Shown here: positions 1 to 63,811 of the stretch, in pieces
How the letters are laid out: each line of letters opens with the position of its first letter
Position numbering within the stretch: position 1 is the stretch's first letter
Assembly: GCA_964427615.1 (NCBI GenBank)
Contig: CAYRUR010000006.1
Span: 1-63,811 of the forward strand
Reading direction: 5' to 3'
Origin: an uncultured Gammaproteobacteria bacterium
GTDB taxonomy: Bacteria > Patescibacteriota > Microgenomatia > Levybacterales > GWA1-39-11
DNA: 63,811 nt
Notes under the pieces: model-generated
What the model was told of the DNA's origin: nothing
The model's input: only the letters and a program-made list of their open reading frames with translations
Database searches by the model: none
Translations under genes and position numbers: made by a program

Positions 1-13
1 TTTGTTTGAATTA

Positions 14-50
14 ACTTAAATCCCCGACCGTAAGGTCGTGGGTTGTTTTT
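14..50 (+). terminator. GNRA-loop hairpin plus T-run; left copy of a 29-nt repeat found at both window ends
   Basis: Read directly: acttaaatCCCCGACCgtaaGGTCGTGGGttgtttttt. The same 29-mer with 2 mismatches is at 63772-63800. Confidence 0.4.
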
Positions 51-261
51 TAACTCTACTTTGCCTCCTAAAAGTGCTCATTTGTTTTTTTCTGGATTTT
101 TAGCTCTTTTTCCTAATAGAATGTTTTTATGCTCATCAAGGATAAGTGCTCTTACTACTATTTCAAACATATCACCATTATACACAAAAGCATTTGTAGT
201 ATATGATCCTTACTTGACTTTTATTCTTCTTATGTCGCAAAATAATAAAAGATGACCTCTT

Positions 262-1200
262 ATGCAAAAAACTCAGCTTGATGAATTAATTCGCCAGTTT
301 TTGGAATATTTGGAGATTGAAAAAAATGTCTCCAAGTTAACTATCAGAAATTATAAATTTTACCTCAGTAGATTTTCTCATTGGCTTCAGGAAAATCATC
401 CTGATAAAAATCTTAAGGACTTTAACACTGATTTGATTCGCAAATACCGAGTCCATTTATCAAATATAACTGATGAGCATAATATGACACTCAAGCGTGT
501 CACTCAAAATTATCACATTATTGCTCTACGCTCTTTTTTGCGATTCTTAATACGCAATGACTACTCTACTCTTTCTCCTGAAAAAATTGACTTGCCAAAA
601 GCAGAATCAAAGTCTTTAAAGTTTTTGGAAAGAGATTATTTGCAAGATTTACTGCGGGCTGTAGATGTATCTGATACAAAAGGGTTAAGAGATAGAGCTA
701 TTCTGGAGCTACTATTCTCTACTGGTCTCCGTGTATCAGAACTAGTTGGTCTAAATCGAGACCAAATTAACTTTAAAACACGAGAATTTGGAGTGATTGG
801 TAAAGGGAGGCGGGCAAGAATTGTTTTTCTCTCTGATAGTGCTGCTTTTTGGGTGGAAAAATACCTGGAGACACGTGATGATGAGTATAAGCCTCTTTTT
901 ATCAGATATGCAAAAGAAAAGAGTGTGTTAAATGGAGGAGAGAAAATGCGTCTGACTTCCCGAAGTGTACAAAGAATTGTTGAAAAATATGTAAAAAAAG
1001 CTAAGATTCCCGTGAAAGCTACACCGCACACGCTCAGACACTCTTTTGCTACGGACTTACTTTCTAATGGAGCTGATCTGCGTTCTGTACAGGAAATGTT
1101 GGGACATAAAAATATCTCAACTACGCAAATTTACACTCACGTTACCAATCCACAACTAAAACAAATCCACAAAAAATTTCATCAGGGGAATAAGAGGTGA
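262..1200 (+). CDS. tyrosine site-specific recombinase, XerC/XerD family
   Basis: 312-aa ORF. C-terminal catalytic motifs HTLRHSFAT...LGHKNISTTQIYTHV are typical of Xer/phage-integrase recombinases. Confidence 0.9.
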   Translation: MQKTQLDELIRQFLEYLEIEKNVSKLTIRNYKFYLSRFSHWLQENHPDKNLKDFNTDLIRKYRVHLSNITDEHNMTLKRVTQNYHIIALRSFLRFLIRNDYSTLSPEKIDLPKAESKSLKFLERDYLQDLLRAVDVSDTKGLRDRAILELLFSTGLRVSELVGLNRDQINFKTREFGVIGKGRRARIVFLSDSAAFWVEKYLETRDDEYKPLFIRYAKEKSVLNGGEKMRLTSRSVQRIVEKYVKKAKIPVKATPHTLRHSFATDLLSNGADLRSVQEMLGHKNISTTQIYTHVTNPQLKQIHKKFHQGNKR

Positions 1201-1202
1201 GC

Positions 1203-1498
1203 TGAGTTGCGAGTTAAAAGGTTAACAAGTTAGGGATAAGTATTGAGAAGTAAGTATCTTACTCTCAGTTTTAAATTCTAAGCACTAAATCCGAAATCCT
1301 AAAGAGTGATATACATCGTCATCGCGAAGGAACGTTAGCGACTGTGGCGGTCTCTGTTGGCAACAGGATTGCTTCGCTATCGCTCGCAATGACGTCTTTC
1401 TGTTATCTGTTTACTGTCTTATTCTTATTCCTGAATCTTAAATCATAATTCATGATTCTTACTTCTTAATTCTAATTCCTAAACGCTACACGCTAAGT
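1203..1498. repeat. composite intergenic repeat built from reused short modules
   Basis: Modules in order: gagttgcgagttaa, aattctaa, palindromic core cgtcatcgcgaagg...ctcgcaatgacg (1315-1396), ttctgtt..tttactg, cttaattctaatt, aacgctacacgctaa. The same module order recurs at 57507-57662. Confidence 0.7.
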
Positions 1499-1499
1499 A

Positions 1500-2978
1500 T
1501 TACTTTCCTACCGTAATAATTGCATCGTATTTACTATCTTCGTCTAGTGTCTCGGTAGTAATAGTTTTGAAATCATCTGCTAAGTCTTTTTTTAAGGTTG
1601 AGGCGAGTGTCTCATTTTCTTTCTTTACTGCAATCGTTAGTCCTTCATAGTCAAATGTATCAGCATTTCCTGCACTCACTTGTGTATATCCTTTCTCTTC
1701 GAGTACTTTTGAAGCAGTTCCGGCTGCTCCTCTTTTACCGCTACCATTGAGCACCTGGATACTTACTGCTGTTTTATCAATAGCTTCTGGTGTTGGAGTT
1801 GCAACGACAGAAGGCTCTGGGTTACCTTGTTGTACTGGCGTGGGAACTACTTTTTGTTCTGACTTTTGGGATAAGAGATTATTTGATGTCTGCTGTAGAT
1901 AAGGGAAGGCTACAGTGCCAATTACTCCTAGTATGATAAGAGGTACGGTTATAACGAGTATTTTACTGACAGGAATTCTTGGGTTAAAACGAAGTTTTGA
2001 AGCTGTGTCTGGGCTACTTTCTGTTTTGATTTCTTCTTTTGTCAAGCTATCAGCAACTTGGGCGGGAGGATCTTCTTTTTTAGCGGGGAAAAGTAACGTA
2101 AGAGAAGAGTCACCTTTGGCTAGATTGAGGCTTCTTTCTTTTGCAGATGCAATTGCTGCGCCAATAATGCCCAAATAAAAGCCATATTTCGCTTTTGGTT
2201 CCTCAAGAGGAATAGCATATTCTTCGATAGCTTTTGCAACCACATCCTCAGCTTTTATAACAGGGATATCAGCAATTGGCTTAAGATCAAAAGGATCGCT
2301 TTCTATTCCCTTTTCTCCTCCCAGAATAATCTTTCTTACTTCTTTGTTGTAGCGTTCTTTTATAGTTTTGAAGGCATTTTCGATTTCTTTCTCCAGTGTT
2401 TTTGTCTCAATTGGTTCTGCAAGTGCCAGGAAAGGTCCGTATTTATCGAAGAAAGAGAGCTTTGCTGTTTTTTCTTCTAGTTCTATATACAAAATAACTG
2501 CATCATCTTCAATTTCCTGCTTTATTACCTCATATTCTGCAGCAATTTCAGGGATGATCATGGTTGATCTTGTTTGCTTTTTTTCCAAAATATGCATATA
2601 GGAAAGCAAGGCTTTTTCTGGGGTTCCGGCGAATAAAATAGTGTTAGCACTTTCTGTAGATTTTAATATGGAAAAGTCAGAGGCCAGTTCCTCTAAAGGA
2701 GTTGCAGAGATTTCTTTAGCTTTATCTAGAATAGTTGTAGTAAGTGCTTCTTCTGTGATATAAGAAGGGATATCAAAGCGGAATAAATAGGTCTGGAAAT
2801 CTGAAATGGTAAAACCAATCTTCTCTCTTTCCGGTAATATTTCATAGAGTTTGTCCTCCCAAGCTTCATTTTTTCCAATTTCTATCTTTTTAATGGAGGA
2901 GATTGAAGGATTTCCGGAAGATTTGGGAAGCACTTCGGCAATATAAAGGACTTTTTCGTGGACACGAAAGACAATCAT
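1500..2978 (-). CDS. membrane protein with C-terminal LytR_C-like domain
   Basis: 492-aa ORF. It has a single TM segment (ILVITVPLIILGVIGTVAF). The C-terminal VSIQVLNGSGKRGAAG...ITVGK resembles the LytR cell-envelope C-terminal domain. The N-terminal half is unassigned. Confidence 0.55.
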   Translation of the reverse strand: MIVFRVHEKVLYIAEVLPKSSGNPSISSIKKIEIGKNEAWEDKLYEILPEREKIGFTISDFQTYLFRFDIPSYITEEALTTTILDKAKEISATPLEELASDFSILKSTESANTILFAGTPEKALLSYMHILEKKQTRSTMIIPEIAAEYEVIKQEIEDDAVILYIELEEKTAKLSFFDKYGPFLALAEPIETKTLEKEIENAFKTIKERYNKEVRKIILGGEKGIESDPFDLKPIADIPVIKAEDVVAKAIEEYAIPLEEPKAKYGFYLGIIGAAIASAKERSLNLAKGDSSLTLLFPAKKEDPPAQVADSLTKEEIKTESSPDTASKLRFNPRIPVSKILVITVPLIILGVIGTVAFPYLQQTSNNLLSQKSEQKVVPTPVQQGNPEPSVVATPTPEAIDKTAVSIQVLNGSGKRGAAGTASKVLEEKGYTQVSAGNADTFDYEGLTIAVKKENETLASTLKKDLADDFKTITTETLDEDSKYDAIITVGK

Positions 2979-3020
2979 ACTCTCATTATATGAAATGATA
3001 ATGAGTTTGTACAGGGAAAT

Positions 3021-4160
3021 TTATGCAAGTTGTTTCTCTATTTTTTTCAGTGCGGTGCGCACTGCAGAGGTTACGTGTTTGTCTTCTATTTTAGAGTTAA
3101 GAAGGCCTCCTTTTATGAACTGAATCGCAATACTGATACGGTAGCCAGTTGTTGATCCAATAATATTTTTATATCCATCTATGCGTACTTTTATCCTTCG
3201 TAATGGGTGAGATTTTTCAATTTTTCCTACATATCGGTTGATAATTTCGGTAACTTTTCTTTTTTCATTTTCTGAGAGAAGATTTTTTTTAGTGCTCAGA
3301 TCTAGATGGTACTCTTCTTGCGGTTTTGTTTTCATAATAGCTCGAAGAATAGTGTAAAGAGAAATAACACCGATTGGTTTTTGCTCAAAATCAACAAGAA
3401 TAATACTATTCACTTTTTTTTCTAACATAGTTGAAAGTATTTTTTTTAGTGTCGCTTTTTGTGACAATGTAACAACATAGGGGTTATATATTTCAGTTAA
3501 TTGATAATCTAATCGTTTTATTTTTTCTTGTTCAAAACACTGGGTAACAACAGTATTGCGTATATTACTTGCTCGTGAAGAACGCATTTTGCGGGTAGGT
3601 GCTGTGAGTACTTTTTGGATATCATAGCGGGTTACCAGGCCTTCAATTGTGGCGCTGTTAGCATGGAGCAATATTGCCCCTGCTCTACTCTCCCTTTTTA
3701 ATAATGGATAGATTTCTTTGATTTGAGTTGTAGTAAAAGCAAAGAGAGGTTTTTCCGGCACAATTTTTTCTTTTATTATCTGCATAACATCAGGATAGTC
3801 TAAAAGGCTTTCTATTATTTTTGTGGCTGATATGACTCCGGACACTTTTTCATCGTCAAATATTGGCAAAGTATAGCTGTAATTAGAAAGCATGGAATGG
3901 ACAGCTTCATAGAGAGGAGTGTCTTTGGTGAGATGAGGTGGATGAATGATACATGAGCCTACTTTAGTTGTAGGAGGGAGACGTTTTTTAAAAAGGACTC
4001 GAGAAGGGGTAACTATTCCTTCAAAATTTCCTTTTGAATCATACACAAAAACTCCATCATAACTGCTTTTCGTCTGACCTAAAACTGAACCCAAGGTGTC
4101 TTCCATAGAGGCTCTTGGAATATCTTTTGAAGATATGATGTAGGGTCCAACAGAATACAT
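3021..4160 (-). CDS. CBS-domain (two Bateman modules) protein fused to a C-terminal HPF/RaiA (S30AE)-like domain
   Basis: 379-aa ORF with four CBS-like repeats. The last ~95 aa (LSENEKRKVTEIINRYVGKIEK...RIKVRIDG...YRISIAIQFIKGGLLNSKIEDKHVTSAVRTALKKIEKQL) follow the HPF/RaiA pattern as recalled. Confidence 0.55.
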   Translation of the reverse strand: MYSVGPYIISSKDIPRASMEDTLGSVLGQTKSSYDGVFVYDSKGNFEGIVTPSRVLFKKRLPPTTKVGSCIIHPPHLTKDTPLYEAVHSMLSNYSYTLPIFDDEKVSGVISATKIIESLLDYPDVMQIIKEKIVPEKPLFAFTTTQIKEIYPLLKRESRAGAILLHANSATIEGLVTRYDIQKVLTAPTRKMRSSRASNIRNTVVTQCFEQEKIKRLDYQLTEIYNPYVVTLSQKATLKKILSTMLEKKVNSIILVDFEQKPIGVISLYTILRAIMKTKPQEEYHLDLSTKKNLLSENEKRKVTEIINRYVGKIEKSHPLRRIKVRIDGYKNIIGSTTGYRISIAIQFIKGGLLNSKIEDKHVTSAVRTALKKIEKQLA

Positions 4161-4256
4161 GTTACCATTCTTTTACATCATAAGTACTAAAACTTGAATA
4201 ACTTTGGGTAAGAAATTAGTAATAGGTGATTTCTATAAAAGATAACGAGTGAGTTG

Positions 4257-5093
4257 TTATGCCTTGTTTTGTTGCATTTTTGCAGCTTTCACTAAATTGA
4301 GGAAGAGATAGGCAAGATTTAAGGGCCCTACTCCACCAGGGGTTGGCGTGTAGTAAACTGCTTTTTCTTTAATTTGCTCTTCATCATAATCTCCTTGGAG
4401 TCCTTTTTCTCCTCTGCTTACTCCGATACCGATTAGTATAGCTCCTTTTTTGATATCTTTTGCCTCCACTACTCTTTTCCCAACAGCGCTTATGATAATA
4501 TCAGCATTTCCCAGAATTTCTGCTTTATTTGGTGTAGTGCTATCTATAACTATAGGATTATATCTCTTTTTTTTCAATCCGTTGATAGTTGGTAAGCCTC
4601 CTGTCTCTCCTTTGCCAACAACGGCAATAGTTTTATTTTGTAACAGCCTATCTAAAGTCGTTTTTTGCTGTTCTGCTATAAAGGTCAAAATGTGCTCCAC
4701 CGCAAGCCATACGGGTACTGCAAAAAAAGAATGTTCTTGAAATCCATCAATATCTTTTTGAGGGTCAATTGCACTTATGACTTTTTCTTTATCTAGGGTG
4801 TTGGGAAAAGGACGCTGGACAATAATGCCATGGGTATTTTCATCCTCATTTAATGCTTTAAGGGTAGTAAAAAGATCTTCTGCCTTGTTGTCTGTTATAT
4901 TAATAAGAGTTGCTTTAAGACCTAAGCGCTTTGCTAATTTTAACTTTTGATGCACATACGTTTGCCATGAGGACTCCTCTCCTAGGGTAACAATGGCAAT
5001 TTTAGGAGTAATGCTCTGAGAAGACAATTTCTCTAATTCTTTGTATATTTGGTTTTTAACTATTTGTGCAAGTATTTTACCTGAGATTTCCAT
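4257..5093 (-). CDS. folD: bifunctional methylenetetrahydrofolate dehydrogenase/cyclohydrolase
   Basis: 278-aa ORF. It has an NAD(P) Rossmann segment VVGKGETGG and the C-terminal TPTPGGVGPLNLAYL signature. Confidence 0.9.
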   Translation of the reverse strand: MEISGKILAQIVKNQIYKELEKLSSQSITPKIAIVTLGEESSWQTYVHQKLKLAKRLGLKATLINITDNKAEDLFTTLKALNEDENTHGIIVQRPFPNTLDKEKVISAIDPQKDIDGFQEHSFFAVPVWLAVEHILTFIAEQQKTTLDRLLQNKTIAVVGKGETGGLPTINGLKKKRYNPIVIDSTTPNKAEILGNADIIISAVGKRVVEAKDIKKGAILIGIGVSRGEKGLQGDYDEEQIKEKAVYYTPTPGGVGPLNLAYLFLNLVKAAKMQQNKA

Positions 5094-5152
5094 AATGTTT
5101 GATTTAGATATTCTTTTTTTGCTTACATCATTATAGCAGACAAGGAGGAAAA

Positions 5153-5701
5153 CTAGGTATTATGGAGGGTTGTTTTTTTTAGAACACGATATCTGAGAAG
5201 GAGAGTTCCGGTAGGATTCATTTTTTCAATAGAAAGCAGTTGGAGAGGGATATCGTACCGTTCGTGTTTAACAATGCCATTTCCCATACCAAATAGTTTT
5301 GGTTCTACTGTTAACCAGAGCTCATCTACTAGATTTACTTCAAAGAATGCACTATTTACATCTGCTCCACTCACCAAAAGTGCTTGGTCAAAGTCTTGTG
5401 AAAGTCTTTTTATCAAATGAGTTGGGGATTCATTACTGAATTCAAGCATACCAGGTATTTGCTCTGATTTGTGCTGTTCTGGATTTCGAGTCAGGACAAT
5501 ACGCAGACGTCCAGAAGTATGCTTCATCGCATACTTGGCTGCATCATACGTTTTTCTACCCATGATGATCAAGCTATACTCTTGTAGAAGTGAGGAAAAA
5601 TGTTCTTGGTCTTCTTTTGAGGCCCAGTCTTTCTGTGAAGTCGTTTCCCATTTGGTGGATCTCCCATCAAGAGAGGTTACCATAGCAAGTATTATTTTCA
5701 T
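5153..5701 (-). CDS. RibD C-terminal domain / dihydrofolate-reductase-like protein
   Basis: 182-aa ORF starting [16 protein letters not shown].., with IIMGRKTY and [10 protein letters not shown] motifs of the RibD_C/DHFR-like fold. It lies adjacent to folD and has a 4-nt overlap with the gyrA stop. Confidence 0.6.
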
Positions 5702-8262
5702 GCCTCTTCATTTTCGGTAATAACCGTGGCGCTTGCTACTTGATCTTTTGCTTTGGAAAATCGCATCAGGATAACACCTTGTGCTGCTCGAGATAATGTT
5801 GGGACGGAATTGGCTGAAATTTTTACAATCTGTCCAAGATTTGAGGTTATAATAATTTCCTTTGCTGTCTCATCTGTGATAGTTGCTAGTACGATTTTAC
5901 CTGTCTTGTCAGTAATATTGGCTATTTTAACGCCCTGCCCTCCCCTATTTTGATTCCGTACCGTGGCTACCTTTGTCTTTTTTCCAATTCCATTTTGTGT
6001 AAGAACGAGTATTAGCTTATTTGGATCACCTACTACATCCATGCTAACTACCTCATCATTGCTGGCCAGCTTAATACCTCTTACACCCATACTGGATCTA
6101 CCTGTTGCGCGAATTTGTTCTTCTTTGAAAGCAATAATTTTTCCTTCACGAGTTACTAGCATCACGTCATCGTCACCACCGGTTACTCTGACCCAGGAAA
6201 GTGCATCACCCGAATCCAATTTGATCGCAATAATACCACTCTTTCTAATGTTGGTAAATTCTGTGAGTTTTGTTTTTTTCACTACTCCTTTGCGAGTTGC
6301 CATCACAATAAATTTCTTGTCTTCAAAATCTTTAGGATTGTAGGTAAGGATAGATTCAATTGTCTCATCAGAGGTAATATCAATGACATTTACAATTGCT
6401 TGTCCTTTTCCTACTCTACTACCTTCACCTATTTCATAGACACGAGTTTGATACACTTTTCCTTTATTGGTAAAGAACAAAACGTGATCGTGTGTTTGAG
6501 CATAGAGAATGTGTTCTATGCCATCACCTTCTTTGGTAGTCATTCCTTTGATACCTTTTCCTCCCCGTGCTTGAGTCTTAAAGGAAGTAAGATTTTGTCT
6601 TTTGATATAACCTGTTTTGGTAAGCGTGATAACAGTTGGCTCATTTTGAATCAGGTCTTCTTCACTAAATTCTCCTACTTTTGATTTATATACTTTAGTG
6701 CGTCTAGCATCGCCAAATTTTTCTTTGATTTTGAGTATTTCGTCTTTGACTACAGCCAAAATTTTAGCTGGATCAGCCAAAAGAGCTTCCAGGTAATCAA
6801 TCAGTTCTTTAACCACTCTCCATTCCTCCTCAAGTTTTTCAATTTCAAGAGCTGAAAGACGTCTTAGTTGCATATCAAGAATAGCAGTTGTTTGAATTTC
6901 TGAGAGTTCAAAACGCTGCATAAGATTTGTTCTGGCTTCTTCAGTATTTTTAGAACCTCTAATAATTTTTACTACTTCATCAATGTTTTTAACCGCAATC
7001 ATCAATCCGTCCAGAATATGCAGTCTTGCTTTTGCTTGCTTTAGCTCATATTCAGATCTTCTGGTAACTACAATAAAACGATGCTTGATGTATTCATCAA
7101 TGATAGTCTTGAGGCCTACTGTTCTGGGAATGCCGTTTACCAAGGTTACGAAGTTAGCAGAGAAGGAAGTCTGCATAGCTGTGTTTTTATACAGGTTATT
7201 AAGTACTTTCTTAGGAGAGGTATCTCTTTTTAGCTCTATAACTACGCGAATACCATGTCGGTCAGATTCATCACGTAAATCGGTAATACCGTCAATTCTC
7301 TTCTCTTTGGCAAGTTCTGCAATTTTTGCAACCAATGCTGCTTTATTTACTTGGTAAGGGAGTTCTCGGATGATAATAGCACTTTTACCTGATCCTATTT
7401 CTTCAATTTCTGCAACACCTCTAATAATAATTCTTCCTCTTCCGGTCTTGTACACGTTGCGGATTTCTTCCCAGTCATAAATAGCGCCTTTTGTAGGAAA
7501 GTCTGGTCCTTTTACATATTCAAGTAGCTGATCTACGGTTACATCAGATGAAAGTTCTACTTCTGCTTTTGTTTCCATCTCAGGTAGATTGAGTCCTTCA
7601 CCAATATCTTTCACACTTTGCTCTTCCGCAGGTTTTACTTCTGCTTTTTGATGGGTAGTTCGGTCAATAGTAAAGGCAACTGCATCAATTACTTCAGTCA
7701 AGTTATGAGGTGGAATTTTAGTAGCCATACCTACGGCAATACCTTCACTTCCCATAAGAAGCAGATTTGGCAGTTTTGCCGGAAGATACACAGGCTCTTG
7801 CATAGATCCATCAAAGTTGGGGATGAATTCAACTGTTTCCTTATCAATATCAAAAAGCATCTCAGTTGCAATTTGCGTAAGTTTTGCTTCTGTATAACGC
7901 ATGGCTGCTGGTGGATCTCCGTCCATAGATCCAAAATTTCCCTGTCCATTTACTAATGGATAGCGCATAGAGAAATCCTGGGCCAGGCGGACCAAGGCAT
8001 CGTAAATGGCAGAGTCTCCATGAGGATGGAATTTACCCATTACTTCTCCGACAATTTTTGCTGATTTTGCGTATTTTGCAGTTGGGGAAAGATTCATCTC
8101 ATGCATGGCATAGAGTATTCTTCTATGCACTGGCTTGAGTCCGTCTCTAATATCAGGCAAAGCACGAGATACAATAACAGACATTGCGTAGTCAAGGTAC
8201 GCTTTTTTTGTCTCTTGTGTAATATCAATGTGTTCTAATTTTCCAATGTTTGTGTGTTCCAT
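5698..8262 (-). CDS. gyrA: DNA gyrase subunit A
   Basis: 854-aa ORF. Motifs: [21 protein letters not shown] (catalytic Tyr region), and C-terminal beta-pinwheel repeats. Confidence 0.97.
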
Positions 8263-8313
8263 AATTAAAAATAAGCGTCTGAAGTAAAAAATACTCCAGA
8301 CGTTTGGTCTTAA

Positions 8314-8826
8314 TTACTGAGCATTTTTAATACCATTAGTAATTTCTTCAATAGCCTTTTCTTTGGGTAACCAGTCTTTAACTTTTACCCATTTCCCTTT
8401 GTCTAATGCTTTATAGTGCTCAAAGAAATGTTTGATACGTGCTTTTGTATCTTCTGGTACATCAGTAATGTCTTGCATAGAGCCATAGGTAGTATCTCCT
8501 GTTACGGCAGGTACTGCTAACACTTTGGCGTCTACCCCTGACTCGTCTTCCATTTCAAGCATACCAATAGGTCTTGCAGGAAGGACAACTCCTGGGATAA
8601 CACTTTTTTCTGAAAGAACCAATACATCTACTGGGTCTCCATCTCCGGAAAGGGTTCCAGGTACAAAACCATAATTGCATGGATAATTAAGGTTGGTTTT
8701 TGAGAATCTATCAACAAATAGATATCCTCCTTCCTTGTCATATTCATACTTTACATTTGTATCTTTTGGTATTTCAATAAATACGTTTACTTCTTCTGGT
8801 GCGTTTTTTCCGTAATGTATTTGCAT
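8314..8826 (-). CDS. ppa: inorganic pyrophosphatase (family I)
   Basis: 170-aa ORF. NYPCNYGFVPGTLSGDGDPVDVLV matches the PPase signature D-x-D-P-x-D. Confidence 0.9.
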   Translation of the reverse strand: MQIHYGKNAPEEVNVFIEIPKDTNVKYEYDKEGGYLFVDRFSKTNLNYPCNYGFVPGTLSGDGDPVDVLVLSEKSVIPGVVLPARPIGMLEMEDESGVDAKVLAVPAVTGDTTYGSMQDITDVPEDTKARIKHFFEHYKALDKGKWVKVKDWLPKEKAIEEITNGIKNAQ

Positions 8827-8847
8827 AGTTATTTCACCTCCCTTTAT

Positions 8848-11486
<2,639 letters not shown>

Positions 11487-12689
11487 TTACTGAATCTGGG
11501 AAATAATTTGGTAGATAGGAGAGATAACGGCAAAAATCAAAAAAGCCACAATGCCACCCAAGACTACGATAAGCAACGGTTCAATAGAGGTGGTAAGGGT
11601 TTTAATCTTCTGATTTAAATCTCTTTCAAAATATTCTGATACTTTATAGAGTCCTTCATCAATTTTACCGCTGGATTCTCCTACTTTTACCATTTGTACT
11701 ATGGTAGGAGGAAATAGGTTTTGCGCGTCAAGTGCTTGAGAAAGAGGGATACCCTTCTCTATTAGTTCCGCTGTGGAAAGGAGAGCATTTTTATAAGAAA
11801 GATTGCCTGCAACATTTGCGGTAATATTAAGCGCTTCTATGATAGAGACGCCTGAGCTAATAAGAAGCGATAAGGTTCTTGAAACTTCATCCAGGATAGA
11901 CAATGTTGTAATTTGTCCAAAGACTGGAATTTTCAGCTTTACTTTGTCAATAACTCCAATGCTTAATTTATTTTGCTGAAGACGCTTGTAGAGCACAAAT
12001 AAACCGCCTGAGAATAAAATCAGAAGGGGAAAAATAGTAAATGAATAATTAGAAAATGCTAGCACCAAGCGTGTTACAAAAGGTAGCTCTACCCCTAAGC
12101 TTTCATATAGCTGTCCAAGTTGAGGTACCACAAAAATATTCATAACCACAATTACTAGTAACACACCTACGATGATAATAAGAGGGTAAAATAAAGCTCC
12201 TCGTATCTGCCTTTTGATGTTATCACTTTTTTCTAAATTATCTGCTAGTCTTTCAAGTACTTTGTCCAAAAGTCCTCCTGCCTCAGCAGCCTTGATCAGG
12301 GCAATGTAGGTGGGTGAAAAGATATGGGGATAGTTCTGCAATGCTTTTGAAAAGGTCTCTCCTTCTGAAATGTTGGCTATCAAATCAGTAATGACCTCTT
12401 TCATGGCAGGATTTGCTGCTTGTTGTTTGAGTACATTGAGTGACTCCACAAGGGTTAAACCGGTTAGCACCATAGAAGAAAGCTGACGGGTAAATAAAAC
12501 AATATCGTTGTTCGTAATTTTTTTAAAAAAAGGTAGGCTATGTACTACTGACTCTTTTGCGGGTTTTATTTCAAGAGGTACGAGGTTGTTACTGCGCATG
12601 TAATCCAGTACTTCTTGTTGGTTATTTGCCTCTATAAGTCCTTTTTTTCTTTTGCCACTTGTGTCAACACCTAGATAGGAGAATTTCAT
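11487..12689 (-). CDS. pilC: type IV pilus platform protein (GspF/PilC family)
   Basis: 400-aa ORF with duplicated T2SS-F domains and three TM segments. It lies directly downstream of pilT/pilB. Confidence 0.9.
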   Translation of the reverse strand: MKFSYLGVDTSGKRKKGLIEANNQQEVLDYMRSNNLVPLEIKPAKESVVHSLPFFKKITNNDIVLFTRQLSSMVLTGLTLVESLNVLKQQAANPAMKEVITDLIANISEGETFSKALQNYPHIFSPTYIALIKAAEAGGLLDKVLERLADNLEKSDNIKRQIRGALFYPLIIIVGVLLVIVVMNIFVVPQLGQLYESLGVELPFVTRLVLAFSNYSFTIFPLLILFSGGLFVLYKRLQQNKLSIGVIDKVKLKIPVFGQITTLSILDEVSRTLSLLISSGVSIIEALNITANVAGNLSYKNALLSTAELIEKGIPLSQALDAQNLFPPTIVQMVKVGESSGKIDEGLYKVSEYFERDLNQKIKTLTTSIEPLLIVVLGGIVAFLIFAVISPIYQIISQIQ

Positions 12690-12692
12690 GCG

Positions 12693-13787
12693 TTATGAAG
12701 AAAGTCTTATAAATTCTTTTTCTCGTATAGCAAAGGTTCTGGCCACTTCCAAAGTAACAACACCTTGTTTTACGAGCTGAGCCAGAGAATATTCAAGAGT
12801 CGCCATGCCTACGTCTTGGGAAGTTTCAATAATGGAATCTATCATATGGGTTTTACCTTCTCGGATATTTGATTTGACAGCATTGGTTCCAATAAGTACT
12901 TCTGTTGCAACAACTCTGCCTCCTTCAATTTTAGGAACTAATCGCTGAGAGATGACTCCCTCCAGAGTTGATGCAAGTTGAATTCTAATCTGTGCTTGTT
13001 GGTGCTCAGGAAATGAGTCAATAATCCTATCAATTGCCTGAGCTGCAGAGTTGGTGTGCAGTGTGGAAAGCACCAAATGACCAGTCTCGGCAATAGTGAT
13101 GGCAGAAGAAATACTTTCAGGGTCTCTCATTTCTCCGATAAATACTACATCAGGATCTTCGCGTAATACAGAACGCAAAGCTTCACCCCAGGAGTGGGTA
13201 TCAAGTCCCATTTCTCTTTGAGAAATAATGCTTTTGCCTTTGGGATAAATATATTCTATCGGATCTTCTATGGCAATAATATTGGCCTCACGAGTCATAT
13301 GAATTTCATTGATAATGGCTGCAAGTGTAGTGGATTTTCCATGTCCGGTTGGGCCAGTTACTAGTACCAGCCCTTGACGTAAAGATGCAAAATGATGACA
13401 GGCTTGGGGTAAAAAGAGTTCTTCAATGGTCTTTACTTTCGGAGGTAGTAATCTGAATGCTCCTGCAACGGTACCTTTTTGAAAATAGAGATTAATTCTA
13501 AATCTTCCTTTGTCTCCAAAATCTCCTCCCCCATAGCCATACGAGAAGTCAAGACTTTTATTCGTTATAAACATTTCTTTTTGCTCTTCAGTAAGGATAG
13601 AAACACAGAGCTGTTCTACTTCTTCTTTTGAAAGTGCAGGGTAAGAAGGAATGGGAGTAAGTTTTCCATCAATACGTAGAACAGGAGGGTCTCCTGCAAG
13701 CAAATGCAAATCAGAAGCATTATTTTCTACTGTCTTGTCAAATAGCTCCTGAAGCGTATATTTTTTTGTTTGGGCAGTTTGTTCCAT
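12693..13787 (-). CDS. pilT: type IV pilus retraction ATPase
   Basis: 364-aa ORF. Motifs: Walker A GPTGHGKST, Asp box, AIEDPIEY, GHLVLSTLHTNSA (His box). Confidence 0.9.
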   Translation of the reverse strand: MEQTAQTKKYTLQELFDKTVENNASDLHLLAGDPPVLRIDGKLTPIPSYPALSKEEVEQLCVSILTEEQKEMFITNKSLDFSYGYGGGDFGDKGRFRINLYFQKGTVAGAFRLLPPKVKTIEELFLPQACHHFASLRQGLVLVTGPTGHGKSTTLAAIINEIHMTREANIIAIEDPIEYIYPKGKSIISQREMGLDTHSWGEALRSVLREDPDVVFIGEMRDPESISSAITIAETGHLVLSTLHTNSAAQAIDRIIDSFPEHQQAQIRIQLASTLEGVISQRLVPKIEGGRVVATEVLIGTNAVKSNIREGKTHMIDSIIETSQDVGMATLEYSLAQLVKQGVVTLEVARTFAIREKEFIRLSS

Positions 13788-13809
13788 ATCTTTATCTTAC
13801 GCATATTCA

Positions 13810-15543
13810 CTACTCTTCTGCAACGCGTAGAATTTCGTCAATAGTAGTAGTGCCTGAGAGTACTTTTAAAAATCCATCTTGTTTCATGGTAATCATGCCT
13901 TCCTCTTTTGCCTGATTTTCTATGGTGGCAGCATCTGCTTTTTGCAATACTAATTTTGCTATTTTTTCACTTACAGACATAACCTCAAAGATTCCTACCC
14001 GTCCCAGATATCCAGAATCTCCACAAGCTTCACAGCCTTTACCTTTATATAATTTTACTTGTCCTGATGGGTTGGGAGGCATAAGATCTCCGAGTACTTT
14101 TTGAATTTCTGCTACTAATTCCTGTGGGGGAATATACTCGTATTTACAGTTATCACAAATTTTTCGGGCAATTCTTTGAGCAACGATAGCGTTCATAGTA
14201 GAAGCTAGAAGAAAAGTCTCTGCTCCCATATCAAGAAGACGAGGAAGTGTTCCAGCTGCATTGGAGGTGTGTAGCGTTGAGAATACTAAATGTCCGGTAA
14301 GCGCTGCCTGGATAGCTAATTCCGTTGTCTCATTATCACGAATTTCTCCGACCAGGATGATATTAGGGTCTTGGCGTAAGAATGAACGTAACCCTTTAGC
14401 AAAGGTAAGTCCTACTTCTGGATTGATTTGTACTTGATTGATACCCTGGATTTGGTATTCTACTGGATCTTCTAGAGTCATAATATTTACTCGGGTTGTA
14501 TTTAATTTTGACAGAACTGCGTATAAGGTGGTTGTTTTTCCTGATCCAGTAGGACCGCAGACAATAATAATGCCATGAGGACGCAGAATAGAAGCTTCCA
14601 GATTTTTAAGTGCCGTTCCTCTGAGACCTAATTCTTGTAGGGAAGGCACACCACCGCTTTTGCGCAAAAGTCGCATAACGATTTTTTCTCCATACACAGT
14701 AGGTAAAACGCTGACACGCAAGTCTACCTCTTCTTCACCAAATTTAAAATTAAATCTTCCATCTTGAGGAGTACGGTGCTCATCAATTTTCATATCAGAT
14801 AATATTTTGATACGGGAAACAACAGCTTGTGCTACTCCTAAAGGCAGAGAAAGTCTTTCATATAATATGCCATCAATACGGTATCGCACTCTTACTCTGT
14901 CCTCAAAAGGCTCTATATGAATATCTGAACTTCGGCTTTTCATGGCATATTCAAGCACGGTAGATACGATTTTTGCGATAGGAGCATCATTGATAGTATC
15001 CTTTATGCTTTCCTTATCAAATGTCTTTATTTTTGTTATCTGCTCTCTTTCTTTCAGCGCTTCTTTTACTTCTCCGACAAGTCCTACAGTGTATTGGGTC
15101 TTAATAGATTCGTTGATTTCATCAGGAATGCCTTGAAAAGCTTTTACGTTGAGTCCTGTTTTATGCTTGATAAAATTGATGGTTTCAAAGTCAAGAGGAT
15201 CAGCCATAGCAACAGACAAGCTGTTGGTCTCTTTTTCATAGGCAAAAGGAATGAGTGTGTTGCGTTCTGCTAAATTTTTGGGGATAAATCCAAGCGCTTC
15301 CGGTGAAAACGGCATTGACGCAATAGATACATACGCAACTCCAATTGATTTTGCCCGTGCTTCGTAATACTTTTGGGGAGGAACTGTGTTTGATTGTAGG
15401 AGCAAAGTATCTATTGAAATACCTTTGTTAGCAGAATCAATTTTTAATTGTTGTAGTGTGTCACTATTGAGAATACCCTCTTCAAGAAGGATATCGGCAA
15501 CGGTTTTATTTACCGGTTGTTGGGCAGGAAAGTTTGGATCCAT
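13810..15543 (-). CDS. pilB: type IV pilus assembly ATPase (GspE/PilB family)
   Basis: 577-aa ORF. Motifs: Walker A GPTGSGKTT, LEDPVEY, GHLVFSTLHT, and the tetracysteine CDNC...CEAC. Confidence 0.9.
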   Translation of the reverse strand: MDPNFPAQQPVNKTVADILLEEGILNSDTLQQLKIDSANKGISIDTLLLQSNTVPPQKYYEARAKSIGVAYVSIASMPFSPEALGFIPKNLAERNTLIPFAYEKETNSLSVAMADPLDFETINFIKHKTGLNVKAFQGIPDEINESIKTQYTVGLVGEVKEALKEREQITKIKTFDKESIKDTINDAPIAKIVSTVLEYAMKSRSSDIHIEPFEDRVRVRYRIDGILYERLSLPLGVAQAVVSRIKILSDMKIDEHRTPQDGRFNFKFGEEEVDLRVSVLPTVYGEKIVMRLLRKSGGVPSLQELGLRGTALKNLEASILRPHGIIIVCGPTGSGKTTTLYAVLSKLNTTRVNIMTLEDPVEYQIQGINQVQINPEVGLTFAKGLRSFLRQDPNIILVGEIRDNETTELAIQAALTGHLVFSTLHTSNAAGTLPRLLDMGAETFLLASTMNAIVAQRIARKICDNCKYEYIPPQELVAEIQKVLGDLMPPNPSGQVKLYKGKGCEACGDSGYLGRVGIFEVMSVSEKIAKLVLQKADAATIENQAKEEGMITMKQDGFLKVLSGTTTIDEILRVAEE

Positions 15544-15570
15544 TTCTTCTCTTTATCGTAGTAGAAGTAT

Positions 15571-15585
15571 TGTTATAATGTCAAT
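15571..15585 (+). promoter_or_regulatory. extended -10 box immediately upstream of a start codon (leaderless-type promoter)
   Basis: TGtTATAAT (15571-15579) is followed by gtcaat and then ATG at 15586. There is no Shine-Dalgarno sequence. Confidence 0.4.
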
Positions 15586-16275
15586 ATGAATAGCATTGTG
15601 GTTGAAGGGGATGAGAGGCAAAGACGACTCCATATAGAGGAACATATTAAAAAGTATGCGATTCCAGCATATCTGACTTTTACTTATCCGGAAAAACTCA
15701 AAATTGCTGAAGTACGTGCTATCAAAAAACAACTTTCTACTCGCCTGCCAAAAGGTCAACGTAGGGTTTTTATTATTGAGGCAGATATCTCTCTAGAAGC
15801 TCAACATGCACTCTTGAAAACATTGGAGGAATTACCTGAAGATACTGATATTATGCTCTCGGTCTCTCACAAAGACGTATTACTACCTACGATTCTCTCT
15901 CGTTGTAAGATTGTAAGTTTTGCTGTTCCTTCTCAGGGAGTTAACACAGATGTAGAGGCTTCTCTTACTAATCTTTTCTCAGCTACTACTCTACCGTCAA
16001 GAATTTATCATGCTTTGCAAGTTACTGAAAAAACAGGAGTATCTGACGTAGTTGAGTACGAACATCTGCTACACACAGTTAGGGGACAGTTAAAGGATAT
16101 GCTTTTATCTGAATCGCCAAAAGCAAAAGAAGAAATAACTACCATGCAACAGCTACTCTCGGGCCTTCTAGATCATTATTCACTTGTAGCAAATAACAAT
16201 CTGAATAAGCGAATGACTTTGGATTTAGTGCTAATTGAAGCAATTACTAAATTGCCTATTGACAAGAAAAAATAG
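15586..16275 (+). CDS. holB: DNA polymerase III delta-prime-like clamp-loader subunit (short form)
   Basis: 229-aa ORF. RVFIIEADISLEAQHALLKTLEE and the LSRC (SRC) motif are present. No Walker A is seen at the N-terminus. Confidence 0.65.
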   Translation: MNSIVVEGDERQRRLHIEEHIKKYAIPAYLTFTYPEKLKIAEVRAIKKQLSTRLPKGQRRVFIIEADISLEAQHALLKTLEELPEDTDIMLSVSHKDVLLPTILSRCKIVSFAVPSQGVNTDVEASLTNLFSATTLPSRIYHALQVTEKTGVSDVVEYEHLLHTVRGQLKDMLLSESPKAKEEITTMQQLLSGLLDHYSLVANNNLNKRMTLDLVLIEAITKLPIDKKK

Positions 16276-16297
16276 ATGTGTTTTGCTTAATACAGAT

Positions 16298-16852
16298 ATG
16301 AAATTTGTAAATAACATCAACCGCAATTCTTCATTAAAATCCGGTTTTACTCTTATTGAGCTTTTGGTTGTTATCGCAGTGTTAGGTGTATTAGCAGGAG
16401 CAGTCCTAATAGCTATTGATCCTCTAGAACAACTTGCAAGAGGAAGAGATTCTGGTAGAAGCAGCGCAGTGACTCAAATGGGAAGATCTTTGGAAGCATA
16501 TTATGCTGCAAATAGTGCATATCCTACAGCTGCAACCTGGGCTACCGATATGCAAACTTCAGGAGAGATAAAAGCAATCCCTAAGAATCCTGACTATAGT
16601 AAAGTTTCGGTTACTGGCTGTCCAACAGGAACAACAGCTGCTGCAGCAAATAATTATTATTGTTATGTATTGAATGCTACGAATACGGAGGCATTAGTAT
16701 TTGCAAAAGCAGAAGCAGATCAGAATAATGGTAAGTGTACAGGTGCTGAGGTCGCTTGGCATGTATTTTCAACTGCAGATGGAAGAGCTGGTATTGTATG
16801 TACAGCAAATGCTTCTACTGCTCCTACAGTTGGTACCCAAACATTTCAGTAA
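16298..16852 (+). CDS. type IV pilin (candidate major pilin)
   Basis: Start trimmed to ATG 16298. It carries the prepilin signal ...SLKSG|FTLIELLVVIAVLGVLAG and a Cys pair in the C-terminal region. Confidence 0.8.
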   Translation: MKFVNNINRNSSLKSGFTLIELLVVIAVLGVLAGAVLIAIDPLEQLARGRDSGRSSAVTQMGRSLEAYYAANSAYPTAATWATDMQTSGEIKAIPKNPDYSKVSVTGCPTGTTAAAANNYYCYVLNATNTEALVFAKAEADQNNGKCTGAEVAWHVFSTADGRAGIVCTANASTAPTVGTQTFQ

Positions 16853-16949
16853 ATTGCTCCTTGTAGCTTATTTCTAGAACATTTGTTCCAAAAGTCTTTA
16901 GGTTGTAGATTCGTTTTGGTAAGGGGATTGCTTCTCTGACACTCGCAAT

Positions 16950-17989
16950 TGTAAATGTCAGTTAAATCGGTAACAGAGTTTTAGCAAAAGCTTCAGGCGT
17001 TTTTCCTTGTAAAGACTGGTGAGGTCTGAGGGTATTGTAATACACTAAGTACTGCAAGAGTTCTTCTTTTAACTCATCTAACGAGTCATAATACGTATCA
17101 GACAAAAGATCCTCTTCTACTGTTCTCCAGAATCTTTCTACTTTCCCATTTGTTTGAGGTCTGTAAGGTCTGGTGTATCTATGTTTAATGCCCATCTCTT
17201 TAAGTAATCGTTCTACTGGGTGCGTATCTTTTCTTGAACTGGCTTTTGTCCCCATTTCAGGTCCATTATCAGTGAGAACTTCCGCAAACTTAATCTGGTA
17301 TTGATCAAAAATGAGGTTAAAACATTTTAAGATAGCAAACATGACAGTTAAACTTTTAATATCTTCCGTAATCTCAGCCCAGGCAATTCTGGAACAGTCA
17401 TCAAGCACACAGACTAGAAACAACTTCTTGTTTACTCCTTTTAAAATACTTCTGTTTAAGTAATGGCAATCTATATGGCCTAACTCTCCAAGCATATTTT
17501 TAATTATCCTCCTTTTCTTCTCTCTAAGGGGTTTGTTTAATTTATTTAACCCATGCCTGAGAAAAATATTGCACACCCCTGAAGGAGAAGGCGTATGACT
17601 TTTTAAACTTGGTCTTAAAATATCCACAATCTCATAGCGGTTGTTCCCTTTTTTTCTTAACTCTATGACTTTTTGCTCAATAAAGGGAAGTGGCCTTCTG
17701 GTTTTGTATTTAGGTCCTCTTTTTTGCGGCAGAAGATCTATCTTTTGCCCACTTTGTTTGAAACGATTGTAATACTTTAAAAAACTTTTAGCGCACGTAT
17801 CATGATGCCGGTAAAAGTCTTTCACGAAGACAAACTGAGGATGCTTACGTTGTTTGACCAGTTCATACTCTTGCATTAAAAACTGATACTTCTGTAAGTA
17901 GTTTCTTTGTAACGTTAAGTCTTTAGTATTTATTCTCATGGTAACAAAATTTTATACCTTTTTTGTTACCGAATTATCTAACATTTACA
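16950..17989 (-). mobile_element. IS481-like insertion sequence (IS3/rve superfamily), apparently intact
   Basis: 26-nt terminal inverted repeats: TGTAAATGTCAGTTAAATCGGTAACA (16950-16975) versus the reverse complement of 17964-17989 (23/26 match). A 5-bp direct duplication gcaat flanks it (16945-16949 and 17990-17994). Confidence 0.85.
16962..17939 (-). CDS. DDE transposase (integrase core domain, IS481-like)
   Basis: 325-aa ORF. It has an N-terminal HTH region and a DDE triad context: GHIDCHYL, LTDNGPEM, RPQTNGKVERFWRT. Confidence 0.85.
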   Translation of the reverse strand: MRINTKDLTLQRNYLQKYQFLMQEYELVKQRKHPQFVFVKDFYRHHDTCAKSFLKYYNRFKQSGQKIDLLPQKRGPKYKTRRPLPFIEQKVIELRKKGNNRYEIVDILRPSLKSHTPSPSGVCNIFLRHGLNKLNKPLREKKRRIIKNMLGELGHIDCHYLNRSILKGVNKKLFLVCVLDDCSRIAWAEITEDIKSLTVMFAILKCFNLIFDQYQIKFAEVLTDNGPEMGTKASSRKDTHPVERLLKEMGIKHRYTRPYRPQTNGKVERFWRTVEEDLLSDTYYDSLDELKEELLQYLVYYNTLRPHQSLQGKTPEAFAKTLLPI

Positions 17990-18199
17990 GCAATGACGTC
18001 TCTGTTTACTGCTCTATTTTCTTAATTCTTATTTCTAATGGCTGTACGTTATACGCTAAACGCTTGTTTTCTGCTTTCTGATCTCTGTTTACTGTTTTCT
18101 TTTACTCCTGAATCATAAATCTTAAATCATGAATCTTTTTCTCCAACTCGTTAACTGATTTGTACAAATAGAAAGCATATCTGGTATAAATAAAGAGAC

Positions 18200-18958
18200 A
18201 TGTATTTATTAATGGCTTTATTATTTTTTATTGGTTCTGCTGTTGGTAGCTTTTTGAATGTATTAATTGACCGTATTCCTCGTGATGAGAGTATTTTTCT
18301 TTCTCGGTCATATTGCGAAAAATGCAAAAAGAGGCTTGCCTGGTATGATCTTATTCCTCTTTTCTCTTTTCTTTTACTAAGAGGGAGATGCCGATATTGT
18401 AAACACGCCATACCTTCGCGGCTTTTTTTAGTTGAAATGCTGAATGCGATTGGATATGTTGCTATATTTTTTCTTACCTACTCTACCCTACCTTTGTCTG
18501 TGATTCTTATTCTTTGTGCAATCTTTAGTACTTTGATTGTATTGTTTTTTATAGATTATTATCATTCTATAATTCCTGACATTTTGCTGATTGTCTTATT
18601 AGTTCTGGGAACTGTTTATCATCTTCTGATACATCCTATAAAAATTCCTACATATATAATAGTAGGCCTCATTTCTTTTTTATTTCTCTACATTCCGTAT
18701 AAGATAACTTCTGGAAAAGGAATGGGATATGGTGATGTACAGTTTGCGTTTGTGATAGGCTTTTTATTGGGATTTCCTCAAATTATTGTGGCCTTTTATG
18801 GCGCATTCTTGACAGGTGCTTTGCTTTCAATCATACTGATAATAGCTAAAAAGAAAAAGCTACGTGGGGATACCATTCCCTTTGGACCTTTTTTGATAAT
18901 CGGTATTTTATGTAGTCTTTTCTTGACTGATTGGGCTATGCAGTTTTTTACATTTTAG
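18200..18958 (+). CDS. pilD: prepilin peptidase / N-methyltransferase (A24 family)
   Basis: 252-aa polytopic ORF. Motifs: CEKCKKRLAWYDLIPLFSFLLLRGRCRYCKHAI zinc motif, catalytic GMGYGDVQF and IPFGPFL. Confidence 0.9.
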   Translation: MYLLMALLFFIGSAVGSFLNVLIDRIPRDESIFLSRSYCEKCKKRLAWYDLIPLFSFLLLRGRCRYCKHAIPSRLFLVEMLNAIGYVAIFFLTYSTLPLSVILILCAIFSTLIVLFFIDYYHSIIPDILLIVLLVLGTVYHLLIHPIKIPTYIIVGLISFLFLYIPYKITSGKGMGYGDVQFAFVIGFLLGFPQIIVAFYGAFLTGALLSIILIIAKKKKLRGDTIPFGPFLIIGILCSLFLTDWAMQFFTF

Positions 18959-18967
18959 CTAAGGTTT

Positions 18968-19477
18968 ATGCGAATACAGAATGTGCTGTCACATAGAGGA
19001 TTTACACTTATAGAATTAACTGTTGTGATGGGTGTCTTAGGAGTGCTTATGGGAGCACTGATCATTGTGGTAAACCCCACAGAGCAAATGAGAAAAGCAC
19101 ATGATACCCAAAGAAAAAATGATTTATCCCAAATTCAAAGAGCGCTTGAGATTTATTACAATGATCACGGAAAATACCCTGACATGAGTGCCTATATGAT
19201 TGTAAATACGGATGGTACCCCAGTTGGTTGGGGATCTTCTTGGAGTCCCTATATTTCCCGATTGCCTAAAGATCCAGGTGTGAATAGGTATGTATATGTA
19301 GTAGGTTCTAACAACCAAACGTATTATATCTATGCCTCACTTGAAAGAGGCGGTAAAGATACAGCTGCCTGTAATAATGGAGATCCTTGTCTTAAACTTT
19401 CTTCACTTTCAGTGTCTGAGAGTGCTTGTGGTGGGACGTGTAATTATGGTGTGAGTAGCACTAACACGTCACCTTAA
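18968..19477 (+). CDS. pilin-like protein (GspG-type fold)
   Basis: N-terminal RG|FTLIELTVVMGVLGVL, then DTQRKNDLSQIQRALEIYYNDHGKYP, as in T2SS-G/pseudopilins. Confidence 0.8.
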   Translation: MRIQNVLSHRGFTLIELTVVMGVLGVLMGALIIVVNPTEQMRKAHDTQRKNDLSQIQRALEIYYNDHGKYPDMSAYMIVNTDGTPVGWGSSWSPYISRLPKDPGVNRYVYVVGSNNQTYYIYASLERGGKDTAACNNGDPCLKLSSLSVSESACGGTCNYGVSSTNTSP

Positions 19478-19483
19478 AAATAT

Positions 19484-19939
19484 ATGCAAATACAGAAGAA
19501 AATAACAGGCTTTACACTTATAGAACTAATAGTCGTGATGGCTATTATTTCCATTATTGCTACTTTTTTGATGGCAAATTTTGCTGGAGTTAGAGAGAGA
19601 TCTCGTGATGCCACTAGAAAGTCAGATGTAAGTCAGATCCGCAATGCATTGGAGATATATCGTTCTGATGAGGGATTTTATCCGTCGACTCTTTATCCAG
19701 CTGGTACTACTGAGTGTACTTCTGAATACCCGTTGACCAATGACGCTGGGACTGTAGTATATATGGAAAAGATACCCTGTGATCCCTCAGATAACAGTGC
19801 ATATGAGTATACTGTTTCTGCTGATCAGCTGACATATACTATACGAGCATGTCTTGAAAATGATAATGACGCACAAAAGGCACCTGATTCGGAGAAAGGT
19901 TCTTGTGCTGTTGCTGCTTATGTCCTAACAAATCCATGA
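19484..19939 (+). CDS. pilin-like protein (GspG-type fold)
   Basis: N-terminal TG|FTLIELIVVMAIISIIA, then DATRKSDVSQIRNALEIYRSDEGFYP. Confidence 0.8.
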   Translation: MQIQKKITGFTLIELIVVMAIISIIATFLMANFAGVRERSRDATRKSDVSQIRNALEIYRSDEGFYPSTLYPAGTTECTSEYPLTNDAGTVVYMEKIPCDPSDNSAYEYTVSADQLTYTIRACLENDNDAQKAPDSEKGSCAVAAYVLTNP

Positions 19940-21138
19940 TTGCTTGCGTCAAAAAGATTACCTCATTACTTCGTGCAACTGTCACTGCCAACAGCGGATT
20001 TACCCTCCTTGAGTTGATGGTTGTATTTTCTATAGGGGTGATCATTGCAGGTATTGGTTTTGCTTCTCTTGCCTCCTATGGTAGAAGACAGGAAGTTAAT
20101 CAAGCAGCTCAAAATGTTCATCTGGCTTTTAATACGGCAAAATTTGATGCAGTCTCTTTTGTAAAGCCAAAAGGTTGTCCTGCTTCTAGTAGCATTGATT
20201 CATATAAAGTAAGAATTGATGTGTCGTCAAATAAGTATAGTGTAGAGGCACAATGTGGTTTCTCTGATATTCCACTTGATTCTTATCCCAAGGTTTTGCC
20301 ACAAAATGTTACCTTTATGGCTGATAAAACCACGTGTGGACAAATATCTTATGCTGTTCTTTCAGGAGTTATTTCTAGTCCTGAGGGACTCCCTTGTATT
20401 ATAGGACTTCAAGCATATGGCAATAAAATATGCATTGGTGTGGATACTTCTGGTAATACCCGTGAGGTATCCTGTGACAAAATTATTATTCCAACTCCTA
20501 CGCCAACCCCTTTGCCAGTACCTACTGCAACACCAACACCAGTGCCAACAAGTACGCCAGTGCCTCCTACCCCTACTCCCACGCCGGCTTGTATTGATGC
20601 TGATGGAGATGGATATGGAGCTGTAGGATCAGTGGGTTGTCCAAAGACAGGAGTAGATTGTCATGATGGAAATGCAAATGTTAATCCAGGAATTACTGGG
20701 TACAAGGATGTTGCTTATGATTTGCCTGATGGTAGTGGAAAGAGTTTTGATTATAACTGCAAAAATGGAGGAGAGCCTGAACCTAAATATAACATGACTT
20801 GTGTTTCTCCAAAATATAACTATTGTCCTTGTCCTAATGCTGGGCCTAGCACTGCGGGATATTGTGATTCGTTATATCCGGGAGATAGTATATGTACTTC
20901 TGTAGCACTTACTTGTGGTACTTACTGTTCTTCTGTCCAAAAAACTCCTGAGTCTTCCTGTGGCACGACGATTACTGGCGGAACTTCGGCAAGTGATATG
21001 GTCTTTCAAACCACAAACAGTTCATGTAATGGGACTTGTACTCCGGGTACAGGTAATAATTGTACTTACCCTGCAAAAGCACCTTATGTACGTGTTATAG
21101 CACCTGTAATTAATACAGGCAAGGTCAAGTGTCGGTAG
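19936..21138 (+). CDS. large minor pilin with Pro/Thr linker and Cys-rich C-terminal domain
   Basis: Start moved to ATG 19936 (ATGA overlap with the upstream stop). Features: NSG|FTLLELMVVFSIGVIIAG, a PTPTPTPLPVPTATPTPVPTSTPVPPTPTPTP linker, then CIDADGDGYG...DCHDGNANVNPG and many further Cys. Confidence 0.75.
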   Translation: MIACVKKITSLLRATVTANSGFTLLELMVVFSIGVIIAGIGFASLASYGRRQEVNQAAQNVHLAFNTAKFDAVSFVKPKGCPASSSIDSYKVRIDVSSNKYSVEAQCGFSDIPLDSYPKVLPQNVTFMADKTTCGQISYAVLSGVISSPEGLPCIIGLQAYGNKICIGVDTSGNTREVSCDKIIIPTPTPTPLPVPTATPTPVPTSTPVPPTPTPTPACIDADGDGYGAVGSVGCPKTGVDCHDGNANVNPGITGYKDVAYDLPDGSGKSFDYNCKNGGEPEPKYNMTCVSPKYNYCPCPNAGPSTAGYCDSLYPGDSICTSVALTCGTYCSSVQKTPESSCGTTITGGTSASDMVFQTTNSSCNGTCTPGTGNNCTYPAKAPYVRVIAPVINTGKVKCR

Positions 21139-21143
21139 AAAAA

Positions 21144-21665
21144 ATGAAATGGTCAAATAAAGGACAGACAATTATTGAAGCGATTGTGGCGCTGGCAGCG
21201 ATTTTAGTTGCAATTTCTGCGATTGCGGTGGTCGTAACGCTTAGCGTCAGTAATGCAACGTATGTAAAGAGTCAGAATCTGGCCAATAAATATGCGCAAG
21301 ACGGGATGGAATTTTTACGTAATGCAGAAAGTGCTGCCATTCCCGTGAAAGTAGGAGCGACCAGTGACGAAACAAGTGCTAGCAACGTAGATTTCTTTGA
21401 TTTATTAGGGTCTTACTGTTTTCATGAAAATAATATTTTGTCTCCCGGGTCTACTGCTACCTGTACAGTAGGGTCTTCAACAGCTTTTAAAAGAGAGGTG
21501 TATGTAGACGACGGATGTGCAGGAGATATATCAGGTGGGGGAAAAGAAGTAACGGTTATTGTCAGATGGTCTGGTACCAAATGTAATACCGGAAACACAT
21601 TCTGTCATGAGTCAAAACTAGTATCATGTTTTAAAGAACCAGCTGCTAGTGAATCACAATTATGA
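21144..21665 (+). CDS. minor pilin-like protein (degenerate signal)
   Basis: KGQTIIEAIVALAAILVAISAI N-terminal helix with Glu at +5. ATG 21144 is preferred over GTG 21129 because the latter overlaps the upstream gene. Confidence 0.6.
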   Translation: MKWSNKGQTIIEAIVALAAILVAISAIAVVVTLSVSNATYVKSQNLANKYAQDGMEFLRNAESAAIPVKVGATSDETSASNVDFFDLLGSYCFHENNILSPGSTATCTVGSSTAFKREVYVDDGCAGDISGGGKEVTVIVRWSGTKCNTGNTFCHESKLVSCFKEPAASESQL

Positions 21666-22219
21666 AAAAATATTCTTCCAAAAAAGGATATACGCTTATA
21701 GAGTTAGTTGTTGTAGCAGGTATACTTGTTGTTATCTCCATGCTCGTTACGGGCGTACTCTACTCTATTTTAAGAGGAAGCAGTAAAAGTACGGTTACGA
21801 ATAATGTGGCGCAAAATGGTAATTATGCACTCTCTACAATGACTAATATCATCCTTACTTCTAATGATATTGTAACCGTGGGTTTAGAACCTGATTTTAG
21901 TAACTGTACTACTCCTCAGACAGGGACTTCTATTACTATGAAAAGAGTGGATGGTGGAGAGACAACACTTATTTGTGCAGGAGGTTTGATAGCTTCTCAA
22001 AGCGCAACAGGAGATAAAGTGGATCTTATTAATGCCAGTACTGTAGCGTTAGTAGGTGGAACATGCTCATTCACTTGTACGCAGCCTAATCTATATGCCC
22101 CTCCAGTTATTGATATAGAGTTTTCGCTCAGTGATAAAGGGGACTCTCAATTTGCAGAAAATATTTCCTCTGCCCTTTTCCAGACGCGAGTGTTACTACG
22201 AAATTATATGCCACAATGA
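21662..22219 (+). CDS. minor pilin-like protein
   Basis: KKG|YTLIELVVVAGILVVISML prepilin-type N-terminus. It has a 4-nt overlap with the previous gene. Confidence 0.75.
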   Translation: MKKYSSKKGYTLIELVVVAGILVVISMLVTGVLYSILRGSSKSTVTNNVAQNGNYALSTMTNIILTSNDIVTVGLEPDFSNCTTPQTGTSITMKRVDGGETTLICAGGLIASQSATGDKVDLINASTVALVGGTCSFTCTQPNLYAPPVIDIEFSLSDKGDSQFAENISSALFQTRVLLRNYMPQ

Positions 22220-22280
22220 TACAACTCTGCTTGACAATAAGCAGAAAATCGTCCTAAGATGGAGATAGGGATTTTTACAT

Positions 22281-23120
22281 ATGAGAACTTTCCATGAGGA
22301 TAGAACAAAATCAAAAGGACAGATATTGCTAGTTGTTATTTTGACAGTGGTTATTGCCCTTACTATTGGTCTTTCTGTTGCTTCTCGTTCTATAGTCAAC
22401 GTGCGACTTTCAAAACAAAATGAGGAATCCCAACGTGCTTTTCAAGCTGCAGAAGCAGGTATTTCCCAGGCTTTAAAGCAAATTGAGAGTAAAAGCAGTC
22501 TTACTGAAATACAAAAAAATCTTGAAAACAGTGCTTCATTTTCTACAGATATCACCACAGTAGAAGGTAGTAATTTTTTACTTAATGGTGGACAAGAGTT
22601 AGCTCAAGATATAGGAATTGATGTATGGCTTTCTGATTATCCTGATTATGCCAATATTGTGGCTTCTCGTACGGTAACGGTGTATTGGGGAGAAAATGGT
22701 AAAACAGATTGTTCTCCGACTGCGACAGGAGATGCTGTCTTGCCTACCTTGCAATTATTTGTTATTTCTTCTGATAATGCTGCGAGTGTAAGTAATCCTA
22801 CAGTCCAAAAATACCTCATTGATCCTTGTGGAGCTACTCGTACTTCTGGTTCAGAGGTTGGAAGTACAGGAGGCAGTGTGGCAGGTGTTTCTTTTGCTCA
22901 CGCAAAGCAGATAACGGTTACGAATGGAGTCATTATGAAAGTTATTCCTATTTACAATTCTGGAAAAGTAGGAATAACAGCAGATCCTGGTTTGCCGGAG
23001 CAAGGAGCAATCATTGAGTCAGTCGGAACTTCAGGTAACTCGGAGCGAAAACTTATGTATTATCAATCATATCCTCAGATACCTAATGAGTTATTTCCTT
23101 ATTCTATTATTTCTCAATAA
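22281..23120 (+). CDS. membrane-anchored pilus-associated protein (PilX-like position)
   Basis: 279-aa ORF. The N-terminal KGQILLVVILTVVIALTIGLSVA helix lacks the canonical G|F cleavage motif. It lies between the minor pilins and pilM. Confidence 0.5.
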   Translation: MRTFHEDRTKSKGQILLVVILTVVIALTIGLSVASRSIVNVRLSKQNEESQRAFQAAEAGISQALKQIESKSSLTEIQKNLENSASFSTDITTVEGSNFLLNGGQELAQDIGIDVWLSDYPDYANIVASRTVTVYWGENGKTDCSPTATGDAVLPTLQLFVISSDNAASVSNPTVQKYLIDPCGATRTSGSEVGSTGGSVAGVSFAHAKQITVTNGVIMKVIPIYNSGKVGITADPGLPEQGAIIESVGTSGNSERKLMYYQSYPQIPNELFPYSIISQ

Positions 23121-23122
23121 CT

Positions 23123-24151
23123 ATGGCAAAATCATTTGGTCTTGATATCGGAGCTACATCATTATCAGTTATGCAGGTTAGACAAGAGGCAAATGCTTTT
23201 TTTCTAGATTCTGTAGCAACTGCTCCACTAACTTCAAAAGGGATTCTTTCTGAATCAATAGTAGACCAGCAGATATTGGCTGATTCTATAAAAAAGTTGG
23301 TTTCAGACTCAAAAGTGAATGCAACAGAAGTAACTATTGCTCTTCCCCAGAGCCAAGTATATGCCAAAATTATTGAGATGCCTCAGCTTTCGGAAAAAGA
23401 GCTTACTGCAGCACTTTTGTGGGAAATGGAACAGTATATTCCTTTGCCATTGGATCAAGTAAGAACCGATTGGCAAATTTTGGATATGTGGGAAAAAGAC
23501 GGTCGGAAAATGATGAATGTATTTATTGTGGCTGTTCCTTTGTCTGTTATTGAAAAATATGAAAAGATCATTTCACTTACTGATTTTACGCTGAGAAATG
23601 TAGAGACGGAGGTTATTGCGGTGCATAGAGCTTTGCTGCCTTTGGTACATAACCCTCATGCAAATTTAATTATTCATCTTGGATCTTCTACTACAGATAT
23701 TATTATTACCAAAAATGGAGTTATTAACATGATTTTCTCTATTGGATTAGGGGGGCTTGCTATTACCCGTGCTATTTCTGTAGATTTAGGTATTGATATA
23801 CATCAGGCAGAAGATTACAAGAGAGCGTATGGTTTGAGCGAAGATGTTTTTAACGGAAAAATAGGAAAGTCTCTCAGTCCTATTTTGCAATCTATTGTGG
23901 GTGATATTAAAAAAGGAATACTGCTTTTTAAGGAGCGTAATAGTAATGAAAATATAAAGCAGGTAGTGTTATCGGGGGGAAATGCTCTTTTGCCAGGGTT
24001 AGATGTTTTTCTGGCTAATACGTTAAATATTGAGGTTATGCTTGGAAATGGGCTTAAATTACATCAATTAAGCGGTATTCCTGATCCAATTAATGCAGAT
24101 TTTCCAAGTTATAATGTTGTTTTGGGTCTGGCTTTAAGAGAGTATCTATGA
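23123..24151 (+). CDS. pilM: type IV pilus assembly protein PilM (actin-like ATPase fold)
   Basis: 342-aa ORF with N-terminal FGLDIGATSLSVMQV phosphate-binding motif. It is followed by two overlapping bitopic genes, as in pilMNO. Confidence 0.8.
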   Translation: MAKSFGLDIGATSLSVMQVRQEANAFFLDSVATAPLTSKGILSESIVDQQILADSIKKLVSDSKVNATEVTIALPQSQVYAKIIEMPQLSEKELTAALLWEMEQYIPLPLDQVRTDWQILDMWEKDGRKMMNVFIVAVPLSVIEKYEKIISLTDFTLRNVETEVIAVHRALLPLVHNPHANLIIHLGSSTTDIIITKNGVINMIFSIGLGGLAITRAISVDLGIDIHQAEDYKRAYGLSEDVFNGKIGKSLSPILQSIVGDIKKGILLFKERNSNENIKQVVLSGGNALLPGLDVFLANTLNIEVMLGNGLKLHQLSGIPDPINADFPSYNVVLGLALREYL

Positions 24152-24684
24152 GAAACCATATTAATTTAGCCCCTCCAGTACCTATCAATCGAAATCGAAA
24201 ATTTCTATTAATGATTTCTCTAGGTATTTTCGGAGTCGTTTTTGTACTGGCTTTTATTACCATTTTATCAACACTTGTTTTAAATATACGTCTTTCAGGC
24301 ATGGGTAGTGAGTCAGAAGCTATAAAAAAGGAACTCAATCGGTTGTATGATAAAAAGATAACATACTTAACGCTCAAAGAGCGATTGAATAGTATTGAGA
24401 AAGTTATTAATAAACGAAAAGATGTCAATGAAAATCTGAAAAAAGTGGTTGCACTCTTACCTGACTCAGTAACTATAGATCACATAGAAGTAACCGAGGA
24501 TAGTGTTGATATGACCATTATTTCAAATAACCTTGCTGTAATGAATAGTATTGTTGAGGAAAAACTCCCTCAACTTGCAAAGGGAGAAAAGTCAGGTATA
24601 AGTGCTATAGAGTTACGTTCATTTCGTCAGGAATCATCTGGTTATGCAGCCTCTTTTTATATTGCTTTTAGTCCAAAACCATGA
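24148..24684 (+). CDS. pilN: PilN-like bitopic membrane protein
   Basis: 178-aa ORF. It has an N-terminal INLAPP motif, a TM segment (FLLMISLGIFGVVFVLAFITIL) and a coiled-coil. It has a 4-nt overlap with pilM. Confidence 0.6.
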   Translation: MRNHINLAPPVPINRNRKFLLMISLGIFGVVFVLAFITILSTLVLNIRLSGMGSESEAIKKELNRLYDKKITYLTLKERLNSIEKVINKRKDVNENLKKVVALLPDSVTIDHIEVTEDSVDMTIISNNLAVMNSIVEEKLPQLAKGEKSGISAIELRSFRQESSGYAASFYIAFSPKP

Positions 24685-25370
24685 ATATACAGCAACTACG
24701 TACTATCTTTTATCAACAATTTTACGTAAAGTATCGGTTATTTTTGCTGCCTGCAGGAATTGTGGTAGCATCTTTTCTTATTTTATTGCAGGTTGTTATT
24801 CCTCAGTTTTCCTTTATTACAGAATTAAATAACAAAATGAACGAGAAATCAGAGGAACTTGCTACACTACGTAGTTCCCTCTCAGCACTTAAGGGTACGC
24901 CAGATGCAAAACTCACTTCTGATTATGCTCTCTCCTTGTCCGCTCTGCCTGAATCAAAAAATATGCTTAGTATTTTTATGGCCCTTACTACCATTGCTTC
25001 CAAGTCTGATGTCAGAGTTTCAGACTTTTCTTTAAAAATTGGGGAAGTATATGAAGATGGTAAAAAGAAAGAAGAAAAACCTGTACCACAAAAGAATGCG
25101 TTAGGTGTACCTACCCTGACTGTGGTGGCTCAAGTTGAAGCAGACAATCCTTCTAGTATTTTAGCGTTTTCTAATAATCTCTATCAGGTTTTCCCTTTAG
25201 CAGAAATTGATACATTCTCACTTACGCAAGGAAATGGGGTTTTTGAAATCAACTTTTTTTACAAACCATTTGATCTAAAGCAGATTGCCAGGGAAGAACT
25301 GCTTACGCCTATGGCAACAAAAGATCAGCAATTGCTGCAAGAGTTAACCAAGTGGAAATCAGATATGTAG
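24681..25370 (+). CDS. PilO-like bitopic membrane protein
   Basis: 229-aa ORF with a TM segment (LLPAGIVVASFLILLQVVI) followed by a coiled-coil. It has a 4-nt overlap with the pilN-like gene. Confidence 0.5.
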   Translation: MNIQQLRTIFYQQFYVKYRLFLLPAGIVVASFLILLQVVIPQFSFITELNNKMNEKSEELATLRSSLSALKGTPDAKLTSDYALSLSALPESKNMLSIFMALTTIASKSDVRVSDFSLKIGEVYEDGKKKEEKPVPQKNALGVPTLTVVAQVEADNPSSILAFSNNLYQVFPLAEIDTFSLTQGNGVFEINFFYKPFDLKQIAREELLTPMATKDQQLLQELTKWKSDM

Positions 25371-25462
25371 TGGCGTAGAGAGAAAGTCAAAACTTAAAAG
25401 TCAAAAATGTAAGTAAAAAGTTTGAAGATAAGCATTTAGGGTTTAGTTTAGATATAAAAAAC

Positions 25463-25532
25463 GTGTCATCCTGAACTTGACTCAGGATCCAGAAAAAAGA
25501 CATGGATTCCAAATCAAGTTTGGAATGACAGG
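25463..25532. repeat. palindromic intergenic element (gtcatcctgaa...ttggaatgac family)
   Basis: gtgtcatcctgaacttgactcaggatcc...catggattccaaatcaagtttggaatgacagg. An inverted copy carrying a ~70-nt internal insertion is at 11166-11300. Confidence 0.7.
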
Positions 25533-25636
25533 TTTTAAAGGTAGAGTTACACCTAAAACTTTTTAATTTTACCTTTTGCCTTTTGAATTTTGCCTTTTTT
25601 CTATACTTTATACTAACCACAAACCCATTAACCTAA

Positions 25637-26323
25637 TCACTTCTTTAACAGATCAGGTCTTCTTCTTTTTGTTTCTTTTTGCGCCTGCTCTTTTTGAAAA
25701 GCAAGGATTTTTTTCGGGTCTCCTGAGAGTAGTACTTTTGGCACTGCCATGCCTTTGTATATCTCAGGACGCGTATATTGAGGATATTCTAAAATTCTTT
25801 CATCATCAATTTTTGAGAATGATTCCAGATGAGTTGCATCTGTTTTTTTCAGTACTCCAGGTACTAGACGGATGAGTGAATCAATAATAGCAACGGCTGC
25901 AATTTCTCCACCTGATAGCACAAAATCTCCAATAGAAATCTCCATATCCACTAATTCTCGTATGCGTTCATCAAAGCCTTCATAGTGTCCACATACTAAA
26001 ATAATGTGATCCAGCTGCAGCAGATTTTCAGCAGTTGATTGATTATAGACTGCTCCTTTTGGGTCCAGAAGAATTACTTTTTCTTTTTTGAGGTCTTTCT
26101 TAGCTGCAGTAATTGCACTGTCTAGCACATCAACCTTTAAGACCATGCCTACACCTCCACCATATGGCTTGTCATCTACCATTTTGTGTTTGCCAACGCC
26201 AAAATTCCTTAAATCAAGCGTGGAAATGGTTACTTTTCCTTCTTCTTGTGCTCTTTTAGGAATAGAAGTGTTAAAAAAGTGAGATACCAGTTGCGGAAAC
26301 AGCGTGATAACAGTTATGTGCAT
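25637..26323 (-). CDS. trmD: tRNA (guanine37-N1)-methyltransferase
   Basis: Start trimmed to MHITVITLFPQL (ATG 26323). Motifs: YGGGVGMV, ILVCGHYEGFDERI, SIGDFVLSGGE. Confidence 0.9.
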   Translation of the reverse strand: MHITVITLFPQLVSHFFNTSIPKRAQEEGKVTISTLDLRNFGVGKHKMVDDKPYGGGVGMVLKVDVLDSAITAAKKDLKKEKVILLDPKGAVYNQSTAENLLQLDHIILVCGHYEGFDERIRELVDMEISIGDFVLSGGEIAAVAIIDSLIRLVPGVLKKTDATHLESFSKIDDERILEYPQYTRPEIYKGMAVPKVLLSGDPKKILAFQKEQAQKETKRRRPDLLKK

Positions 26324-26342
26324 AGGAGAGTTGAAAAGAAGC

Positions 26343-26573
26343 TTATTTTTCTTGCACTTGAATATCAATCCGCTTCTCTTCTTTAATAGCTCTTATTTTC
26401 AGAAGATTCTTGATGGAATTAATAGTTTTTCCGTTTTTTCCAATGATCTTGCCCATCTGGTCTTGCGGGACAACAAGGGTGAAGATAATAAAACCATCTT
26501 CTTCCTGCTCTTTTATCTCAACGGGTACTTCAGGGAGAATATTCTCAACAATATAGGTTAGGATTTCTTTCAT
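26343..26573 (-). CDS. KH-domain RNA-binding protein (YlqC/UPF0109-like)
   Basis: 76-aa ORF with GKIIGKNGKTINSIKNLL (GxxG KH motif). It sits in the conserved rpsP-KH-trmD position. Confidence 0.7.
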   Translation of the reverse strand: MKEILTYIVENILPEVPVEIKEQEEDGFIIFTLVVPQDQMGKIIGKNGKTINSIKNLLKIRAIKEEKRIDIQVQEK

Positions 26574-26797
26574 AGAATTTCTTTTACAGCAGGAGAAATT
26601 TGGGCTCCTTTTGAAGTCCAGTATTCTACCTTTTTCTTGTCGATTTCTTTTGTAATTACTCCTTTTACGCTCTTTTCGTAAAATCCAAGAATATCTACTG
26701 CTTTTCCGTCTCTTTTACTTCTTTTTTCTTTGACGACAATGCGGTATTTGCGTTCACCTTTTCTACCAGTTTTTGTAAATCGTATTACGAGTGCCAT
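26570..26797 (-). CDS. rpsP: 30S ribosomal protein S16
   Basis: Start trimmed to MALVIRFTKTGRKGERKYRIVV (ATG 26797), the typical S16 N-terminus. Confidence 0.9.
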   Translation of the reverse strand: MALVIRFTKTGRKGERKYRIVVKEKRSKRDGKAVDILGFYEKSVKGVITKEIDKKKVEYWTSKGAQISPAVKEIL

Positions 26798-26859
26798 AAT
26801 ATGTATGCTCGCTAGTTTAGCATTTTTAGCGTAAATAGTCAACTTGGCTAAAAGGGCAA

Positions 26860-27552
26860 TTAACTAACAGAGAATTTTTTGTATATTTTTTTCTCCAAAG
26901 CATCACGAGCTGCATTTTTTTCTGCTTCTTGTTTTGATTTTCCACTACCCTCTCCCAGAATTGTGTTATCAACAACTGCTTGGATAGTAAATATTTTTGC
27001 ATGATCTGGTCCTTCTTCTCGTACAATTTTATAGGTAGGGGAAATTTTGAGTTGTTCCTGTACTTCTTCTTGTAGAGTACTTTTTGCGTCTTTGAGACCT
27101 TGTTGACCCATAATTGCATCTATTCGGGAAAGAATAATTTCTTCTATAAAATGTTGTGCTGCCTCAATGCCTTGATCTAGATATAATCCTCCGATAATTG
27201 CCTCTAATGTATCTGCAAGAATAGACTTGTTTTTTCGTCCTCCACCCTCATCTTCTCCTTTGGACAATTTTAAGTACTGTCCTAAGTCTAGTTCTGTGGC
27301 AATCATATACAGCGTTTCAGTATTGGTTAATATTGCACGTAAATTAGTGAGTTCTCCCTCTTTCAGATCTGGGTATTTGGCAAAAATGTGGGAAGACACC
27401 ACAAATGACAAAATACTATCTCCTAAAAATTCAATTCGTTCATTGGATTCTATTTTATTTGCTGCTTCATTCAGATAGGATCTGTGGGTAAAAACAGTAT
27501 CAAAGAGTTGTTTATTTTTGAACGTTGGTATTTTCATGGTCTTTGTTAGCAA
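26860..27552 (-). CDS. rnc: ribonuclease III
   Basis: 230-aa ORF. It has the RNase III signature ERIEFLGDSILSFVVS and a C-terminal dsRBD (GSGKSKQEAEKNAARDAL). The start could be the internal Met at 27537. Confidence 0.9.
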   Translation of the reverse strand: MLTKTMKIPTFKNKQLFDTVFTHRSYLNEAANKIESNERIEFLGDSILSFVVSSHIFAKYPDLKEGELTNLRAILTNTETLYMIATELDLGQYLKLSKGEDEGGGRKNKSILADTLEAIIGGLYLDQGIEAAQHFIEEIILSRIDAIMGQQGLKDAKSTLQEEVQEQLKISPTYKIVREEGPDHAKIFTIQAVVDNTILGEGSGKSKQEAEKNAARDALEKKIYKKFSVS

Positions 27553-27907
27553 TCATTTTATCTTTTAAAAGCTTTCCCAGGGCTCCATTGATAAAAGCAG
27601 GGGAGTTATCTCCTCCAAACTCTTTTGCCAGTTCTATTGCTTCGTCAATAATAACTTTTGCTGGTTCTTTTTTGTCAATTGTTAGTTCATACACTGCCAG
27701 TCTTAGAATGGCGAGGTCTACTCTGTTTAGTTTCTCAATTGGAAATTCAGGAGCAATTCTCTCAATAGCAGGATCTATCGTTTCTTTATGCTGGACAATT
27801 GCTGCAACCAACGGGCTTTTTGGGTTATCTTCTGTAAAGCTGTAGGCAAATAGATTTTTTACAATATCTTGCCTTTTTTTATGTCTGGGGTCATTCTTTG
27901 TTTTCAT
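27512..27907 (-). CDS. nusB: transcription antitermination factor NusB
   Basis: 131-aa all-helical ORF with DLAILRLAVYEL and IDEAIELAKEFG motifs. Confidence 0.85.
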   Translation of the reverse strand: MKTKNDPRHKKRQDIVKNLFAYSFTEDNPKSPLVAAIVQHKETIDPAIERIAPEFPIEKLNRVDLAILRLAVYELTIDKKEPAKVIIDEAIELAKEFGGDNSPAFINGALGKLLKDKMIANKDHENTNVQK

Positions 27908-27914
27908 GTACTCG

Positions 27915-28091
27915 TTATTTGGTTGTTACGAGCTTTCCTTTGTAGTATCCGCATGCTTTACATACGGTATGTGATTCTACTGGAGAACCACAATTTTGAC
28001 ATACGGAAACGTTTGGCAGCGTTACGGAAATTGCTGCTCTTCTTTTTCCTTGTCTTTGTCTAGAATGTCTTTTCTTTGGTTCTTGTGGCAT
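27915..28091 (-). CDS. rpmF: 50S ribosomal protein L32 (absent from the supplied ORF track because it is under 60 aa)
   Basis: Hand translation gives MPQEPKKRHSRQRQGKRRAAISVTLPNVSVCQNCGSPVESHTVCKACGYYKGKLVTTK, with CxxC...CxxC zinc-ribbon and the L32 N-terminal KR-rich motif. Confidence 0.85.
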   Translation of the reverse strand: MPQEPKKRHSRQRQGKRRAAISVTLPNVSVCQNCGSPVESHTVCKACGYYKGKLVTTK

Positions 28092-28114
28092 ATGTTTATA
28101 ATTATTTTTGCCTG

Positions 28115-30157
28115 TTAGTCAGGCATAATCTTCTGTATTATAGTGGATTTTACCTTATCTTGCAATAGTGGGTAGTTTTCAAGGTTGGAAAAGATTTCTT
28201 CTGCTTCTTTTTTTGTTTTTTCAATGAGTGTCTTATCCATTACAGAGGCAAAACGGAACATAGGAACGCCATGCTGTAGTGTCCCATATATTTCTCCAGG
28301 CCCTCGTAAAGAAAGGTCATATTCTGCAAGTTCTGCCCCTAGATACATGGTCTCGAGGCCTTTGAGCCTTTTCTTTGTTTGAGCAGAATTTGATTCAGTA
28401 AAGAGCAGGCAAAACGATTCTTTTTGTCCTCGGCCTACTCTTCCGCGCAGTTGGTGTAGTTGAGAAAGTCCGAAACGTTCCGCTGCTTCAATAAGCATGA
28501 TACTGGCATGAGGGATATCAATTCCTACTTCAACAACGGGAGTAGCAACCAGAATATCAAAATCTCCTTTGTGAAATTGCTCTAAAATTTCTTTTTTTTC
28601 GTTTGCCTTCATTTTACCGTGTAATAGGGAGACCCTAAATTCTGTAAATACTTCTTTTTTGAGTTTTTCATATTCCTTTGTGGCAGCTTTTACTGTAGTC
28701 ATGTTTTCTGATTCCTCGATGAAAGGACAGATAACAAATACCTGATTTTTTCTGCCAGATCCATCATCTTCACGTAATTTTTCCTTGATCCAGGTGTAGG
28801 CTGCTTCTCGTTTACTAGAGGGTACGAGCCATGTTTTTACTTTTTTTCTCCCTTTTGGCATTTCATCCAAGTAAGAAAGATCCAAATCTCCATACATAGT
28901 CAAAAAGATAGTTCTGGGAATAGGAGTTGCAGTCATAGTCAAAAAATGAGGACTTTCTCCTTTTTCCCGTAAAATAGCTCGCTGCTCTACTCCGAAGCGT
29001 TGTTGCTCATCAATAATTACTAAGCCGAGTTTTTCAAAGGTAACTGCGTGATGGATAAGCGCATGCGTGCCAATAGCTATATCAAATGTATCTTCTTTCT
29101 TTTTTTTGTGTGATGAGGTAAATAATGCTAGGTTCAGACCAAATGGCTCTAGTAATTTGGAAAGTGATGTGTAATGTTGAGTAGCCAAAATTTCAGTAGG
29201 TGCCATAAGTACCCCTTGATAGCCATTTAAATAAGCAGCTAAAAGGGCAACAGAGGCAACGACTGTTTTACCTGATCCCACGTCTCCTTCAAGTAACCGA
29301 TTCATAGGAATAGGTTTTTCCATATCAGCTAAAATGTCATCAATTGCTTTTTTTTGTGCATTGGTAAGCTCAAATGGTAGTGAATTGATGTACTTTTCTA
29401 TGGTCTTTTTGTGGTTATCAGTAGTTAGTTTTGGTGCATCTTTTTTTTGCCTCCACTCCTCTCTGCGCATAATGCCAGCAAGCTGGTTAATAAATAGTTC
29501 TTCAAAAGCCAGTCGTTCTCGGGCTTTTTCTATGGATTTATAAGAAGTTGGAAAATGGATGTCTTGTAGCGCTTTTTTGATATCGACTAAATTGTGTTTT
29601 TTGATAATATGTGCCGGGAGAAATTCTTCTAAAGTAATAGATTCGTCTTGCAGAAGCTGTTTTATTCTATTTCGTACCCATTTTGAGGAAAGTCCGTAAG
29701 TTTCAGGATATACAGGCACCATTTTTCCGGTATGGGTTGTATCGTCTGCAAGTCCATCTAGCAGTTCATAATCTTTTCCTTTGATAGTTATTTTTGATCC
29801 ACTTTTATCTACTTTACCTGAAATACTGACTGTTTTACCTACTACTAACTGTTTTACAATATAGGGCTGATTAAACCAAATACACTCTACTTTTCCTGTG
29901 TTGTCCTCTACTACTACTTTTTGGAGTTGAAATTTCCTTCTTGTGTATTCATTTTTTGAAGAAAGAATGGTGCCTTGGATAGTAACTACTTCTTCGGGTT
30001 GTAAAGTATTGATAGGTGCAATAAGGCTTAGGTCATCATAGCGGGAAGGAATATGATACAAAAGGTTCTCTAAGGTATGAATATGGAGCCGTTGTAATTT
30101 TTTAGCGTTTACTTTGAAAGTAAATCCTGCTTCGCGTATCGGAGCCGTTAATTGCAT
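28115..30157 (-). CDS. recG: ATP-dependent DNA helicase RecG
   Basis: 680-aa ORF. It has an OB wedge domain, Walker A GDVGSGKT, DEQQRFG, and TATPIPRT and QLRGRVGRG helicase motifs. Confidence 0.9.
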   Translation of the reverse strand: MQLTAPIREAGFTFKVNAKKLQRLHIHTLENLLYHIPSRYDDLSLIAPINTLQPEEVVTIQGTILSSKNEYTRRKFQLQKVVVEDNTGKVECIWFNQPYIVKQLVVGKTVSISGKVDKSGSKITIKGKDYELLDGLADDTTHTGKMVPVYPETYGLSSKWVRNRIKQLLQDESITLEEFLPAHIIKKHNLVDIKKALQDIHFPTSYKSIEKARERLAFEELFINQLAGIMRREEWRQKKDAPKLTTDNHKKTIEKYINSLPFELTNAQKKAIDDILADMEKPIPMNRLLEGDVGSGKTVVASVALLAAYLNGYQGVLMAPTEILATQHYTSLSKLLEPFGLNLALFTSSHKKKKEDTFDIAIGTHALIHHAVTFEKLGLVIIDEQQRFGVEQRAILREKGESPHFLTMTATPIPRTIFLTMYGDLDLSYLDEMPKGRKKVKTWLVPSSKREAAYTWIKEKLREDDGSGRKNQVFVICPFIEESENMTTVKAATKEYEKLKKEVFTEFRVSLLHGKMKANEKKEILEQFHKGDFDILVATPVVEVGIDIPHASIMLIEAAERFGLSQLHQLRGRVGRGQKESFCLLFTESNSAQTKKRLKGLETMYLGAELAEYDLSLRGPGEIYGTLQHGVPMFRFASVMDKTLIEKTKKEAEEIFSNLENYPLLQDKVKSTIIQKIMPD

Positions 30158-30168
30158 AATGACCTTTT

Positions 30169-30270
30169 TTATTGAAGAAAGTTAGGAAGATATGGCAAAA
30201 TAAGGCCGAGCAAGAGCGCGATAGATGATATTATCACGACTACTTTCCATATCCACTTGTGTTGATGCAT
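30169..30270 (-). CDS. candidate 33-aa single-pass membrane peptide between tyrS and recG
   Basis: Hand translation gives MHQHKWIWKVVVIISSIALLLGLILPYLPNFLQ. It fills the tyrS-recG gap almost exactly. No conservation evidence is available. Confidence 0.3.
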   Translation of the reverse strand: MHQHKWIWKVVVIISSIALLLGLILPYLPNFLQ

Positions 30271-30275
30271 GAAAT

Positions 30276-31457
30276 TCATAGTACTATTCTAACATATTTT
30301 CTTTTTCCTGCTTTGATAAGCATCCCACTCTGTATACTCACCGTTTTACTTACATCAGTAACTTTTTCTTGATTTATTTCAACAGCGCCTTGCTCAATGA
30401 GCCGTTTTGCTTCTGTTTTGCTAGGAGCGAGAGTGGTTGTCAGGAGTAAATCTGTAAGTGGTATTTGTTTCTCTGTTATCTTTACTTCAGGAATATCATC
30501 CGGAATTTCCCGTTTTTGCACTGTCTTTTCAAAATACTCTTGTGCATTTTGGGCTTCTTCTGCTGAATGCAGTTCTGAAACAATACGATAAGCAAGTTGT
30601 TTTTTGATTTGAATAGGATTTTCACCATCTTTAAGTGCTTGCTCAATTGCTTGAATGTCTTGCAGTGTCGTGTTGGTTGCAAGCAGAAAATACTGAGTTA
30701 TTAATTCATCTTTGATAGACATCACTTTTCCATACATATCTTCTGGTGTATCAGTAAGCCAAATTGCATTTCCCCATGTTTTACTCATTTTTCGTCCGTC
30801 TGTACCCAGTAAAAATTCGTTGGTCATGACAAATGATTCTTTATTGCGAAGATCTTTTTGCAACGTGCGTCCTGCTTGCATATTAAACGTTTGGTCAGTG
30901 CCACCTAATTGTAAATCAGTATCAAGGTAGTAACTGTCGTATCCTTGCATGACCGGGTACAATACCTCATGCAGTCCTACTCTTTTTTCTGACTGGAGAC
31001 GTTTTTTAATCAGCTCTCGACTGATAAAATCACCTACAGAGAAATGCTGGGTTAATTTAACAATATCAGTAAAGGTGAGTTTTGAGAGCCATTCACTGTT
31101 GTAGCGGACGGTTACTTTTGAAAAATCAAGGATTTTTTCAGCTTGTGCTTTATATGTTTTAAAATTTTCTTGTATTTGCTCTGCGGTTAGTTGTGGTCTT
31201 TCGGATTCTTTATCAGAGGTGTCTCCAATAAGGGCGGTAAAATCGCCAATTAGAAAGGTGATATTGTGTCCTAATTCTGCAAAGGCTTGGAGTTTGCGCA
31301 GTGGTACGGCGTGACCTAGATGAATATGAGTGCTAGTAGGATCAATGCCCAGATAAATAGAAAGTTTTTCTCCTGATTCGAGTTTTTTAAGCAGTTGTTC
31401 TTTTCCCGGAATGATGTTGGCAACTCCCCGTGAAAGTAATTCATCAAGCTTTTCCAT
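30276..31457 (-). CDS. tyrS: tyrosine--tRNA ligase
   Basis: Start trimmed to MEKLDELLSRG (ATG 31457). It has a HIGH-type motif (HLGH), KMSKT (KMSKS) and a C-terminal S4-like domain. Confidence 0.9.
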   Translation of the reverse strand: MEKLDELLSRGVANIIPGKEQLLKKLESGEKLSIYLGIDPTSTHIHLGHAVPLRKLQAFAELGHNITFLIGDFTALIGDTSDKESERPQLTAEQIQENFKTYKAQAEKILDFSKVTVRYNSEWLSKLTFTDIVKLTQHFSVGDFISRELIKKRLQSEKRVGLHEVLYPVMQGYDSYYLDTDLQLGGTDQTFNMQAGRTLQKDLRNKESFVMTNEFLLGTDGRKMSKTWGNAIWLTDTPEDMYGKVMSIKDELITQYFLLATNTTLQDIQAIEQALKDGENPIQIKKQLAYRIVSELHSAEEAQNAQEYFEKTVQKREIPDDIPEVKITEKQIPLTDLLLTTTLAPSKTEAKRLIEQGAVEINQEKVTDVSKTVSIQSGMLIKAGKRKYVRIVL

Positions 31458-31543
31458 ATAGGTATTATACGGCTGTTTCTGGTGGTATTTCAACCTGTGT
31501 TATTGTGTGGTTTGTAGATTATGAGGAATACTTTGGATAGAAG

Positions 31544-32188
31544 ATGCAAGATGGTATAGTATGCTTAATGAAAGAGATACCGAGTCCAGAACCAGAGTTT
31601 TATATTCCTATGGTAAGGAAGTTTTCTTATAATCCTGAAACTCAGACTTTTGAGGTAGGAAATGAGGAAGCGATGCTTAATTTTCCACTTACTGACACAG
31701 AGGATATCTTTGATTTACAACAAGAATCATTTGTTTTGGGTAGAGACGTTAAGTCTCTTGATGAGCATATCTTAGGAATTGGTGCGGGCATGCGTAGTCC
31801 GATTATTGCTTTCCCTCCTTTGCGAAGATGGATCATGAAAATGACAGATACACAACGTCGGGCAATAGGAGAACAAGTAAAAGACGCAATGCATGAGGCT
31901 ATCCAAGCATTTCGTACACCTTCTTCTCGATGGGAGAGATCATCTACTGCATATGTAGCTGAATTAAGACCAGATGGGGAATTTCGTTTACAAACTCCAG
32001 GAGTTTGTGCTTGTCTTGGGGTTCACCTCTCTGATAGAAATATGTTTATGGTTGGTAGTAGGAGTATTGATAGCTTATTACCTCAAGCATATACTTTACA
32101 TAATGCCGATGGATCAGGACAAAGACTAAGTCTCTATGCAGGAGCTGGAACTCTTGCTTGGCTGATGCAAAACGCACAAGAGGGTTAA
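31544..32188 (+). CDS. hypothetical protein
   Basis: 214-aa ORF with no motif I recognise. It is somewhat more GC-rich than its neighbours by eye. The start is uncertain (Met1 or Met9). Confidence 0.45.
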   Translation: MQDGIVCLMKEIPSPEPEFYIPMVRKFSYNPETQTFEVGNEEAMLNFPLTDTEDIFDLQQESFVLGRDVKSLDEHILGIGAGMRSPIIAFPPLRRWIMKMTDTQRRAIGEQVKDAMHEAIQAFRTPSSRWERSSTAYVAELRPDGEFRLQTPGVCACLGVHLSDRNMFMVGSRSIDSLLPQAYTLHNADGSGQRLSLYAGAGTLAWLMQNAQEG

Positions 32189-32205
32189 GTGAAAGATGTT
32201 CTTTT

Positions 32206-32805
32206 TTACTTTTCAAACGGATTGTTTTCAAAAGTAAGATGACTTGTTTTTTTGAGCGCTTCTTCACTAGTGAGGTCATATTTCTTCATAAAGAGTTCTT
32301 TTGCAGAAGTAATGATTCTTTTTTTCCAATCAAATCCTAACTCTTCTGCGATTTGTTTTACTGCTTCTTCTGAATTTGCTTCAATTTCTGAATAGGCCTC
32401 AAGACCTGGCCAGGTGTCAATGGTAATTTCTGCATCTTTATAACTCCAGGTTTCTCTCAATGTCTCTTGATAGGTGGTAAATGCAAAGCCTAGCATCTCA
32501 ATGATCTGAATTGTTTTATCATAATCGCTTACTGTTACATCAATTTCTTTTTGATCCCCAACATTTCCTCCTTCTTGTGCATGAATTTTGGCACTGAGCC
32601 TAATTACATCTCCTTCATCCCTTACACGTACATAATCACACTGGAGTTGAGGATAGACCAACCTATCAACTATTGCTCTTCTCATTTTTCTTTCAGGAGT
32701 AATGAGTGTTGCACCTATCTTAGTAAGTTTTTTCCTATATTCATCTTTATCAACAGGATAAAATTTTGCTTCAAATTCAGTGAAGTCTTTTTTATTCGCT
32801 TGCAT
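32206..32805 (-). CDS. CYTH-domain protein (CyaB/ThTPase-like)
   Basis: Start trimmed to ATG 32805. It has an N-terminal FEAKF (ExExK-like) motif and a beta-barrel-type alternating pattern. Confidence 0.55.
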   Translation of the reverse strand: MQANKKDFTEFEAKFYPVDKDEYRKKLTKIGATLITPERKMRRAIVDRLVYPQLQCDYVRVRDEGDVIRLSAKIHAQEGGNVGDQKEIDVTVSDYDKTIQIIEMLGFAFTTYQETLRETWSYKDAEITIDTWPGLEAYSEIEANSEEAVKQIAEELGFDWKKRIITSAKELFMKKYDLTSEEALKKTSHLTFENNPFEK

Positions 32806-32875
32806 GAGTTGATTATAGCAAAAGAACGTATATTTCATACCTTGCAATAAGGAATTTTGGTATAATAAAAGCCGT

Positions 32876-35215
32876 ATGAAATATTATCGAGGGAATAATG
32901 GTATATCCTCTCGCAGGCAAAGAAAAGCTTCTCGTCTTTCTCCACATATGAAGGTAATGCTAGTGAATAAAGCGCTTCGTTTTGCTCTTTTTGGCATTAT
33001 TGGACTTGTCGTTCTACTCTTTTTGTATACGGTCTGGGTTTCCAGAAGTCTTCCTGCTCCAGGAAAGCTTTCAAGTGAAGCAATAAAGGATTCTACTAAG
33101 ATTTATGATAAAGATGGAGAACTCCTCTACTCTTTTGCAGAAAACTATAATCGAATTTATGTTACCTTAGATCAAATTCCTGAGACATTAAGAAATGCGA
33201 CTATTGCCACAGAGGATAGAGATTTTTATAAAAATGATGGATTTTCCTGGTGGGCGTATGCACGTGTACTCAAGGACCTTATCATCCATCAAAGACTAAC
33301 AGGAGGGTCTACCATCACACAACAGCTAGTGAAAAATATTTTACTCTCTCCTGAAAGAACACCTACCAGAAAATTAAAAGAACTGATTTTAGCGGTACAA
33401 GTAGATCAGCGGTTCAGTAAAGATGAAATCCTTGAAATGTATTTAAATAATATTCCGTATGGTGGTACTGCTATTGGTGTGGAAGCGGCCAGTAGTTTAT
33501 ATTTTGACAAACACGCAAAGCATTTGACACTTGCAGAATCTGCATTTTTGGCAGGACTTCCTCAGTCTCCTTCGTATTATTCTCCTTTTATCAATCCTGA
33601 CAAAGCATATATTCCACGTTCTGAAGCAGTACTACGTCGGATGCGGGAGGATGGATATATTTCCAAAAAACAGGAAGAAGAGGCTCTAAAACAAATCAAG
33701 AGCTTTAAATTTAGTCAAAAACAGACTAATTTGAAAGCCCCTCATTTTGTGATGGATGTAAGAAATCAGCTGATAGAAATGTTTGGTGAAGCTATGGTAA
33801 TGAGTGGCAACCTAACCGTGAAAACAACGTTGGATTATGATATCCAAAAAGAAGCTGAAAAAATTGTGAAAGAGGAGCTTGAAAAGCTAAAAGGATATCG
33901 TGTGGGTAATGGAGCTGCGATGGTGATGGATGCCAAGGATGGCGCAGTTTTGGCAATGGTGGGAAGCAAAGACTACTTTGATGAGGATAATCAAGGAAAT
34001 TACAATGCAGCCAGAGCTTCAAGACAGCCTGGTTCAAGCCTTAAGCCTATCACCTATGCCGTAGGGCTTGAAAAAGGATACACTCCGGCAACGCTTTTTA
34101 TGGATGTACGTACTACTTTTGCTGCTGATGATTCGGTAAAACCATATAATCCTGGTAATTACGATGGGAAATTTCAAGGACCTATGCAAATGCGTTTTGC
34201 ATTGGGAAATTCTCAGAATATCCCGGCGGTAAAAATGCTGGCAAAAGTAGGTATAGAGCCGGTGATGCAAAAAGGGTATGACATGGGAATTACTAACTGG
34301 GAACCTACTACTTCCAATATGCGAAATGTGGGTCTTTCATTGGTTTTGGGTGGAAGAGAGGCTTCACTCTATCAAATAACATCTGCGTATCAGGTATTTG
34401 CAAACAAAGGAGTAAAAAAAGAGTCCTATGAAATTGTAGAGGTAAAGGACTCAAAAGGAAAAGTGTTATACAAACATACAGAAGATAAAGGAAGACGGGT
34501 CTTATCTGAAGAAGTTGCTTTTTTGATTTCTCATATGTTGCTTGATAATAATGCGCGACAGCCTGCTTTTGGAGCTAGATCTTGGCTGGTAGTTCCTGGT
34601 AAAACAGTATCAGTCAAAACAGGTACGACTGATGAGAAAAAAGACAACTGGACAATTGGGTATACTCCCTCCTATGTTGTGGGGGTATGGGTAGGTAACA
34701 ATGATAATACTTCTATGAATCAAGCAATTGCCTCAGGCGTTACTGGTGCTACTCCTATTTGGAATAAGGTTATGAGTCATGTATTAAAAGGAAAGTCTGA
34801 TGAGCAACCACAAAAACCGGAGAATGTAGTAGCTCTGGAAATTGATGCTTTTGGCGGAGGACTTCCTGTGGAGGGGCAATCAAAGCGAGTTGAGTATTTT
34901 GTAAAAGGTACAGAGCCTACTGCTCCATCTCCAATCTATAAGAAAGTAAAAGTATCAAAAGCTGATAACAATAGGCTCGCAAATGATGAAGAGATTTCGA
35001 GAGGAGATTATGATGTAAAGGACTTTATTGTCTTTGAAGAGGAAGATCCAGTCTCAACAGATGGAAAGAATAGATGGCAGGAAGCTATCAATGCGTGGGT
35101 AAAAGAAAGATACAAAGATGATGCTAAGTATAATCCTCCAACCGAAACATCAGATAAAAAATATGATGGAGATGAAGGCAAAGATAAGGATAAAGATAAG
35201 AAGGATAAGGAGTAG
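32876..35215 (+). CDS. class A penicillin-binding protein (transglycosylase/transpeptidase)
   Basis: 779-aa ORF. GT51 motifs ATEDRDFY and GGSTITQQLVKN. Transpeptidase motifs SSLKP (SxxK) and KTGTT. The tail is a low-complexity KD repeat. Confidence 0.9.
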   Translation: MKYYRGNNGISSRRQRKASRLSPHMKVMLVNKALRFALFGIIGLVVLLFLYTVWVSRSLPAPGKLSSEAIKDSTKIYDKDGELLYSFAENYNRIYVTLDQIPETLRNATIATEDRDFYKNDGFSWWAYARVLKDLIIHQRLTGGSTITQQLVKNILLSPERTPTRKLKELILAVQVDQRFSKDEILEMYLNNIPYGGTAIGVEAASSLYFDKHAKHLTLAESAFLAGLPQSPSYYSPFINPDKAYIPRSEAVLRRMREDGYISKKQEEEALKQIKSFKFSQKQTNLKAPHFVMDVRNQLIEMFGEAMVMSGNLTVKTTLDYDIQKEAEKIVKEELEKLKGYRVGNGAAMVMDAKDGAVLAMVGSKDYFDEDNQGNYNAARASRQPGSSLKPITYAVGLEKGYTPATLFMDVRTTFAADDSVKPYNPGNYDGKFQGPMQMRFALGNSQNIPAVKMLAKVGIEPVMQKGYDMGITNWEPTTSNMRNVGLSLVLGGREASLYQITSAYQVFANKGVKKESYEIVEVKDSKGKVLYKHTEDKGRRVLSEEVAFLISHMLLDNNARQPAFGARSWLVVPGKTVSVKTGTTDEKKDNWTIGYTPSYVVGVWVGNNDNTSMNQAIASGVTGATPIWNKVMSHVLKGKSDEQPQKPENVVALEIDAFGGGLPVEGQSKRVEYFVKGTEPTAPSPIYKKVKVSKADNNRLANDEEISRGDYDVKDFIVFEEEDPVSTDGKNRWQEAINAWVKERYKDDAKYNPPTETSDKKYDGDEGKDKDKDKKDKE

Positions 35216-35299
35216 CGATTAGCGTATAGCGTTTAGGATTTTGTTTAACCTATTAAACAGGCGTCATTGCAAGTGTAAACGAAGCAATCTCTTTAGAAT

Positions 35300-35521
35300 T
35301 TACTCCTCTATATACTCAAATCGAGGGGTTGTTTTTCCATTTACTGTAATTGTTTCCTGAAACATAGCTAGCGGTCTTACCCAAAGCTCCATTTCTCCAG
35401 TTTCTTTGCTTGGATGTTCGTAGACTACTAAATCTTCTAGCGTTTCAGAATGTTTAGCTACTCCTAAAACAGCACATTCTGTTCCCTTATAATGTCTGTA
35501 TTTTCCTGGTTTTATGTTCAT
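35300..35521 (-). CDS. DUF1653-like small protein
   Basis: Start at ATG 35521 (ATGA overlap with the upstream stop). GKYRHYKGTECAVLGVAKHSETLEDLVVYE matches my recollection of the DUF1653 pattern. Confidence 0.65.
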   Translation of the reverse strand: MNIKPGKYRHYKGTECAVLGVAKHSETLEDLVVYEHPSKETGEMELWVRPLAMFQETITVNGKTTPRFEYIEE

Positions 35522-36171
35522 TTTTTCCCTTCCCATTCATTATAAAACTCTTCTAAAAAGGTTTCCATAAACAAATGTCTTTGCTGGGCTAGTTTTTTGC
35601 CAGTTTGTGTGTTCATAAGATCCTTTAATTTGAGCAGTTTTTCGTAAAAGTGATTGATGCTGGGTGTTTGAGAGTGTAAGTATTCTTCTTTTGTTTTATA
35701 TTCTTGAGGTGGAATATGAGGGTTGTATATTTCTCTTCCTTTACTTCCTCCATAAGCAAAGCAGCGGGCGATACCAATAGCTCCTATAGCATCTAGTCTG
35801 TCAGCGTCTTGCACAATCATGCCTTCTTTTGATAGCTTTTTCTGTTCTATACCTCCTTTGAATCCCATGTCGCGAATAATTTCTGTGACGTTGTTAATAA
35901 CCGCTTCTTCAATCTGAAGTGACTGAAGTAACTGTTTTGCCTCATCAGGACCTTTGTTCTCATCTCCATTTGTGAATTTCCAATCAGCAATATCGTGAAG
36001 TAGTGCCGCCAGTTCAACTACAAATATATCTACACCTTTTTCTTCTGATGCTATTTGTTTTGCAAGATTTACAACTCTTGTAATATGCCACCAGTCATGT
36101 CCAGTTCCTTCACCAGAAAGCTTTTCTTTAACATGATTTATTACTTTTTCTATGATTTCTTCTTTTTTCAT
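35518..36171 (-). CDS. HD-domain metal-dependent phosphohydrolase
   Basis: 217-aa ORF with WHITRV...LLHDIADWK (H...HD) and DADRLDAIGAIG motifs. Confidence 0.75.
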   Translation of the reverse strand: MKKEEIIEKVINHVKEKLSGEGTGHDWWHITRVVNLAKQIASEEKGVDIFVVELAALLHDIADWKFTNGDENKGPDEAKQLLQSLQIEEAVINNVTEIIRDMGFKGGIEQKKLSKEGMIVQDADRLDAIGAIGIARCFAYGGSKGREIYNPHIPPQEYKTKEEYLHSQTPSINHFYEKLLKLKDLMNTQTGKKLAQQRHLFMETFLEEFYNEWEGKK

Positions 36172-36255
36172 AATTGTTTTTTACTTCGGGATTAGAATGT
36201 TATTTTCTCCACGCGCTGCGCTTGGTCGAAAAATAAAGAATTACCATTCTTTCTT

Positions 36256-36513
36256 CTATTCTCCAGAAATTAACTTCTTCTTTTTTTCCTGACTCCAGTT
36301 TTTGATTTGAACTTCTCTTGCTCTAGCATTTTCTAAGTTATCAAATTCTTCATAATAAGCAAGTTTTTTTACTCCATATTTTTGTGTGTATTTTGATACT
36401 AGTCCAGAAATGTGTTGTTCTAGCCTATTAGATACATTCCACGTACAACCTGTGTAATATCTTCCATTGTTACATTCAATAATATATACATACCAATGCC
36501 ATTGTTTTGTCAT
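36256..36513 (-). CDS. stand-alone GIY-YIG nuclease-family protein
   Basis: 85-aa ORF with WYVYIIECNNGRYYTGCTWNVSNRLEQH (GIY-YIG) and REVQIKNWSQEKK. Confidence 0.8.
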   Translation of the reverse strand: MTKQWHWYVYIIECNNGRYYTGCTWNVSNRLEQHISGLVSKYTQKYGVKKLAYYEEFDNLENARAREVQIKNWSQEKKKKLISGE

Positions 36514-36639
36514 GATTGCATATTCCTACTCTTTTTGCTTCTAGTTTTCTTACTTATATCTTTATATTTCGAGTCCTTCAGCTAATGTTCAGGATAAACT
36601 TGTCGAGAAATAGTTCGTGTTACCATTTTATAAATGCAG

Positions 36640-37401
36640 TTATAACCCTGTTGGGATGTCAATAAAAGTAGTTTTTATATCAGAGAATTTTTCTTCTATT
36701 ACTTTTTGTAGTGCTTTAAGGCCTACAGTTTCTGTTGCATGGTGTCCAGCAAATATCACATTCATACCTGCATCTTTTGCTGTCAGATAGATTTCTATGG
36801 AGTCTCCTGAAATATACAGATCTACTCCTTTTTGTTGTGCTTCAGAATAGCCTGCATATCCTCCTCCACCACTGCACACGGCAATCGTTTTAATCTCTTT
36901 TTTCCCAAAAGGAAGGATAGTGCAGGAAGCCTTGATAGTTTTGGTAAGTATTTGCTCTACTTCTTGCAGAGTAATCGCATTTTTTCTTTCTCCTATCCAC
37001 CCTACATTTTTTCCATGATGGTCCATAAACTCTTCTGTTATTTTTGCGTCCAGAATGGTTAATAGTTGCGCATTATTACCCACTTCAGGGTGTCTATCCA
37101 GTGGAAGATGTGCAGCATACAGAGAAATAGCATTGTCATAGAGGTGGCTTATTCGCTGCTTATTCCAGGAAGTTATAGAAGGGTTATTGCTCTTCCAAAA
37201 TTGGCCGTGATGGACGATAAGAAAATCAGCCTTTTGTTCTGCTGCTTGTCTGAAAGTATCAATGCCTGCATCAACTGCGAAAGCTACTGTTTGAATACTA
37301 TCTTTTCCCTCAAACTGCAAGCCGTTCCAGCTATTATCATCAATGTCTTGAATGGATAAATAAGAGTCAAGAAATGAAGTGAGTACGTCTCTTGTTACCA
37401 T
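36640..37401 (-). CDS. Nif3-family dinuclear metal-centre protein
   Basis: 253-aa ORF with DFLIVHHG, YAAHLPLD and FAGHHATE motifs. Confidence 0.8.
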   Translation of the reverse strand: MVTRDVLTSFLDSYLSIQDIDDNSWNGLQFEGKDSIQTVAFAVDAGIDTFRQAAEQKADFLIVHHGQFWKSNNPSITSWNKQRISHLYDNAISLYAAHLPLDRHPEVGNNAQLLTILDAKITEEFMDHHGKNVGWIGERKNAITLQEVEQILTKTIKASCTILPFGKKEIKTIAVCSGGGGYAGYSEAQQKGVDLYISGDSIEIYLTAKDAGMNVIFAGHHATETVGLKALQKVIEEKFSDIKTTFIDIPTGL

Positions 37402-37404
37402 AAT

Positions 37405-39357
37405 TTAGGCTATTTGTGCATTAATATCTTTTTTCAGATGATTATAGATGCTTTCTCTTATCTGAGTAATATCTGCGTTGGTAAGATTTCTATCTTTACT
37501 TTGATATGTAATACGAAATGTCTTTTTATTCTCATACGTATCAATAAGTTCTACGTTTTGAATCAGTTCACTCTGCTTTTTAATAAGATTTACAATTTCA
37601 GCATAGGTTATGCTAGCATCTGCAATAAGGCTTACATCCTCAATAATAGGAGGATACTTTGAAAGAGGAGTATATGTTTTTTTCAGTGTCGCCTCTCTTT
37701 TTATCATCTCAAAATCAAGCTCAAAATCGATGAGATTTTCCTCTAATATCTCAATAGTTCCTATCCTATCTTTTTGTAAATAGACATCTGCTCCTTCTCC
37801 TCCACTTGCTTTTTTTGCAAAAGAATATGTTTTGATACCCAGATCTGAAAAGAGTTGCTCTATGATGCCTTTTACTTCATAAAAAGAAACATTGTCTTTT
37901 TTAATAACTCCAGCCAGATGTAGTATCTCTTTTGGCAAATTATTTTCTTGCTTTAGATATACTTTTGCTATTTCAAAAAGAGAAAGTGTCTGTCTGTTTT
38001 TATTTTCCTTTACTGCTTGTAATAGGCTGGGGATAAGCGTTGTTCTCATATACACCATATCTTCATTCAGAGGGTTTTGAATGGTGACTGCCTCTTCAGG
38101 TGCAACTTCAAGTAGCTCCTCTGAAACCATGGAGTATGTATACACTTCTGTAAAACCCCAGTATTTAAGCGCATTTTTTGCTCTTTCCTCCCAATAAAAT
38201 TCATTCGTATCAAGTTGATATGGTTGTATGCTGGTTGTAGGTGGGAGAATGCTAGGCAGTTTGTAATATCCATATACACGAGCTACTTCCTCTATGACGT
38301 CTTCTTCAATAGTGATATCATGAGCTCTGGATGACGGTGGCGTAACAGTGATGTGTTCTGCTGTTGATGCCACACGAAATCCAAGATCTTTTAAGATAGA
38401 CTCAACTGTCTTTTTCTCTATGGGTACCCCAATAACTTGTTGTATTTTTGAAAGTTCTACCGTTACACTTTGTGGCTCTATAGGATGAGGATAGATATCT
38501 ATAATATCTGCAATTACTGTAGCATCGGCAATTTGCTGGTACAGTTCGATTCCTCGCAAAAGTGCTTTGTAGGCAAGCTCTGGATCTACTCTTTTTTCAT
38601 TTAGAATTGCTGCTTCTGTACGAATACCCAGGGACATAGAGGTCTTTCGGATAAGATGCGGATTGTCATTGTTAATAAAAAGAACAATGCGCTGCGTATC
38701 ATCAGTTACTACACTATTTTCAACTCCCATAATGCCCGGTAGATCCACAATGGTACCTTTTCCGTCATCTGCGAGGATATCTCCTCCTGGCAGTGTATGT
38801 GTTTTGCCATCAAGTGTTGTAATTTTTTCTCCTGGTTTTGATTGTCTTATGGAAAGTGTTTTGGTGAGGAGTCTATCGTAATCAAACACATGTGCTGGAT
38901 GTCCCATCTCTACCATGACATAGTTGGTAATATCAATAAGGTTATTAAGACTTCTGATATCTGCTGATTCAAGCCTTTTTCTCATATATTCTGGAGATTT
39001 TCCTACCTTTACTTCCAAAATAGCAGCACATACTCTATTTACTAGTTTTGGATCATTTTTAATCGTTATTTCTGCTTCTTTTTTCTGTATTGTAGGTTTT
39101 TTGAGATCAAGTGGCGTAAAGGTTGCGTTGATTCCTGATTGAGGAAGGACAGCAGCAGCTTCTTGCGCAATGCCAATAATAGACATAAGGTCTGGTCTAT
39201 TCGTCGTAACTTCAATGTCATAGACAAAGTCGTTTCCGAATTTTTCTATTCTTTCTACAGAAACACTGGAAGCAGACAATGCTTTTGCCAGTTCTTTGGG
39301 TGAAGCATCTGTTTTTAAGTATTCTTTTAGCCAACTGTCTAAAATTTTTATATTCAT
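37405..39357 (-). CDS. pheT: phenylalanine--tRNA ligase beta subunit (short form lacking the N-terminal tRNA-binding insert)
   Basis: 650-aa ORF. The N-terminus MNIKILDSWLKEYL...DIEVTTNRPDLMSIIGIAQE runs straight into the B3/4 region. It has a C-terminal FDX-ACB-like domain. Confidence 0.9.
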   Translation of the reverse strand: MNIKILDSWLKEYLKTDASPKELAKALSASSVSVERIEKFGNDFVYDIEVTTNRPDLMSIIGIAQEAAAVLPQSGINATFTPLDLKKPTIQKKEAEITIKNDPKLVNRVCAAILEVKVGKSPEYMRKRLESADIRSLNNLIDITNYVMVEMGHPAHVFDYDRLLTKTLSIRQSKPGEKITTLDGKTHTLPGGDILADDGKGTIVDLPGIMGVENSVVTDDTQRIVLFINNDNPHLIRKTSMSLGIRTEAAILNEKRVDPELAYKALLRGIELYQQIADATVIADIIDIYPHPIEPQSVTVELSKIQQVIGVPIEKKTVESILKDLGFRVASTAEHITVTPPSSRAHDITIEEDVIEEVARVYGYYKLPSILPPTTSIQPYQLDTNEFYWEERAKNALKYWGFTEVYTYSMVSEELLEVAPEEAVTIQNPLNEDMVYMRTTLIPSLLQAVKENKNRQTLSLFEIAKVYLKQENNLPKEILHLAGVIKKDNVSFYEVKGIIEQLFSDLGIKTYSFAKKASGGEGADVYLQKDRIGTIEILEENLIDFELDFEMIKREATLKKTYTPLSKYPPIIEDVSLIADASITYAEIVNLIKKQSELIQNVELIDTYENKKTFRITYQSKDRNLTNADITQIRESIYNHLKKDINAQIA

Positions 39358-39472
39358 ATATTTTATTTAGCGTTTAGTGATTAGCGTATAGCGTTTAGTT
39401 ATTATAAAAAATTATTTTTTACTATACGCTAAACGCTATCTACTCTGATTTGTCAGAGTAACTAATCGCTAT

Positions 39473-40516
39473 TTAGAATTGTTCTAAAAAGTCCAGGTTA
39501 TTAGAATACAATAACCGTAAATCATCAATTTCAATGCCTTCTTTCATCATTAACACTCGTTCTACTCCCCAACCAAAAGCAAAGCCAGTATATTCTTTAG
39601 GGTCAATTCCGCCATTTTTTAAGACGTTAGGATGAACCATGCCTGCTCCTCCAATTTCAAGCCATCCTTCTTTACATAATCGGCACCCTACTCCATTGCA
39701 AATGCCACAGGAGATATCTACTTCAAAAGAAGGCTCGGTAAATTGGAATTGGTAGGGTCTGATACGGGTTACTCTTTGTTCTCCAAAATATGATTTGGCA
39801 AAATAATCCAATACTCCTTTTAAATGAGTAATGGATATGTCTTTATCAACTACCAAACCTTCAAACTGATGAAACATGGCAGTATGGGATATATCCGACT
39901 GTCTTCTGTAGGTTTTGGCGATATTGAGCATCCTGATTGGCAATTTTCCTTTTTCCATCTCTCGTATTTGACCTGATGAAGTATGAGGAGTGAGTACCAT
40001 AGGACCGTATTTATCACTTTCTTTTTGATTGATAAAAAAGGTTTCCCATTCATCTCTGGCAGGATGATTTTCAGGGAAATTTAAAGCACCGAAAGCATAC
40101 CAGTCCCACTCTACTTCTGGGTATCGTACTCGACTAAAGCCTATCTTTTCAAAAATACGTGTGATCTCTTCTATTGCTTGAGTAATCAGATGCAAATGTC
40201 CCAGCGGAGGTCTTACGCCTGGTAAGGTGATATCAATGGCTTCTCTTTTTGTTTCTTTTTTCTGTTGACGCAGCGCTGCTTCTTTTTCTGCCAAAAGGTT
40301 TTCTATGATTGTCTTTATTTCATTTGCAAGTCGGCCGACTTCTGGTTTTTGCTCTTTTGGTAGTTTGGTAATTTCTTTCAGAGTGGTAGTAAGTCTTCCA
40401 CTTTTACCTAAAAATGAGAGTCGCAACGTATTCACCTCTTCAAGATTTGAGGCATCAATGATCAACGCACTTGCATCATTTTTAATTTTTAAAAGCTCTT
40501 CTTCCATATATCTCAT
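39473..40516 (-). CDS. pheS: phenylalanine--tRNA ligase alpha subunit
   Basis: 347-aa ORF with HPARDEWETFF, class II motifs FRRQSDISHTAMFHQFEG and GFAFGWGVERV. An alternative start is at 40507. Confidence 0.95.
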   Translation of the reverse strand: MRYMEEELLKIKNDASALIIDASNLEEVNTLRLSFLGKSGRLTTTLKEITKLPKEQKPEVGRLANEIKTIIENLLAEKEAALRQQKKETKREAIDITLPGVRPPLGHLHLITQAIEEITRIFEKIGFSRVRYPEVEWDWYAFGALNFPENHPARDEWETFFINQKESDKYGPMVLTPHTSSGQIREMEKGKLPIRMLNIAKTYRRQSDISHTAMFHQFEGLVVDKDISITHLKGVLDYFAKSYFGEQRVTRIRPYQFQFTEPSFEVDISCGICNGVGCRLCKEGWLEIGGAGMVHPNVLKNGGIDPKEYTGFAFGWGVERVLMMKEGIEIDDLRLLYSNNLDFLEQF

Positions 40517-40560
40517 GCAAAAACAGCATGTTTAATTTGCTATCCTTATTGCTTAGGATA

Positions 40561-40896
40561 TCACAAATTGCGCTCATTTGCATTAATTTCACGGGTTAAT
40601 TGGTTTCCCACATAGTCTATTAAGACTACTCTACTACCCTCTTGAATAGCTTCTTGCTGTTCTGGATCCAATAGATTGTACATGGCATAAGTTGTCTCTG
40701 CTGTGCGAAGTTCACCTATTGGTACTTCTATACCTTGTTGTGCATCATATAAAACTTGTGCAGTTTTGGTAAGAGTGTCCCGTGAAATAACGGCTCCACT
40801 ATGGCTTTCTTCAGCCTTTCTTCTTATTTCATTACGACGCTCAAGTCCTGTCATAGGCTCTTGCATAGTTGCTACGTTAGTATCTCTTTCTACCAT
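40561..40896 (-). CDS. hypothetical protein, first gene downstream of the Phe/Tyr leader
   Basis: Start trimmed to ATG 40896, preceded by a strong SD (agaGGAGGTGaaaaatATG). 111 aa with no recognisable motif. It lies 45 nt upstream of pheS. Confidence 0.6.
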   Translation of the reverse strand: MVERDTNVATMQEPMTGLERRNEIRRKAEESHSGAVISRDTLTKTAQVLYDAQQGIEVPIGELRTAETTYAMYNLLDPEQQEAIQEGSRVVLIDYVGNQLTREINANERNL

Positions 40897-40924
40897 ATTT
40901 TTCACCTCCTCTCTTTTTTCCAAC

Positions 40925-41094
40925 AAAAAAACCTCCCGTTTGGGAGGTTCACTTTTTTGATGGATAGTTATCTTATTTTCTTAATCCACCAAGCAACCTC
41001 CCGGTTTGGGAAGTAAAGTAAAAGTAAAATGATACTGTCTGGTGGATGTTCATGATTAAATAATACGCTACCATAGTGTGATTCCTTTTGTCAA
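40925..41094 (-). promoter_or_regulatory. pheM-like ribosome-mediated transcription attenuator (cassette 4)
   Basis: -35 TTGACA (41094-41089), 18-nt spacer, TAGCGT (41070-65), mini-ORF 41053-40973. E1 CTTCCC (41013-08), E2 GGGAGGTT (41002-40995), E3 AACCTCCC (40949-42), E4 GGGAGGTT (40937-30) plus U-tract. Confidence 0.65.
40973..41053 (-). CDS. 26-codon leader peptide rich in Phe/Tyr
   Basis: Hand translation gives MNIHQTVSFYFYFTSQTGRLLGGLRK. The FYFYF codons lie just 5' of E1, and the ORF runs through E1 and E2. Confidence 0.55.
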   Translation of the reverse strand: MNIHQTVSFYFYFTSQTGRLLGGLRK

Positions 41095-41099
41095 GGTAA

Positions 41100-41456
41100 T
41101 TACTTTGAAGATTTAAAAGCGGTTTCTACGATTTTTTGAAATGTTGCTGCGTCTTCTTGTACCAGGTTGGCAAGCATTTTTCTGTTAATCTTGATGTTTT
41201 TCTCTGTCATGGCATGCATGAATGCGCTATAAGAGTGTCCTTGCAGTTTTACAGCCTCACTAATTCTGGTGATCCAAAGGCGTCTGAAATCTCTCTTCTT
41301 TCGCTTTCTGCCATGGTATGCATAGCTTCCTGCATGAAGCATCGCCTCTGTAGCTACTTGAATGAGTCTTCTCTTTGTACCTCTGTAACCTTTTGTAAGG
41401 TCTAATATTTTGTTATGTCTGCGTCTTGCGATGACGCCTCTTTTTACTCGTGCCAT
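41100..41456 (-). CDS. rplT: 50S ribosomal protein L20
   Basis: 118-aa ORF starting MARVKRGVIARRRHKKIL.., the typical L20 N-terminus. Confidence 0.95.
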   Translation of the reverse strand: MARVKRGVIARRRHNKILDLTKGYRGTKRRLIQVATEAMLHAGSYAYHGRKRKKRDFRRLWITRISEAVKLQGHSYSAFMHAMTEKNIKINRKMLANLVQEDAATFQKIVETAFKSSK

Positions 41457-41480
41457 ATTTATTAAAATTCTAAATTTACT

Positions 41481-41678
41481 TTATGCTTCTCCTAGCATTA
41501 TTTTTACTTTTTTTGCAAATGGTTTTGCTAGTTCTGCTGGTGTTTTCAGTCTTCTTAATGCTCTCTTTGTTTTATTGGTTTTCAAATGGCTTCTATTTTG
41601 TTGGCCATGCAATACTTTACCGGTTTTGGTAACCTTAAATCGTTTTGATACTGCTTTTCTTATTCTTAGTTTTCCCAT
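41481..41678 (-). CDS. rpmI: 50S ribosomal protein L35
   Basis: 65-aa ORF, MGKLRIRKAVSKRFKVTKTGKV... Confidence 0.9.
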   Translation of the reverse strand: MGKLRIRKAVSKRFKVTKTGKVLHGQQNRSHLKTNKTKRALRRLKTPAELAKPFAKKVKIMLGEA

Positions 41679-41690
41679 ATTATTTTATCC

Positions 41691-42224
41691 TTATTTTGCT
41701 TTTGTCATCAAAAGTATCATTTGTCTACCCTCCATGTGGGTATCTCTTTCTACTTTTGCTGCTTCAGCAAGCTTTTCTTTTACTTTTTGCAGTACTTGTT
41801 CTCCCATCTCTTTTCTCGTTATCTGTCTTCCTCTAAATTTGACTGCAAATTTTACTTTATTTCCATCTTCAAAAAACTCTCGTGCTCTTTTGAGCTTGAT
41901 TTCAAGATCATGCTCATCAATAAAAGGACCAAACTGAATTTGTTTGGTCTCTGAACTCTTTGCCGATCGTTTTTCTACTTGTTTTTTCTTCTTTAATTGA
42001 TACAGAAATTTACTGTAATCAATAATACGAGCAACAGGAGGCTCAGCTGTAGGAGCTATTTCAACTAAATCTAACTCCTTCTCTCTGGCAAGTTCTAAAG
42101 CTTCACTGAGAGGTACTACCCCTATTTGCTTGCCATCTTCACCGAGTAGCCTAATTGTCCGTGCCCGAATCTGTCCATTCCTCCTGTAAAAATTGTCTTT
42201 TTGAAATTTACGATTTTTGTTCAA
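41691..42224 (-). CDS. infC: translation initiation factor IF-3
   Basis: 177-aa ORF with IRARTIRLLGEDGKQIGV and a C-terminal domain. The ORF opens with TTG (no in-frame ATG near the N-terminus) and overlaps the thrS stop by 17 nt. Confidence 0.9.
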   Translation of the reverse strand: MNKNRKFQKDNFYRRNGQIRARTIRLLGEDGKQIGVVPLSEALELAREKELDLVEIAPTAEPPVARIIDYSKFLYQLKKKKQVEKRSAKSSETKQIQFGPFIDEHDLEIKLKRAREFFEDGNKVKFAVKFRGRQITRKEMGEQVLQKVKEKLAEAAKVERDTHMEGRQMILLMTKAK

Positions 42225-43965
42225 TTTCTTCTTTTATATTTGATATAAACGTTGGTACTTCTTGCATACCAAGGTCTTTACCTTCTCTCGTTCTCACTGA
42301 AACGTGTAATTTCCCCGTCTCTTCGGCTTTCACCTCTTCAGTCTTGCCTATTATACACATGTACGGTACCTTTTGTAAAGTGGCCTCTCTAATTTTTGCT
42401 CCTATAGTCTGATTTGAAAGATCAATCTCTGCTCTAATTCCTACTTGTGTCATGGCAGCATATATCTGGGAAGCAGTTTTTTCAAACTTATCCGATAATG
42501 GTAACACTGCAACTTGCATAGGTGAAAGCCATACAGGAAAGGCTCCAGCATAATGTTCAATCAAAATTGAAACAAAACGCTCAATAGATCCCATAACTGC
42601 ACAATGCATCATAACAATTTCCTCTGTTTCTCCTTTTTCATTGGTGATCTTAAGTCCAAATCGTTTTGGTAGATTCAGGTCAAGCTGAATAGTAGCTACT
42701 TGCCACTCTCTACCTAATGCATCTTTAGTCATAAAATCAATTTTTGGACCATACAGAGCTGCTTCACCAGGTGCTTCGTATGCTTTGACTCCTCTTTTTC
42801 TGGCTACATCGCGTAATTTGTCTTCTGCTTCTTGCCATACTTCTTCGTCTCCAATATACTTTTCCATGTGTTCAGGGTCATGCAAGGAAAGTCTTACCTC
42901 TAGTTCAAAACCAAATGTTTTATAAAAAGTGTCAATAATGTCCCATGTTCTCATAAATTCTTCTTCAATCTGAGATTTTCGTAAGAAAACGTGAGCATCA
43001 TCTTGGGTAATAGATCTCACTCGAGAAAGTCCTGATAACTCTCCACTCTGTTCGTCACGATAAACCATAGTAGTTTCGGTAAAACGTACTGGCATTTCTT
43101 TGTAGCTACGTGGTACATGGGCAAAGATTTGTATATGGTGTGGGCAATTCATAGGCTTCATAGCAAACAGATTGCCCTCGCGTGTTTCAATTTTAAAAAG
43201 TTCATCTTTGAATTTATCCCAATGTCCTGATGTTTCATACAAATCTTTTTTAGTGATGTGAGGGATTGTGACTTTTTGATATCCTTTTTCTTTTCTTAAT
43301 TTCCAAATAAAGTCATTTAGTTCTTCTCTGATAATTGTTCCTTTTGGAGTCCAAAGAGGAAGTCCAGGACCTATCAGGGGTGAAAAAGTAAATAAATCTA
43401 GCTCTTTTCCTAGCTTTTTGTGATCTCTTTTTTTTGCTTCTTCAAGCATAGTCAGATGATTTTCAAGTTCCTCTTTGGTAGAAAAACAAGTTCCGTAAAT
43501 ACGGGTAAGCATTTTATTTTTCTCACTACCCCGCCAGTAGGCTCCAGCAAGAGAAAGAAGTTTGAAAGCACCGATTTCTTGACGAGGGTTATCAGTATGT
43601 CCTCCTCGGCACAAGTCCTCAAATTCGCCCATTTTATAGAGCGTTATAGGTTCTCCTCTTTTGCTGATTTCGTCTATGAGCTCTAATTTGTAGGGATTAT
43701 TTTTGTATATTTCTTTTGCTTCTTGCTCTGTTACTTCTCTTTTAGAGTATCCTGTCCAGGTTTTGAGAATTTCCTTCATTTTTTGCTCAATTTTTGGTAG
43801 ATCTGCTTCAGAAATGGGTTGAGCAAAATCAATATCATAGTAAAATCCTCCTTCAATAGCAGGACCAATAGTAATTTTTGCATCAGGATAGAGGGTTAAC
43901 ACCGCAGCAGCAGTAAGGTGTGCACATGTGTGTCTTAAGTTATTCAGTTTTTCATTATTTTCCAT
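42208..43965 (-). CDS. thrS: threonine--tRNA ligase lacking the N-terminal TGS domain
   Basis: 585-aa ORF. It begins at the editing-domain motif LRHTCAHLTAAAV...GFYYDIDF. It carries class II motifs and a C-terminal anticodon-binding domain. Confidence 0.95.
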   Translation of the reverse strand: MENNEKLNNLRHTCAHLTAAAVLTLYPDAKITIGPAIEGGFYYDIDFAQPISEADLPKIEQKMKEILKTWTGYSKREVTEQEAKEIYKNNPYKLELIDEISKRGEPITLYKMGEFEDLCRGGHTDNPRQEIGAFKLLSLAGAYWRGSEKNKMLTRIYGTCFSTKEELENHLTMLEEAKKRDHKKLGKELDLFTFSPLIGPGLPLWTPKGTIIREELNDFIWKLRKEKGYQKVTIPHITKKDLYETSGHWDKFKDELFKIETREGNLFAMKPMNCPHHIQIFAHVPRSYKEMPVRFTETTMVYRDEQSGELSGLSRVRSITQDDAHVFLRKSQIEEEFMRTWDIIDTFYKTFGFELEVRLSLHDPEHMEKYIGDEEVWQEAEDKLRDVARKRGVKAYEAPGEAALYGPKIDFMTKDALGREWQVATIQLDLNLPKRFGLKITNEKGETEEIVMMHCAVMGSIERFVSILIEHYAGAFPVWLSPMQVAVLPLSDKFEKTASQIYAAMTQVGIRAEIDLSNQTIGAKIREATLQKVPYMCIIGKTEEVKAEETGKLHVSVRTREGKDLGMQEVPTFISNIKEEIEQKS

Positions 43966-44190
43966 AATTCTGTGCTTTACTATAGCAAAAATAAGCTTGT
44001 TTATAAAGTGAGAAAGTATATTCAGTTAACGAGTTGCGAGTTAACGGGTTAAAAGGTTGAAAGAAAAGCGTTTAGTGCTTAGAAAAAATTGAGTATGACT
44101 TGAATCTTAAAACTAAAATCGCAAGACGTAAAACTACAACGCAAATCTAAAAACTTTTTTATCTCTCCTGTTAGGTGATTTTCTTTCTTC

Positions 44191-44310
44191 TCCCTCTCCC
44201 CTTGGGAGAGGGTTAGGGTGAGGGAAGAATCATGTCTTTTGTAAACTGTATGGTTTGATATATTTCGAACCTTTCACCCTCACCTTCGTCCTCCCCCATC
44301 AAGGGAGAGG
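44191..44310. repeat. MITE-like inverted pair of the ccctctcc..gagaggg..ggtgaggg module
   Basis: The left arm tccctctccccttgggagagggttagggtgaggg (44191-44224) and the diverged inverted arm caccctcaccttcgtcctcccccatcaagggagagg (44275-44310) flank ~50 nt. A related copy is at 10961-10998. Confidence 0.65.
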
Positions 44311-44380
44311 AAAGTGTTAATGATAGTTTCTAAACGTAAAACCCTATACGCTAAACGCTTGTTCTCTGTTCTCTTAATTC

Positions 44381-44611
44381 TTATCTTTGTTTCTGAAGTT
44401 TATCGTTGTTTTTTTCAACGAATTGTACAATTTCTGATACCACATTTCCGACTATAGGGACATAATTGACTTTACTGATAAAAAATCCGACGAGTGCCAG
44501 AATAACAGCAACTCCTACGGTTGCTCCCAGTCCCCAGGCAATTCCTCCTAAAAAGTTGTGCCAGAGGATATCTTTCAGCGGCTTTTTTGTTACTTGTTCA
44601 TATTTTTCCAT
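44381..44611 (-). CDS. small membrane protein
   Basis: 76-aa ORF with two hydrophobic segments (LGGIAWGLGATVGVAVILALVGFFI). It is tightly packed after ridA. Confidence 0.5.
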   Translation of the reverse strand: MEKYEQVTKKPLKDILWHNFLGGIAWGLGATVGVAVILALVGFFISKVNYVPIVGNVVSEIVQFVEKNNDKLQKQR

Positions 44612-44616
44612 ATTTT

Positions 44617-44997
44617 TTATCCGTTTTTAACAGCAATTGCTTCTATTTCAACAAGTGCGTTTTTTGGTAAATTACTCACTTCTATTGTAGAACGTGCCGG
44701 TTTGTGATTGCCAAAAAAATCTTCATATATAACATTAACAGCAGAAAAGTCTTCAATATTTTTCAAAAAAATAGTTGTTTTTATAACATTTTCAGTTGAA
44801 GCACCTGCTTCTTGTAATACCTTACCTAAATTAACAAGTGCTTGTCTTGTCTGATTCTCAATTCCCTCAACAAGCGCATTTGTTGAAGGATCTATGCCTA
44901 TTTGCCCTGAGCAAAAAATGAAGTTGTCAGAGACTATAGCTTGAGAATACGGTCCTACTGCTTTAGGGGCTTTGTCAGTGTGTATAAATTCTGTCAT
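44617..44997 (-). CDS. ridA: RidA/YjgF-family reactive-intermediate deaminase
   Basis: 126-aa ORF with APKAVGPYSQA, GQIGIDP and PARSTIEV motifs. It is adjacent to ilvA. Confidence 0.85.
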   Translation of the reverse strand: MTEFIHTDKAPKAVGPYSQAIVSDNFIFCSGQIGIDPSTNALVEGIENQTRQALVNLGKVLQEAGASTENVIKTTIFLKNIEDFSAVNVIYEDFFGNHKPARSTIEVSNLPKNALVEIEAIAVKNG

Positions 44998-45027
44998 AGG
45001 GTATGAGTTAATAGTATCATATCAGGC

Positions 45028-46290
45028 TTAGATAATGTATTTGTAGTACACTTCATTGCCGTTTAGCTTATTAAAGTTGATTTCCATAGCTTTCATACGC
45101 TCAAGCAGCGGTTCTAGATCATTTTTATCTTTTAATTCAATACCAATAAGAGCGGGTCCTCTTTCTTTTTCTGTCTTTTTCATATATTCAAAGCGTACGA
45201 TATCATCTGTAGGTCCTAATACAGAATTTACAAATTGTTTAAATGATCCTGGTTTTTGTGCAAATTCGATAATAAAATAATGCTTTTTTCCTTGATAAAT
45301 AAGACTTCTTTCCAAAATCTCCGGATATCTTAATAAATCATTATTGCCGCCACTTAAAATACATACTACTGTCTTACCTTTTATTTCATCTGCTATATCA
45401 TCAAGAGCTGAGATGGAAAGTGCACCTGCAGGTTCTGCAATAATGCCATCTTGCTGATACAAATCAATCATTACAGAGCATACTTTTCCTTCAGGAACCG
45501 TAATAACCTTATCAACATATTTTTGACAGATTGTAAAGGTATTGTTACCGGGCGTTTTGACTGCTGCTCCATCCACAAATGTATCAATTTCAGCAAGTGA
45601 GGTAATACTTCCGTTTTGTAGTGATGTATACATTTCAGCTGCGCCTGTAGGTTCTGTTCCGATCACGCGAATAGCTTCATTTTTTTGCTTCATGTAGGTA
45701 GCAATACCAGAGATAAGTCCGCCACCGCCGATGGAGGCAACAACTACATCTACTTTCCCATTCAAATCTTTGTATATTTCCTCAGCAATGGTCCCTTGTC
45801 CTGCAATGGTAAGTGGATCATCAAAAGGATGTACATAGATTGCTGATTGTTCTTTACAATACCGAAGTGCTGCTTCATTGGCTTCATCAAATGTTTGTCC
45901 AGTCAATTTTATTTGTATATACTCTCCTCCAAGCTTTTTTACTTTTTCAATTTTTTGATTAGGGGTAATAGTAGGCATGAAAATAACACCTTTTATTTTT
46001 AATAATGAACAGCTATAGGCAACACCTTGTGCATGATTACCGGCGCTAGCACACACCACACCTTGTTTTTTTTCACTGTCTGTGAGGGATGCAATCTTGT
46101 TATAAGCACCTCTTATTTTAAAAGAGCGTACTTCTTGTAGATCTTCTCTTTTTACGTAAATAGTTGCATTATATTGCTGAGAAAGTCTTTTTGAGAATTG
46201 GAGTGGAGTCCTATTTACAATAGGTTTTAAGCGTTCTGCTGCTTCCTCAATTGTTTTTATGGTTACGTCTGTTTGGGCTGTTTTTTCCAT
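45028..46290 (-). CDS. ilvA: threonine ammonia-lyase (PLP-dependent) with C-terminal regulatory domain
   Basis: ATG 46290 is preferred over TTG 46302. It has the PLP-lysine motif EVRSFKIRGA, ASAGNHAQG and the glycine loop GGGGLISG. Confidence 0.85.
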   Translation of the reverse strand: MEKTAQTDVTIKTIEEAAERLKPIVNRTPLQFSKRLSQQYNATIYVKREDLQEVRSFKIRGAYNKIASLTDSEKKQGVVCASAGNHAQGVAYSCSLLKIKGVIFMPTITPNQKIEKVKKLGGEYIQIKLTGQTFDEANEAALRYCKEQSAIYVHPFDDPLTIAGQGTIAEEIYKDLNGKVDVVVASIGGGGLISGIATYMKQKNEAIRVIGTEPTGAAEMYTSLQNGSITSLAEIDTFVDGAAVKTPGNNTFTICQKYVDKVITVPEGKVCSVMIDLYQQDGIIAEPAGALSISALDDIADEIKGKTVVCILSGGNNDLLRYPEILERSLIYQGKKHYFIIEFAQKPGSFKQFVNSVLGPTDDIVRFEYMKKTEKERGPALIGIELKDKNDLEPLLERMKAMEINFNKLNGNEVYYKYII

Positions 46291-46572
46291 ACAAATAAGC
46301 AAAAGTGCTGGGAAATATTATATACTCCTCTGCCGTCAAAATACAATCTATGGAGAAAGTGATTAAGGTTTAGACTTTATCATTTTATTGATTATTAATG
46401 GGTTAACGAGCTGGAAAGAAAGATTCATGATTAAGATTTAGGATTCATGAAGAGAAGAAGACAGTAATTAGAAAATAGAGAACAGAAAATAAAGGGCAAG
46501 AATCAGGAATTAAGAGAAGATCCGTGAAGGTTACGTTGAGGCGTATTGTATTATAGTGTGGTAGCGAGTAAA

Positions 46573-47148
46573 TTAAAGTCCCAGCTTACTATCTATCTTT
46601 TGCATTGCACGGAGAGTAATCGTAATAAATTCATTTAGTTTTATATGAAGTTTATCTTCACATTGCGAAATTGTTTGTCTATTAACTCCTTTGGCAAATG
46701 ATTTTTCATGAAATCGTTTTATTACCGATTCAGGCGTTAGGGAGGCAAGTTTTTTGTCTGGGCGTATTAGTGCCGCTGCAACGATAAGTCCTGTAAGTTG
46801 ATCGACGGTGGCAATTGCCCAGTCCATATTGTTTTTCGGTTCAAAGCCCGTATGTTCATAATTATGAGCTTTGATTGCATAGGCAATATCTTCAGGAATA
46901 TCCTGTTCCTTTTCAAAAAGTAGTAATCCATGTTGCTCTGGATGGTTTTTTGCTAATTCATAATCTGCGTCATGTAACAATCCTGTTACTCCCCATTTTT
47001 CTTTTTCGTTTGGGTTATATTCTGACGTTTCTTGATGTAAGTGGTCATATATTTCTTGCATGGATGCTTCACATGCAAGGCAGTGATTAATGAGGTTCTT
47101 ATTGGTAAGATATTTTATGAGAATATGGTATGCTTTATCACGTGTCAT
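46573..47148 (-). CDS. HD-domain hydrolase
   Basis: Start trimmed to ATG 47148 because the longer ORF runs into tRNA-Val. It has the LLHDADYE motif. Confidence 0.7.
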   Translation of the reverse strand: MTRDKAYHILIKYLTNKNLINHCLACEASMQEIYDHLHQETSEYNPNEKEKWGVTGLLHDADYELAKNHPEQHGLLLFEKEQDIPEDIAYAIKAHNYEHTGFEPKNNMDWAIATVDQLTGLIVAAALIRPDKKLASLTPESVIKRFHEKSFAKGVNRQTISQCEDKLHIKLNEFITITLRAMQKIDSKLGL

Positions 47149-47154
47149 GTGGTG

Positions 47155-47228
47155 TGGGCTCAAGAGGACTCGAACCTCTGACCTTTGCAATGTCAATGCA
47201 ACGCTCTAACCAACTGAGCTATGAGCCC
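47155..47228 (-). tRNA. tRNA-Val (anticodon GAC)
   Basis: The reverse complement gggctcatagctcagttggttagagcgttgcaTTGACATtgcaa...ggttcgagtcctcttgagccca folds as a cloverleaf. Confidence 0.9.
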
Positions 47229-47294
47229 AAATCCGTACCTATTGTATCAAAAGGCACGTATGAATACAATTTCAGATATCAAAACCGTTCAAGC

Positions 47295-48368
47295 TTATTT
47301 AACGCTCAATAAAAACTCTTTTAAGATTGTATAGTACTGTTCTAGGCTCTTAATATCTACCCACTCCTCATCTGAGTGCAACCCCGCTCCTTTAGGTCCA
47401 AATTCTACTCCTTCACAGCCAACTTGTGCAAAGTGGCGCAGGTCTGAGCCTCCGTGTCTTTCTATGATAGATGGTGTTTTGTGAGCGACGTTTTTTGTTG
47501 CTTTTTTTAGATATTTTACATATCCATTTTTTACATGGGTATGCATGGAAGTATCATTTGTAAGAACCTCAAATTCAGCTGTAGAGGGCAAAAATGATTG
47601 TATTTTTTCCAGGATTCCATCCGCTTTACCATGCGTGAAGCGGATATCAAGATAAAGAGAACAATCTTCAGGTACAACATTGATGGTGTTATTTGACGTT
47701 TCAATACGAGCAATGTTAACGGTTGATGTCCATTTTGCAGATGAAGGTACAGGAAAGGCTTTATGTATTTTCTGTATTATTTTTTGCATCTGAGTAATTG
47801 CATTATTTCCATTCCACAGATGAGCACCGTGGGCTGCCGTCCCATTTGTTTTTATTTTTACCCACAATACTCCTTTTGCTTTATTACCAATTTGAAAATC
47901 TGTTGGTTCTCCAGCAATTACAAAATCACCTCTTACGCCTTTTTCTATTTGATACAGCGTGCCATTATGCCCCCCTATTTCCTCATCTGTTACGAGTTGT
48001 AAAGCTAGTGGGTAGTTAACAACTCCAGCAAGCTCTTTAAATGCAATAATTTGGGCTGCTGCAGCGGCTTTCATGTCATAACAGCCTCTTCCATAGAGTC
48101 TGCCATCTTTAACGGTGGGACTATACTGATAATCATGTCCTGGTACTACATCTAAATGTGCATTCAAGATGATTTTAAACTGTTCTGGCCTCCCTGGTGT
48201 GTTATAGGCAAGCAAGCTTGGGATACCATTTCTTTCAAACTCTTCTACTGTGTTGCCATTTAGCGCATTTCTGGCAATTTGCAGCACTTCCCGCAATTCT
48301 TCAGCATTTTCATGCGTAGAACGGATAGTTATCAAATTTTTAGCTAACGTTAAGACTGAATCAAACAT
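47295..48368 (-). CDS. M20-family metallopeptidase (ArgE/DapE-like)
   Basis: ATG 48368 is preferred over TTG 48404. Motifs: NAHLDVVPG, GRGCYDMKAAAA, TDEEIGG. It lies 10 nt downstream of the 652-aa gene. Confidence 0.8.
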   Translation of the reverse strand: MFDSVLTLAKNLITIRSTHENAEELREVLQIARNALNGNTVEEFERNGIPSLLAYNTPGRPEQFKIILNAHLDVVPGHDYQYSPTVKDGRLYGRGCYDMKAAAAAQIIAFKELAGVVNYPLALQLVTDEEIGGHNGTLYQIEKGVRGDFVIAGEPTDFQIGNKAKGVLWVKIKTNGTAAHGAHLWNGNNAITQMQKIIQKIHKAFPVPSSAKWTSTVNIARIETSNNTINVVPEDCSLYLDIRFTHGKADGILEKIQSFLPSTAEFEVLTNDTSMHTHVKNGYVKYLKKATKNVAHKTPSIIERHGGSDLRHFAQVGCEGVEFGPKGAGLHSDEEWVDIKSLEQYYTILKEFLLSVK

Positions 48369-48378
48369 AATATCTATT

Positions 48379-50337
48379 TTATCCTGCTTGAGCAAAAGAC
48401 TCAAATGCTTTTTTAACTTTTATGATGTCTTCAGCATTTTTTATCTGCATTTTTTCCAGCTTTCGGACGATTTCAAGAGGAGGTACTCCTCTATCATATT
48501 CTTTAAGGATTACTTCACTGATGGGTCCTTTTGGATCCATAGTATATTCTTCTATGGAATCAGCAGGTTCTTCTAGTAAGTTTTGTATTCTGACTCGTGC
48601 CAGAGCACATTGCATTTCAAGTGCAGGATATTTATCCTGCATATCATTAATAAAACGAATACTCTCATGTATTACCTCAGTTACCTCAGGATGTTCAGGG
48701 TCTGAAAATCCATGCAAACTTGCATCTATTGCTAAGTCTTTTTGTTTATCAGCAGTCGCAATATGAGGATAATTTTCTTTGAAGTATTCAATTGGTTGTT
48801 GCCCATTTGCTAATGCTTCATATGCCCCTACTGCCAGTAGTTGTAAGAAAGAGTTACGTGCTGCCTCATCCATAATAGATGGAGATGATGAGCATCCAGT
48901 GTATTCAATTCTTCCAGTTTTGTCCTCAGGTTTACTTGTGTTAATTCGCGCTCGTGCTCTACCGTGTTGAACCGGGTATTTTTTTCCGTCAATTTCGGCT
49001 ACGAGAGATGCTCTATCAAGTCTATCTGCAGGTCCATTTACTATGTTTTCTGTAATTCTTTCTCGTAAGGCTTCAGGAGTTCTAATAAAACCACTTGGGA
49101 AGCCAGTGTTAAGCGTGTAGCGTAGAAGTGCTCTGACATCTCTTGGACGATGCTTTTTCCCATCCATTTCTACTTCTGGAGTTGTTTCCCATACCAGAGG
49201 AGTACTCATCATAAGCATCTCAGCTACTGTAGCTAAATCGCTATTCATTACGTCTGTAACTGCTACCACTTCTTGTTCTGTAACAAATACTCGTCCCTTC
49301 TCATCTCTATGATGTGGAAGGCCAATATTTAAATGAGATGCTGCAATAGCCCAGTATCCTAAGTGTCCAAGTTCTGCTTTCATTTCTTCAAAGTTTGCAT
49401 ATCCTTTTTGTTGAGCTATATTTTCCATCATTTTTTGCGTAGCGGGTTCTAGACAATCAGCTTGCTCTCTGAAAAGTAAATCCTGCATAGATTTGACATA
49501 ATCTCCAATGTCTCCTTCCATACAAATATTCATTTTCTCCGGAGTGCTTGTCATAGGGGTACTGGTGTCTACTATTGCCACATGAGGGTATTTCTCTTTT
49601 CTTTTTTGAATTTGTTCTGATCTTGCTTCAAAGAACGCAAGAGGTTCGCTGACTGGATCTACAGTTTCTTCTATAGTTCCTTTTAAGAGTTCTCCACCGT
49701 CTATATTGGCCAGATCTCCTTTTTCATCTGCTGCAAATCCTTCTGGTTCGCTTCCAAATTTTCCAAATCCACCAAAGGTAGTAGGAATTTGAGAAAAATC
49801 TGGGGCATCTTTGATTGCTTGAATCATTTTTCCAGCATATTCTGTAACGTATTCATCGTCTACGGCTTTCATGAGAGAAGTTTCTACATGATCAGCTGTT
49901 TGTTCTGCCCCAAACGTGATTTTGTCATCAATTTCTGTTGGAATGTATTTTGGATTTTTTATTACAAATGCAATACTTCCGTCTTTATTGAGTCCTACTA
50001 CTCCGGTTTTTTGTAACGTACCAACTAGTGAAATTTCATTATCAATATTTGAGAATTCTTCTTGTCTTTCTGTAATTTCTGCTGAAAGCATAGGGAGAGT
50101 GAGAGGGGATTCACAGGAAAGATATTTTTTCTTTGCTTCTTTTGTGGATGAGGGTGTTTTATTTTCAGAGTGTGTTGAGATGATCCCATTAGGTCCAACG
50201 TTTTCAAGTGGTACATTACTATGTCCGTTAGACTCTGCTCCATTAAAAGCCATTGGTTGTGTGGTTTCTGCCATAGGATAATCTCCAGCTTCTATCTGGT
50301 GTGTAATTCTATGTTGTTCTAAATAATTTCTAGCCAT
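48379..50337 (-). CDS. large hypothetical protein; C-terminal half weakly resembles carboxylate-amine ligase (GCS2/glutamine-synthetase fold)
   Basis: 652-aa ORF. SHLNIGLPH, MMSTPLVWE...RPRD and GRIEYTGCSSSPS are loosely reminiscent of YbdK-type ligases (recollection only). An alternative SD-preceded start is at ATG 50274. Confidence 0.6.
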   Translation of the reverse strand: MARNYLEQHRITHQIEAGDYPMAETTQPMAFNGAESNGHSNVPLENVGPNGIISTHSENKTPSSTKEAKKKYLSCESPLTLPMLSAEITERQEEFSNIDNEISLVGTLQKTGVVGLNKDGSIAFVIKNPKYIPTEIDDKITFGAEQTADHVETSLMKAVDDEYVTEYAGKMIQAIKDAPDFSQIPTTFGGFGKFGSEPEGFAADEKGDLANIDGGELLKGTIEETVDPVSEPLAFFEARSEQIQKRKEKYPHVAIVDTSTPMTSTPEKMNICMEGDIGDYVKSMQDLLFREQADCLEPATQKMMENIAQQKGYANFEEMKAELGHLGYWAIAASHLNIGLPHHRDEKGRVFVTEQEVVAVTDVMNSDLATVAEMLMMSTPLVWETTPEVEMDGKKHRPRDVRALLRYTLNTGFPSGFIRTPEALRERITENIVNGPADRLDRASLVAEIDGKKYPVQHGRARARINTSKPEDKTGRIEYTGCSSSPSIMDEAARNSFLQLLAVGAYEALANGQQPIEYFKENYPHIATADKQKDLAIDASLHGFSDPEHPEVTEVIHESIRFINDMQDKYPALEMQCALARVRIQNLLEEPADSIEEYTMDPKGPISEVILKEYDRGVPPLEIVRKLEKMQIKNAEDIIKVKKAFESFAQAG

Positions 50338-50380
50338 AAAATCTTATAGTATTTTACTATATTTTAGTACATTTAGCAAT

Positions 50381-50539
50381 AAAAAAATCTCCCTTTTAGT
50401 GGGAGATTGCAAGTTTTTTAAGTCCTTATGATTCTCCCACCGTATTAGCTGCTCCAAAAAAGGAGGCCAAAGCCAATAATGGGAAGAAACATCTTATTCA
50501 TGGATTCCCATTCTAAAATAGATTCACTTCTTTTGTCAA
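50381..50539 (-). promoter_or_regulatory. cassette 1: promoter, leaderless mini-ORF, antiterminator/terminator
   Basis: -35 TTGACA (50539-34), 18 nt, TAGAAT (50515-10), ATG 50501. E1 GTGGGAGA (50440-33), E2 TCTCCCAC (50406-399), E3 GGGAGA (50393-88), U7 (50387-81). Confidence 0.6.
50445..50501 (-). CDS. 18-codon mini-ORF of cassette 1
   Basis: MNKMFLPIIGFGLLFWSS. Its stop TAA lies 4 nt 5' of E1. The C-terminal LLFW-x-x-stop resembles the cassette 2 peptide. Confidence 0.4.
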   Translation of the reverse strand: MNKMFLPIIGFGLLFWSS

Positions 50540-50589
50540 GGTAAAAAATAGTCATAGTAGTTATATTAGTTTTTGTATATTTATTTTTT

Positions 50590-50803
50590 ATGTTGTTATT
50601 TTGGGTGAAGAAGGGTGAGAAAGCAGTCTAAATTCACGATAAATTGAGAAGCACGTTTGCCACTCATTTTCGTAAATTGCGCATAAGCGCACTACTTCCC
50701 ACCCTTCAGTTGCCTGCTTGAGACTACAATGTCTCGCAGCTGTGTCCGACTTTAGCCTGTGTGGACTGCATCAAGACATTCATGCCGCAAGCAGTGGTTG
50801 TGA
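50590..50803 (-). ncRNA. GC-rich structured RNA segment (3' UTR element or independent ncRNA), class unknown
   Basis: Domain 1 has nested helices on the minus strand: CTGCTTG/CAAGCAG, AATGTCT/AGACATT, GCAG/CTGC, GTCC/GGAC. Domain 2 is closed by GAAGGGTG/CACCCTTC and contains the TGCGC-ttat-GCGCA hairpin. Confidence 0.4.
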
Positions 50804-51115
50804 TCAGGTGAGGTCTGGATTGTACCATCCCGGAGAAGGATGATGTTTCCAGAATCTTCTGAAGAGCTTTTCTGCATCTTCTCGGACAGTTTTTTGAGAA
50901 GTCTCTATCCGACACTTGCTCGCTAGAGACCAACGTGGAGGTTTCTCCGGGTTGAGTTCTTTTGAGTAGAGTGCAATAGAGCCTCTCGGAGCTCTCCCTC
51001 CGTGTTTCAGAAGTACAGAGTTGAATGAGACACCGAAATGCGTTAAGTCTTCCATCACCTCCTGGGCGAATGAGTCTAGCTCCCACGCCACAATAACAAT
51101 AGGTTTTCCCTGCAT
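50804..51115 (-). CDS. hypothetical protein (island ORF B)
   Basis: 103-aa ORF with SD aaAAGGAGaactctgcATG. It is GC-rich. The N-terminal KPIVIVAWELDSFAQEVMEDL suggests a beta-alpha-beta unit. Confidence 0.55.
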   Translation of the reverse strand: MQGKPIVIVAWELDSFAQEVMEDLTHFGVSFNSVLLKHGGRAPRGSIALYSKELNPEKPPRWSLASKCRIETSQKTVREDAEKLFRRFWKHHPSPGWYNPDLT

Positions 51116-51147
51116 GCAGAGTTCTCCTTTTGATGCGGATGACGAAG

Positions 51148-51672
51148 CTAATAGAAGAGAGACATCTCTCGACGACGAGCTCTCGTGCGATTTCGATCTC
51201 TCTTCGGTCTGGGCTTCTTTTGGATTTTAAGCCCTTCGGTTCGGTGCCATGCGCCCTTGCTTCGGCGTTCGTAGTAGATAACGTCTTGAAGGACAGAGGC
51301 GAGGCTGGTCGTAAGCCACGGGTGCTTAGGTGGAAGATCATTCTCAGAGGAGACAAGCAGAGACTCTGCTGCTCTTGCTGCATTGAGTACCGACTCCGAG
51401 AAGTTACCCTTAAGGTTGTCTCGTAAGATTACTCCAAGTACGAACCTCTGTTCCCATACATGTTGCCCTTGGTGGGAGAGGAGAACGTGTCGTGCGTGTC
51501 TGCCAGGCCATCTTTCAGAGTTGCCCGAGGCAAAAAGAACGGAAAGATGAGGTGCAGGAGCGTGCCGATCTATGAAAGACACCTCGCATCCCTTGTCCTG
51601 CAGGATCTTGATTGCCGCTTCACTGAGGGGATCACCCTTGATTCCCACGTAACTAACAGGTCGCGTGCTCAT
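51148..51672 (-). CDS. hypothetical protein with Arg/Lys-rich tail (island ORF A)
   Basis: 174-aa ORF with SD aaAAGGAGccgacaaATG. Its C-terminal tail is KKPRPKRDRNRTRARRRE. It is GC-rich. Confidence 0.55.
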   Translation of the reverse strand: MSTRPVSYVGIKGDPLSEAAIKILQDKGCEVSFIDRHAPAPHLSVLFASGNSERWPGRHARHVLLSHQGQHVWEQRFVLGVILRDNLKGNFSESVLNAARAAESLLVSSENDLPPKHPWLTTSLASVLQDVIYYERRSKGAWHRTEGLKIQKKPRPKRDRNRTRARRREMSLFY

Positions 51673-51943
51673 TTGTCGGCTCCTTTTCTTTAGATCACTT
51701 CGTTCCGACTCCTCTTAGGGTAAGACTCGTGTCTACTCCTTTCCGATTTTTTCTACCGCTTCAGATTCCTAACCAAGAGTTTGAGGAGAGACAAATCCTT
51801 ATTGTACCCCCTCTACCCTTAGCTAGGAATAGAACTGTTCACAACCATTTGTTCTGAATATGTAGCATACTAATCTTCCGCTTGTGGAAGCTGTTTTGCC
51901 TATTCAGAACAGTTTTTAATGTGCAATAATGCATTTTTTTAGC
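51673..51943 (-). promoter_or_regulatory. long structured 5' leader between the cassette 2 terminator and ORF A
   Basis: It contains the TTGCACATT box (51926-18). A hairpin domain at 51850-51912 has outer stem tgttctgaata/tattcagaaca and inner stem cttcc-ACAAGC-ggaag. It is paralogous to 52759-52935. Confidence 0.4.
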
Positions 51944-52132
51944 AAAAAAAATCCTCCCGTTTTGTGGGAGGTTCTCTTTTTTTGCTTTTATTTTTTGAAT
52001 TACTTTCTTCTTAATAAAATCCTCCCACAAATTAGTCTCTCCAGACAAGGAGATTGACCATGCATGTAATGTGGAATGGATTCATATTCATAATTCTTGC
52101 TCATTGTAAAAGAATGACTCTTGTTTTGTCAA
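51944..52132 (-). promoter_or_regulatory. cassette 2: promoter, leaderless mini-ORF, antiterminator/terminator
   Basis: -35 TTGACA (52132-27), 18 nt, TACAAT (52108-03), ATG 52091. E1 GTGGGAGG (52028-21), E2 CCTCCCAC (51971-64), E3 GGGAGG (51958-53), U8 (51951-44). Confidence 0.6.
52032..52091 (-). CDS. 19-codon mini-ORF of cassette 2
   Basis: MNMNPFHITCMVNLLVWRD. Its stop TAA lies 3 nt 5' of E1. Confidence 0.4.
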   Translation of the reverse strand: MNMNPFHITCMVNLLVWRD

Positions 52133-52148
52133 GATGAAAATGGGACGA

Positions 52149-52176
52149 GAGAGCGTGGATATTACTCCACGCTCTC
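52149..52176 (-). terminator. perfect 11-bp hairpin just after the ORF C stop (possible terminator or processing site)
   Basis: gagagcgtgga-tattac-tccacgctctc. On the minus strand it is followed only by a short interrupted U stretch (cgucccauuuuc). Confidence 0.4.
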
Positions 52177-52182
52177 CATGAA

Positions 52183-52758
52183 TCAGACAAGGTGAGTGCT
52201 GAGCATGGTTTCTGTAAGCCAAAATCGTGCTTCTGCTCCTGCTCTTTGTTCTTTCCTGTTCTCCTTTCTACCTTTGTGGGTGGCTTTCTCGTATTTTCGT
52301 TTTATGTGTGCCAGCGCACGTCTATGAGGTCTTCGGTCTGAACGTGAGAGCCGTTGCTTTGGCATACGTATCTCTCCCAGGGCTTTTCTCACTCGTCTCT
52401 GCCATGCAATGACTTCATTTCCCCCGTAGAGTCTTACTCCCAAAGAGTCGAAGTCCTCTGTGATGAGGAATGAGATGTATTTGTTAATCACGCCTCTCAA
52501 CTTCTTTATGCTCACATTCTCACCTACTTCAATTAGAAAAGGTGAATTAATGTCAGCAGGACAATCTTCGGGAACATGGGGAATAATCCTAACTTTGCTT
52601 CCCAAAGATTTATTGCCGATTAAGGCGATATCCTGTTGTTTGCACTGTACCTTCCCAATAACTTGGGTTGGAAATCCATCTACCCAAGCAAGTGCTAGGA
52701 TGGCGAGAGCGATGCTGTCGCTTTCAGAAGCAACAATGGTAGGAACGAACGAACTCAT
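52183..52758 (-). CDS. hypothetical protein with Arg/Lys-rich tail (island ORF C)
   Basis: 191-aa ORF with SD ttGAAGGAGGctcatcATG. The N-terminal VPTIVASESDSIALAIL and later ITEDFDSLG could fit a Toprim- or NYN-like fold (speculative). The tail is RSDRRPHRR...KRKYEK..KGRKENRK. Confidence 0.55.
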   Translation of the reverse strand: MSSFVPTIVASESDSIALAILALAWVDGFPTQVIGKVQCKQQDIALIGNKSLGSKVRIIPHVPEDCPADINSPFLIEVGENVSIKKLRGVINKYISFLITEDFDSLGVRLYGGNEVIAWQRRVRKALGEIRMPKQRLSRSDRRPHRRALAHIKRKYEKATHKGRKENRKEQRAGAEARFWLTETMLSTHLV

Positions 52759-52935
52759 GATGAGCCTCCTTCAACTGCTATGAGCTTAACAGACTTTCGA
52801 CAATGGGCCAAAACCCAAGGGATAAGAATCTCCTCTCACTTGTCTGATTATCTACTCTGAATAGACAAACAGTATCAGAAAATCTCTTGCTTATAAGAGA
52901 TCTGATATACGGTTATCAATGTGCAAATTTGCTAC
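52759..52935 (-). promoter_or_regulatory. structured 5' leader between the cassette 3 terminator and ORF C
   Basis: It contains the TTGCACATT box (52926-18) and the hairpin atcaga..tctctt-ATAAGC-aagaga..tctgat (52874-52906). The loop is conserved with the ORF A leader while the stems differ. Confidence 0.4.
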
Positions 52936-53109
52936 AAAAAAACCTCCCGTCTGGGAGGTGTCTGTAATTTGTATTAAATTTTAATTAGAAATTGGTATGT
53001 ATTCCTCCCACAACAAACCTAACCCCTCATTCTGGGGTGTTTGCTGCGTTTTGGTGAGGACACAAATACCATAAGAGGCATTATAACTAAATGGTTTCTG
53101 ATACGTCAA
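52936..53109 (-). promoter_or_regulatory. cassette 3: promoter, leaderless mini-ORF, antiterminator/terminator
   Basis: -35 TTGACG (53109-04), 18 nt, TATAAT (53085-80), ATG 53072. E1 GTGGGAGG (53011-04), E2 CCTCCCAG (52958-51), E3 GGGAGG (52948-43), U7 (52942-36). Confidence 0.55.
53019..53072 (-). CDS. 17-codon mini-ORF of cassette 3
   Basis: MVFVSSPKRSKHPRMRG. Its stop TAG lies 7 nt 5' of E1. The peptide is unrelated to those of cassettes 1 and 2. Confidence 0.3.
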   Translation of the reverse strand: MVFVSSPKRSKHPRMRG

Positions 53110-53127
53110 GCAAAAAGGAAAAATAGT

Positions 53128-53820
53128 CTACCCTGTTTGGGTAACAACGCTTCTTTCGTTGCTGAGGGTGAAGTTGTTGCCGTGTTTACCAGCCATATTC
53201 CAGTATTGTTTTTGAGATTTTTTGCTAGCAAAAAGGCTGAGCCAATTCTGTCCTTCTTCTATACGTGCACGCGCATTTTTAATGGTTATAAGCACCCATT
53301 CAAAGAAGCTTACCTCATATTGGGAAGGACGGTGTACTGTTTGGGTTTTTACCTGTGTGGAGACTTGCTTGAATGCTGTTTCCATTTCTTGTGAGGCAGT
53401 GATAAGTTTTCTAATTTCGGTCTGTACTTCTTGAATTCTGGCAACGGTTACTGAATTTTCTTCATGTTTTGTCTTTTCGGTAGAACTTTCAACATCTCTT
53501 CGGAAGTACTCCCGATGAAGAGCAAATCTTTTTTGAGACTCCATAACTCTGTTTTCTTGCTTTGTAACTGTTTTTTCTTCTTTTTGTAGGTATATTTCCT
53601 GCCCTTCTGATAAGATTCCTTCTGATTTTTTAGTAGATTTTTCTGTACCGAGAGCTTGTTTTGGAATACCTTCTGCAGTATTCTTTAAGAAGTTTTTGAA
53701 AAATTCGTCTAAAGCTGATGTACCGAGGTTTTTCAGTTCTCTTCCAGCACCCTCCCGTAAGGATTCAATCCCGTTATCCCGATACACAGTTCTTTTGTTG
53801 GTGTTGGCATTTCCTCTCAT
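53128..53820 (-). CDS. hypothetical protein
   Basis: 230-aa ORF. It is charged and coiled-coil-like, with a conserved-looking C-terminus WLSLFASKKSQKQYWNMAGKHGNNFTLSNERSVVTQTG. Confidence 0.5.
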   Translation of the reverse strand: MRGNANTNKRTVYRDNGIESLREGAGRELKNLGTSALDEFFKNFLKNTAEGIPKQALGTEKSTKKSEGILSEGQEIYLQKEEKTVTKQENRVMESQKRFALHREYFRRDVESSTEKTKHEENSVTVARIQEVQTEIRKLITASQEMETAFKQVSTQVKTQTVHRPSQYEVSFFEWVLITIKNARARIEEGQNWLSLFASKKSQKQYWNMAGKHGNNFTLSNERSVVTQTG

Positions 53821-53853
53821 GATGCCGTATTATAAGCTATATTTAGCTTGAAT

Positions 53854-54687
53854 TCAAATGTTTGAGAGAAAATCCAGTGTCTTTTGCTGCCGTATAATAG
53901 CAGCTAAAAGATAGGGATTTTGCATAACTTCCATTTTTTGTTTCTCATCTTGGATGGTTGCCAAAGCATCAGTAATATCTTTTTCTTCTACGGTGATTTT
54001 TTCTGCGTCTGCAATTTCTCTTAACACAAACTCAATTTTAAGGTCTCTTTCAGCTTGATCTTCATAATCCTTGCGCAAGTCTTTTACATCTTTACCTCTT
54101 CCCTCCAAAAATTGGTCCAGGGAAATACCAAGCCTTTTCAGCTCTTCATACATTTGAGAAATAAGCCTATTTGCTTCTTGTTCTTTTAATACTTGAGGAA
54201 TAGAAACTTTTGCAGTTTTCAAAACTTCACCGATTATTTCATCAAGATTTGGTTTTTTTTGCTCATTTTCTTTGCCTGGTACGATTATTTTTGATTTGGC
54301 AGTTATTTTTTTTACTTCATCTTTGTAGTTATTCAGGTCTACTTTAGGTTGTTCGCAGGTAATAGCCTGAAATACCAACTCAGTACCTTCATCAAAAGTC
54401 TCAATATGAATCTGAGGATTGGTAATTGGAGTGATTTTTTGCTCTTTTACTGCACTATTGTATGCTTCTGGAAGTACTTTTTTGAGTGTCTCCTCTTGTA
54501 CGAGCTCTTTTGGTAGTTTTTCTTTTGCAATATGTGCCGGAACATTCCCTTTACGAAATCCAGGGACATTGACTTGCTTCGCAAGCTTTGCTGTTACTGC
54601 TTCCCTTTCTTTTTCTACTGTTTCCCAAGGTACAGTGATGGTAAGCACTACATTTCCGTTTTCTTCGCGCTTTAATTCTGATTTCAT
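53854..54687 (-). CDS. tig: trigger factor, short form apparently lacking the PPIase domain
   Basis: ATG 54687 is preferred. It has the ribosome-binding signature VPGFRKGNVP. At 277 aa it is short against the roughly 430 aa typical of trigger factor. Confidence 0.8.
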   Translation of the reverse strand: MKSELKREENGNVVLTITVPWETVEKEREAVTAKLAKQVNVPGFRKGNVPAHIAKEKLPKELVQEETLKKVLPEAYNSAVKEQKITPITNPQIHIETFDEGTELVFQAITCEQPKVDLNNYKDEVKKITAKSKIIVPGKENEQKKPNLDEIIGEVLKTAKVSIPQVLKEQEANRLISQMYEELKRLGISLDQFLEGRGKDVKDLRKDYEDQAERDLKIEFVLREIADAEKITVEEKDITDALATIQDEKQKMEVMQNPYLLAAIIRQQKTLDFLSNI

Positions 54688-54895
54688 AGCGACTTTATTA
54701 TACACATAAAAAGTGATTTGTAAAATGGTGGAGTAATAGTAATATGTACTTTTGTAAGATAAATGTATGAATTTACTTGAAGATTTTATAAAAAATAATT
54801 AGAACTATTTTAAAATGTCTCTAATTTTTCCTTATAAAGGCTTAGAAAGTGTGGAAATTGTGAATGTATTTTTTGAGGAAGTTAAAGGTTGTCTG

Positions 54896-54978
54896 TGCGG
54901 GTGAGAGGACTCGAACCCCCACATCCTTGCGGACAATAGGTCCTAAACCTATCGCGTCTACCATTCCGCCACACCCGC
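54896..54978 (-). tRNA. tRNA-Leu (anticodon TAG)
   Basis: The reverse complement gcgggtgtggcggaatggtagacgcgataggTTTAGGAcctat is followed by a long variable arm and ggttcgagtcc. Confidence 0.9.
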
Positions 54979-55064
54979 GCAATCCATCCTATTATACCGT
55001 GTACCATATGATATTTCTAGCACGGAGAAGAAAAGAATGTTCTAAAGAAATGAATATAAGTAAT

Positions 55065-55144
55065 GTCATTCTGGCAAACGAAGTGCGTCCAGAATCGATG
55101 AGTAGATCCTGGATGCTCCGCCTTCGGCAGATTACCAGGATGAC
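55065..55144. repeat. palindromic intergenic element (gtcattctgg...ccaggatgac family)
   Basis: The termini gtcattctgg / ccaggatgac are inverted (9/10). Related copies are at 58811-58970 and 63603-63710. Confidence 0.65.
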
Positions 55145-55164
55145 GTAATATGCTCAGGCAAGAC

Positions 55165-55716
55165 TTAGAGTGTCAAAGCCAGTGTTGTTGAATTCAAAGA
55201 AATATACTCAGCATTAATTTCACTCATAAAGTGTGAAACACGATCTGACCAGTGGGTAGCAGCAGCATAAATAGGACCGATTTTATATACAGTATCAGCT
55301 CCTTTATCAATGTAATTTTTCTTCAAAGAACTGATAACAGTCTCAATGCCGTCCTCCCATGATTTGAAGTAAATGTATCCTCCACCCCAACCATAGGCAT
55401 TATATGAGCCTTGTACATACATATTTGCATAGTATGATTCAAGACCAGAGATAGCAGGCAACAGCTTCCAGTCCACACCATATTTATCTGCAATGCGCAC
55501 GTAATCTTTAGCGTACGGTACTAATGGTGAGTTATATTTCTTGAAGATATTCTCAAGAGCCACTACCCTCATGTCATGACCTGTTTTACCAGAGTCACTG
55601 GTATTGAGGAGGGCAGCTGAAGAGCCTGCCAATTTCGTAGTGGAGAAAGCAAATGTTTTTTCTGGGGTAATACTTATAGCAAGAAGAAGCGCTATAAGCA
55701 CAAGTATTTTTTTCAT
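55165..55716 (-). CDS. secreted protein, lytic-transglycosylase/muramidase-like (paralog 1)
   Basis: 183-aa ORF with a signal peptide. KYGVDWKLLPAISGLESYY...YGWGGG is paralogous to 55976-56584. Confidence 0.45.
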   Translation of the reverse strand: MKKILVLIALLLAISITPEKTFAFSTTKLAGSSAALLNTSDSGKTGHDMRVVALENIFKKYNSPLVPYAKDYVRIADKYGVDWKLLPAISGLESYYANMYVQGSYNAYGWGGGYIYFKSWEDGIETVISSLKKNYIDKGADTVYKIGPIYAAATHWSDRVSHFMSEINAEYISLNSTTLALTL

Positions 55717-55756
55717 GTTAGAGCCAGAAATTATGTTTATAGATTTTTCTAGCTTT

Positions 55757-55791
55757 AAAAAAAGCCAAATCTTTTGGATTTGGCCTTTTTT
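55757..55791. terminator. bidirectional intrinsic terminator
   Basis: aaaaaaaGCCAAATCttttgGATTTGGCcttttttt has A-run and T-run flanks. Confidence 0.6.
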
Positions 55792-55975
55792 AAATCCTAA
55801 AGTAGTTTTGGGCTACCTCAGGATCTAGAAAGCATTATAGCATTTAACTATGGGTTTGTCAACCCCTATTATGCAAATTGGCTTATAGGCAAATTTAGAT
55901 TCATTATGAGTAAGAAAATACCTGTAGTAATAATTACTTTACGTTAAAAATTGTCTATGTATTGTGTAATAGTAA

Positions 55976-56584
55976 CTAAAGGGAGGCTTCTATTTTTTCC
56001 ATGAAGAAAACTACTGATTCTGCCCAAGAACCATTACTGGAAGGAGTATATTTTTGCATTATTTTTTCAGGGTTATCATATCCTTTAGCTATGTATTCAG
56101 TGGCTAGTGTTTTTGACACTGTATTAATAGCTTGAGGGTAATTTTCAAATCGAGTTACTTTTTTGCCGTAAATGCCAAATCCCCAACAATTATATGAGTC
56201 TTTCGGTATTTTTTTACACAAACCACTCTCCTGCATGGCAATAGCGGGCAGAAGGCGATAATCAATTCCATATTTATCAGCTGCCAATACTACTTCTTTT
56301 GCGTGATCTTCCAAGGGTGAGGAGTATCTTTTAAAGAATTCTTTGAGTGCGGATTCTCGTGCGTCTACAGACTCAGCTTGAAGAGAAATGCCTTTTACGT
56401 CTTGAGGAAGCGCTTTATAGGTAACTCCTGGAGTAAAAAGGGTAAAATTTTTCTTTGTGTGCGGATCTGCATCATGGATGATATAGAGAGTATAAAACAT
56501 AATGAAAAGGAGAAGAAGCGGGGTTACCGTGAAATAACTGGCAAGCAGAAAAAACTTCCTTTTCATCTCATTTAATCCTTGCAT
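55976..56584 (-). CDS. membrane-anchored lytic-transglycosylase/muramidase-like protein (paralog 2)
   Basis: 202-aa ORF with an N-terminal TM segment. KYGIDYRLLPAIAMQESGLC...CWGFG has an SLT-like E-S motif. Confidence 0.5.
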   Translation of the reverse strand: MQGLNEMKRKFFLLASYFTVTPLLLLFIMFYTLYIIHDADPHTKKNFTLFTPGVTYKALPQDVKGISLQAESVDARESALKEFFKRYSSPLEDHAKEVVLAADKYGIDYRLLPAIAMQESGLCKKIPKDSYNCWGFGIYGKKVTRFENYPQAINTVSKTLATEYIAKGYDNPEKIMQKYTPSSNGSWAESVVFFMEKIEASL

Positions 56585-56640
56585 ATTTTTATGGAGCTTG
56601 TCAAGAAAGGAGCGTATTGGTACAATGTGAAGGTATTTGA

Positions 56641-56724
56641 GCCGAAGTGGCGGAATGGTAGACGCGCAGCGTTCAGGACGCTGTGTCCCTCAAGGATGTG
56701 GAGGTTCGAGTCCTCTCTTCGGCA
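56641..56724 (+). tRNA. tRNA-Leu (anticodon CAG)
   Basis: gccgaagtggcggaatggtagacgcgcagcgTTCAGGAcgctg is followed by a long variable arm and ggttcgagtcctctcttcggca. Confidence 0.9.
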
Positions 56725-56984
56725 CCCTCGTGTTAATATTTAGCGCTTAGCATATAGCGTTTAGTAATTAGATTACTCCTTTATTCTTTATTAGCGGGTT
56801 AACGAGTTGGTTTTTAGTATTAAGTATAAAGTATCAAGTATTAAGCATAAAAATATAAGGTTTAGCATCTCAACTTAAAAGAAAAAATACTTAATTCTTA
56901 CTTCTTAACTCTTAATTCTAATTTAGTGCTTGGCATTTTCTAGTTAGGTTTTAAAGCTGCATTTGGCTCTAAAAAGGAAAAAGG

Positions 56985-57125
56985 CGTCGGGATACCCGAT
57001 CAGAAAAGAAGTTCGTGGTAGTTACCACAGGAGCGCTTTTGGAACGCTATCTGGTTACTTCTCTCTTCTCAGCTATCTTCTTCCGACGCCTCTCTCTTGT
57101 CCGTTTTACTGGGAATACCCGAGGC
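56985..57125 (-). ncRNA. multi-stem structured element 3' of the Cys/His mini-protein gene
   Basis: On the minus strand, the closing stem GGCGTCGG/CCGACGCC encloses the hairpins gtggt-aact-accac and agcg..cgct. It is followed by ctttttccttttt. The repeated box cgggtat(t)ccc is present. Confidence 0.35.
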
Positions 57126-57344
57126 TTATTCTCTCCAAGGGAGCTTTTCTCCGTTGCTGGTAGTGCTGTTATGGGTATTCTCCCAATGTGCGCGAGCACA
57201 GGTTGTATGGTAATCGCCGTGCTCAGGACATCTCATCGTGGCAGATGAATTTCCTGCACTTATTAAGGCACGATTACATTCGCAGCACTTAAGCCCTTCT
57301 AGCTGGGTTTTTCTGTCGACCTGTTGCTTAGCTTGCTGAGTCAT
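57126..57344 (-). CDS. 72-aa Cys/His-rich (zinc-ribbon-like) protein in a GC-rich islet
   Basis: Start at ATG 57344 with SD agAAAGGAGcagagtacaatcATG. It contains CCEC...CPEH...H..C..H. The 5' UTR shares the AGTGATCT..AGAAAGGAGC box with island ORF A. Confidence 0.5.
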   Translation of the reverse strand: MTQQAKQQVDRKTQLEGLKCCECNRALISAGNSSATMRCPEHGDYHTTCARAHWENTHNSTTSNGEKLPWRE

Positions 57345-57576
57345 GATTGTACTCTGCTCCTTTCTTGAGGAGATCACTCTAAAGTTTTCAACGGACAAGA
57401 GAAAAACCTCAGGCAAGAGCGTATCTGTCAGTCTTTAAGACTTGAGAACACTCTTTCCGAGATAACGCCATTTTAGCATAAGAGTGAGGATTATGAGGAG
57501 GGTTGAAGAGTTGCGAGTTAAAGAATTAATGGGATGAAAGTGAGTATTTTTATTTCAAGTTAAAATTCTAAATTAT

Positions 57577-57657
57577 ATCGTCATCGCGAAGGAATGAAAT
57601 GACTGTGGCGATCTTTTTACGTAAAGGTATTGCTTCGTTTAGACTCGCAATGATGTC
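57577..57657. repeat. palindromic core repeat (cgtcatcgcgaagg...ctcgcaatgatg)
   Basis: Second full copy of the 1315-1396 element. Half copies are at 16925-16949/17990-18000 (split by the IS) and at 35261-35289 (inverted). Confidence 0.75.
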
Positions 57658-57769
57658 TTTATTTTCTATCCACTTTTATAAATTTCAAGATTCCCAAAAA
57701 AGCTTATTTTACCCCTAAATATTTTAAAAAGACATGATACAATAATGGTAGTTTTGGGTTACAAAAATA

Positions 57770-57802
57770 GTGGCAAGCAATAAAAGCCTTGCCACTTTTT
57801 TT
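57770..57802 (+). terminator. orphan intrinsic terminator upstream of 57872 ORF
   Basis: GTGGCAAGcaataaaagcCTTGCCACttttttt. A possible extended -10 (aTGaTACAAT) lies about 30 nt upstream. Confidence 0.45.
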
Positions 57803-57871
57803 GCCCTTTTATCATTTCTTATCCTCCTCTTACTCTTCTTTCTCTTGTATCTTACTCATTCCAGTTAGTAT

Positions 57872-58102
57872 TTGCTGGATATGAATGTTTTGCTTGCAGT
57901 CATACCCGCCATCATACTTGCTTCAATTATGGATGTGTTATTACTCTCATTTTCTATAGAACAATTCGCTTTCTCAGCCGTGGGAGCAACTATCATCATC
58001 TCTCGTTTTATGAAAAAACTAACGTACAGATCAGAAAGAAAACGAAACGGTATACAACGCTATCTTTCGCAATTTTTTATACAGAAAGACATTTCTCTAT
58101 GA
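57872..58102 (+). CDS. small membrane protein
   Basis: 76-aa ORF with two hydrophobic segments and no recognisable motif. Confidence 0.4.
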   Translation: MLDMNVLLAVIPAIILASIMDVLLLSFSIEQFAFSAVGATIIISRFMKKLTYRSERKRNGIQRYLSQFFIQKDISL

Positions 58103-58260
58103 AACCAGTAAAAATAAACGGATACAACAACGCATTTTACATTTCTTTTGAAGTTGCAGATTGGAAGAGTTTTAGTTTGTATCACTCTTGGCTCAAGAAA
58201 GTACAAAAAGAAAGTATTTCCCTTTTTGAGAAATTAAAAGGTAAAAACAAAAAGCAGTAA
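58099..58260 (+). CDS. candidate 53-aa ORF (ATGA-coupled to the previous ORF)
   Basis: Hand translation gives MKPVKINGYNNAFYISFEVADWKSFSLYHSWLKKVQKESISLFEKLKGKNKKQ. It is supported only by the stop/start overlap. Confidence 0.3.
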   Translation: MKPVKINGYNNAFYISFEVADWKSFSLYHSWLKKVQKESISLFEKLKGKNKKQ

Positions 58261-58328
58261 AATGATATACACGCTTCTCTTTTCTCCTTGACGGAATTGG
58301 TTATTTATATCCATAATAAAAGCTAGAT

Positions 58329-58739
58329 ATGTTATATCCGGGTATGAATTTATTTGCAGTAATTGTAGCCGCTGTTGCTTTCATGATTTTGGGAATGGCC
58401 TGGTATTCCCCTATGCTCTTTGGCAAACTTTGGATGAATGCTATGGGTAAAACAGAAGATGAGATGAAGAATGTAAATCCTGGTATGTCCTATATGGCTA
58501 TGACAGTACTTTCACTCTTTATGGCGTATGTTTTGGCCTACGTTCTTTATCTTGCCAGTGCTACCGATTTCTCAAAAGCTGTTGTTACTGGATTCTGGGT
58601 TTGGCTTGGGTTTATTATACCGGTATCTGCTACAACTGTATTTTTTGAAGGAAGATCTTTGCGTCTTTTCATACTCAATGCAGGGTATTATTTAGTAGGA
58701 ATTATATTGATGTCTGCTCTTCTTTCTTTGTGGATATAA
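58329..58739 (+). CDS. DUF1761-like membrane protein
   Basis: 136-aa ORF with four TM segments. The N-terminal VAAVAFMILGMAWYSPMLFGKLW matches the DUF1761 pattern as recalled. Confidence 0.6.
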   Translation: MLYPGMNLFAVIVAAVAFMILGMAWYSPMLFGKLWMNAMGKTEDEMKNVNPGMSYMAMTVLSLFMAYVLAYVLYLASATDFSKAVVTGFWVWLGFIIPVSATTVFFEGRSLRLFILNAGYYLVGIILMSALLSLWI

Positions 58740-58810
58740 AAGCATTATCTGAAGTTACTCTACTCTTGGTGTTAAACTCTCTATCAGTGTCTCATTTTTT
58801 GTCTAAAACC

Positions 58811-58970
58811 TATTTCAAAACCTCTCTCTTATTGTCATTCTGGTAAGCCGATAGGCGAATCTCTATGAGTCTGAGGCTTTTAAGCCGAATGACCAGAATC
58901 TGTAACGGAAAAAATCTGATTCTGGACAAGTCCTTCGACCATGAGCTCAGGACCGAATGGCCAGAATGAC
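58811..58970. repeat. tandem/inverted copies of the gtcattctgg...ccagaatgac element
   Basis: tatttcaaaacctctctcttattgtcattctgg...ccgaatgaccagaatc...gattctggacaagtccttcgaccatgagct...ggccagaatgac. The left flank and core are shared with 63603-63710. Confidence 0.65.
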
Positions 58971-59024
58971 TGATTTTGAAATGAGTTCTAGTAAAACTAA
59001 AGTTTTTGTTTTGCTGGGTAGCAA

Positions 59025-59987
59025 CTATTTATTCTTTGCTTTTGCTACTGCTGGAGTGAAAGCTTTTTCAATATCTTTGTATGCAATTTGAGATTTTCTG
59101 AAGAAATAGCCTACGATAGCAAATGTGGCAAGAGGAGAAAGCCATTCAGGAATATGAAGCCCAAAACTATCTGCAAGCATGATAATGCCAAGTATAAGGA
59201 TGGAGTACATAGCACCATTTTTGAGGTATTTATACTTTTTAATTCGGTCTATATTTGAAATAGTAAATCTTCTTAGTACGTATGCTCCGATACCGTTGCC
59301 AAGGAAAATAAGTGGTACTGAAAAAGTGAAAGCAAATGCGCCTATAACTCCGTCAATAGAAAATGAAGCATCAAGTACCTCAAGGTATGCGATTTTACTA
59401 ATATCTGAAAGATTACTTTTTTGGGTCAGCATTTGGGATTCCACTTTTTCTGCGTACTCGCGAAAACCATGAATAATAAAAAATGCGGTAGAGCCAATGA
59501 CTGCGCTAAAAGCCATGTACATATTTTTTTGGAGTGCAAACCAGACGACTACAGTAAGTAGTACGGAGACAATGGTAAAAAACCAGGCTCCTTGGTCTTG
59601 AAAAAATTTTTCACCTTTGAGACCAAAATTTTTGGGTTCTACAAAGAGCCAATGAAGAAAAAGGAATATTAAAAATATGCCACCTCCTACTAAGAGTAAA
59701 GGAGCAGAATGCTCTATTTTAGCTGCAACTGCTTCGTCTCCGGTAAACGTTGCGGTAAGTGCTTCAATGGGGCCAATACCAGGAGTGCTGAACCAAACAA
59801 TAAATAATGGTAATAGTCCTCTTACTGCAATAACTGCTATCAAAAATCCCCATACCAAAAACCATCTTCGTGCTTTCTCTTTCATGCCGGAAAGCACTTC
59901 TGCGTTGATAATAGCATTGTCGATACTGGTGATAATTTCAAAGAGAGAAAGTCCCAGAACAGTTAATAGAATGAAGAGAATTTCCAT
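59025..59987 (-). CDS. DUF475/TerC-like integral membrane protein
   Basis: 320-aa polytopic ORF. The N-terminal EIITSIDNAIINAEVL motif is repeated later as LDASFSIDGVIGAFA. Confidence 0.7.
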   Translation of the reverse strand: MEILFILLTVLGLSLFEIITSIDNAIINAEVLSGMKEKARRWFLVWGFLIAVIAVRGLLPLFIVWFSTPGIGPIEALTATFTGDEAVAAKIEHSAPLLLVGGGIFLIFLFLHWLFVEPKNFGLKGEKFFQDQGAWFFTIVSVLLTVVVWFALQKNMYMAFSAVIGSTAFFIIHGFREYAEKVESQMLTQKSNLSDISKIAYLEVLDASFSIDGVIGAFAFTFSVPLIFLGNGIGAYVLRRFTISNIDRIKKYKYLKNGAMYSILILGIIMLADSFGLHIPEWLSPLATFAIVGYFFRKSQIAYKDIEKAFTPAVAKAKNK

Positions 59988-60151
59988 ACAAAAGTATATT
60001 ATAGCAAAAACAATTCATCTTGTAATCTGCAATGTTTTTGGTACAATATGAAGGTACATTAACTGGAAAATTTGCATTTTTGTGCATTATTAAATCAAGG
60101 ATTTTCTGAATTAAAACCATAAAGAATTTGGAGAAAACTTGATTTTGACAT

Positions 60152-60233
60152 GGGCTTGTGGTGAAATTGGTATACACGCAGTCTTGAGGTGGCTGTGCCG
60201 TATGGCGTGGAGGTTCGAGTCCTCTCAAGCCCA
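60152..60233 (+). tRNA. tRNA-Leu (anticodon GAG)
   Basis: gggcttgtggtgaaattggtatacacgcagtcTTGAGGTggctg is followed by a long variable arm and ggttcgagtcctctcaagccca. Confidence 0.9.
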
Positions 60234-60314
60234 CACTTCGGCAAGCTCAGTGTAAACTGGGCATGACGAAGGGTTGTAGAGGGCGAGAAGTTTATCCTGA
60301 GCAAAGTCGAAGGA

Positions 60315-60331
60315 AGTCCTCTCAAGCCCAC
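60315..60331 (+). repeat. 17-nt duplicate of the tRNA-Leu(GAG) 3' end
   Basis: agtcctctcaagcccac occurs at 60218-60234 (inside the tRNA) and again at 60315-60331. The 80-nt filler is made of window repeat modules. Confidence 0.8.
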
Positions 60332-60479
60332 TATTCACTCTCAGAGTGAGAAATTGTAAATTCTAAAAATTGTTTAAAATTTGTTCCTAACTCAGTTGTT
60401 TAATACTTTCTCCCAAATTAAAAGAGGCCACTATAAAAGCGACCTCTCTAAGATTGTTTCTTCGATGGTGTTTTGACTA

Positions 60480-60785
60480 TTACCAATCCCATCCATAGCT
60501 ATAATCCCAGTCGTACCACGAAGGAGTATACCAATCAGATGAGTAATCATATGATGAGTAATAGTAGGAATCATTATATCCATATCCATTTGAGTAAGAT
60601 GGTCCTGAATAACTATAGTTGTCGTAAGTATAAGCATTAGGACGTGATCGGTAATGGCCTTGGACGTAAGTTCCATTACTTTTATAGTATCCGTTTACCC
60701 AATATGCTTCTGTAGGTTTTGCTTCAGTTAAAACGAAACTTGCTATTGCTATTAAAGAGATAAGTATTAAAAGTAATCTTTTCAT
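60480..60785 (-). CDS. secreted Tyr/Trp/Ser/Asp-rich low-complexity protein
   Basis: 101-aa ORF with a signal peptide (MKRLLLILISLIAIASFVLTEA), then YWVNGYYKSNGTYVQGHYRSRPN and the aromatic-rich tail ...DWYTPSWYDWDYSYGWDW. Confidence 0.55.
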   Translation of the reverse strand: MKRLLLILISLIAIASFVLTEAKPTEAYWVNGYYKSNGTYVQGHYRSRPNAYTYDNYSYSGPSYSNGYGYNDSYYYSSYDYSSDWYTPSWYDWDYSYGWDW

Positions 60786-60916
60786 CTAATTCACCTCCTT
60801 CCAAATTTTATTATAACAATTTTTGTAAACTGTAGTTTACGTAATTTTGAAAATGGTGATTATAAAAATGTAAGGGAAAGTAAACTCCACTATTCATTCT
60901 TTGTTATAATACCCCC

Positions 60917-61543
60917 ATGAAATCAGAAAAGGTAAATAAAACTCACCTACTGGTGTTCGTAATAGTCGCAACGTTTATTCTTGGCTATCTTGCCGTCTTT
61001 AGTCCCATTGGTATTATTGCTTCACAGAAAAACATAGAGCTTGCTAAAAAAAATAATGTTATCTCCCCTACCCCTATTACTGATTATGTACCTATTGTTG
61101 CTACCCCTACACCTTCTCCTACTGATGTCCCTACTCCTCAAGTGGTTAGAAAAATACATCCTACACCCACTCCTACACTTATACCTACACCAGTACCTCA
61201 AGAGACATATACAGGAGAGCCTTTAGTTAGTTGTGTTTTAAGTTATGGTGTCTACATGATAACCGCAAGTAGTTGTGAGTCTCTTAAAAAGATGGATAAG
61301 GAATGGACAATATCTGATCCTGCTCCAATAAATACTGTTACTCCTACCCCCACTATCACAGAAGAGCAAGCACAGGCCTTGATAGATCAATACAATAGTG
61401 AAGTGCAAAGGTGTCAAGATAATGTGGTAAACAAGTATCAAAGTCTTATGCAAGGCTGCACAAGATACGGCGGTTCTGCTTATCAAGTCTGCGTCCAAGA
61501 GTACTCAAAACAAAGAGATGCAGAATATAATTCTTGTGGCTAG
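60917..61543 (+). CDS. membrane-anchored protein with Pro/Thr linker and Cys-containing C-terminal domain
   Basis: 208-aa ORF with an N-terminal TM segment, TPTPSPTDVPTP..PTPTPTLIPTPVP, and a C-terminal region with 6 Cys. Confidence 0.5.
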   Translation: MKSEKVNKTHLLVFVIVATFILGYLAVFSPIGIIASQKNIELAKKNNVISPTPITDYVPIVATPTPSPTDVPTPQVVRKIHPTPTPTLIPTPVPQETYTGEPLVSCVLSYGVYMITASSCESLKKMDKEWTISDPAPINTVTPTPTITEEQAQALIDQYNSEVQRCQDNVVNKYQSLMQGCTRYGGSAYQVCVQEYSKQRDAEYNSCG

Positions 61544-61618
61544 TTACCCTCTTAAAATAAACGATTGTTTTTGATATAATTCCTTTCACGGGTAGGAGAA
61601 GTGGATGTTTTTTATTTT

Positions 61619-61692
61619 GGGCTCCTAGCTCAGTTGGTTAGAGCGCCTCGTTTACACCGAGGAGGCCAGGGGTTCGAGTCCCTTGGAGCCCA
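61619..61692 (+). tRNA. tRNA-Val (anticodon TAC)
   Basis: gggctcctagctcagttggttagagcgcctcgTTTACACcgagg...ggttcgagtcccttggagccca. Confidence 0.9.
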
Positions 61693-61778
61693 CAAAGTCA
61701 GACGCAGTTTTGCAGATGACAGGGTGATGTAATTTGACTTAGCACCTTTAGTTAGCATATATTTTACATTATTAGTTT

Positions 61779-61851
61779 GCCGAGATTGCCAAGTTGGTCA
61801 AGGCGCTTGTCTGAAGAACAAGTTATCCGGGTTCGATTCCTGGTCTCGGCA
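61779..61851 (+). tRNA. tRNA-Phe (anticodon GAA)
   Basis: gccgagattgccaagttggtcaaggcgcttgtCTGAAGAacaag...gggttcgattcctggtctcggca. The D-arm is unusual for tRNA-Phe. Confidence 0.8.
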
Positions 61852-61882
61852 CACTTCACTACGTTCAGTGTAAACTAAAGAA

Positions 61883-62131
61883 GTGAGAATCTTTGTTTAT
61901 ATACTTGAGTGCGCTGATAAGAGTTATTATACTGGGATTACTTGGAATTTAAGAAAAAGGATTAGAGAACATAATAATCATATAAAAAGTCCTTTGCAGA
62001 AGAGCAAAATTCCAGTAAAGTTAGTATATTGGGAGGAGTGTGCAGATAGACAAACTGCTGCAAGAAGGGAAAGAGAAATTAAAGGTTGGAGAAGAGAGAA
62101 GAAAGAAGATTTGATTGAAAGTTTACGCTGA
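61883..62131 (+). CDS. stand-alone GIY-YIG nuclease-family protein
   Basis: 82-aa ORF opening with GTG. It has IFVYILECADKSYYTGITWNLRKRIREH and REREIKGWRREKK. It is a paralog of 36256-36513. Confidence 0.75.
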   Translation: MRIFVYILECADKSYYTGITWNLRKRIREHNNHIKSPLQKSKIPVKLVYWEECADRQTAARREREIKGWRREKKEDLIESLR

Positions 62132-62153
62132 AATCATTGAAAATGATTGAAGT

Positions 62154-62225
62154 GCGGTGGTAGTTCAGTGGTAGAACGCTTCCTTGCCAAGGAAGAGGTC
62201 GGGAGTTCGAACCTCCTCCACCGCT
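62154..62225 (+). tRNA. tRNA-Gly (anticodon GCC)
   Basis: gcggtggtagttcagtggtagaacgcttccTTGCCAAggaag...gggagttcgaacctcctccaccgct. Confidence 0.9.
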
Positions 62226-62263
62226 CACGTTGACAATTGTTTATAAAAACTACGACAAACTGC

Positions 62264-63058
62264 ATGAGTGATAAGAAAGATTTATTAACTCGCCTATTTA
62301 ACCCCCAGTCTCATAAGTGTCTTGTTGTTCCTATTGATTATGGCGTTTATAAAGGACCTATTACAGAAGTAGAGCAAATTGACCAAGTCTTACCTATTCT
62401 TAGTCGTTACCACGTAAATGCAGTCCTTTTACATAAAGGCCTTATCAAACATTATTCCTCTATGTTAAGTAAAAACTCTCTCAATTACTTCATGCATATT
62501 AGCGCATCTACTGGTTTGGGTAATCCATTAAGAAAGGTTTTGGTTGGTTCTGTTGAGGAAGCAAAAAATCTAGGAGCGATTGGAGTTTCCATGTTGGTTT
62601 ATCTTGGAAATGAGTATGAATCTGAGATGTTAAAAATGCTAGGAGAAGTATCATTGCAAGCTGACAAGCAGGGTTTACTCCTTTATGCAATGATGTATGT
62701 TGCAGACCATAAAAAAATACAAGGTAAAACAAAATTTGTAGAAAATACAGATATCCATGCTGTTAAATGGGCTGCTCGAGTGGGATTTGAATTAGGAGTT
62801 GATATTCTCGAAGTGCGATACCCTAAACAAATTACTCAACTTTCTGAGATAGTGAAAGTATGTCCAATACCTGTATTGATAGCAGATAGTGCAAAGTTTT
62901 CAAATGATGAATTTACTACATTGTTGAAGAAAGTTTCTAACGAAACTATAAGCGGTGTATCTTTATCCAAAAGGGTATTAAACGTAGAAAATGGTAAAAG
63001 ATTTCTGAATGAAGCAAATAAAATATTAAATGGTGTAAAATCGATGGAAAAGATGTAA
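62264..63058 (+). CDS. class I aldolase-fold protein (DhnA/FbaB/LsrF-like), possibly catalytically divergent
   Basis: Start trimmed to ATG 62264. LVVPIDYG stands in place of the usual PxDHG. GVDILEVRYP stands where I expect the GADxxK Schiff-base lysine (from recollection). Confidence 0.55.
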   Translation: MSDKKDLLTRLFNPQSHKCLVVPIDYGVYKGPITEVEQIDQVLPILSRYHVNAVLLHKGLIKHYSSMLSKNSLNYFMHISASTGLGNPLRKVLVGSVEEAKNLGAIGVSMLVYLGNEYESEMLKMLGEVSLQADKQGLLLYAMMYVADHKKIQGKTKFVENTDIHAVKWAARVGFELGVDILEVRYPKQITQLSEIVKVCPIPVLIADSAKFSNDEFTTLLKKVSNETISGVSLSKRVLNVENGKRFLNEANKILNGVKSMEKM

Positions 63059-63115
63059 GCAATATTTACTATTATACAGCTTTTTCTAAATCTAAAAGCA
63101 AAAATTAACTATATT

Positions 63116-63586
63116 ATGTATAATCACGTACCAAAAGATTACAAATGCCCTATTTGTCTTGCTGTAAATGGTATTGAGAGCGAAGACACTATGATGAAGC
63201 AAGATGATATTTTTTATCGTGATGATCTGGTAATGGCTGTAATAAATTCAAAATTTATTGATAGTAATCCAGGACATGCCATTGTAGTTCCCTTAAAACA
63301 TTATGAAAATATCTATGACCTTCCTCAAAAAGAAGCAAATCAAATCATGAAAGTAGCAAGAGAAGTAGCACTTGCAATGAAAAAAATCAGAAGATGTGAT
63401 GGGATTATGATTTTACAAAATAACGAACCGGCGAGTAATCAACACGCTTTCCATTATCACATGCATGTTTTTCCCAGATTTGATAACGATGACATTCATA
63501 AGAATATGTCTAACGTAAGAGTTACTTCCCCTGAAGAAAGAAAACCATATGCGTCTCCGATGAGAGAATACTTTGACAAAATATAG
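63116..63586 (+). CDS. HIT-family nucleotide hydrolase/transferase
   Basis: 156-aa ORF with an N-terminal CPIC and the histidine triad HAFHYHMHVFPR. Confidence 0.85.
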   Translation: MYNHVPKDYKCPICLAVNGIESEDTMMKQDDIFYRDDLVMAVINSKFIDSNPGHAIVVPLKHYENIYDLPQKEANQIMKVAREVALAMKKIRRCDGIMILQNNEPASNQHAFHYHMHVFPRFDNDDIHKNMSNVRVTSPEERKPYASPMREYFDKI

Positions 63587-63602
63587 ACTAAAAGACTAAA
63601 AC

Positions 63603-63710
63603 TATTTCAAAATCTCTTTATCTTGTTATTCTAGTCGTTTGCATCTTAGCTCATGGTTGAAGGACTTGCCCAGAATCTGATTCTGGAGTCGCTCTGTTCC
63701 TCAGAATGAC
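63603..63710. repeat. copy of the gtcattctgg/ccagaatgac element family
   Basis: tatttcaaaatctctttatcttgttattctag...agctcatggttgaaggacttgcccagaatc...cctcagaatgac. It is partly inverted relative to 58911-58970. Confidence 0.65.
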
Positions 63711-63771
63711 CGGTTCTCAAATAACTGCTAACTACTCTCTCCTAATTAAATGTTTTTTTTAATAACTCCAT

Positions 63772-63800
63772 ACTTAAATCCCCGACTGTAAGGTCGAGGG
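63772..63800 (+). repeat. right copy of the window-end 29-nt hairpin repeat
   Basis: acttaaatccccgactgtaaggtcgaggg versus 14-42 acttaaatccccgaccgtaaggtcgtggg. The hairpin is preserved. Confidence 0.6.
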
Positions 63801-63811
63801 CTGGAGTAATC

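Follow-up and report, generated by a model that had tools for sequence, protein, structure and literature searches.

The locus described here raises the question of whether a CPR bacterium controls its pheS and pheT genes through the translation of a short aromatic peptide, in the manner of the enterobacterial pheM leader. The genomes of the CPR (Patescibacteria) are tiny and encode few recognisable regulators, their ribosomes are unusual, and to our knowledge almost nothing is known about how their genes are regulated. The DNA analysed, a stretch of 63,811 nt that we refer to as the window, had been taken for part of a CPR-like genome in a first-pass annotation, and its closest pheS relatives place it in Candidatus Levybacteria (CPR, Microgenomates, Patescibacteria group). 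The best of these relatives, at 76% identity or less, are named Candidatus Levybacteria, Microgenomates or Parcubacteria, and the 80 closest pheS genome loci belong to Levybacteria/Levyibacteriota MAGs. The GC content of the genome is 38%. A search of sequencing runs places this DNA in runs X1 and X2, which are DNA runs from a bioreactor community, and in no RNA run.

The first-pass annotation had also likened the cluster thrS-infC-rpmI-rplT-leader-pheS-pheT to that of enterobacteria, and the order in E. coli MG1655 is indeed identical, with pheM lying between rplT and pheS. The rpmI-rplT-pheS-pheT arrangement is common among the 80 genome loci, many of which have a gap of merely 50-100 nt between rplT and pheS and carry no leader. 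We propose, at a probability of about 0.8, that the spacer in the window encodes a ribosome-mediated leader-peptide transcription attenuator that would respond to charged tRNA-Phe and tRNA-Tyr and control orf111, pheS and pheT.

Leader, switch and first cistron in the window

The features of the locus, in the direction of transcription, are the following.

43965-42208, minus strand: thrS
42224-41691, minus strand: infC
41678-41481, minus strand: rpmI
41456-41100, minus strand: rplT
Between rplT and orf111, minus strand: spacer of 203 nt
41094-41089, minus strand: -35 box TTGACA in the sequence, 5 nt past the rplT stop codon
41073-41065, minus strand: first option for the -10 box, TGg-TAGCGT, a consensus match 18 nt after the -35 box
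41065-41060, minus strand: second option for the -10 box, TATTAT, a consensus match that overlaps the first and lies 6 nt before the ATG
41053 (ATG) to 40975-40973 (TAA), minus strand: leader mini-ORF MNIHQTVSFYFYFTSQTGRLLGGLRK, 26 codons plus TAA
41047-41039, minus strand: 5' strand of helix P0, AUCCACCAG, codons 3-5, partner of 40993-40984
41029-41015, minus strand: regulatory codons UUU UAC UUU UAC UUU (FYFYF) in the sequence
41014-41008, minus strand: E1, (A)CTTCCC (RNA ACUUCCC), 5' arm of the anti-antiterminator hairpin
41002-40995, minus strand: E2, GGGAGGTT (RNA GGGAGGUU), partner of E1 or E3
40993-40984, minus strand: 3' strand of P0, CUUGGUGGAU, whose GGUGGAU doubles as the 5' arm of the inner hairpin
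40965-40959, minus strand: AUCCAUC, 3' arm of the inner hairpin; this hairpin stacks below E2:E3 when the antiterminator forms
40949-40942, minus strand: E3, AACCTCCC (RNA AACCUCCC), partner of E2 (antiterminator) or E4 (terminator)
40937-40930, minus strand: E4, GGGAGGTT (RNA GGGAGGUU), 3' arm of the terminator, from the terminator scan
40931-40925, minus strand: T7/U7 tract, tail of the intrinsic terminator, from the terminator scan
40910-40903, minus strand: Shine-Dalgarno sequence (SD) of orf111, AGGAGGTG (RNA AGGAGGUG)
40896-40561, minus strand: orf111, first regulated cistron
40516-39473, minus strand: pheS, regulated synthetase gene
39357-37405, minus strand: pheT, regulated synthetase gene

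All of the leader elements in the first-pass annotation are found on the minus strand where it had placed them, including the 26-codon ORF with its five consecutive Phe/Tyr codons just 5' of the switch. Its pairing scheme also holds up: E2 and E4 are exactly identical as 8-mers, E2:E3 and E3:E4 form 8 bp each, and E1:E2 forms 7 bp including one G-U. Together, E3, E4 and the U-tract constitute a predicted intrinsic terminator (40949-40925), recognised from its sequence by an 8-9-bp GC-rich stem, a 4-nt loop and U7. The 161-nt leader folds at -45.8 kcal/mol, compared with -29.9 +/- 3.6 kcal/mol for dinucleotide shuffles (z = -4.4, 0/200), and its minimum-energy fold contains the terminator and holds E1:E2 inside the 9-bp P0 helix. 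The P0 duplex has an energy of -14.7 kcal/mol in the window versus -7.8 kcal/mol when shuffled (p = 0.005), and is also significant in L001, L102 and L098(+), whose sequences differ. As a feature of the whole family P0 was rejected, since it is significant solely in the subclade of the window.

A -35 box and two overlapping candidate -10 boxes precede the mini-ORF. The TAGCGT box is weak, and the list returned by a simple promoter scan of the window does not include the leader promoter. Among 57 distinct upstream regions of the leader family described below, the end of a -10-like hexamer lies 6-7 nt from the ATG in 28 and 8-14 nt in 23, and 24 relatives have a perfect TTGACA 17-18 nt from such a hexamer. 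The same 57 regions show neither a sign of an SD for the leader ORF nor room for one. This lack of an SD, together with a -10 box so close to the AUG, suggests that the mRNA for the leader peptide is probably leaderless, with a predicted start 0-6 nt from the AUG. We know of no demonstration so far of either leaderless initiation or transcription-translation coupling in CPR bacteria.

The first cistron behind the leader, described earlier as a 111-aa protein with a strong SD ahead of pheS and pheT, is present as such, and it is a real, fast-evolving small protein. The orf111 product contains zero Phe residues, has no match in Pfam and retrieves only itself in a word-indexed search. An exhaustive search finds three relatives of 102-126 aa at 37-40% identity, which share the motifs IRR..A...SGA and IDYVGNQ, and the two that can be placed (P0123 and P0125) likewise have a Phe leader on one side and pheS on the other. 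AlphaFold models the orf111 product with confidence (pLDDT 83.8), and comparison of the model with the PDB gives no fold match (best E = 0.9, TM <= 0.28).

Conservation and covariation of the leader family

Within the 80 Levybacteria pheS genome loci, BLAST and regular-expression scans identified 19 leaders. A covariance model trained on 32 leaders of the short form, the window not among them, brought in L005 and L053 as well as another copy in L045. The window leader matches this model with 68.8 bits (E = 5e-11). The leader is present in at least 21 of the 80 loci, or about a quarter, and relatives that are without it (L010, L011, L017, L051) have plain CCUCC-loop-GGAGG-U terminators just after rplT. 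Metagenome DNA was searched with a pattern that specified only the Phe codons UUUUACUUUAC, GGGAGGU (E2) and CCUCCC (E3). This pattern retrieved 53 loci, unselected for any gene; E4 and the U-tract are present in 53/53 although the pattern did not demand them, and all of the complete loci have an in-frame, ATG-initiated mini-ORF.

De-duplication leaves 66 distinct leaders from the Levybacteria genomes and the metagenomes, encoding 65 different peptides with lengths of 11-34 codons, and the element is conserved at about 70 other loci in total. The comparison of rplT-pheS spacers that the first-pass annotation had called for thus finds the Phe-rich mini-ORF and the four elements conserved in relatives. 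The mutually exclusive pairings E1:E2, E2:E3 and E3:E4 are kept in every one of the 66 leaders. In the commoner, short form, represented by 32/66, the stop codon follows immediately after GGG AGG (for example MIKSMNFGFYFTSLTGR), and a long form, the type found in the window, has 4-7 extra codons (...GRLVDGLRN).

The mini-ORF carries a distinct coding signal. An in-frame start and stop are found in all 66 unique leaders at varying length, and frame 0 is open from the ATG to E2 in 64/66, as compared with 3/66 and 22/66 for the other two frames. Over the six codons that end at the last Phe, the aromatic fraction is 0.49, 0.69, 0.74, 0.97, 0.97 and 1.0, against a background of 0.078 in the long ORFs of the window. 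A core F-Y-F is found in 97-100% of the 65 peptides and is followed by T, and F/Y/W are found further upstream. At codons -5 to -3, which the pattern does not fix, F, Y and W interchange non-synonymously (TAT/TAC/TGG/TTT/TTC), indicating that conservation operates at the level of amino-acid class rather than nucleotide. Codons -1 (UAC) and 0 (UUU) are conserved as nucleotides, with TAC in 61/65, and the commoner Tyr codon of the genome is TAT (279 vs 133 TAC). The near-invariance of UUUAC can be attributed to pairing with GUAA directly 3' of E2, which extends E1:E2. As read from its peptides, the element would sense aromatic codons generally, through the F-Y-F core and F/Y/W upstream.

Genes downstream of the element point in the same direction. 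In 23 of the 53 metagenome loci it is followed by pheS(-pheT), usually past one or two small unassigned ORFs, and in 16 by aromatic-pathway genes; 14 loci are too short or unassigned. The aromatic genes seen comprise DAHP synthase (Pfam DAHP_synth_1) or a DAHP-synthase-like gene, 3-dehydroquinate synthase, type II dehydroquinase, EPSP synthase, shikimate kinase, a fused prephenate dehydrogenase-dehydratase and aminotransferases, and a PfkB kinase is also found. The genome set adds a prephenate dehydratase-ACT gene in L023 and shikimate kinase in L075, and in L072 the leader is separated from pheS by a DAHP-synthase-like gene and a class IV aminotransferase. Having pheST or aromatic-biosynthesis operons downstream ties the element to Phe/Tyr, as would be expected for a sensor of these amino acids, and, judged by these genes, the leader is a family with a regulon and not a lone pheST case.

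Compensatory changes surfaced only once the covariance-model search had found the divergent leaders L005 and L053. The four elements of L005 have changed compatibly (E1/E2/E3/E4 = ACCUUCG/CGGAGG/CCUCCG/CGGAGG) and the L053 switch reads GCGGGG/CCCCGC/GCGGGG; the two peptides are still aromatic (MKHYINSANFGFFFTFA and MKNLTAVYYYFTSSNAG, respectively). Formal covariation counts were made on 41 model-aligned leaders. For E1:E2 plus the terminator, 95.3% of cells are paired versus 45-72% when the partners are slid, and 6 pairs have changed on both sides, which 0/500 shuffles match. For E2:E3, 88.5% of cells are paired (98.4% in the core) versus 35-66% when slid, and 3 pairs have changed on both sides, which 1/500 shuffles matches. 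In these 41 leaders the E1:E2 helix is 88-100% paired and the terminator helix 98.5%. The covariation comes from two or three independent lineages, namely L005, L053, and unit 4 (a further switch in the window, described below) with its Roizmanbacteria relatives. Independent events are few because E2, E3 and E4 are nearly invariant, which follows in part from the search pattern used for the metagenome set and from the two pairing partners that each element has. Plain MAFFT/RNAalifold alignments, which yielded invariant helices only and once a nested E1:E4 / E2:E3 fold, were set aside.

Proposed mechanism and competing explanations

We considered how a translating ribosome would be placed relative to the switch. 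Counted from the opening base of the last Phe codon, E2 starts at 15 nt in 51/66 of the leaders, with a range of 13-18, and 51/66 have E1 starting at +3 and E2 at +15 from this codon. With the last Phe codon in the A site, the start of E2 is just past the leading edge of the ribosome, and E1 lies entirely within the footprint of a ribosome holding that codon. Thus, with E1 at 1 nt and E2 at 15 nt after the last Phe codon, a stalled ribosome would cover E1 and free E2. E1:E2 has a mean energy of -7.5 kcal/mol versus -4.4 kcal/mol with E1 shuffled; the means are -20.0 kcal/mol for the E2:E3 antiterminator including the inner hairpin and -13.2 kcal/mol for the terminator. In 51/66 leaders the interval from E2 to E3 is more stably folded than its shuffles (mean z = -3.1), and its stem sequences are diverse.

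When the RNA is cut at the end of E3 and a footprint covers one of the three core aromatic codons, whichever it is, the fold of lowest energy contains E2:E3 in 66/66 leaders. If the ribosome is moved to the stop codon, E2:E3 is best in 8/66, and the window is one of these, since about 20 nt separate its stop codon from E2. This result bears on the earlier proposal that translation through to the stop covers E2, which is borne out in the short-form relatives and fails in the window, where E2 is unmasked at the stop and termination would have to rely on E1:E2 and P0 re-forming behind the ribosome. At equilibrium, the two states of the full-length RNA are almost equal in energy, and a stalled ribosome leaves the terminator as the preferred fold in 26-36 of the 66 leaders, which implies that the switch has to be kinetic. 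Full-length equilibrium folding with a ribosome mask does not cleanly separate the states and was given up as an assay, whereas cutting at E3 separates them.

From this geometry we infer the following course of promoter use, leaderless translation, stalling and termination. Transcription would start at the AUG or a few bases before it, and a ribosome would initiate on the leaderless 5' end. With aromatic aminoacyl-tRNAs plentiful, the ribosome would pass F-Y-F-Y-F and E1:E2 would pair behind it; in the window, P0 would close round E1:E2, and the free E3 would pair with E4 to bring about termination at the U-tract (40931-40925). In short-form leaders, whose stop comes directly after GGG AGG, the terminating ribosome itself would cover E2. 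With Phe-tRNA or Tyr-tRNA scarce, the ribosome would stall on the F/Y codons, its footprint hiding E1 and leaving E2 exposed, and E2, aided by the inner hairpin, would capture E3 as it emerges, such that no terminator forms and transcription reads through into orf111-pheST. Untranslated RNA that reads through from the rplT operon would adopt E1:E2 and the terminator, and the element would thereby also insulate pheST from the rplT operon. At the level of sequence, the locus combines what defines a classical attenuator: an ORF with cognate codons, an intrinsic terminator, a mutually exclusive antiterminator, the appropriate codon placement and the gene context.

Insulation might, on the other hand, be all that the element does: it could be a constitutive terminator ending the thrS-infC-rpmI-rplT transcript, or a free-standing small-peptide or small-RNA gene, with Phe/Tyr codons that serve the peptide itself and sense nothing, and with pheST expressed from elsewhere. 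The plain terminators that follow rplT in relatives lacking the leader indicate a type generic to the lineage, the window has three more promoter/mini-ORF/terminator units that carry no amino-acid run, and leader peptides active in trans are known, peTrpL being described as one (PMC7298713). We nevertheless regard this explanation as very unlikely, given that an exact copy of the 3' arm is kept as E2 in every member and changes together with E3/E4, that the spacing from Phe codon to E2 is fixed, and that the element also occurs far from rplT, before aromatic-biosynthesis operons. Moreover, just 14-29 nt separate the terminator from a strong SD and a start codon downstream, with no promoter-like site seen between. 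Chance assembly of an AT-rich spacer, a terminator and a fortuitous short ORF is scarcely credible: U-rich codons are frequent at 38% GC and short ORFs are common, but neither would account for a fold z of -4.4 or for the frame, codons and four elements that about 70 relatives have in common.

A real switch need not be set by a ribosome, and the signal might instead be a protein, an uncharged tRNA or a ligand bound at UUUUACUUUAC/E1, or control might be translational, through sequestration of the SD-like E4. The conservation of UAC (-1) and UUU (0) as nucleotides, despite the preference for TAT, would fit such a reading, as would about 15 loci in which a long ORF begins directly after E4 (GGGAGG) and U7, so that E4 can act as an SD. 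However, pairing of UUUAC with the GUAA after E2 explains the former, the start and stop are in frame in all 66 leaders, and the aromatic residues swap non-synonymously. In addition, no T-box or riboswitch model matches, and a T-box would need more than the leader's length of about 130 nt. We therefore consider a switch of this kind very unlikely.

Ribosome-mediated attenuation, our preferred reading, has implications beyond this locus. A conserved attenuator implies that transcription and translation in the CPR would be coupled tightly enough for attenuation, and that CPR translation would initiate on leaderless mRNAs. Some Levybacteria would keep, and regulate, a full aromatic amino-acid pathway. 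The covariance model can be used to annotate leaders that Rfam currently misses.

Other switches in the window and known systems

A stringent terminator scan of the 64-kb window returns 7 strong entries, two of which are one locus (55764-55784) on both strands. All four CCUCCC/UCUCCC-type terminators in the window have an exact upstream copy of their own 3' arm. Apart from the Phe leader, the window holds three further mini-ORF switches, apparently of like design (units 2-4), which lack an amino-acid run. Unit 4 precedes an operon of a 652-aa protein and an M20 peptidase and is conserved in Roizmanbacteria-type contigs; there, the peptides are rich in Leu/Ile/Val and the switch is fully covaried (GGCGGG/CCCGCC/GGCGGG versus GGGAGA/UCUCCC/GGGAGA). 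A GC-rich stretch (50600-51800), considered as a structured RNA, was rejected (fold z = -1.3, no Rfam or Pfam match).

We offer a joint reading only tentatively, and at somewhat less than even odds, in which the Phe/Tyr leader is one member of a Microgenomates-wide design, unit 4 is a branched-chain attenuator, and the leader descends from the same source as pheL/pheM. Such a design may consist of a leaderless mini-ORF and a three-element switch whose E2 and E4 are identical and SD-like and whose E3 is anti-SD-like. Unit 4 could control peptide scavenging by attenuation in response to branched-chain amino acids. The Phe leader might share ancestry with proteobacterial pheL/pheM, in view of their matching position in the cluster and a common UUUAC...CCC...GGGAGG...CCUCCC core.

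Rfam has no family for the leader at gathering threshold in the whole window. At E <= 10, the region 40800-41200 matches Phe_leader (RF01859) with 28.3 bits, together with noise from microRNA and snoRNA models; the gathering threshold of RF01859 is 55 and E. coli pheM scores 75 bits. A match of the spacer to a T-box or another known leader in Rfam, which the first-pass annotation had named as grounds for refutation, is not what was found, the sub-threshold Phe_leader being the only recurrent match. Among 20 relatives tested, 15 score 28-41 bits with RF01859, and all 16 scored Levybacteria leaders fall below its threshold, for which reason membership in the family was rejected. Specific homology to RF01859 is likewise not established, as unit 4, an unrelated non-Phe switch in the window, scores 30.6 bits, and the reciprocal Levybacteria covariance model gives E. 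coli pheM 24.6 bits (E = 0.1), no better than the unrelated switches in the window. The T-box was rejected as well, with no gathering-threshold match in the window and none at E <= 10 in 40800-41200. So was the ribosomal-protein L20 leader, which has no Rfam match here and lies upstream of infC-rpmI-rplT, whereas the element lies downstream of rplT.

Our literature search found no paper joining leader peptides or attenuation with the CPR, Patescibacteria or Levybacteria, a result that does not prove their absence. Reports of classical attenuators at aminoacyl-tRNA synthetase genes concern gamma-proteobacterial pheST and Streptomyces trpS and leuS, with T-boxes used in Firmicutes (PMC1262725). 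The T-box of Firmicutes pheS resembles the Levybacteria leader in the gene regulated and in its terminator/antiterminator output; the leader differs in its length (about 130 nt versus more than 200), in having no specifier stem and in sensing by a translated ORF. A leaderless short ORF is also a feature of the mycobacterial polycysteine uORF attenuators, in which translation of cognate codons reportedly sets the expression of the downstream operon. These differ in amino acid and phylum, and the Levybacteria leader has an explicit terminator/antiterminator pair.

Beyond the gamma-proteobacteria, where pheL genes are known, Bacteroides and Desulfobacterium have a few candidates (PMC3082878). In the pheL/pheA system (RF01859), a leader with Phe codons acts on Phe biosynthesis, much as Levybacteria relatives of the window leader precede prephenate dehydratase or shikimate-pathway genes, and the RF01859 consensus ...UUUaccuucCcCUaauugGgaGg... 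resembles the Levybacteria UUUACUUCCCAAACCGGGAGG. The closest parallel in gene context is E. coli pheM/pheST, which has the same cluster position, an aromatic-run peptide and the same logic from Phe-tRNA supply to synthetase. The pheM translation ends in an aromatic run, and the ending given in the first-pass annotation matches the translation from E. coli MG1655. Its attenuator has a CCUCC/GGAGG terminator and an upstream GGAGG copy, and the string UUUUACUUUA is common to it and the Levybacteria leader. In contrast to pheM, the Levybacteria leader appears to be leaderless, has a conserved Tyr codon and a stop that usually falls inside or just after E2, would regulate an extra small cistron before pheS, and belongs to the CPR phylum. 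The likeness to pheM/pheL at the same cluster position poses the question of deep ancestry versus convergence, and the comparison as a whole supports the view that the predicted attenuator is a leaderless, CPR-lineage variant of the classical Phe attenuator.

Terminator stems and start codons around the Phe leader

In Levybacteria that lack the Phe leader, the Phe/Tyr-codon mini-ORF with its four-element switch upstream of pheS and pheT, rplT ends in a plain CCUCC-loop-GGAGG-U7 terminator (L010:2928, L011:2568, L017:2948 and L051:1904). SD/anti-SD-like arms thus seem to be the generic terminator stem of this lineage. In about 15 loci (e.g. L108, L117 and L130), the start codon of a long ORF lies directly 3' of the U-tract, which places E4 (GGGAGG) at SD distance, and there the terminator hairpin would hide the ribosome-binding site as well. 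The window has a TTG at 40926 that shares the reading frame of orf111, the 111-aa first cistron after the leader (40896-40561, minus strand); translation more likely begins at the ATG at 40896, which is preceded by a separate SD. Because pheS alignments begin at residue 4 in nearly all relatives, translation of pheS probably starts at 40507 (ATG, MEEEL...) rather than at the ATG at 40516.

The first small cistron after the leader is poor in Phe. Counted over orf111 and, in 33 loci, the ORF that comes first downstream of the leader (ORFs that are not mutually independent), Phe accounts for 38 of about 3060 residues (1.2%), compared with 4.4% in pheS/pheT, and orf111 itself has none. This composition could reflect adaptation to translation under Phe shortage, or could simply be that of a small hydrophilic protein.

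Leader copies in relatives

Some contigs carry two leaders, arranged divergently or in tandem, as in L098 (both strands), L133 (two copies) and L045 (2292-2398 and 2628-2733). In L128 (1207-1375), genes for tRNA-Thr(UGU) and tRNA-Tyr(GUA) lie directly upstream of a Phe/Tyr leader on the same strand. The L101 leader has its reading frame broken by a 1-nt deletion in the T-run, which could be an assembly error or mark a dead copy.

Further mini-ORF switches in the window

Three more mini-ORF switch units occur on the minus strand of the window. Unit 2 (53109-52936) is identical in build to the Phe leader; its peptide has no obvious amino-acid run, and the 191-aa ORF downstream (52758-52183) has no Pfam match. 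Unit 3 occupies 52132-51944.

Elements of units 2 and 3, with putative promoter boxes
53109-53104, minus, unit 2 -35 box TTGACG, 18 nt to -10 box
53085-53080, minus, unit 2 -10 box TATAAT, 7 nt to ATG
ATG at 53072, minus, unit 2 mini-ORF MVFVSSPKRSKHPRMRG, then stop
53009-53004, minus, unit 2 E2 GGGAGG
52958-52953, minus, unit 2 E3 CCTCCC
52948-52943, minus, unit 2 E4 GGGAGG, then T7
52132-52127, minus, unit 3 -35 box TTGACA, 18 nt to -10 box
52108-52103, minus, unit 3 -10 box TACAAT, 11 nt to ATG
ATG at 52091, minus, unit 3 mini-ORF MNMNPFHITCMVNLLVWRD, then stop
52026-52021, minus, unit 3 E2 GGGAGG
51971-51966, minus, unit 3 E3 CCTCCC
51958-51953, minus, unit 3 E4 GGGAGG, then T8

The stretch at 50600-51800 has a GC content of 0.48-0.53, against about 0.38 in its flanks, with ORFs overlapping in several frames on both strands. 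It has no match in Pfam or Rfam, and its fold z-score is just -1.3. It may have a foreign origin, be what is left of a decayed gene, or encode an RNA of a kind not yet recognised.

Unit 4 and its Roizmanbacteria-type counterparts

Unit 4 (50539-50381) precedes the genes for a 652-aa protein, which has no Pfam match, and an M20 peptidase.

Elements of unit 4
Upstream of the ATG, minus, promoter-like boxes TTGACA - 18 nt - TAGAAT - 8 nt - ATG
ATG at 50501, minus, mini-ORF MNKMFLPIIGFGLLFWSS, then stop
50438-50433, minus, first switch element GGGAGA
50406-50401, minus, second switch element TCTCCC
50393-50388, minus, third switch element GGGAGA, then T7

In Roizmanbacteria-type contigs, homologs of the 652-aa protein are preceded by a unit of identical build (L135:2320-2470, L136:2140-2440 and L138:1945-2370), whose mini-ORFs are rich in Leu/Ile/Val. 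Unit 4 may be a branched-chain amino-acid attenuator. The switch reads GGCGGG/CCCGCC/GGCGGG in these counterparts and GGGAGA/TCTCCC/GGGAGA in the window, a triple concerted change.

Follow-up and report, generated by a model that had tools for sequence, protein, structure and literature searches.

Three short minus-strand units in the window (the whole stretch of DNA analysed, 63,811 nucleotides) are each predicted to work as a classical four-segment attenuator, in which a ribosome on a leader peptide controls transcription; we assign this reading a probability of roughly 0.78. Its core, put forward in a preliminary description of the region, is supported: each cassette combines a promoter and a mini-ORF preceded by few or no untranslated nucleotides with antiterminator and terminator helices that exclude each other, and this combination recurs in related genomes far above chance. 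The window itself stems from a Levybacteria-like genome of the CPR. The cassettes are very probably members of a large attenuator repertoire common to Levybacteria and Roizmanbacteria, uncultivated ultra-small bacteria, and we found no description in the literature of such a repertoire in these groups. As the cassettes precede genes of unknown function, the mechanism is familiar and the setting new.

The shared layout described earlier was found again in all three units, namely TTGACx, 18 nt, TAnAAT, an ATG 7-11 nt further on, an ORF of 17-19 codons, the elements E1 (consensus GTGGGAGR), E2 (YCTCCCAS) and E3 (GGGAGR), and a run of seven or eight T; in the promoter scan every promoter matched 11 of 12 consensus positions with the 18-nt spacer. 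In cassette 3 (all coordinates refer to the minus strand), the promoter TTGACG-18 nt-TATAAT (53080..53109; -35 box 53109-53104, -10 box 53085-53080) is followed after 7 nt by a 17-codon mini-ORF encoding MVFVSSPKRSKHPRMRG and a stop (53019..53072; ATG 53072, stop 53021-53019), then by E1 GTGGGAGG (53004..53011), E2 CCTCCCAG (52958-52951) and E3 GGGAGG with T7 (52948-52943 for E3); the terminator scan delimited ACCTCCC(AG), loop, GGGAGGT and T-run at 52935..52959. Cassette 2 has TTGACA-18 nt-TACAAT (52103..52132; -35 from 52132, -10 52108-52103), 11 nt to the ATG at 52091, a 19-codon mini-ORF, MNMNPFHITCMVNLLVWRD plus stop (52032..52091), the same E1 GTGGGAGG (52021..52028), E2 CCTCCCAC (51971-51964) and E3 GGGAGG (51958-51953), with a scanned terminator of CCTCCCAC, loop, GGGAGG, A and T8 at 51944..51971. 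Cassette 1 has TTGACA-18 nt-TAGAAT (50510..50539; -35 from 50539, -10 50515-50510), 8 nt to the ATG at 50501, an 18-codon mini-ORF, MNKMFLPIIGFGLLFWSS plus stop (50445..50501), E1 GTGGGAGA (50433..50440), E2 TCTCCCAC (50406-50399) and E3 GGGAGA (50393-50388), and its terminator, (AA)TCTCCCAC, loop, GGGAGA(TT) and T7, spans 50381..50408 in the scan. Behind cassette 3, 180 nt past its terminator, lies an ORFan of 191 aa that has an SD of its own (52183..52758) and for which no homologue was found among 5.8 billion proteins. Cassette 2 precedes two ORFs (50804..51672), one of 174 aa from a rare family and one of 103 aa, and cassette 1 precedes a conserved pair (47295..50274), made up of a ~631-aa ligase whose fold is glutamate-cysteine-ligase/YbdK-like and of an M20 deacylase.

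In the proposed mechanism, a sigma-70-type promoter would give an RNA with the AUG at its 5′ end or within ~4 nt of it, and the mini-ORF of 17-19 codons would hold segment 1. E1, 3-7 nt past the stop codon, would serve as segment 2, and segment 3 (E2) together with segment 4 (E3 and the U-run) would form the intrinsic terminator. A ribosome reaching the stop codon would cover E1, leaving E2 to pair with E3 and ending transcription as a leader RNA of 120-150 nt. A ribosome stalled earlier would melt segment 1:E1, and the freed E1 could catch E2 before E3 is synthesized, allowing read-through into the downstream genes; with no ribosome present, segment 1 would keep E1 and the terminator would form. 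The start codon probably lies at the transcript's 5′ end, the mini-ORF is presumably translated and read-through is presumably regulated.

Segment 1 is a fourth element, overlooked in the preliminary description: folding predicts that an early mini-ORF segment acts as an anti-antiterminator against E1. It corresponds to UGUGUCCUCACC in cassette 3 (53053..53064), GAAUCCAUUCCACA in cassette 2 (52070..52083) and AUGUUUCUUCCCAUUAUUGGCU in cassette 1 (50471..50492), the last predicted to pair with the stop-codon region as well as E1. The 5′ hairpin of cassette 3 reaches -34 kcal/mol (z = -4.64; 0 of 200 shuffles as stable), the segment 1:E1 structure of cassette 1 reaches -25.6 kcal/mol (z = -3.88), and that of cassette 2 has z = -2.85 and also appears in the RNAalifold consensus. 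Family-wide, enrichment of this pairing is modest (40% vs 20% at a score of at least 16). The minimum-free-energy fold of the full-length RNA combines segment 1:E1 with the terminator; because segment 1 pairs with E1, the untranslated full-length RNA is predicted to terminate. Of the ribosome logic proposed earlier, masking of E1 at the stop codon does turn the predicted antiterminator fold of cassettes 1 and 2 into the terminator, but read-through of untranslated RNA does not follow. A ribosome mask upstream of the stop gives E1:E2 in the predicted folds of both these cassettes, and the codons at which a stall is permissive are 1-17 for cassette 1, 1-18 for cassette 2 and ~1-8 for cassette 3. 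When the RNA is truncated before E3 and carries no ribosome, however, cassettes 1 and 2 at equilibrium already fold preferentially into E1:E2, so that termination without translation would depend on co-transcriptional folding order and not on thermodynamics alone. Cassette 3 fits the attenuator reading less well, since only stalls at codons 1-8 give E1:E2 in masked folds and its helix of 7 bp, short of the 8-10 bp claimed for all three, has to span a 41-nt spacer.

Compensatory change in all three elements was borne out, with the triples GCG, ATA and CGC at core positions, and the stems found in related genomes include GGGAGA/TCTCCC, GGCGGG/CCCGCC, GGAGGT/ACCTCC and GCGGGG/CCCCGC. The 5′ flank of E1 is moreover complementary to bases of the terminator loop (TGT:ACA vs TTT:AAA), and E1 as a mere copy of E3 is therefore an insufficient explanation. 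We surveyed 1.47 Mb of sequence drawn from 80 Levybacteria species and from Roizmanbacteria loci, counting E1 at a complementarity score of at least 16. An upstream E1 complementary to the terminator 5′ arm accompanies 46% of 225 strong terminators, vs 7% in shuffles, and an ATG mini-ORF ending at E1 was present for 70 of 104 terminators with E1 vs 13 of 92 without. With a wider search window for E2, 121 terminators reach the same score; of these 121 cassettes, 77 carry an ORF whose start is defined by the promoter and lacks a usable leader, and with such starts an in-frame stop falls no more than 15 nt from E1 in 73%, vs 16% in shifted frames. The spacing from -10 box to ATG has a mode of 7 nt, and none of the 77 promoter-defined mini-ORF starts has an SD. 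The preliminary description had taken the missing SD to imply leaderless transcripts; the absence is confirmed but is weak evidence, as only ~11% of long ORFs have an SD. In just 14 of the 121 does E3 also serve the following ORF as its SD. A covariance model, R1, gave 66 matches, all but one (65) on the gene strand, and cassettes 1 and 2 can be aligned end to end with cassettes of three other species.

The motifs are abundant in the window, with nine occurrences of CTCCC-N3-9-GGGAG (0.07 expected) and seven of GTGGGAGR (1.6 expected). It had been claimed that the cctccc/gggagg hairpin is intergenic only at the cassettes and the pheST leader; the pheS copy is there, but further CTCCC...GGGAG palindromes exist at 10961-10979, 44190-44208 and 44291-44307, which are part of another repeat and lack a T-run. 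The view that this is not the generic terminator of the genome needs amending: no strong terminator stem is more common in the lineage than GGGAGG/CCTCCC (84 of 225), and 59 of the 84 in related genomes have E1.

The fourth copy, the pheS leader (40922..41053; E1 GGGAGGTT 41002-40995, terminator 40950-40929), encodes the Phe-rich peptide MNIHQTVSFYFYFTSQTGRLLGGLRK, and with a +12-nt ribosome mask its last E1:E2-permissive codon is exactly the last Phe codon. In relatives, peptides of the type FxFYFTSxxGR stand upstream of pheS and peptides with Thr runs upstream of thrS; LLL and III classes are also present. Among cassettes of this design, the sister copies at pheS and thrS clearly show specificity for the matching amino acid. 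In L003, L006, L009 and L010, homologues of the gene that follows cassette 1 keep the promoter, a hydrophobic mini-ORF and E1/E2/E3, with GGCGGG/CCCGCC stems in place of the window sequences. For cassettes 1-3 themselves, two points count against the attenuator reading: their mini-ORFs contain no stretch of one repeated residue, only a single Trp codon, and their targets are two ORFan units and one putative ligase, from which no amino-acid match can be read. The relatedness proposed for mini-ORFs 1 and 2 (LLFW/LLVW) holds as similarity, but not necessarily as peptide conservation, as it stems from the hairpin CUCCUU...UGGAG, a conserved RNA element that tops the segment 1:E1 structure (CCUCC-UUUUUU-GGAG, 50451..50467, in cassette 1; extended UCUCC-UUGUC-UGGAGA, 52033..52060, in cassette 2). 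The single Trp codon of each of these two cassettes falls inside this hairpin. The most likely signal for cassettes 1 and 2 is, tentatively, scarcity of charged tRNA for the last codons of the permissive window, Leu-Leu-Phe/Val-Trp, with Leu and Trp as candidate sensed amino acids; against Trp, its codon is missing in family members from L014, L030 and L036.

It is tempting to speculate that the same hardware reads a general signal, the cassettes reporting translation capacity (70S loading at a 5′-end start codon, elongation rate, ribosome-targeting toxins or antibiotics) and switching on accessory genes under translation stress. The missing codon runs, the permissive window, which in cassettes 1 and 2 leaves out hardly any of the ORF, the ORFan rather than amino-acid targets and the leaders of ligase-gene homologues, which differ in class by species (Thr in L050; Leu/Ile/Val in L003, L006, L009 and L010), all fit this idea. 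We nevertheless consider it rather unlikely, given the amino-acid specificity of the sister cassettes and the absence of resistance-type genes downstream. Antibiotic-responsive leader-peptide attenuators of the erm, cat, vmlR and bmrCD type share the short upstream ORF, the alternative helices and the read-through upon stalling predicted here, but they differ from the cassettes in that a search downstream of the latter for resistance-type genes (ABC-F, methyltransferase, efflux) found none and the sister elements are, by their peptides, specific for amino acids.

The units could also be independent small genes, 120-150-nt sRNAs or tiny hydrophobic peptides, with the downstream genes using other promoters. 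The default predicted product is indeed a terminated short RNA, several mini-ORFs are hydrophobic, cassettes 2 and 3 are followed by long 5′ UTRs (180-280 nt) containing a conserved GCACATTAA box, and attenuator RNAs can act in trans, as does rnTrpL of Sinorhizobium (PMC6614838). A stand-alone gene would need neither an E1 co-varying with the terminator 5′ arm nor a stop at E1, peptide classes follow the downstream synthetase genes, and at orthologous positions the RNA pairings are conserved and the peptide sequences are not, which makes this alternative quite improbable. Antitermination by a TRAP- or PyrR-like protein or a metabolite reading GGGAG repeats, with incidental ORFs, would suit the near-identical G-rich E1 and E3 and the lack of codon runs in cassettes 1-3, yet the frames are kept open up to E1 and an Rfam search of the cassettes matched no riboswitch or protein-binding leader. 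Between lineages the stems are fully changed (GGGAGG, GGCGGG, GCGGGG) and the architecture is kept, which argues against a sequence-specific binder, and we regard such a reader as highly improbable.

As attenuators, the cassettes resemble the classical leader-peptide systems of Proteobacteria (E. coli trpL, pheL, pheM-pheST, thrL, leuL, hisL and ilvL) in the short leader ORF, here with predicted translation, the four segments with 1:2, 2:3 and 3:4 helices, and an intrinsic terminator whose outcome is predicted to be set by ribosome position. They differ in having a start codon with little or no 5′ leader and no SD, no regulatory codon run in cassettes 1-3, ORFans and a GCL-like ligase instead of biosynthetic operons as targets, scores below Rfam thresholds, and a phylum of the CPR. 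The pheS leader of the window lies between rplT and pheS and encodes ...FYFYFTS..., and it resembles E. coli pheM in both placement and peptide.

Leaderless leader peptides with attenuators directly before aminoacyl-tRNA synthetase genes are also known from Streptomyces lividans (leuL-leuS, trpL2-trpS, thrL-thrS, alaL-alaS and others; PMC8079986), after earlier attenuator predictions for Actinobacteria (PMC1262725). One of those peptides, MMTRTCTQLWRAA, has a single Trp, comparable to ...LLVWRD and ...LLFWSS in the cassettes, the sequences of the elements being unrelated. The Streptomyces set is confined to a single genome and counts eight elements, several of which have no clear terminator with a U-run (PMC8079986), whereas every cassette here has a canonical hairpin with T7-8, the design recurs dozens of times per lineage sample and it also stands before non-metabolic ORFans. 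Mycobacteria have leaderless sensory short ORFs encoding polycysteine in many copies, a ribosome-directed regulon or 'ribulon' (bioRxiv 10.1101/834739), which the cassettes resemble in copy number and predicted sensing. The mycobacterial ORFs act on translation, because a stalled ribosome unmasks a downstream ribosome-binding site; in contrast, each cassette of the window closes with an intrinsic terminator, and the downstream genes, which have their own SD, are 100-280 nt away.

The three cassettes are real, and the model put forward for them in the preliminary description is essentially right yet incomplete. Reading the minus strand from 50200 to 53300 bore out the proposed anatomy of the units at 50381-53109 (cassettes 1-3), in which a promoter and a mini-ORF are followed by three mutually complementary elements, E1, E2 and E3, and a T-run. 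Each promoter agrees with 11 of 12 consensus positions at a spacer of 18 nt, and all three were within the best five of 41 sites in a consensus scan of 10 kb. The ATG lies 8, 11 and 7 nt past the end of the -10 box in cassettes 1, 2 and 3, respectively, and opens ORFs of 17-19 codons encoding the peptides MVFVSSPKRSKHPRMRG, MNMNPFHITCMVNLLVWRD and MNKMFLPIIGFGLLFWSS. The terminators, which were also listed by the terminator scan, consist of a G+C-rich stem of 6-8 bp and T7-8 and, as the attenuator class requires, separate the leader ORF from the structural genes; the antiterminator helix E1:E2 measures 7-9 bp. CTCCC-N3-9-GGGAG was found nine times in the window versus 0.07 expected, and GTGGGAGR seven times versus 1.6 expected. 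A fourth copy, with the peptide MNIHQTVSFYFYFTSQTGRLLGGLRK, is located upstream of pheS (41053-40922, minus strand). The cctccc/gggagg hairpin had been thought restricted to the cassettes and the pheST leader; CTCCC...GGGAG palindromes are also present at 10961, 44190 and 44291, but they form part of an unrelated repeat without a T-run.

We then folded the cassette transcripts. In all three, the RNA from the AUG to just beyond E1 is predicted to form a long hairpin (-25.6, -24.6 and -34.0 kcal/mol, z = -3.9, -2.9 and -4.6 for cassettes 1, 2 and 3) in which E1, or segment 2, pairs with an early stretch of the mini-ORF, segment 1. This segment 1:E1 helix appears in both the minimum-free-energy and the centroid folds of cassettes 1-3, and the full-length minimum-free-energy fold consists of this hairpin plus the terminator. 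The consensus fold that RNAalifold gave for six homologous cassettes from four genomes contains the 1:2 helix together with an apex hairpin and the terminator; across the whole family the enrichment of segment 1:E1 pairing is modest. As the 1:2 helix accompanies the terminator (E2:E3) and the antiterminator (E1:E2), the cassettes are very probably classical four-segment attenuators, and their mechanism would be the same as that of classical attenuation. The likeness of mini-ORFs 1 and 2 (LLFW/LLVW), previously taken for peptide relatedness, is present, but is produced by the apex RNA hairpin CUCCUU...UGGAG.

When the folding was masked by a ribosome at the stop codon, E1 was covered and only the terminator formed. 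With the A site at codons 1-17 of cassette 1 or 1-18 of cassette 2, E1:E2 formed in RNA ending before E3; in cassette 3 it was limited to codons 1-8, and the model fitted only partly. The earlier proposal that a ribosome terminating at the mini-ORF stop masks E1 and favours termination is consistent with the predicted folds of cassettes 1 and 2 and of the Phe-rich pheS leader used as a control, and partly with those of cassette 3. Since equilibrium favours E1:E2 even without a ribosome when the RNA of cassettes 1 and 2 is cut before E3, we infer termination of their untranslated transcripts on kinetic grounds.

A census on the two strands of Levybacteria and Roizmanbacteria loci (1.47 Mb) and of the window gave 225 strong intrinsic terminators. 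For 46% of them a segment further upstream could pair with the 5' arm of the terminator (score ≥16), versus 7% with shuffled upstream sequence. An ATG ORF of 8-45 codons ending at E1 accompanied 70/104 E1-bearing terminators versus 13/92 without E1, and a -10 box 4-13 nt ahead of the ATG was present in 61/104 and 6/92, respectively. After the E2 search window had been widened, 121 terminators reached the same score (≥16), and 77 of these 121 cassettes also qualified when the ORF was defined from the promoter side by the -35, the -10 and the ATG only. An in-frame stop ≤15 nt from the start of E1 ended 73% of these 77 ORFs versus 16% in the two shifted frames, which mostly closed early. Judged by their reading frames, the leader ORFs appear to be kept open by selection up to E1. 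The three cassettes expose a lineage-wide repertoire of at least 77 promoter-defined cassettes in the ~1.4 Mb sampled around pheS.

The missing SD had been read as implying a leaderless transcript. None of the 77 promoter-defined ORFs has an SD-like 4-mer, and the distance from -10 to ATG has its mode at 7 nt. SD use is low across the lineage, however, with an SD-like 4-mer in only ~11% of the long ORFs, and the lack of an SD is therefore weak proof of a leaderless start. We also asked whether E3 doubles as SD for the gene that follows. In 14/121 relatives (e.g., L038:1156, L040:1348, L059:5372 and L073:3700) the GGAGG of E3 is 5-12 nt ahead of the start codon of an ORF of ≥60 aa, and the switch could there mask the SD too, with control of both transcription and translation; the window cassettes do not have this arrangement. 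Screening metagenomes for close relatives with the trigger-factor gene gave just four contigs, none longer than 2.4 kb and none of use.

The 631-aa gene downstream of cassette 1 and its M20 partner are a conserved pair in relatives, and the leaders of their homologues could be compared directly. In four loci (L003, L006, L009 and L010) the gene is preceded by a promoter, an ATG ~10 nt past the -10, a hydrophobic ORF of 17-23 codons, E1, an A/T-rich spacer, E2, E3 and a T-run, so that these orthologous loci possess both the complementarity and the mini-ORFs whose loss would have spoken against the model. Their stems read GGCGGG/CCCGCC instead of GGGAGG/CCTCCC; the architecture has therefore been retained though all paired bases were replaced. 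Family-wide, the GGGAGG stem core occurs in 84/225 terminators, 59 of the 84 with E1, and the variants GGGAGA, GGAGG(T), GGCGGG, GCGGGG and GGGGAG each come with matching E1 and E2. Because MAFFT and covariance-model alignments misplace E1 against E2 by 1-3 columns, we used a register-anchored table of 121 cassettes. The three-way co-variation of E1, E2 and E3 noted in the preliminary description recurs there as the triples G-C-G, A-T-A and C-G-C at core positions, in a table that is conditioned on an E1:E2 score ≥16, the enrichment over shuffles (46% versus 7%) being the unbiased statistic. Members of the cassette-1 family also show pairing between the sequence flanking E1 on its 5' side and bases of the terminator loop (TGT:ACA in cassettes 1, 2 and the L014 member; TTT:AAA in L036, L012 and L060), a predicted pairing for which a simple duplication of E3 offers no explanation.

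From the -35 to the T-run, cassettes 1 and 2 can be aligned with four cassettes of related genomes (L014:3716-3835, L030:3025-3147, L036:4505-4634 and L030:1149-1271), and a covariance model, R1, was built from these. A search of 1.42 Mb with R1 yielded 66 matches at E ≤1, of which 65 are on the gene strand. Within the window, R1 scored cassettes 1 and 2 at 96.9 and 90.4 bits, cassette 3 at 34.1 bits (a partial match) and the pheS leader at 30.2 bits.

The leader peptides of the census fall into clear classes that match the downstream genes. Peptides of the type xFGFYFTSxxGR and their relatives stand upstream of pheS in many loci, and TTTTT runs upstream of thrS in L019, L041, L057, L065 and L079; further classes are LLLTYR, IIIITR, IIVIITS and LILVILNSLKGG. 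Firmicutes would use T-boxes for the control of thrS and pheS. In Levybacteria these genes appear to be controlled by Thr-run and FxFYFTSxxGR leader peptides, respectively. The window's own thrS yielded no Thr-run leader.

The regulatory codons end 13-15 nt 5' of E1. With a ribosome mask of +12 nt on the pheS leader of the window, the last Phe codon is the final position at which E1:E2 can form. Codon runs are found both in the pheS leader and in sister cassettes of the Thr, Leu and Ile classes; no run of sensed-amino-acid codons was found in cassettes 1-3, and cassettes 1 and 2 have a single Trp codon. As the pheS control behaves in this way, the likely candidates for sensors, by analogy, are the 3'-most codons of the permissive window, L-L-F-W-S in cassette 1 and L-L-V-W-R in cassette 2. 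We rejected the idea of Trp being a conserved sensor codon, since it is missing from the family members of L014, L030 and L036. The Trp codon of cassettes 1 and 2 lies within the conserved apex hairpin. Less probably, the cassettes sense general translation stress instead.

Other regulatory systems were weighed against leader-peptide attenuation. At gathering level the Rfam scan of the window returned tRNAs only, and there was no Rfam T-box match anywhere in the window that would point to a T-box leader. The Rfam Phe_leader model (RF01859, gathering threshold 55 bits) scored cassette 1 at 30.6, cassette 3 at 24.9 and the pheS leader at 28.3 bits, all below threshold. An antibiotic-responsive upstream-ORF attenuator would have a resistance determinant directly downstream, and Pfam, NCBIfam and PADLOC gave no such domain there. 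Actinobacteria are known to have leaderless leader peptides ahead of synthetase genes (PMC8079986, PMC1262725), among them a single-Trp leaderless leader peptide upstream of trpS in Streptomyces lividans (PMC8079986), and in mycobacteria leaderless sensory short ORFs form a regulon that acts on translation (bioRxiv 10.1101/834739). A full-text literature search found no description of leader-peptide attenuation in CPR or Microgenomates. The interest of the cassettes lies in the phylum, the scale of the repertoire and the unknown genes presumably controlled. These organisms are not growable alone, and their leader peptides would be a readable record of limiting amino acids and of starvation-responsive genes; among the latter would be an uncharacterised ligase of GCL-like type, its M20 deacylase partner and the ORFans of a hypervariable island. 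Small, clean and putatively leaderless, the four-segment design also offers a handy natural model for building synthetic switches that sense translation.

The window derives from the chromosome of an uncultivated CPR bacterium, which occurs in SRR7082966 and SRR7082976. Levybacteria/Levyibacteriota MAGs account for the 80 closest PheS loci (63-76% identity), and the homologues of the gene downstream of cassette 1 are annotated Roizmanbacteria. Two peptidoglycan-hydrolase-like genes, a trigger factor and a DUF5660 gene are followed by cassette 3, a 191-aa ORF, cassette 2, a 174-aa ORF, a 103-aa ORF and cassette 1; then come the ~631-aa gene, the M20 deacylase, tRNA-Val, an HD protein, ilvA, ridA, thrS, infC, rplT, the Phe leader, a 111-aa ORF, pheS and pheT. 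The ~631-aa gene (48379-50274, minus strand) is always paired with the M20 (DapE/ArgE-like) deacylase gene (47295-48404, minus strand). Its product has no Pfam family and no PDB sequence match; in a Foldseek comparison (E = 1.7e-7, probability 1.0) its structural model (pLDDT 84) was matched to gamma-glutamylcysteine synthetase and to the carboxylate-amine ligases of the YbdK type, which predicts a ligase with a glutamate-cysteine-ligase/YbdK-like fold. The leaders of its homologues are Leu/Ile/Val-rich in Roizmanbacteria and contain a Thr-run in L050. The 191-aa ORF behind cassette 3 is unique, with no homologue among 5.8 billion proteins. The 174-aa ORF behind cassette 2 belongs to a very rare family with six distant relatives among 1.8 billion representatives; a relative in L030 likewise stands behind a cassette of the cassette-1 family, and one in L092 is preceded by a hydrophobic 49-codon ORF and a terminator. 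Its AlphaFold model (pLDDT 78) had no significant PDB match, and for the ORFans behind cassettes 2 and 3 no family or fold was matched, with Pfam, NCBIfam, PHROGs and PADLOC all empty. A tRNA-Val(GAC) (47154-47228, minus strand) lies inside the presumed cassette-1 operon directly 3' of the M20 gene, and the cassette-2 mini-ORF uses the GTC codon twice. The trigger factor (53854-54705, minus strand) has only 283 aa, with N- and C-terminal domains and without the PPIase domain, a short form also seen in related loci.

In nearly all Levybacteria loci, 1-4 cassettes separated by mostly species-specific ORFs lie between the DUF5660 gene and the HD-protein/thrS genes, cassette 3 being the positional equivalent of the one always found after DUF5660. 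This interval is a hypervariable island (50381-53127 in the window; equivalents in L012-L086, essentially all Levybacteria loci), whose mostly species-specific ORFs often have Arg/Lys-rich C-terminal tails and an attenuator cassette ahead of each unit. The island ORFs of the window have 45.9% GC versus 37.4% elsewhere, and strong SDs versus only ~11% of long ORFs. GC content failed as a general mark of foreign DNA, only 11/18 other islands being GC-rich, and we likewise discarded integron-like or mobile cassettes: there is no integrase, and a serine recombinase in one island (L064) found no further support. It is tempting to speculate, at rather long odds, that the cassette is a modular, duplicating promoter-plus-sensor unit systematically attached to the fast-turnover ORFans of this conserved-position island, through which host-derived amino-acid shortage or general translation stress would switch on species-specific accessory genes, possibly with host-interaction functions of these episymbionts, and that cassettes 1 and 2 might sense via their single Trp codon.

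The intergenic regions upstream of gyrB and thrS contain two repeat families, both on the minus strand: a G/C-rich palindrome (...CACCCTnACCCTCTCCCAARGGGAGAGGGAG; 10955-11005, 44185-44230 and 44270-44310) and the repeat GAACAGAGAACRAGCGTKTAGCG...TAGCGT (11320-11385 and 44335-44375). A conserved box, TTGCACATT(A/G)A(A/T)AAC, is found 16-86 nt downstream of attenuator terminators, in the window behind cassettes 2 and 3 (51912-51926 and 52912-52926, minus strand) and in related loci at L014:3914, L030:3206 and L051 ~15880 (the last on the minus strand); it may serve as operator, second promoter or RNA element. G[CT]ACATT[AG]A has 25 matches in 2.8 Mb, and five of the 25 are at such post-terminator positions, including those behind cassettes 2 and 3.

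Follow-up and report, generated by a model that had tools for sequence, protein, structure and literature searches.

The GC-Rich Island and Its Features

The window (the whole stretch of DNA analyzed, 63,811 nt) is part of a chromosome that is Levyibacteria-like (Microgenomates/CPR). Three small ORFs, A, B, and C, lie on its minus strand, where the preliminary description had placed them and with the basic tails quoted there; ORF C contains the motif ITEDFDSLG, as reported. As had also been noted, each transcription unit sits behind a host-like attenuator cassette, a promoter, a short ORF, and a terminator being found upstream of ORF C, of ORF A, and of a gene for a 652-aa host-like protein. 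The features are given below in order of descending coordinates.

52935–53109, minus strand: cassette 1, candidate leader-peptide attenuator upstream of ORF C; promoter TTGACG (53109–53104), 18-nt spacer, TATAAT (53085–53080); short ORF 53072–53019, MVFVSSPKRSKHPRMRG, starting 7 nt past the −10 box; region 2, GTGGGAGG, 53011–53004; intrinsic terminator, stem 52959–52942 plus T-run.
52759–52934, minus strand: 5′ leader of ORF C, with the conserved post-terminator motif TTGCACATTGATAACCGT, two hairpins, and the Shine–Dalgarno (SD) site GAAGGAGG at 52772–52765.
52183–52758, minus strand: ORF C, 191 aa, pI 10.1, C-terminal third basic; positional counterpart of family member L004a.
52149–52177, minus strand: GC-rich 12-bp hairpin after ORF C, likely the terminator of unit 1, adjoining the −35 box of cassette 2.
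51945–52132, minus strand: cassette 2, upstream of ORF A; promoter TTGACA (52132–52127), 18-nt spacer, TACAAT (52108–52103); short ORF 52091–52032, MNMNPFHITCMVNLLVWRD; region 2, GTGGGAGG, 52028–52021; terminator 51971–51953 plus T8.
51673–51944, minus strand: long 5′ leader of ORF A, with the conserved motif GCACATTAAAAACTGTTCTGAA, stem-loop I, a second long hairpin, and the SD site AAGGAG at 51685–51680.
51148–51672, minus strand: ORF A, 174 aa, pI 10.3; member of a rare conserved family, with a predicted alpha/beta domain and K/R-rich C-terminal helix.
50804–51115, minus strand: ORF B, 103 aa, 32 nt after ORF A and read as cotranscribed with it; SD site AAGGAG at 51129–51124.
50600–50803, minus strand: GC-rich, structured 3′ element after ORF B; −81.8 kcal/mol and z −7.5 for 50600–50799.
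50379–50539, minus strand: cassette 3, upstream of the 652-aa host-like gene; promoter TTGACA (50539–50534), 18-nt spacer, TAGAAT (50515–50510); short ORF 50501–50445, MNKMFLPIIGFGLLFWSS; region 2, GTGGGAGA; terminator 50408–50386.
40920–41095, minus strand: cassette 4, of the same type, between rplT and a 111-aa ORF followed by pheS-pheT; leader ORF 41053–40973, MNIHQTVSFYFYFTSQTGRLLGGLRK, an FYFYF leader; terminator 40946–40928.

Overall GC in the window is 0.376 (SD of 200-nt windows, 0.043). In a sliding-window analysis of all 63,811 nt, GC peaked at 0.555 over 50841–51803, and a second stretch, 52127–52534, reached 0.50; the two form the longest and highest GC excursion within the window, the most GC-rich parts of which are 50.6–51.8 kb and 52.1–52.9 kb. 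The abrupt change in composition originally remarked upon was borne out by recounting, the 60-nt lines starting at 51241 and 50521 holding 34 and 14 G+C, respectively. By segment, GC is 0.524 in ORF A, 0.481 in ORF B, 0.455 in ORF C, and 0.471 in the 3′ element after ORF B; the cassettes between the GC-rich ORFs are AT-rich (0.33–0.38). GC3 of the three ORFs is 0.42–0.52, compared with 0.28 (SD 0.03) for host genes, and that of ORF A (0.52) exceeds the value of every host gene in the window. Codon usage is likewise atypical, with TTC at 0.75 and TAC at 0.89 in the island vs. 0.19 and 0.30 in the host; the preference for C-ending codons at NNY positions is matched in the host only by rplT (0.56) and the DUF5660 gene (0.52).

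Probable Attenuator Cassettes and Structured RNA Elements

By the hallmarks of their sequences and predicted folds, cassettes 1–4 appear to be leader-peptide transcription attenuators. The promoters of cassettes 1–3 score 11/12 against the consensus, and their terminators lie ~120–150 nt downstream. The ATG falls 6–11 nt past the −10 box in these three cassettes and at the related loci L004, L012, L024, and L027; the predicted short ORFs of the cassettes span 17–26 codons, and mutually exclusive alternative folds are predicted for cassettes 1–4, L004, and L012. Regions 2 and 3 covary between loci, reading GTGGGAGG/CCTCCCAC in the window and L004, GCGGGTAG/CTACCCGC in L027, and GGGCGG/CCGCCC in L024. 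The terminator and region 2 of cassette 2 are nearly identical in L004, and a cassette orthologous to cassette 1 occupies the same DUF5660 junction in L012, a Candidatus Levyibacteriota metagenome-assembled genome. The regulatory codons of cassette 4 are clear, FYFYF before pheST, and because this copy precedes pheST we regard the cassettes as native amino-acid attenuators. The leaders of cassettes 1–3 hold a single Phe each and a Leu-Leu pair (CTC CTT), with no run of one amino acid; the CTC CTT pair is in frame in cassettes 2 and 3, L004, and L012.

Searching the genome contigs with the cassette pattern returned 12 loci, 10 of them from non-CPR organisms. The two from CPR genomes were inspected: L012 carries a true cassette, and L014 (Roizmanbacteria) was set aside as a GC-rich chance match. 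The only Rfam model to hit the cassettes was Phe_leader, weakly (30.6 bits against a gathering score of 55). Nothing in 50200–53300 came near a gathering threshold at E values up to 10, and in the whole window tRNAs alone reached it.

The leaders and the 3′ element are strongly structured, as judged from folding z-scores. Stem-loop I of the ORF A leader (GTTCTGAAT/ATTCAGAAC) differs from its counterparts in L003 and L004 by two compensatory pairs. In the 3′ element, the outer stem pairs 50707–50696 with 50621–50610 and encloses an inner hairpin, and the element is homologous, with compensatory changes, to one downstream of the A gene at both the L003 and the L004 locus.

Coding Status and Translation Signals of ORFs A, B, and C

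HMMER searches of 1.84e9 representative proteins identified six relatives of ORF A (E 4e-19 to 1e-4; 134–182 aa), all similar in length and sharing conserved motifs and the basic tail. This frame runs uninterrupted through each of the seven genes, whereas other frames contain 1–17 stops, and in most pairwise comparisons substitutions by codon position follow the order 3 > 1 > 2. On this comparative evidence, ORF A is a real, conserved coding gene. No further members emerged from a metagenome scan with a three-sequence alignment, which found only L004 again, or from a word-indexed protein search with the family alignment, which returned known members only.

ORF C is open for 195 codons, compared with a mean of 89, a 95th percentile of 131, and a maximum of 205 in 1,000 dinucleotide shuffles (p ~ 0.002). 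Length by itself is no proof of coding in island 2, the stretch of ORFs A and B, because all three minus-strand frames are long there (234, 188, and 140 codons vs. a shuffle mean of 110). In both ORF B and ORF C, however, the in-frame codon score exceeds that of the other frames. An alternative-frame ORF of 219 aa (50724–51383) that overlaps A and B was rejected; it has stops in the relatives and a negative codon score.

The suggestion that A, B, and C begin with a shared N-terminal unit found no backing in pairwise BLASTP comparisons, none of which was significant. In profile–profile comparison (hhalign), the first 50 residues of ORF B showed a weak resemblance to the A family (E 2.6e-4, probability 42%) that ORF C did not share (E 0.029, 1.7%); a local HMM search placed ORF B at E 0.7. 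The three are thus not recognizable paralogs, and B and C may be extremely divergent or partial paralogs of the A family. ORF B is absent from L003 and L004. A word-indexed protein search with ORF C returned the query itself only, although the same tool missed all relatives of ORF A. In keeping with the initial view that the three proteins are unassignable, none fits a family in Pfam, NCBIfam, PHROG, PADLOC, or the PDB.

All three start codons are preceded, at 4–6 nt, by SD sites (AAGGAGG, AAGGAG, and AAGGAG). Among 41 host genes, an SD of at least 6 nt was found in only 2, and a TAnnnT box lies 5–12 nt upstream of the ATG in 17, vs. 17% at random positions, so that the contrast drawn earlier between SD-dependent island ORFs and mostly leaderless host genes is real. 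It does not mark the DNA as foreign: one of the two host genes with an SD is the 111-aa ORF behind the pheST-type cassette 4, which also carries AGGAGGTG. The island ORFs use SD sites because they lie behind a long leader, too deep in the transcript for a leaderless start.

A Rare Protein Family with a Predicted Alpha/Beta Fold

The A family is very rare and fast-evolving, with a predicted ~110-residue alpha/beta domain, two helices, and a K/R-rich C-terminal helix. The AlphaFold model of ORF A has a pLDDT of 78, and its best Foldseek neighbors share a zincin-like alpha/beta fold (MMP/M10, SprT-like, and the GH20 N-terminal domain): a phage M10-domain protein (E 5e-4, TM 0.36), the GH20 hexosaminidase N-terminal domain (E 0.012, TM 0.35), and also MMPs. 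The model is similar to them in the order of its secondary-structure elements, with a mixed sheet ahead of a long helix, but the TM-scores are low and there is no sequence similarity to peptidase families; the model therefore resembles zincin-like folds only weakly. The zinc-binding signature of zincin metallopeptidases, HExxH, was found in none of the seven members, which have no other metal-binding motif and carry at the equivalent position a conserved helix, (V/L)xNAARxxE. Like the CPR-restricted DUF5660 and DUF5665 proteins that flank the locus, the A proteins are small, lineage-restricted, and part of the same syntenic block, and the DUF5660 gene has a C-ending codon preference like that of the A family. 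Unlike them, the A family has no Pfam model and is far rarer, with seven 50%-identity clusters known. The single-sequence AlphaFold model of ORF C (pLDDT 41) is too poor for its fold to be judged.

Synteny and Origin of the Island

In L003 and L004 an A ortholog immediately precedes tRNA-Val(GAC) and the gene for an HD protein, and the block that continues through DUF5665 and ThrRS is syntenic with the window. The tRNA-Val is 98% identical to that of L003 over 63 nt, and the HD protein, DUF5665, and ThrRS are 58%, 52%, and 54% identical; housekeeping proteins of L003 and L004 are 52–58% identical to those of the window. The A orthologs are 36–40% identical to ORF A, which accordingly evolves faster than housekeeping genes (40% vs. 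52–58%), and they too are GC-enriched. Both loci carry the same attenuator, conserved leader motif, stem-loop I, and structured 3′ element as the window, and the layout of attenuator, long leader, and gene is present even in the distant family members L007, L024, and L027. Because a GC-enriched ortholog occupies the same place in L003 and L004, ORF A appears to be native and not a recent transfer, and it has probably descended vertically within the clade formed by the window, L003, and L004. This speaks against the horizontally acquired cargo proposed at the outset. GC-rich orthologs at the same position, which had been named as a sign of native genes, were found for ORF A in L003 and L004, although the copies are not identical and L012, a relative at a comparable distance, lacks A: there, the same DUF5660–cassette junction is followed by an unrelated, AT-rich ORF of 86 aa. 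The slot after DUF5660 is variable, since L012 holds a different ORF in it, and an older acquisition of the A gene may have taken place. No related loci were found in the genome contigs with the 652-aa neighbor as query. The tRNA-Val lies 3.4 kb from the island, beyond two host-like genes.

GC enrichment is a trait of the A family, as seen at six of its seven loci, the exception being the distant member L007. Because it is kept so widely, the excess of GC and of C-ending codons is more likely to be maintained, for example through expression-linked codon choice as in rplT, than to be the fading trace of a transfer. Codon selection alone may fall short of explaining the GC excess of ORF A, because its GC3 lies above that of the host genes, which offer a match only for its preference for C-ending NNY codons. 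RNA structure was ruled out as the source of the excess in the ORF bodies, where folding z-scores are mostly ~0.

On balance, we favor the view that the island consists of native transcription units, lineage-specific and arranged in tandem, and is not recently imported cargo. A recent insertion of defense, toxin–antitoxin, or nuclease genes behind duplicated native cassettes would account for the deviant GC3 and codon usage, for an SD use unlike the host's, for the different gene after DUF5660 in L012, and for the orphan status of B and C (for C, by word-indexed search). It is improbable all the same, as the A ortholog, leader, and 3′ element are syntenic in two relatives at ~55% protein identity, a distance across which neutral foreign GC3 would have faded. 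Moreover, neither an integrase or transposase nor flanking direct repeats turned up; PADLOC gave no match for A, B, or C (best E for any family member, 0.034), nor did PHROGs, and no nuclease or toxin domains were found, which counts against defense or toxin–antitoxin functions of any known type. The Toprim- or NYN-type nuclease suggested for ORF C fared no better: sequence searches of Pfam, NCBIfam, and the PDB gave no match at E values up to 1–10. A viral origin was likewise dismissed, with no relatives among 2.9 million viral contigs and no convincing match in a BFVD fold search. If the A gene was imported at all, an ancient event would fit better with its patchy distribution (7 representatives in 1.84e9), its absence from the L012 junction, its GC richness in most hosts and amelioration in L007, and its fast evolution; it would have been taken from a GC-richer donor, either by an ancestor of the clade of the window, L003, and L004 or, independently, by several CPR lineages, and domesticated under native attenuators, its composition being kept by selection. 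We consider this rather unlikely, as no donor lineage was found and the shared layout even in L007, L024, and L027 suggests long coevolution within the group.

Two further explanations were considered. Were the GC-rich stretches structured noncoding RNAs, all three ORFs, or B and C at any rate, would be chance open frames in stop-poor sequence, a reading with which the three open minus-strand frames of island 2, the 219-aa ORF overlapping A and B, the lack of detected homologs of B and C, the strongly structured leaders and 3′ element, and the folding of the 801-nt unit 1 as a whole (z −5 on both strands) are consistent. For A, frame conservation, substitutions in the order 3 > 1 > 2, and the confident fold prediction exclude this, and for B and C it is quite improbable given their well-spaced AAGGAG(G) sites, better in-frame codon scores, and, for C, a frame length at p ~ 0.002. 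Folding z-scores of the ORF bodies lie between about +1 and −3.5, mostly near 0, as for shuffled sequences, and there is no Rfam match; the whole island as a structured noncoding RNA was therefore rejected for A and deemed unlikely for B and C. An assembly chimera, in which a fragment of a GC-richer organism was joined into an AT-rich contig, would explain the abrupt change in composition and nothing else. It is exceedingly improbable: two independent assemblies, from SRR7082966 and SRR7082976, extend across both borders with 100% identity, over 5.7 and 4.7 kb, and so reproduce the suspected junctions; AT-rich native cassettes alternate with the GC-rich ORFs; and relatives have the same layout. 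The native reading carries a caution, namely that an abrupt island of GC and codon usage with SD-dependent genes can be native. Here the long leaders account for the use of SD sites and orthologs share the GC excess, so that composition alone would have had the region mislabeled as horizontal transfer.

A Possible Attenuation Mechanism and Its Significance

In the favored reading, transcription of each unit would start at a strong sigma-70-type promoter, and the 5′ end of the transcript would be a leaderless ORF of 17–19 codons capable of two alternative folds. In one, region 1 (codons ~4–8 of the short ORF) would pair with region 2 (GUGGGAGGA), and region 3 (CCUCCCAC) with region 4 (GGGAGG plus the U-run), forming the intrinsic terminator. 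In the other, region 2 would pair with region 3 and block the terminator. By analogy with the trp and pheST leaders, stalling of a ribosome on region 1 would release region 2, so that RNA polymerase could continue through a leader of 180–270 nt into the SD-dependent ORFs; unit 2 would end in the conserved Y-shaped 3′ structure. We infer induction upon translational stalling or amino-acid shortage.

In Escherichia coli, the pheM attenuator lies at the rplT-pheST position, and cassette 4, between rplT and pheS, occupies exactly that position and encodes FYFYF. As in the E. coli pheM-pheST, trp, leu, and his leaders, the cassettes have a promoter, a short ORF, four RNA regions predicted to pair as 1:2 plus 3:4 or as 2:3, and an intrinsic terminator with a U-run. 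They differ in that the short ORFs are leaderless, with no SD and a start 6–11 nt past the −10 box. Cassettes 1–3 differ further in lacking a run of one regulatory codon, in controlling orphan genes in place of biosynthetic or aminoacyl-tRNA synthetase genes, and in having an extra conserved leader of 180–270 nt between terminator and gene. Ribosome-stalling leader peptides induce genes upon translation stress, examples being the antibiotic-responsive attenuators found by term-seq. Cassettes 1–3 resemble these in their short upstream ORF with no obvious amino-acid run, their terminator/antiterminator choice, and their nonbiosynthetic targets; unlike them, they have no ABC-F, methyltransferase, or efflux gene downstream, and no stalling motif was identified.

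A large share of bacterial diversity belongs to the Patescibacteria (CPR), which cannot make most amino acids. To our knowledge their gene regulation is almost uncharacterized, and a literature search for leader-peptide attenuation in CPR found no paper. The locus bears the marks, in sequence and predicted folds, of classic ribosome-mediated attenuation adapted to a largely leaderless, SD-poor mode of translation, with at least four paralogous copies of the attenuator within 64 kb. It singles out as one putative attenuation target the small, conserved, structurally unassigned A family, which could offer a handle on a possible CPR response to amino-acid or translation stress. It is conceivable, though doubtful, that during such stress the encoded proteins attach to RNA or to the ribosome, as their basic tails might suggest. 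More speculative, and in our estimation distinctly unlikely, is a wider scheme in which the A family and its divergent paralogs B and C are CPR-specific, small, basic-tailed RNA- or ribosome-binding proteins, induced by leaderless attenuators when translation stalls and forming a starvation or translation-stress module of episymbiotic bacteria. If that were true, the GC-rich, C-ending codons would be an adaptation to translation with the usual tRNA pools depleted, and the post-terminator leader motif and the Y-shaped 3′ element would be further regulatory RNA parts.

Coding Status of ORFs A, B, and C

The three minus-strand ORFs reported in the preliminary description, with the tails quoted there, are present:

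52183-52758, minus strand, ORF C, 191 aa
51148-51672, minus strand, ORF A, 174 aa
50804-51115, minus strand, ORF B, 103 aa

These ORFs are longer than those found in dinucleotide shuffles, although length alone is ambiguous because all three minus-strand frames of island 2 are long (234, 188, and 140 codons). An Rfam search gave no match to RNA families. Folding of the ORF bodies is little or no better than that of shuffled sequences (z mostly near 0, range about +1 to -3.5); by contrast, the leaders and the structured element 3′ of ORF B are strongly folded (z of -7.5 and -7.8). A word-indexed protein search with A and C found no relatives; a HMMER scan of all 1.84 billion cluster representatives recovered six relatives of A, with 27-42% identity and lengths of 134-182 aa. 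Family members share the motifs D..L...AI..L..GC, WPSRH, L.VALR.N..GNF..AVLNAAR..E, WL, and TP.LWP.KKK, followed by a K/R-rich tail. The A frame is open in all seven genes, against 1-17 stops in the other frames, and in most pairs of genes the differences by codon position follow the order 3 > 1 > 2. Collectively, the open frame, the substitution pattern, and the shared motifs indicate from comparative sequence evidence that ORF A is a protein-coding gene under purifying selection.

Support for coding in B and C is indirect. Both have well-placed Shine-Dalgarno (SD) sites and codon scores higher in frame than in the other frames. In addition, the open frame of C has a p of ~0.002 in shuffles, and residues 1-50 of B match the A-family profile in hhalign (E 2.6e-4, probability 42%); C has no significant match to that profile. 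An overlapping 219-aa ORF in another frame (50724-51383, minus strand), which covers the whole of B and the end of A, was rejected as an artefact of stop-poor composition. Its frame is also stop-poor at the related loci L003 (3 stops) and L004 (1 stop), but not in more distant family members.

Leader Cassettes and Translation Initiation

The transcription units lie behind host-like cassettes, as the preliminary description claimed; each cassette joins a promoter to a short ORF and a terminator, with alternative folds predicted. Specifically, cassettes 1-3, which precede C, A, and a gene for a 652-aa protein, have promoters at 53109, 52132, and 50539 (each scoring 11/12), a short ORF beginning 7-11 nt after the -10 box, and an intrinsic terminator ~120-150 nt downstream. 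In predicted folding, region 2, GUGGGAGG(A), has two alternative partners, a segment of the short ORF and the terminator's 5′ arm (region 3), and regions 2 and 3 covary between loci. A fourth cassette, whose leader encodes FYFYF, lies between rplT and a 111-aa ORF that is followed by pheS-pheT.

37405-43965, minus strand, thrS-infC-(rpmI)-rplT-(FYFYF leader ORF and terminator, 40946-40928)-111-aa ORF-pheS-pheT
40561-40896, minus strand, 111-aa orphan ORF with a strong SD, an extra gene inserted before pheS
48379-50337, minus strand, 652-aa gene of host-like composition, its reading frame overlapping the M20 peptidase gene

The Escherichia coli pheM attenuator is known in both position and logic. 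Cassette 4 shares both, differing in the extra orphan ORF of 111 aa ahead of pheS, and the only Rfam matches to the cassettes are weak ones to Phe_leader. Cassettes 1-3 have no codon run comparable to FYFYF; what recurs in them is a single Phe codon and an in-frame Leu-Leu pair (CTC CTT). The architecture, predicted folds, and covariation suggest that the cassettes are leader-peptide attenuators, and they would represent a leaderless variant of the textbook mechanism. Whether cassette 3 controls the 652-aa gene is uncertain, because no SD precedes this gene and a promoter-like site of its own (TTGCTA-17-TAAAAT) lies 12 nt ahead of the ATG. Its product has no match in Pfam, NCBIfam, PHROG, or PADLOC, and a pattern scan of 185,579 species genomes found no relative.

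The host had been suspected of initiating translation largely without leaders, and this is borne out by the scarcity of SD sites and the excess of -10-like boxes before start codons. An SD of at least 6 nt precedes only 2 of the 41 host genes in the window (39 are without), and a TAnnnT box, in many cases an exact TATAAT, lies 5-12 nt before the ATG in 17 of the 41, against 17% of random positions. By comparison, AAGGAGG, AAGGAG, and AAGGAG precede the start codons of the three island ORFs at 4-6 nt. Since a gene that lies hundreds of nucleotides from the 5′ end of its transcript cannot start leaderless, A, B, C, and the cassette-4 ORF need such sites, and we infer that their SDs are an outcome of the regulatory architecture rather than of foreign origin.

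Composition and Origin of the Locus

The window has a mean G+C of 37.6%, with an SD of 4.3 percentage points (standard deviation) among 200-nt windows. G+C reaches 55.5% at 50.6-51.8 kb and 50% at 52.1-52.9 kb, which together form the longest and strongest G+C excursion of the window; the counts of 34 and 14 G+C that had been quoted for two 60-nt lines were correct on recounting. The 200 nt 3′ of ORF B have 47% G+C, so the GC-richness extends beyond the ORFs, while the cassettes separating the units have 33-38%. An assembly artefact was rejected: in the assemblies of two other runs, SRR7082966 and SRR7082976, stretches of 5.7 kb and 4.7 kb match the window at 100% identity and jointly run from trigger factor through DUF5660, C, A, B, and the 652-aa gene to the M20 peptidase, so that both island borders are spanned. 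The locus is real and unusual-looking.

GC-rich patches also occur elsewhere in the window. One lies around and after tRNA-Leu(GAG) (60102-60389), with ..SFDFAQDKL.. in the minus-strand translation of 60225-60338. The other (56950-57391) holds a small GC-rich ORF with an AAGGAG SD (57126-57344, minus strand), encoding a Cys-rich, zinc-ribbon-like product of 72 aa (..CCECNRAL..CPEHGDYHTTCARAHW..). This ORF has no Rfam or NCBIfam match, an overlapping 96-aa TTG ORF has none in Pfam, and the region upstream is unlike the cassettes.

RNA structure does not account for the GC excess of the ORF bodies, as their folding is mostly at shuffle level. The codon bias of the island is mainly toward C-ending NNY codons (TTC 0.75, TAC 0.89), a preference that comes near the island level in host genes only in rplT (0.56) and in the gene adjoining the island:

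53128-53820, minus strand, DUF5660 gene, C-ending NNY 0.52

That these two genes share the preference hints at expression-linked selection, although ORF A, with a GC3 of 0.52 and G-ending Lys, Glu, and Gln codons, goes beyond a C-ending NNY preference. The preliminary description instead took the region for horizontally acquired cargo, a view that is not supported: GC-rich orthologues of A stand at the same site in L003 and L004, with a shared leader motif and 3′ element. The L003 protein, P0003, is 40% identical to A, and the L004 member is P0004. Relative to the window, the proteins of these organisms are 58% (HD protein), 52% (DUF5665), and 54% (ThrRS) identical, and tRNA-Val(GAC) is 98% identical over 63 nt in L003 and 86% over a longer stretch in L004. 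In both, the A orthologue immediately precedes tRNA-Val and the HD gene, which in the window also lie downstream of A, but after the additional 652-aa and M20 genes.

L004 further shows a short ORF behind a strong promoter, a GC-rich ORF, a terminator identical in type (CCTCCCACAAAACGGGAGGATTTTTTTTG), and a post-terminator motif (GCACATTAAAAACCGTTCTAAAA...TTTTAGAACAAAAAGTTGTGG; in the window GCACATTAAAAACTGTTCTGAAT...ATTCAGAACAAATGGTTGTGA) with two compensatory stem pairs. Its Y-shaped 3′ element aligns to window 50600-50803, the stems being kept via compensatory changes. Where the window has ORF C, L004 has a further GC-rich ORF upstream, L004a, which is related to the A family by hhalign (probability 83%). 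The more distant loci L007, L024, and L027 resemble this layout: a promoter precedes a short ORF and a terminator, the terminator is matched by an antiterminator copy upstream, and a leader of 120-230 nt leads to an SD. The A orthologues have kept a GC-rich composition, and the family gene is richer in GC than its flanks at six of the seven loci, the exception being L007. Within the clade of the window, L003, and L004, A therefore looks inherited rather than recently imported. The slot after DUF5660 is variable, since in L012, a Candidatus Levyibacteriota MAG, the DUF5660 stop codon joins a cassette in the same way, but what comes next is an unrelated, AT-rich ORF of 86 aa, and then tRNA-Val, DUF5665, and ThrRS. 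The best description of the locus is a series of tandem, attenuator-controlled units for a rare, fast-evolving, CPR-restricted protein family.

Two further observations concern these leaders. The non-coding motif GCACATT(A/G)A(A/T)AAC(C/T)GT, which might act as an operator, a processing site, or an RNA element, is conserved directly 3′ of A- and C-type attenuator terminators in three genomes:

52909-52926 and 51909-51926, minus strand, window
~75-95, L003
~1028-1050, L004

At L007, which holds the most distant member of the family and where the family gene is not GC-rich (0.395 vs. 0.38), the upstream short ORF spans 51 codons; its product is a hydrophobic, membrane-like peptide (..LTSLFTWLFIISILFCLIITS..), and a terminator comes after it (9680-9900).

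Fold and Possible Function of the A Family

Like many CPR families, the A family is new insofar as it is undescribed. A, B, C, and the A-family profile have no sequence match in Pfam, NCBIfam, PHROG, PADLOC, or the PDB, and viral contigs hold no relatives. The suggestion of a Toprim- or NYN-type nuclease fold finds no support in Pfam, NCBIfam, or PDB sequence matches. An AlphaFold model of A built with the seven-sequence alignment is fairly confident (pLDDT 77.6, pTM 0.72) and has the order β1, α1, β2 to β5, α2, α3, a short strand, and a basic α4. Foldseek found no close neighbor of this model; the best were zincin-like domains, led by a phage M10-domain protein (E 5e-4, TM 0.36), and a GH20 N-terminal domain gave an E of 0.012 and a TM of 0.35. 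The likeness to zincin-like domains is one of fold at low TM, but HExxH is missing from the A family. The sole hint of function comes from the conserved basic tail, with 6-13 K/R among the last 35 residues in the seven members and a pI of 8.8-10.3, which suggests that these proteins may bind nucleic acid.
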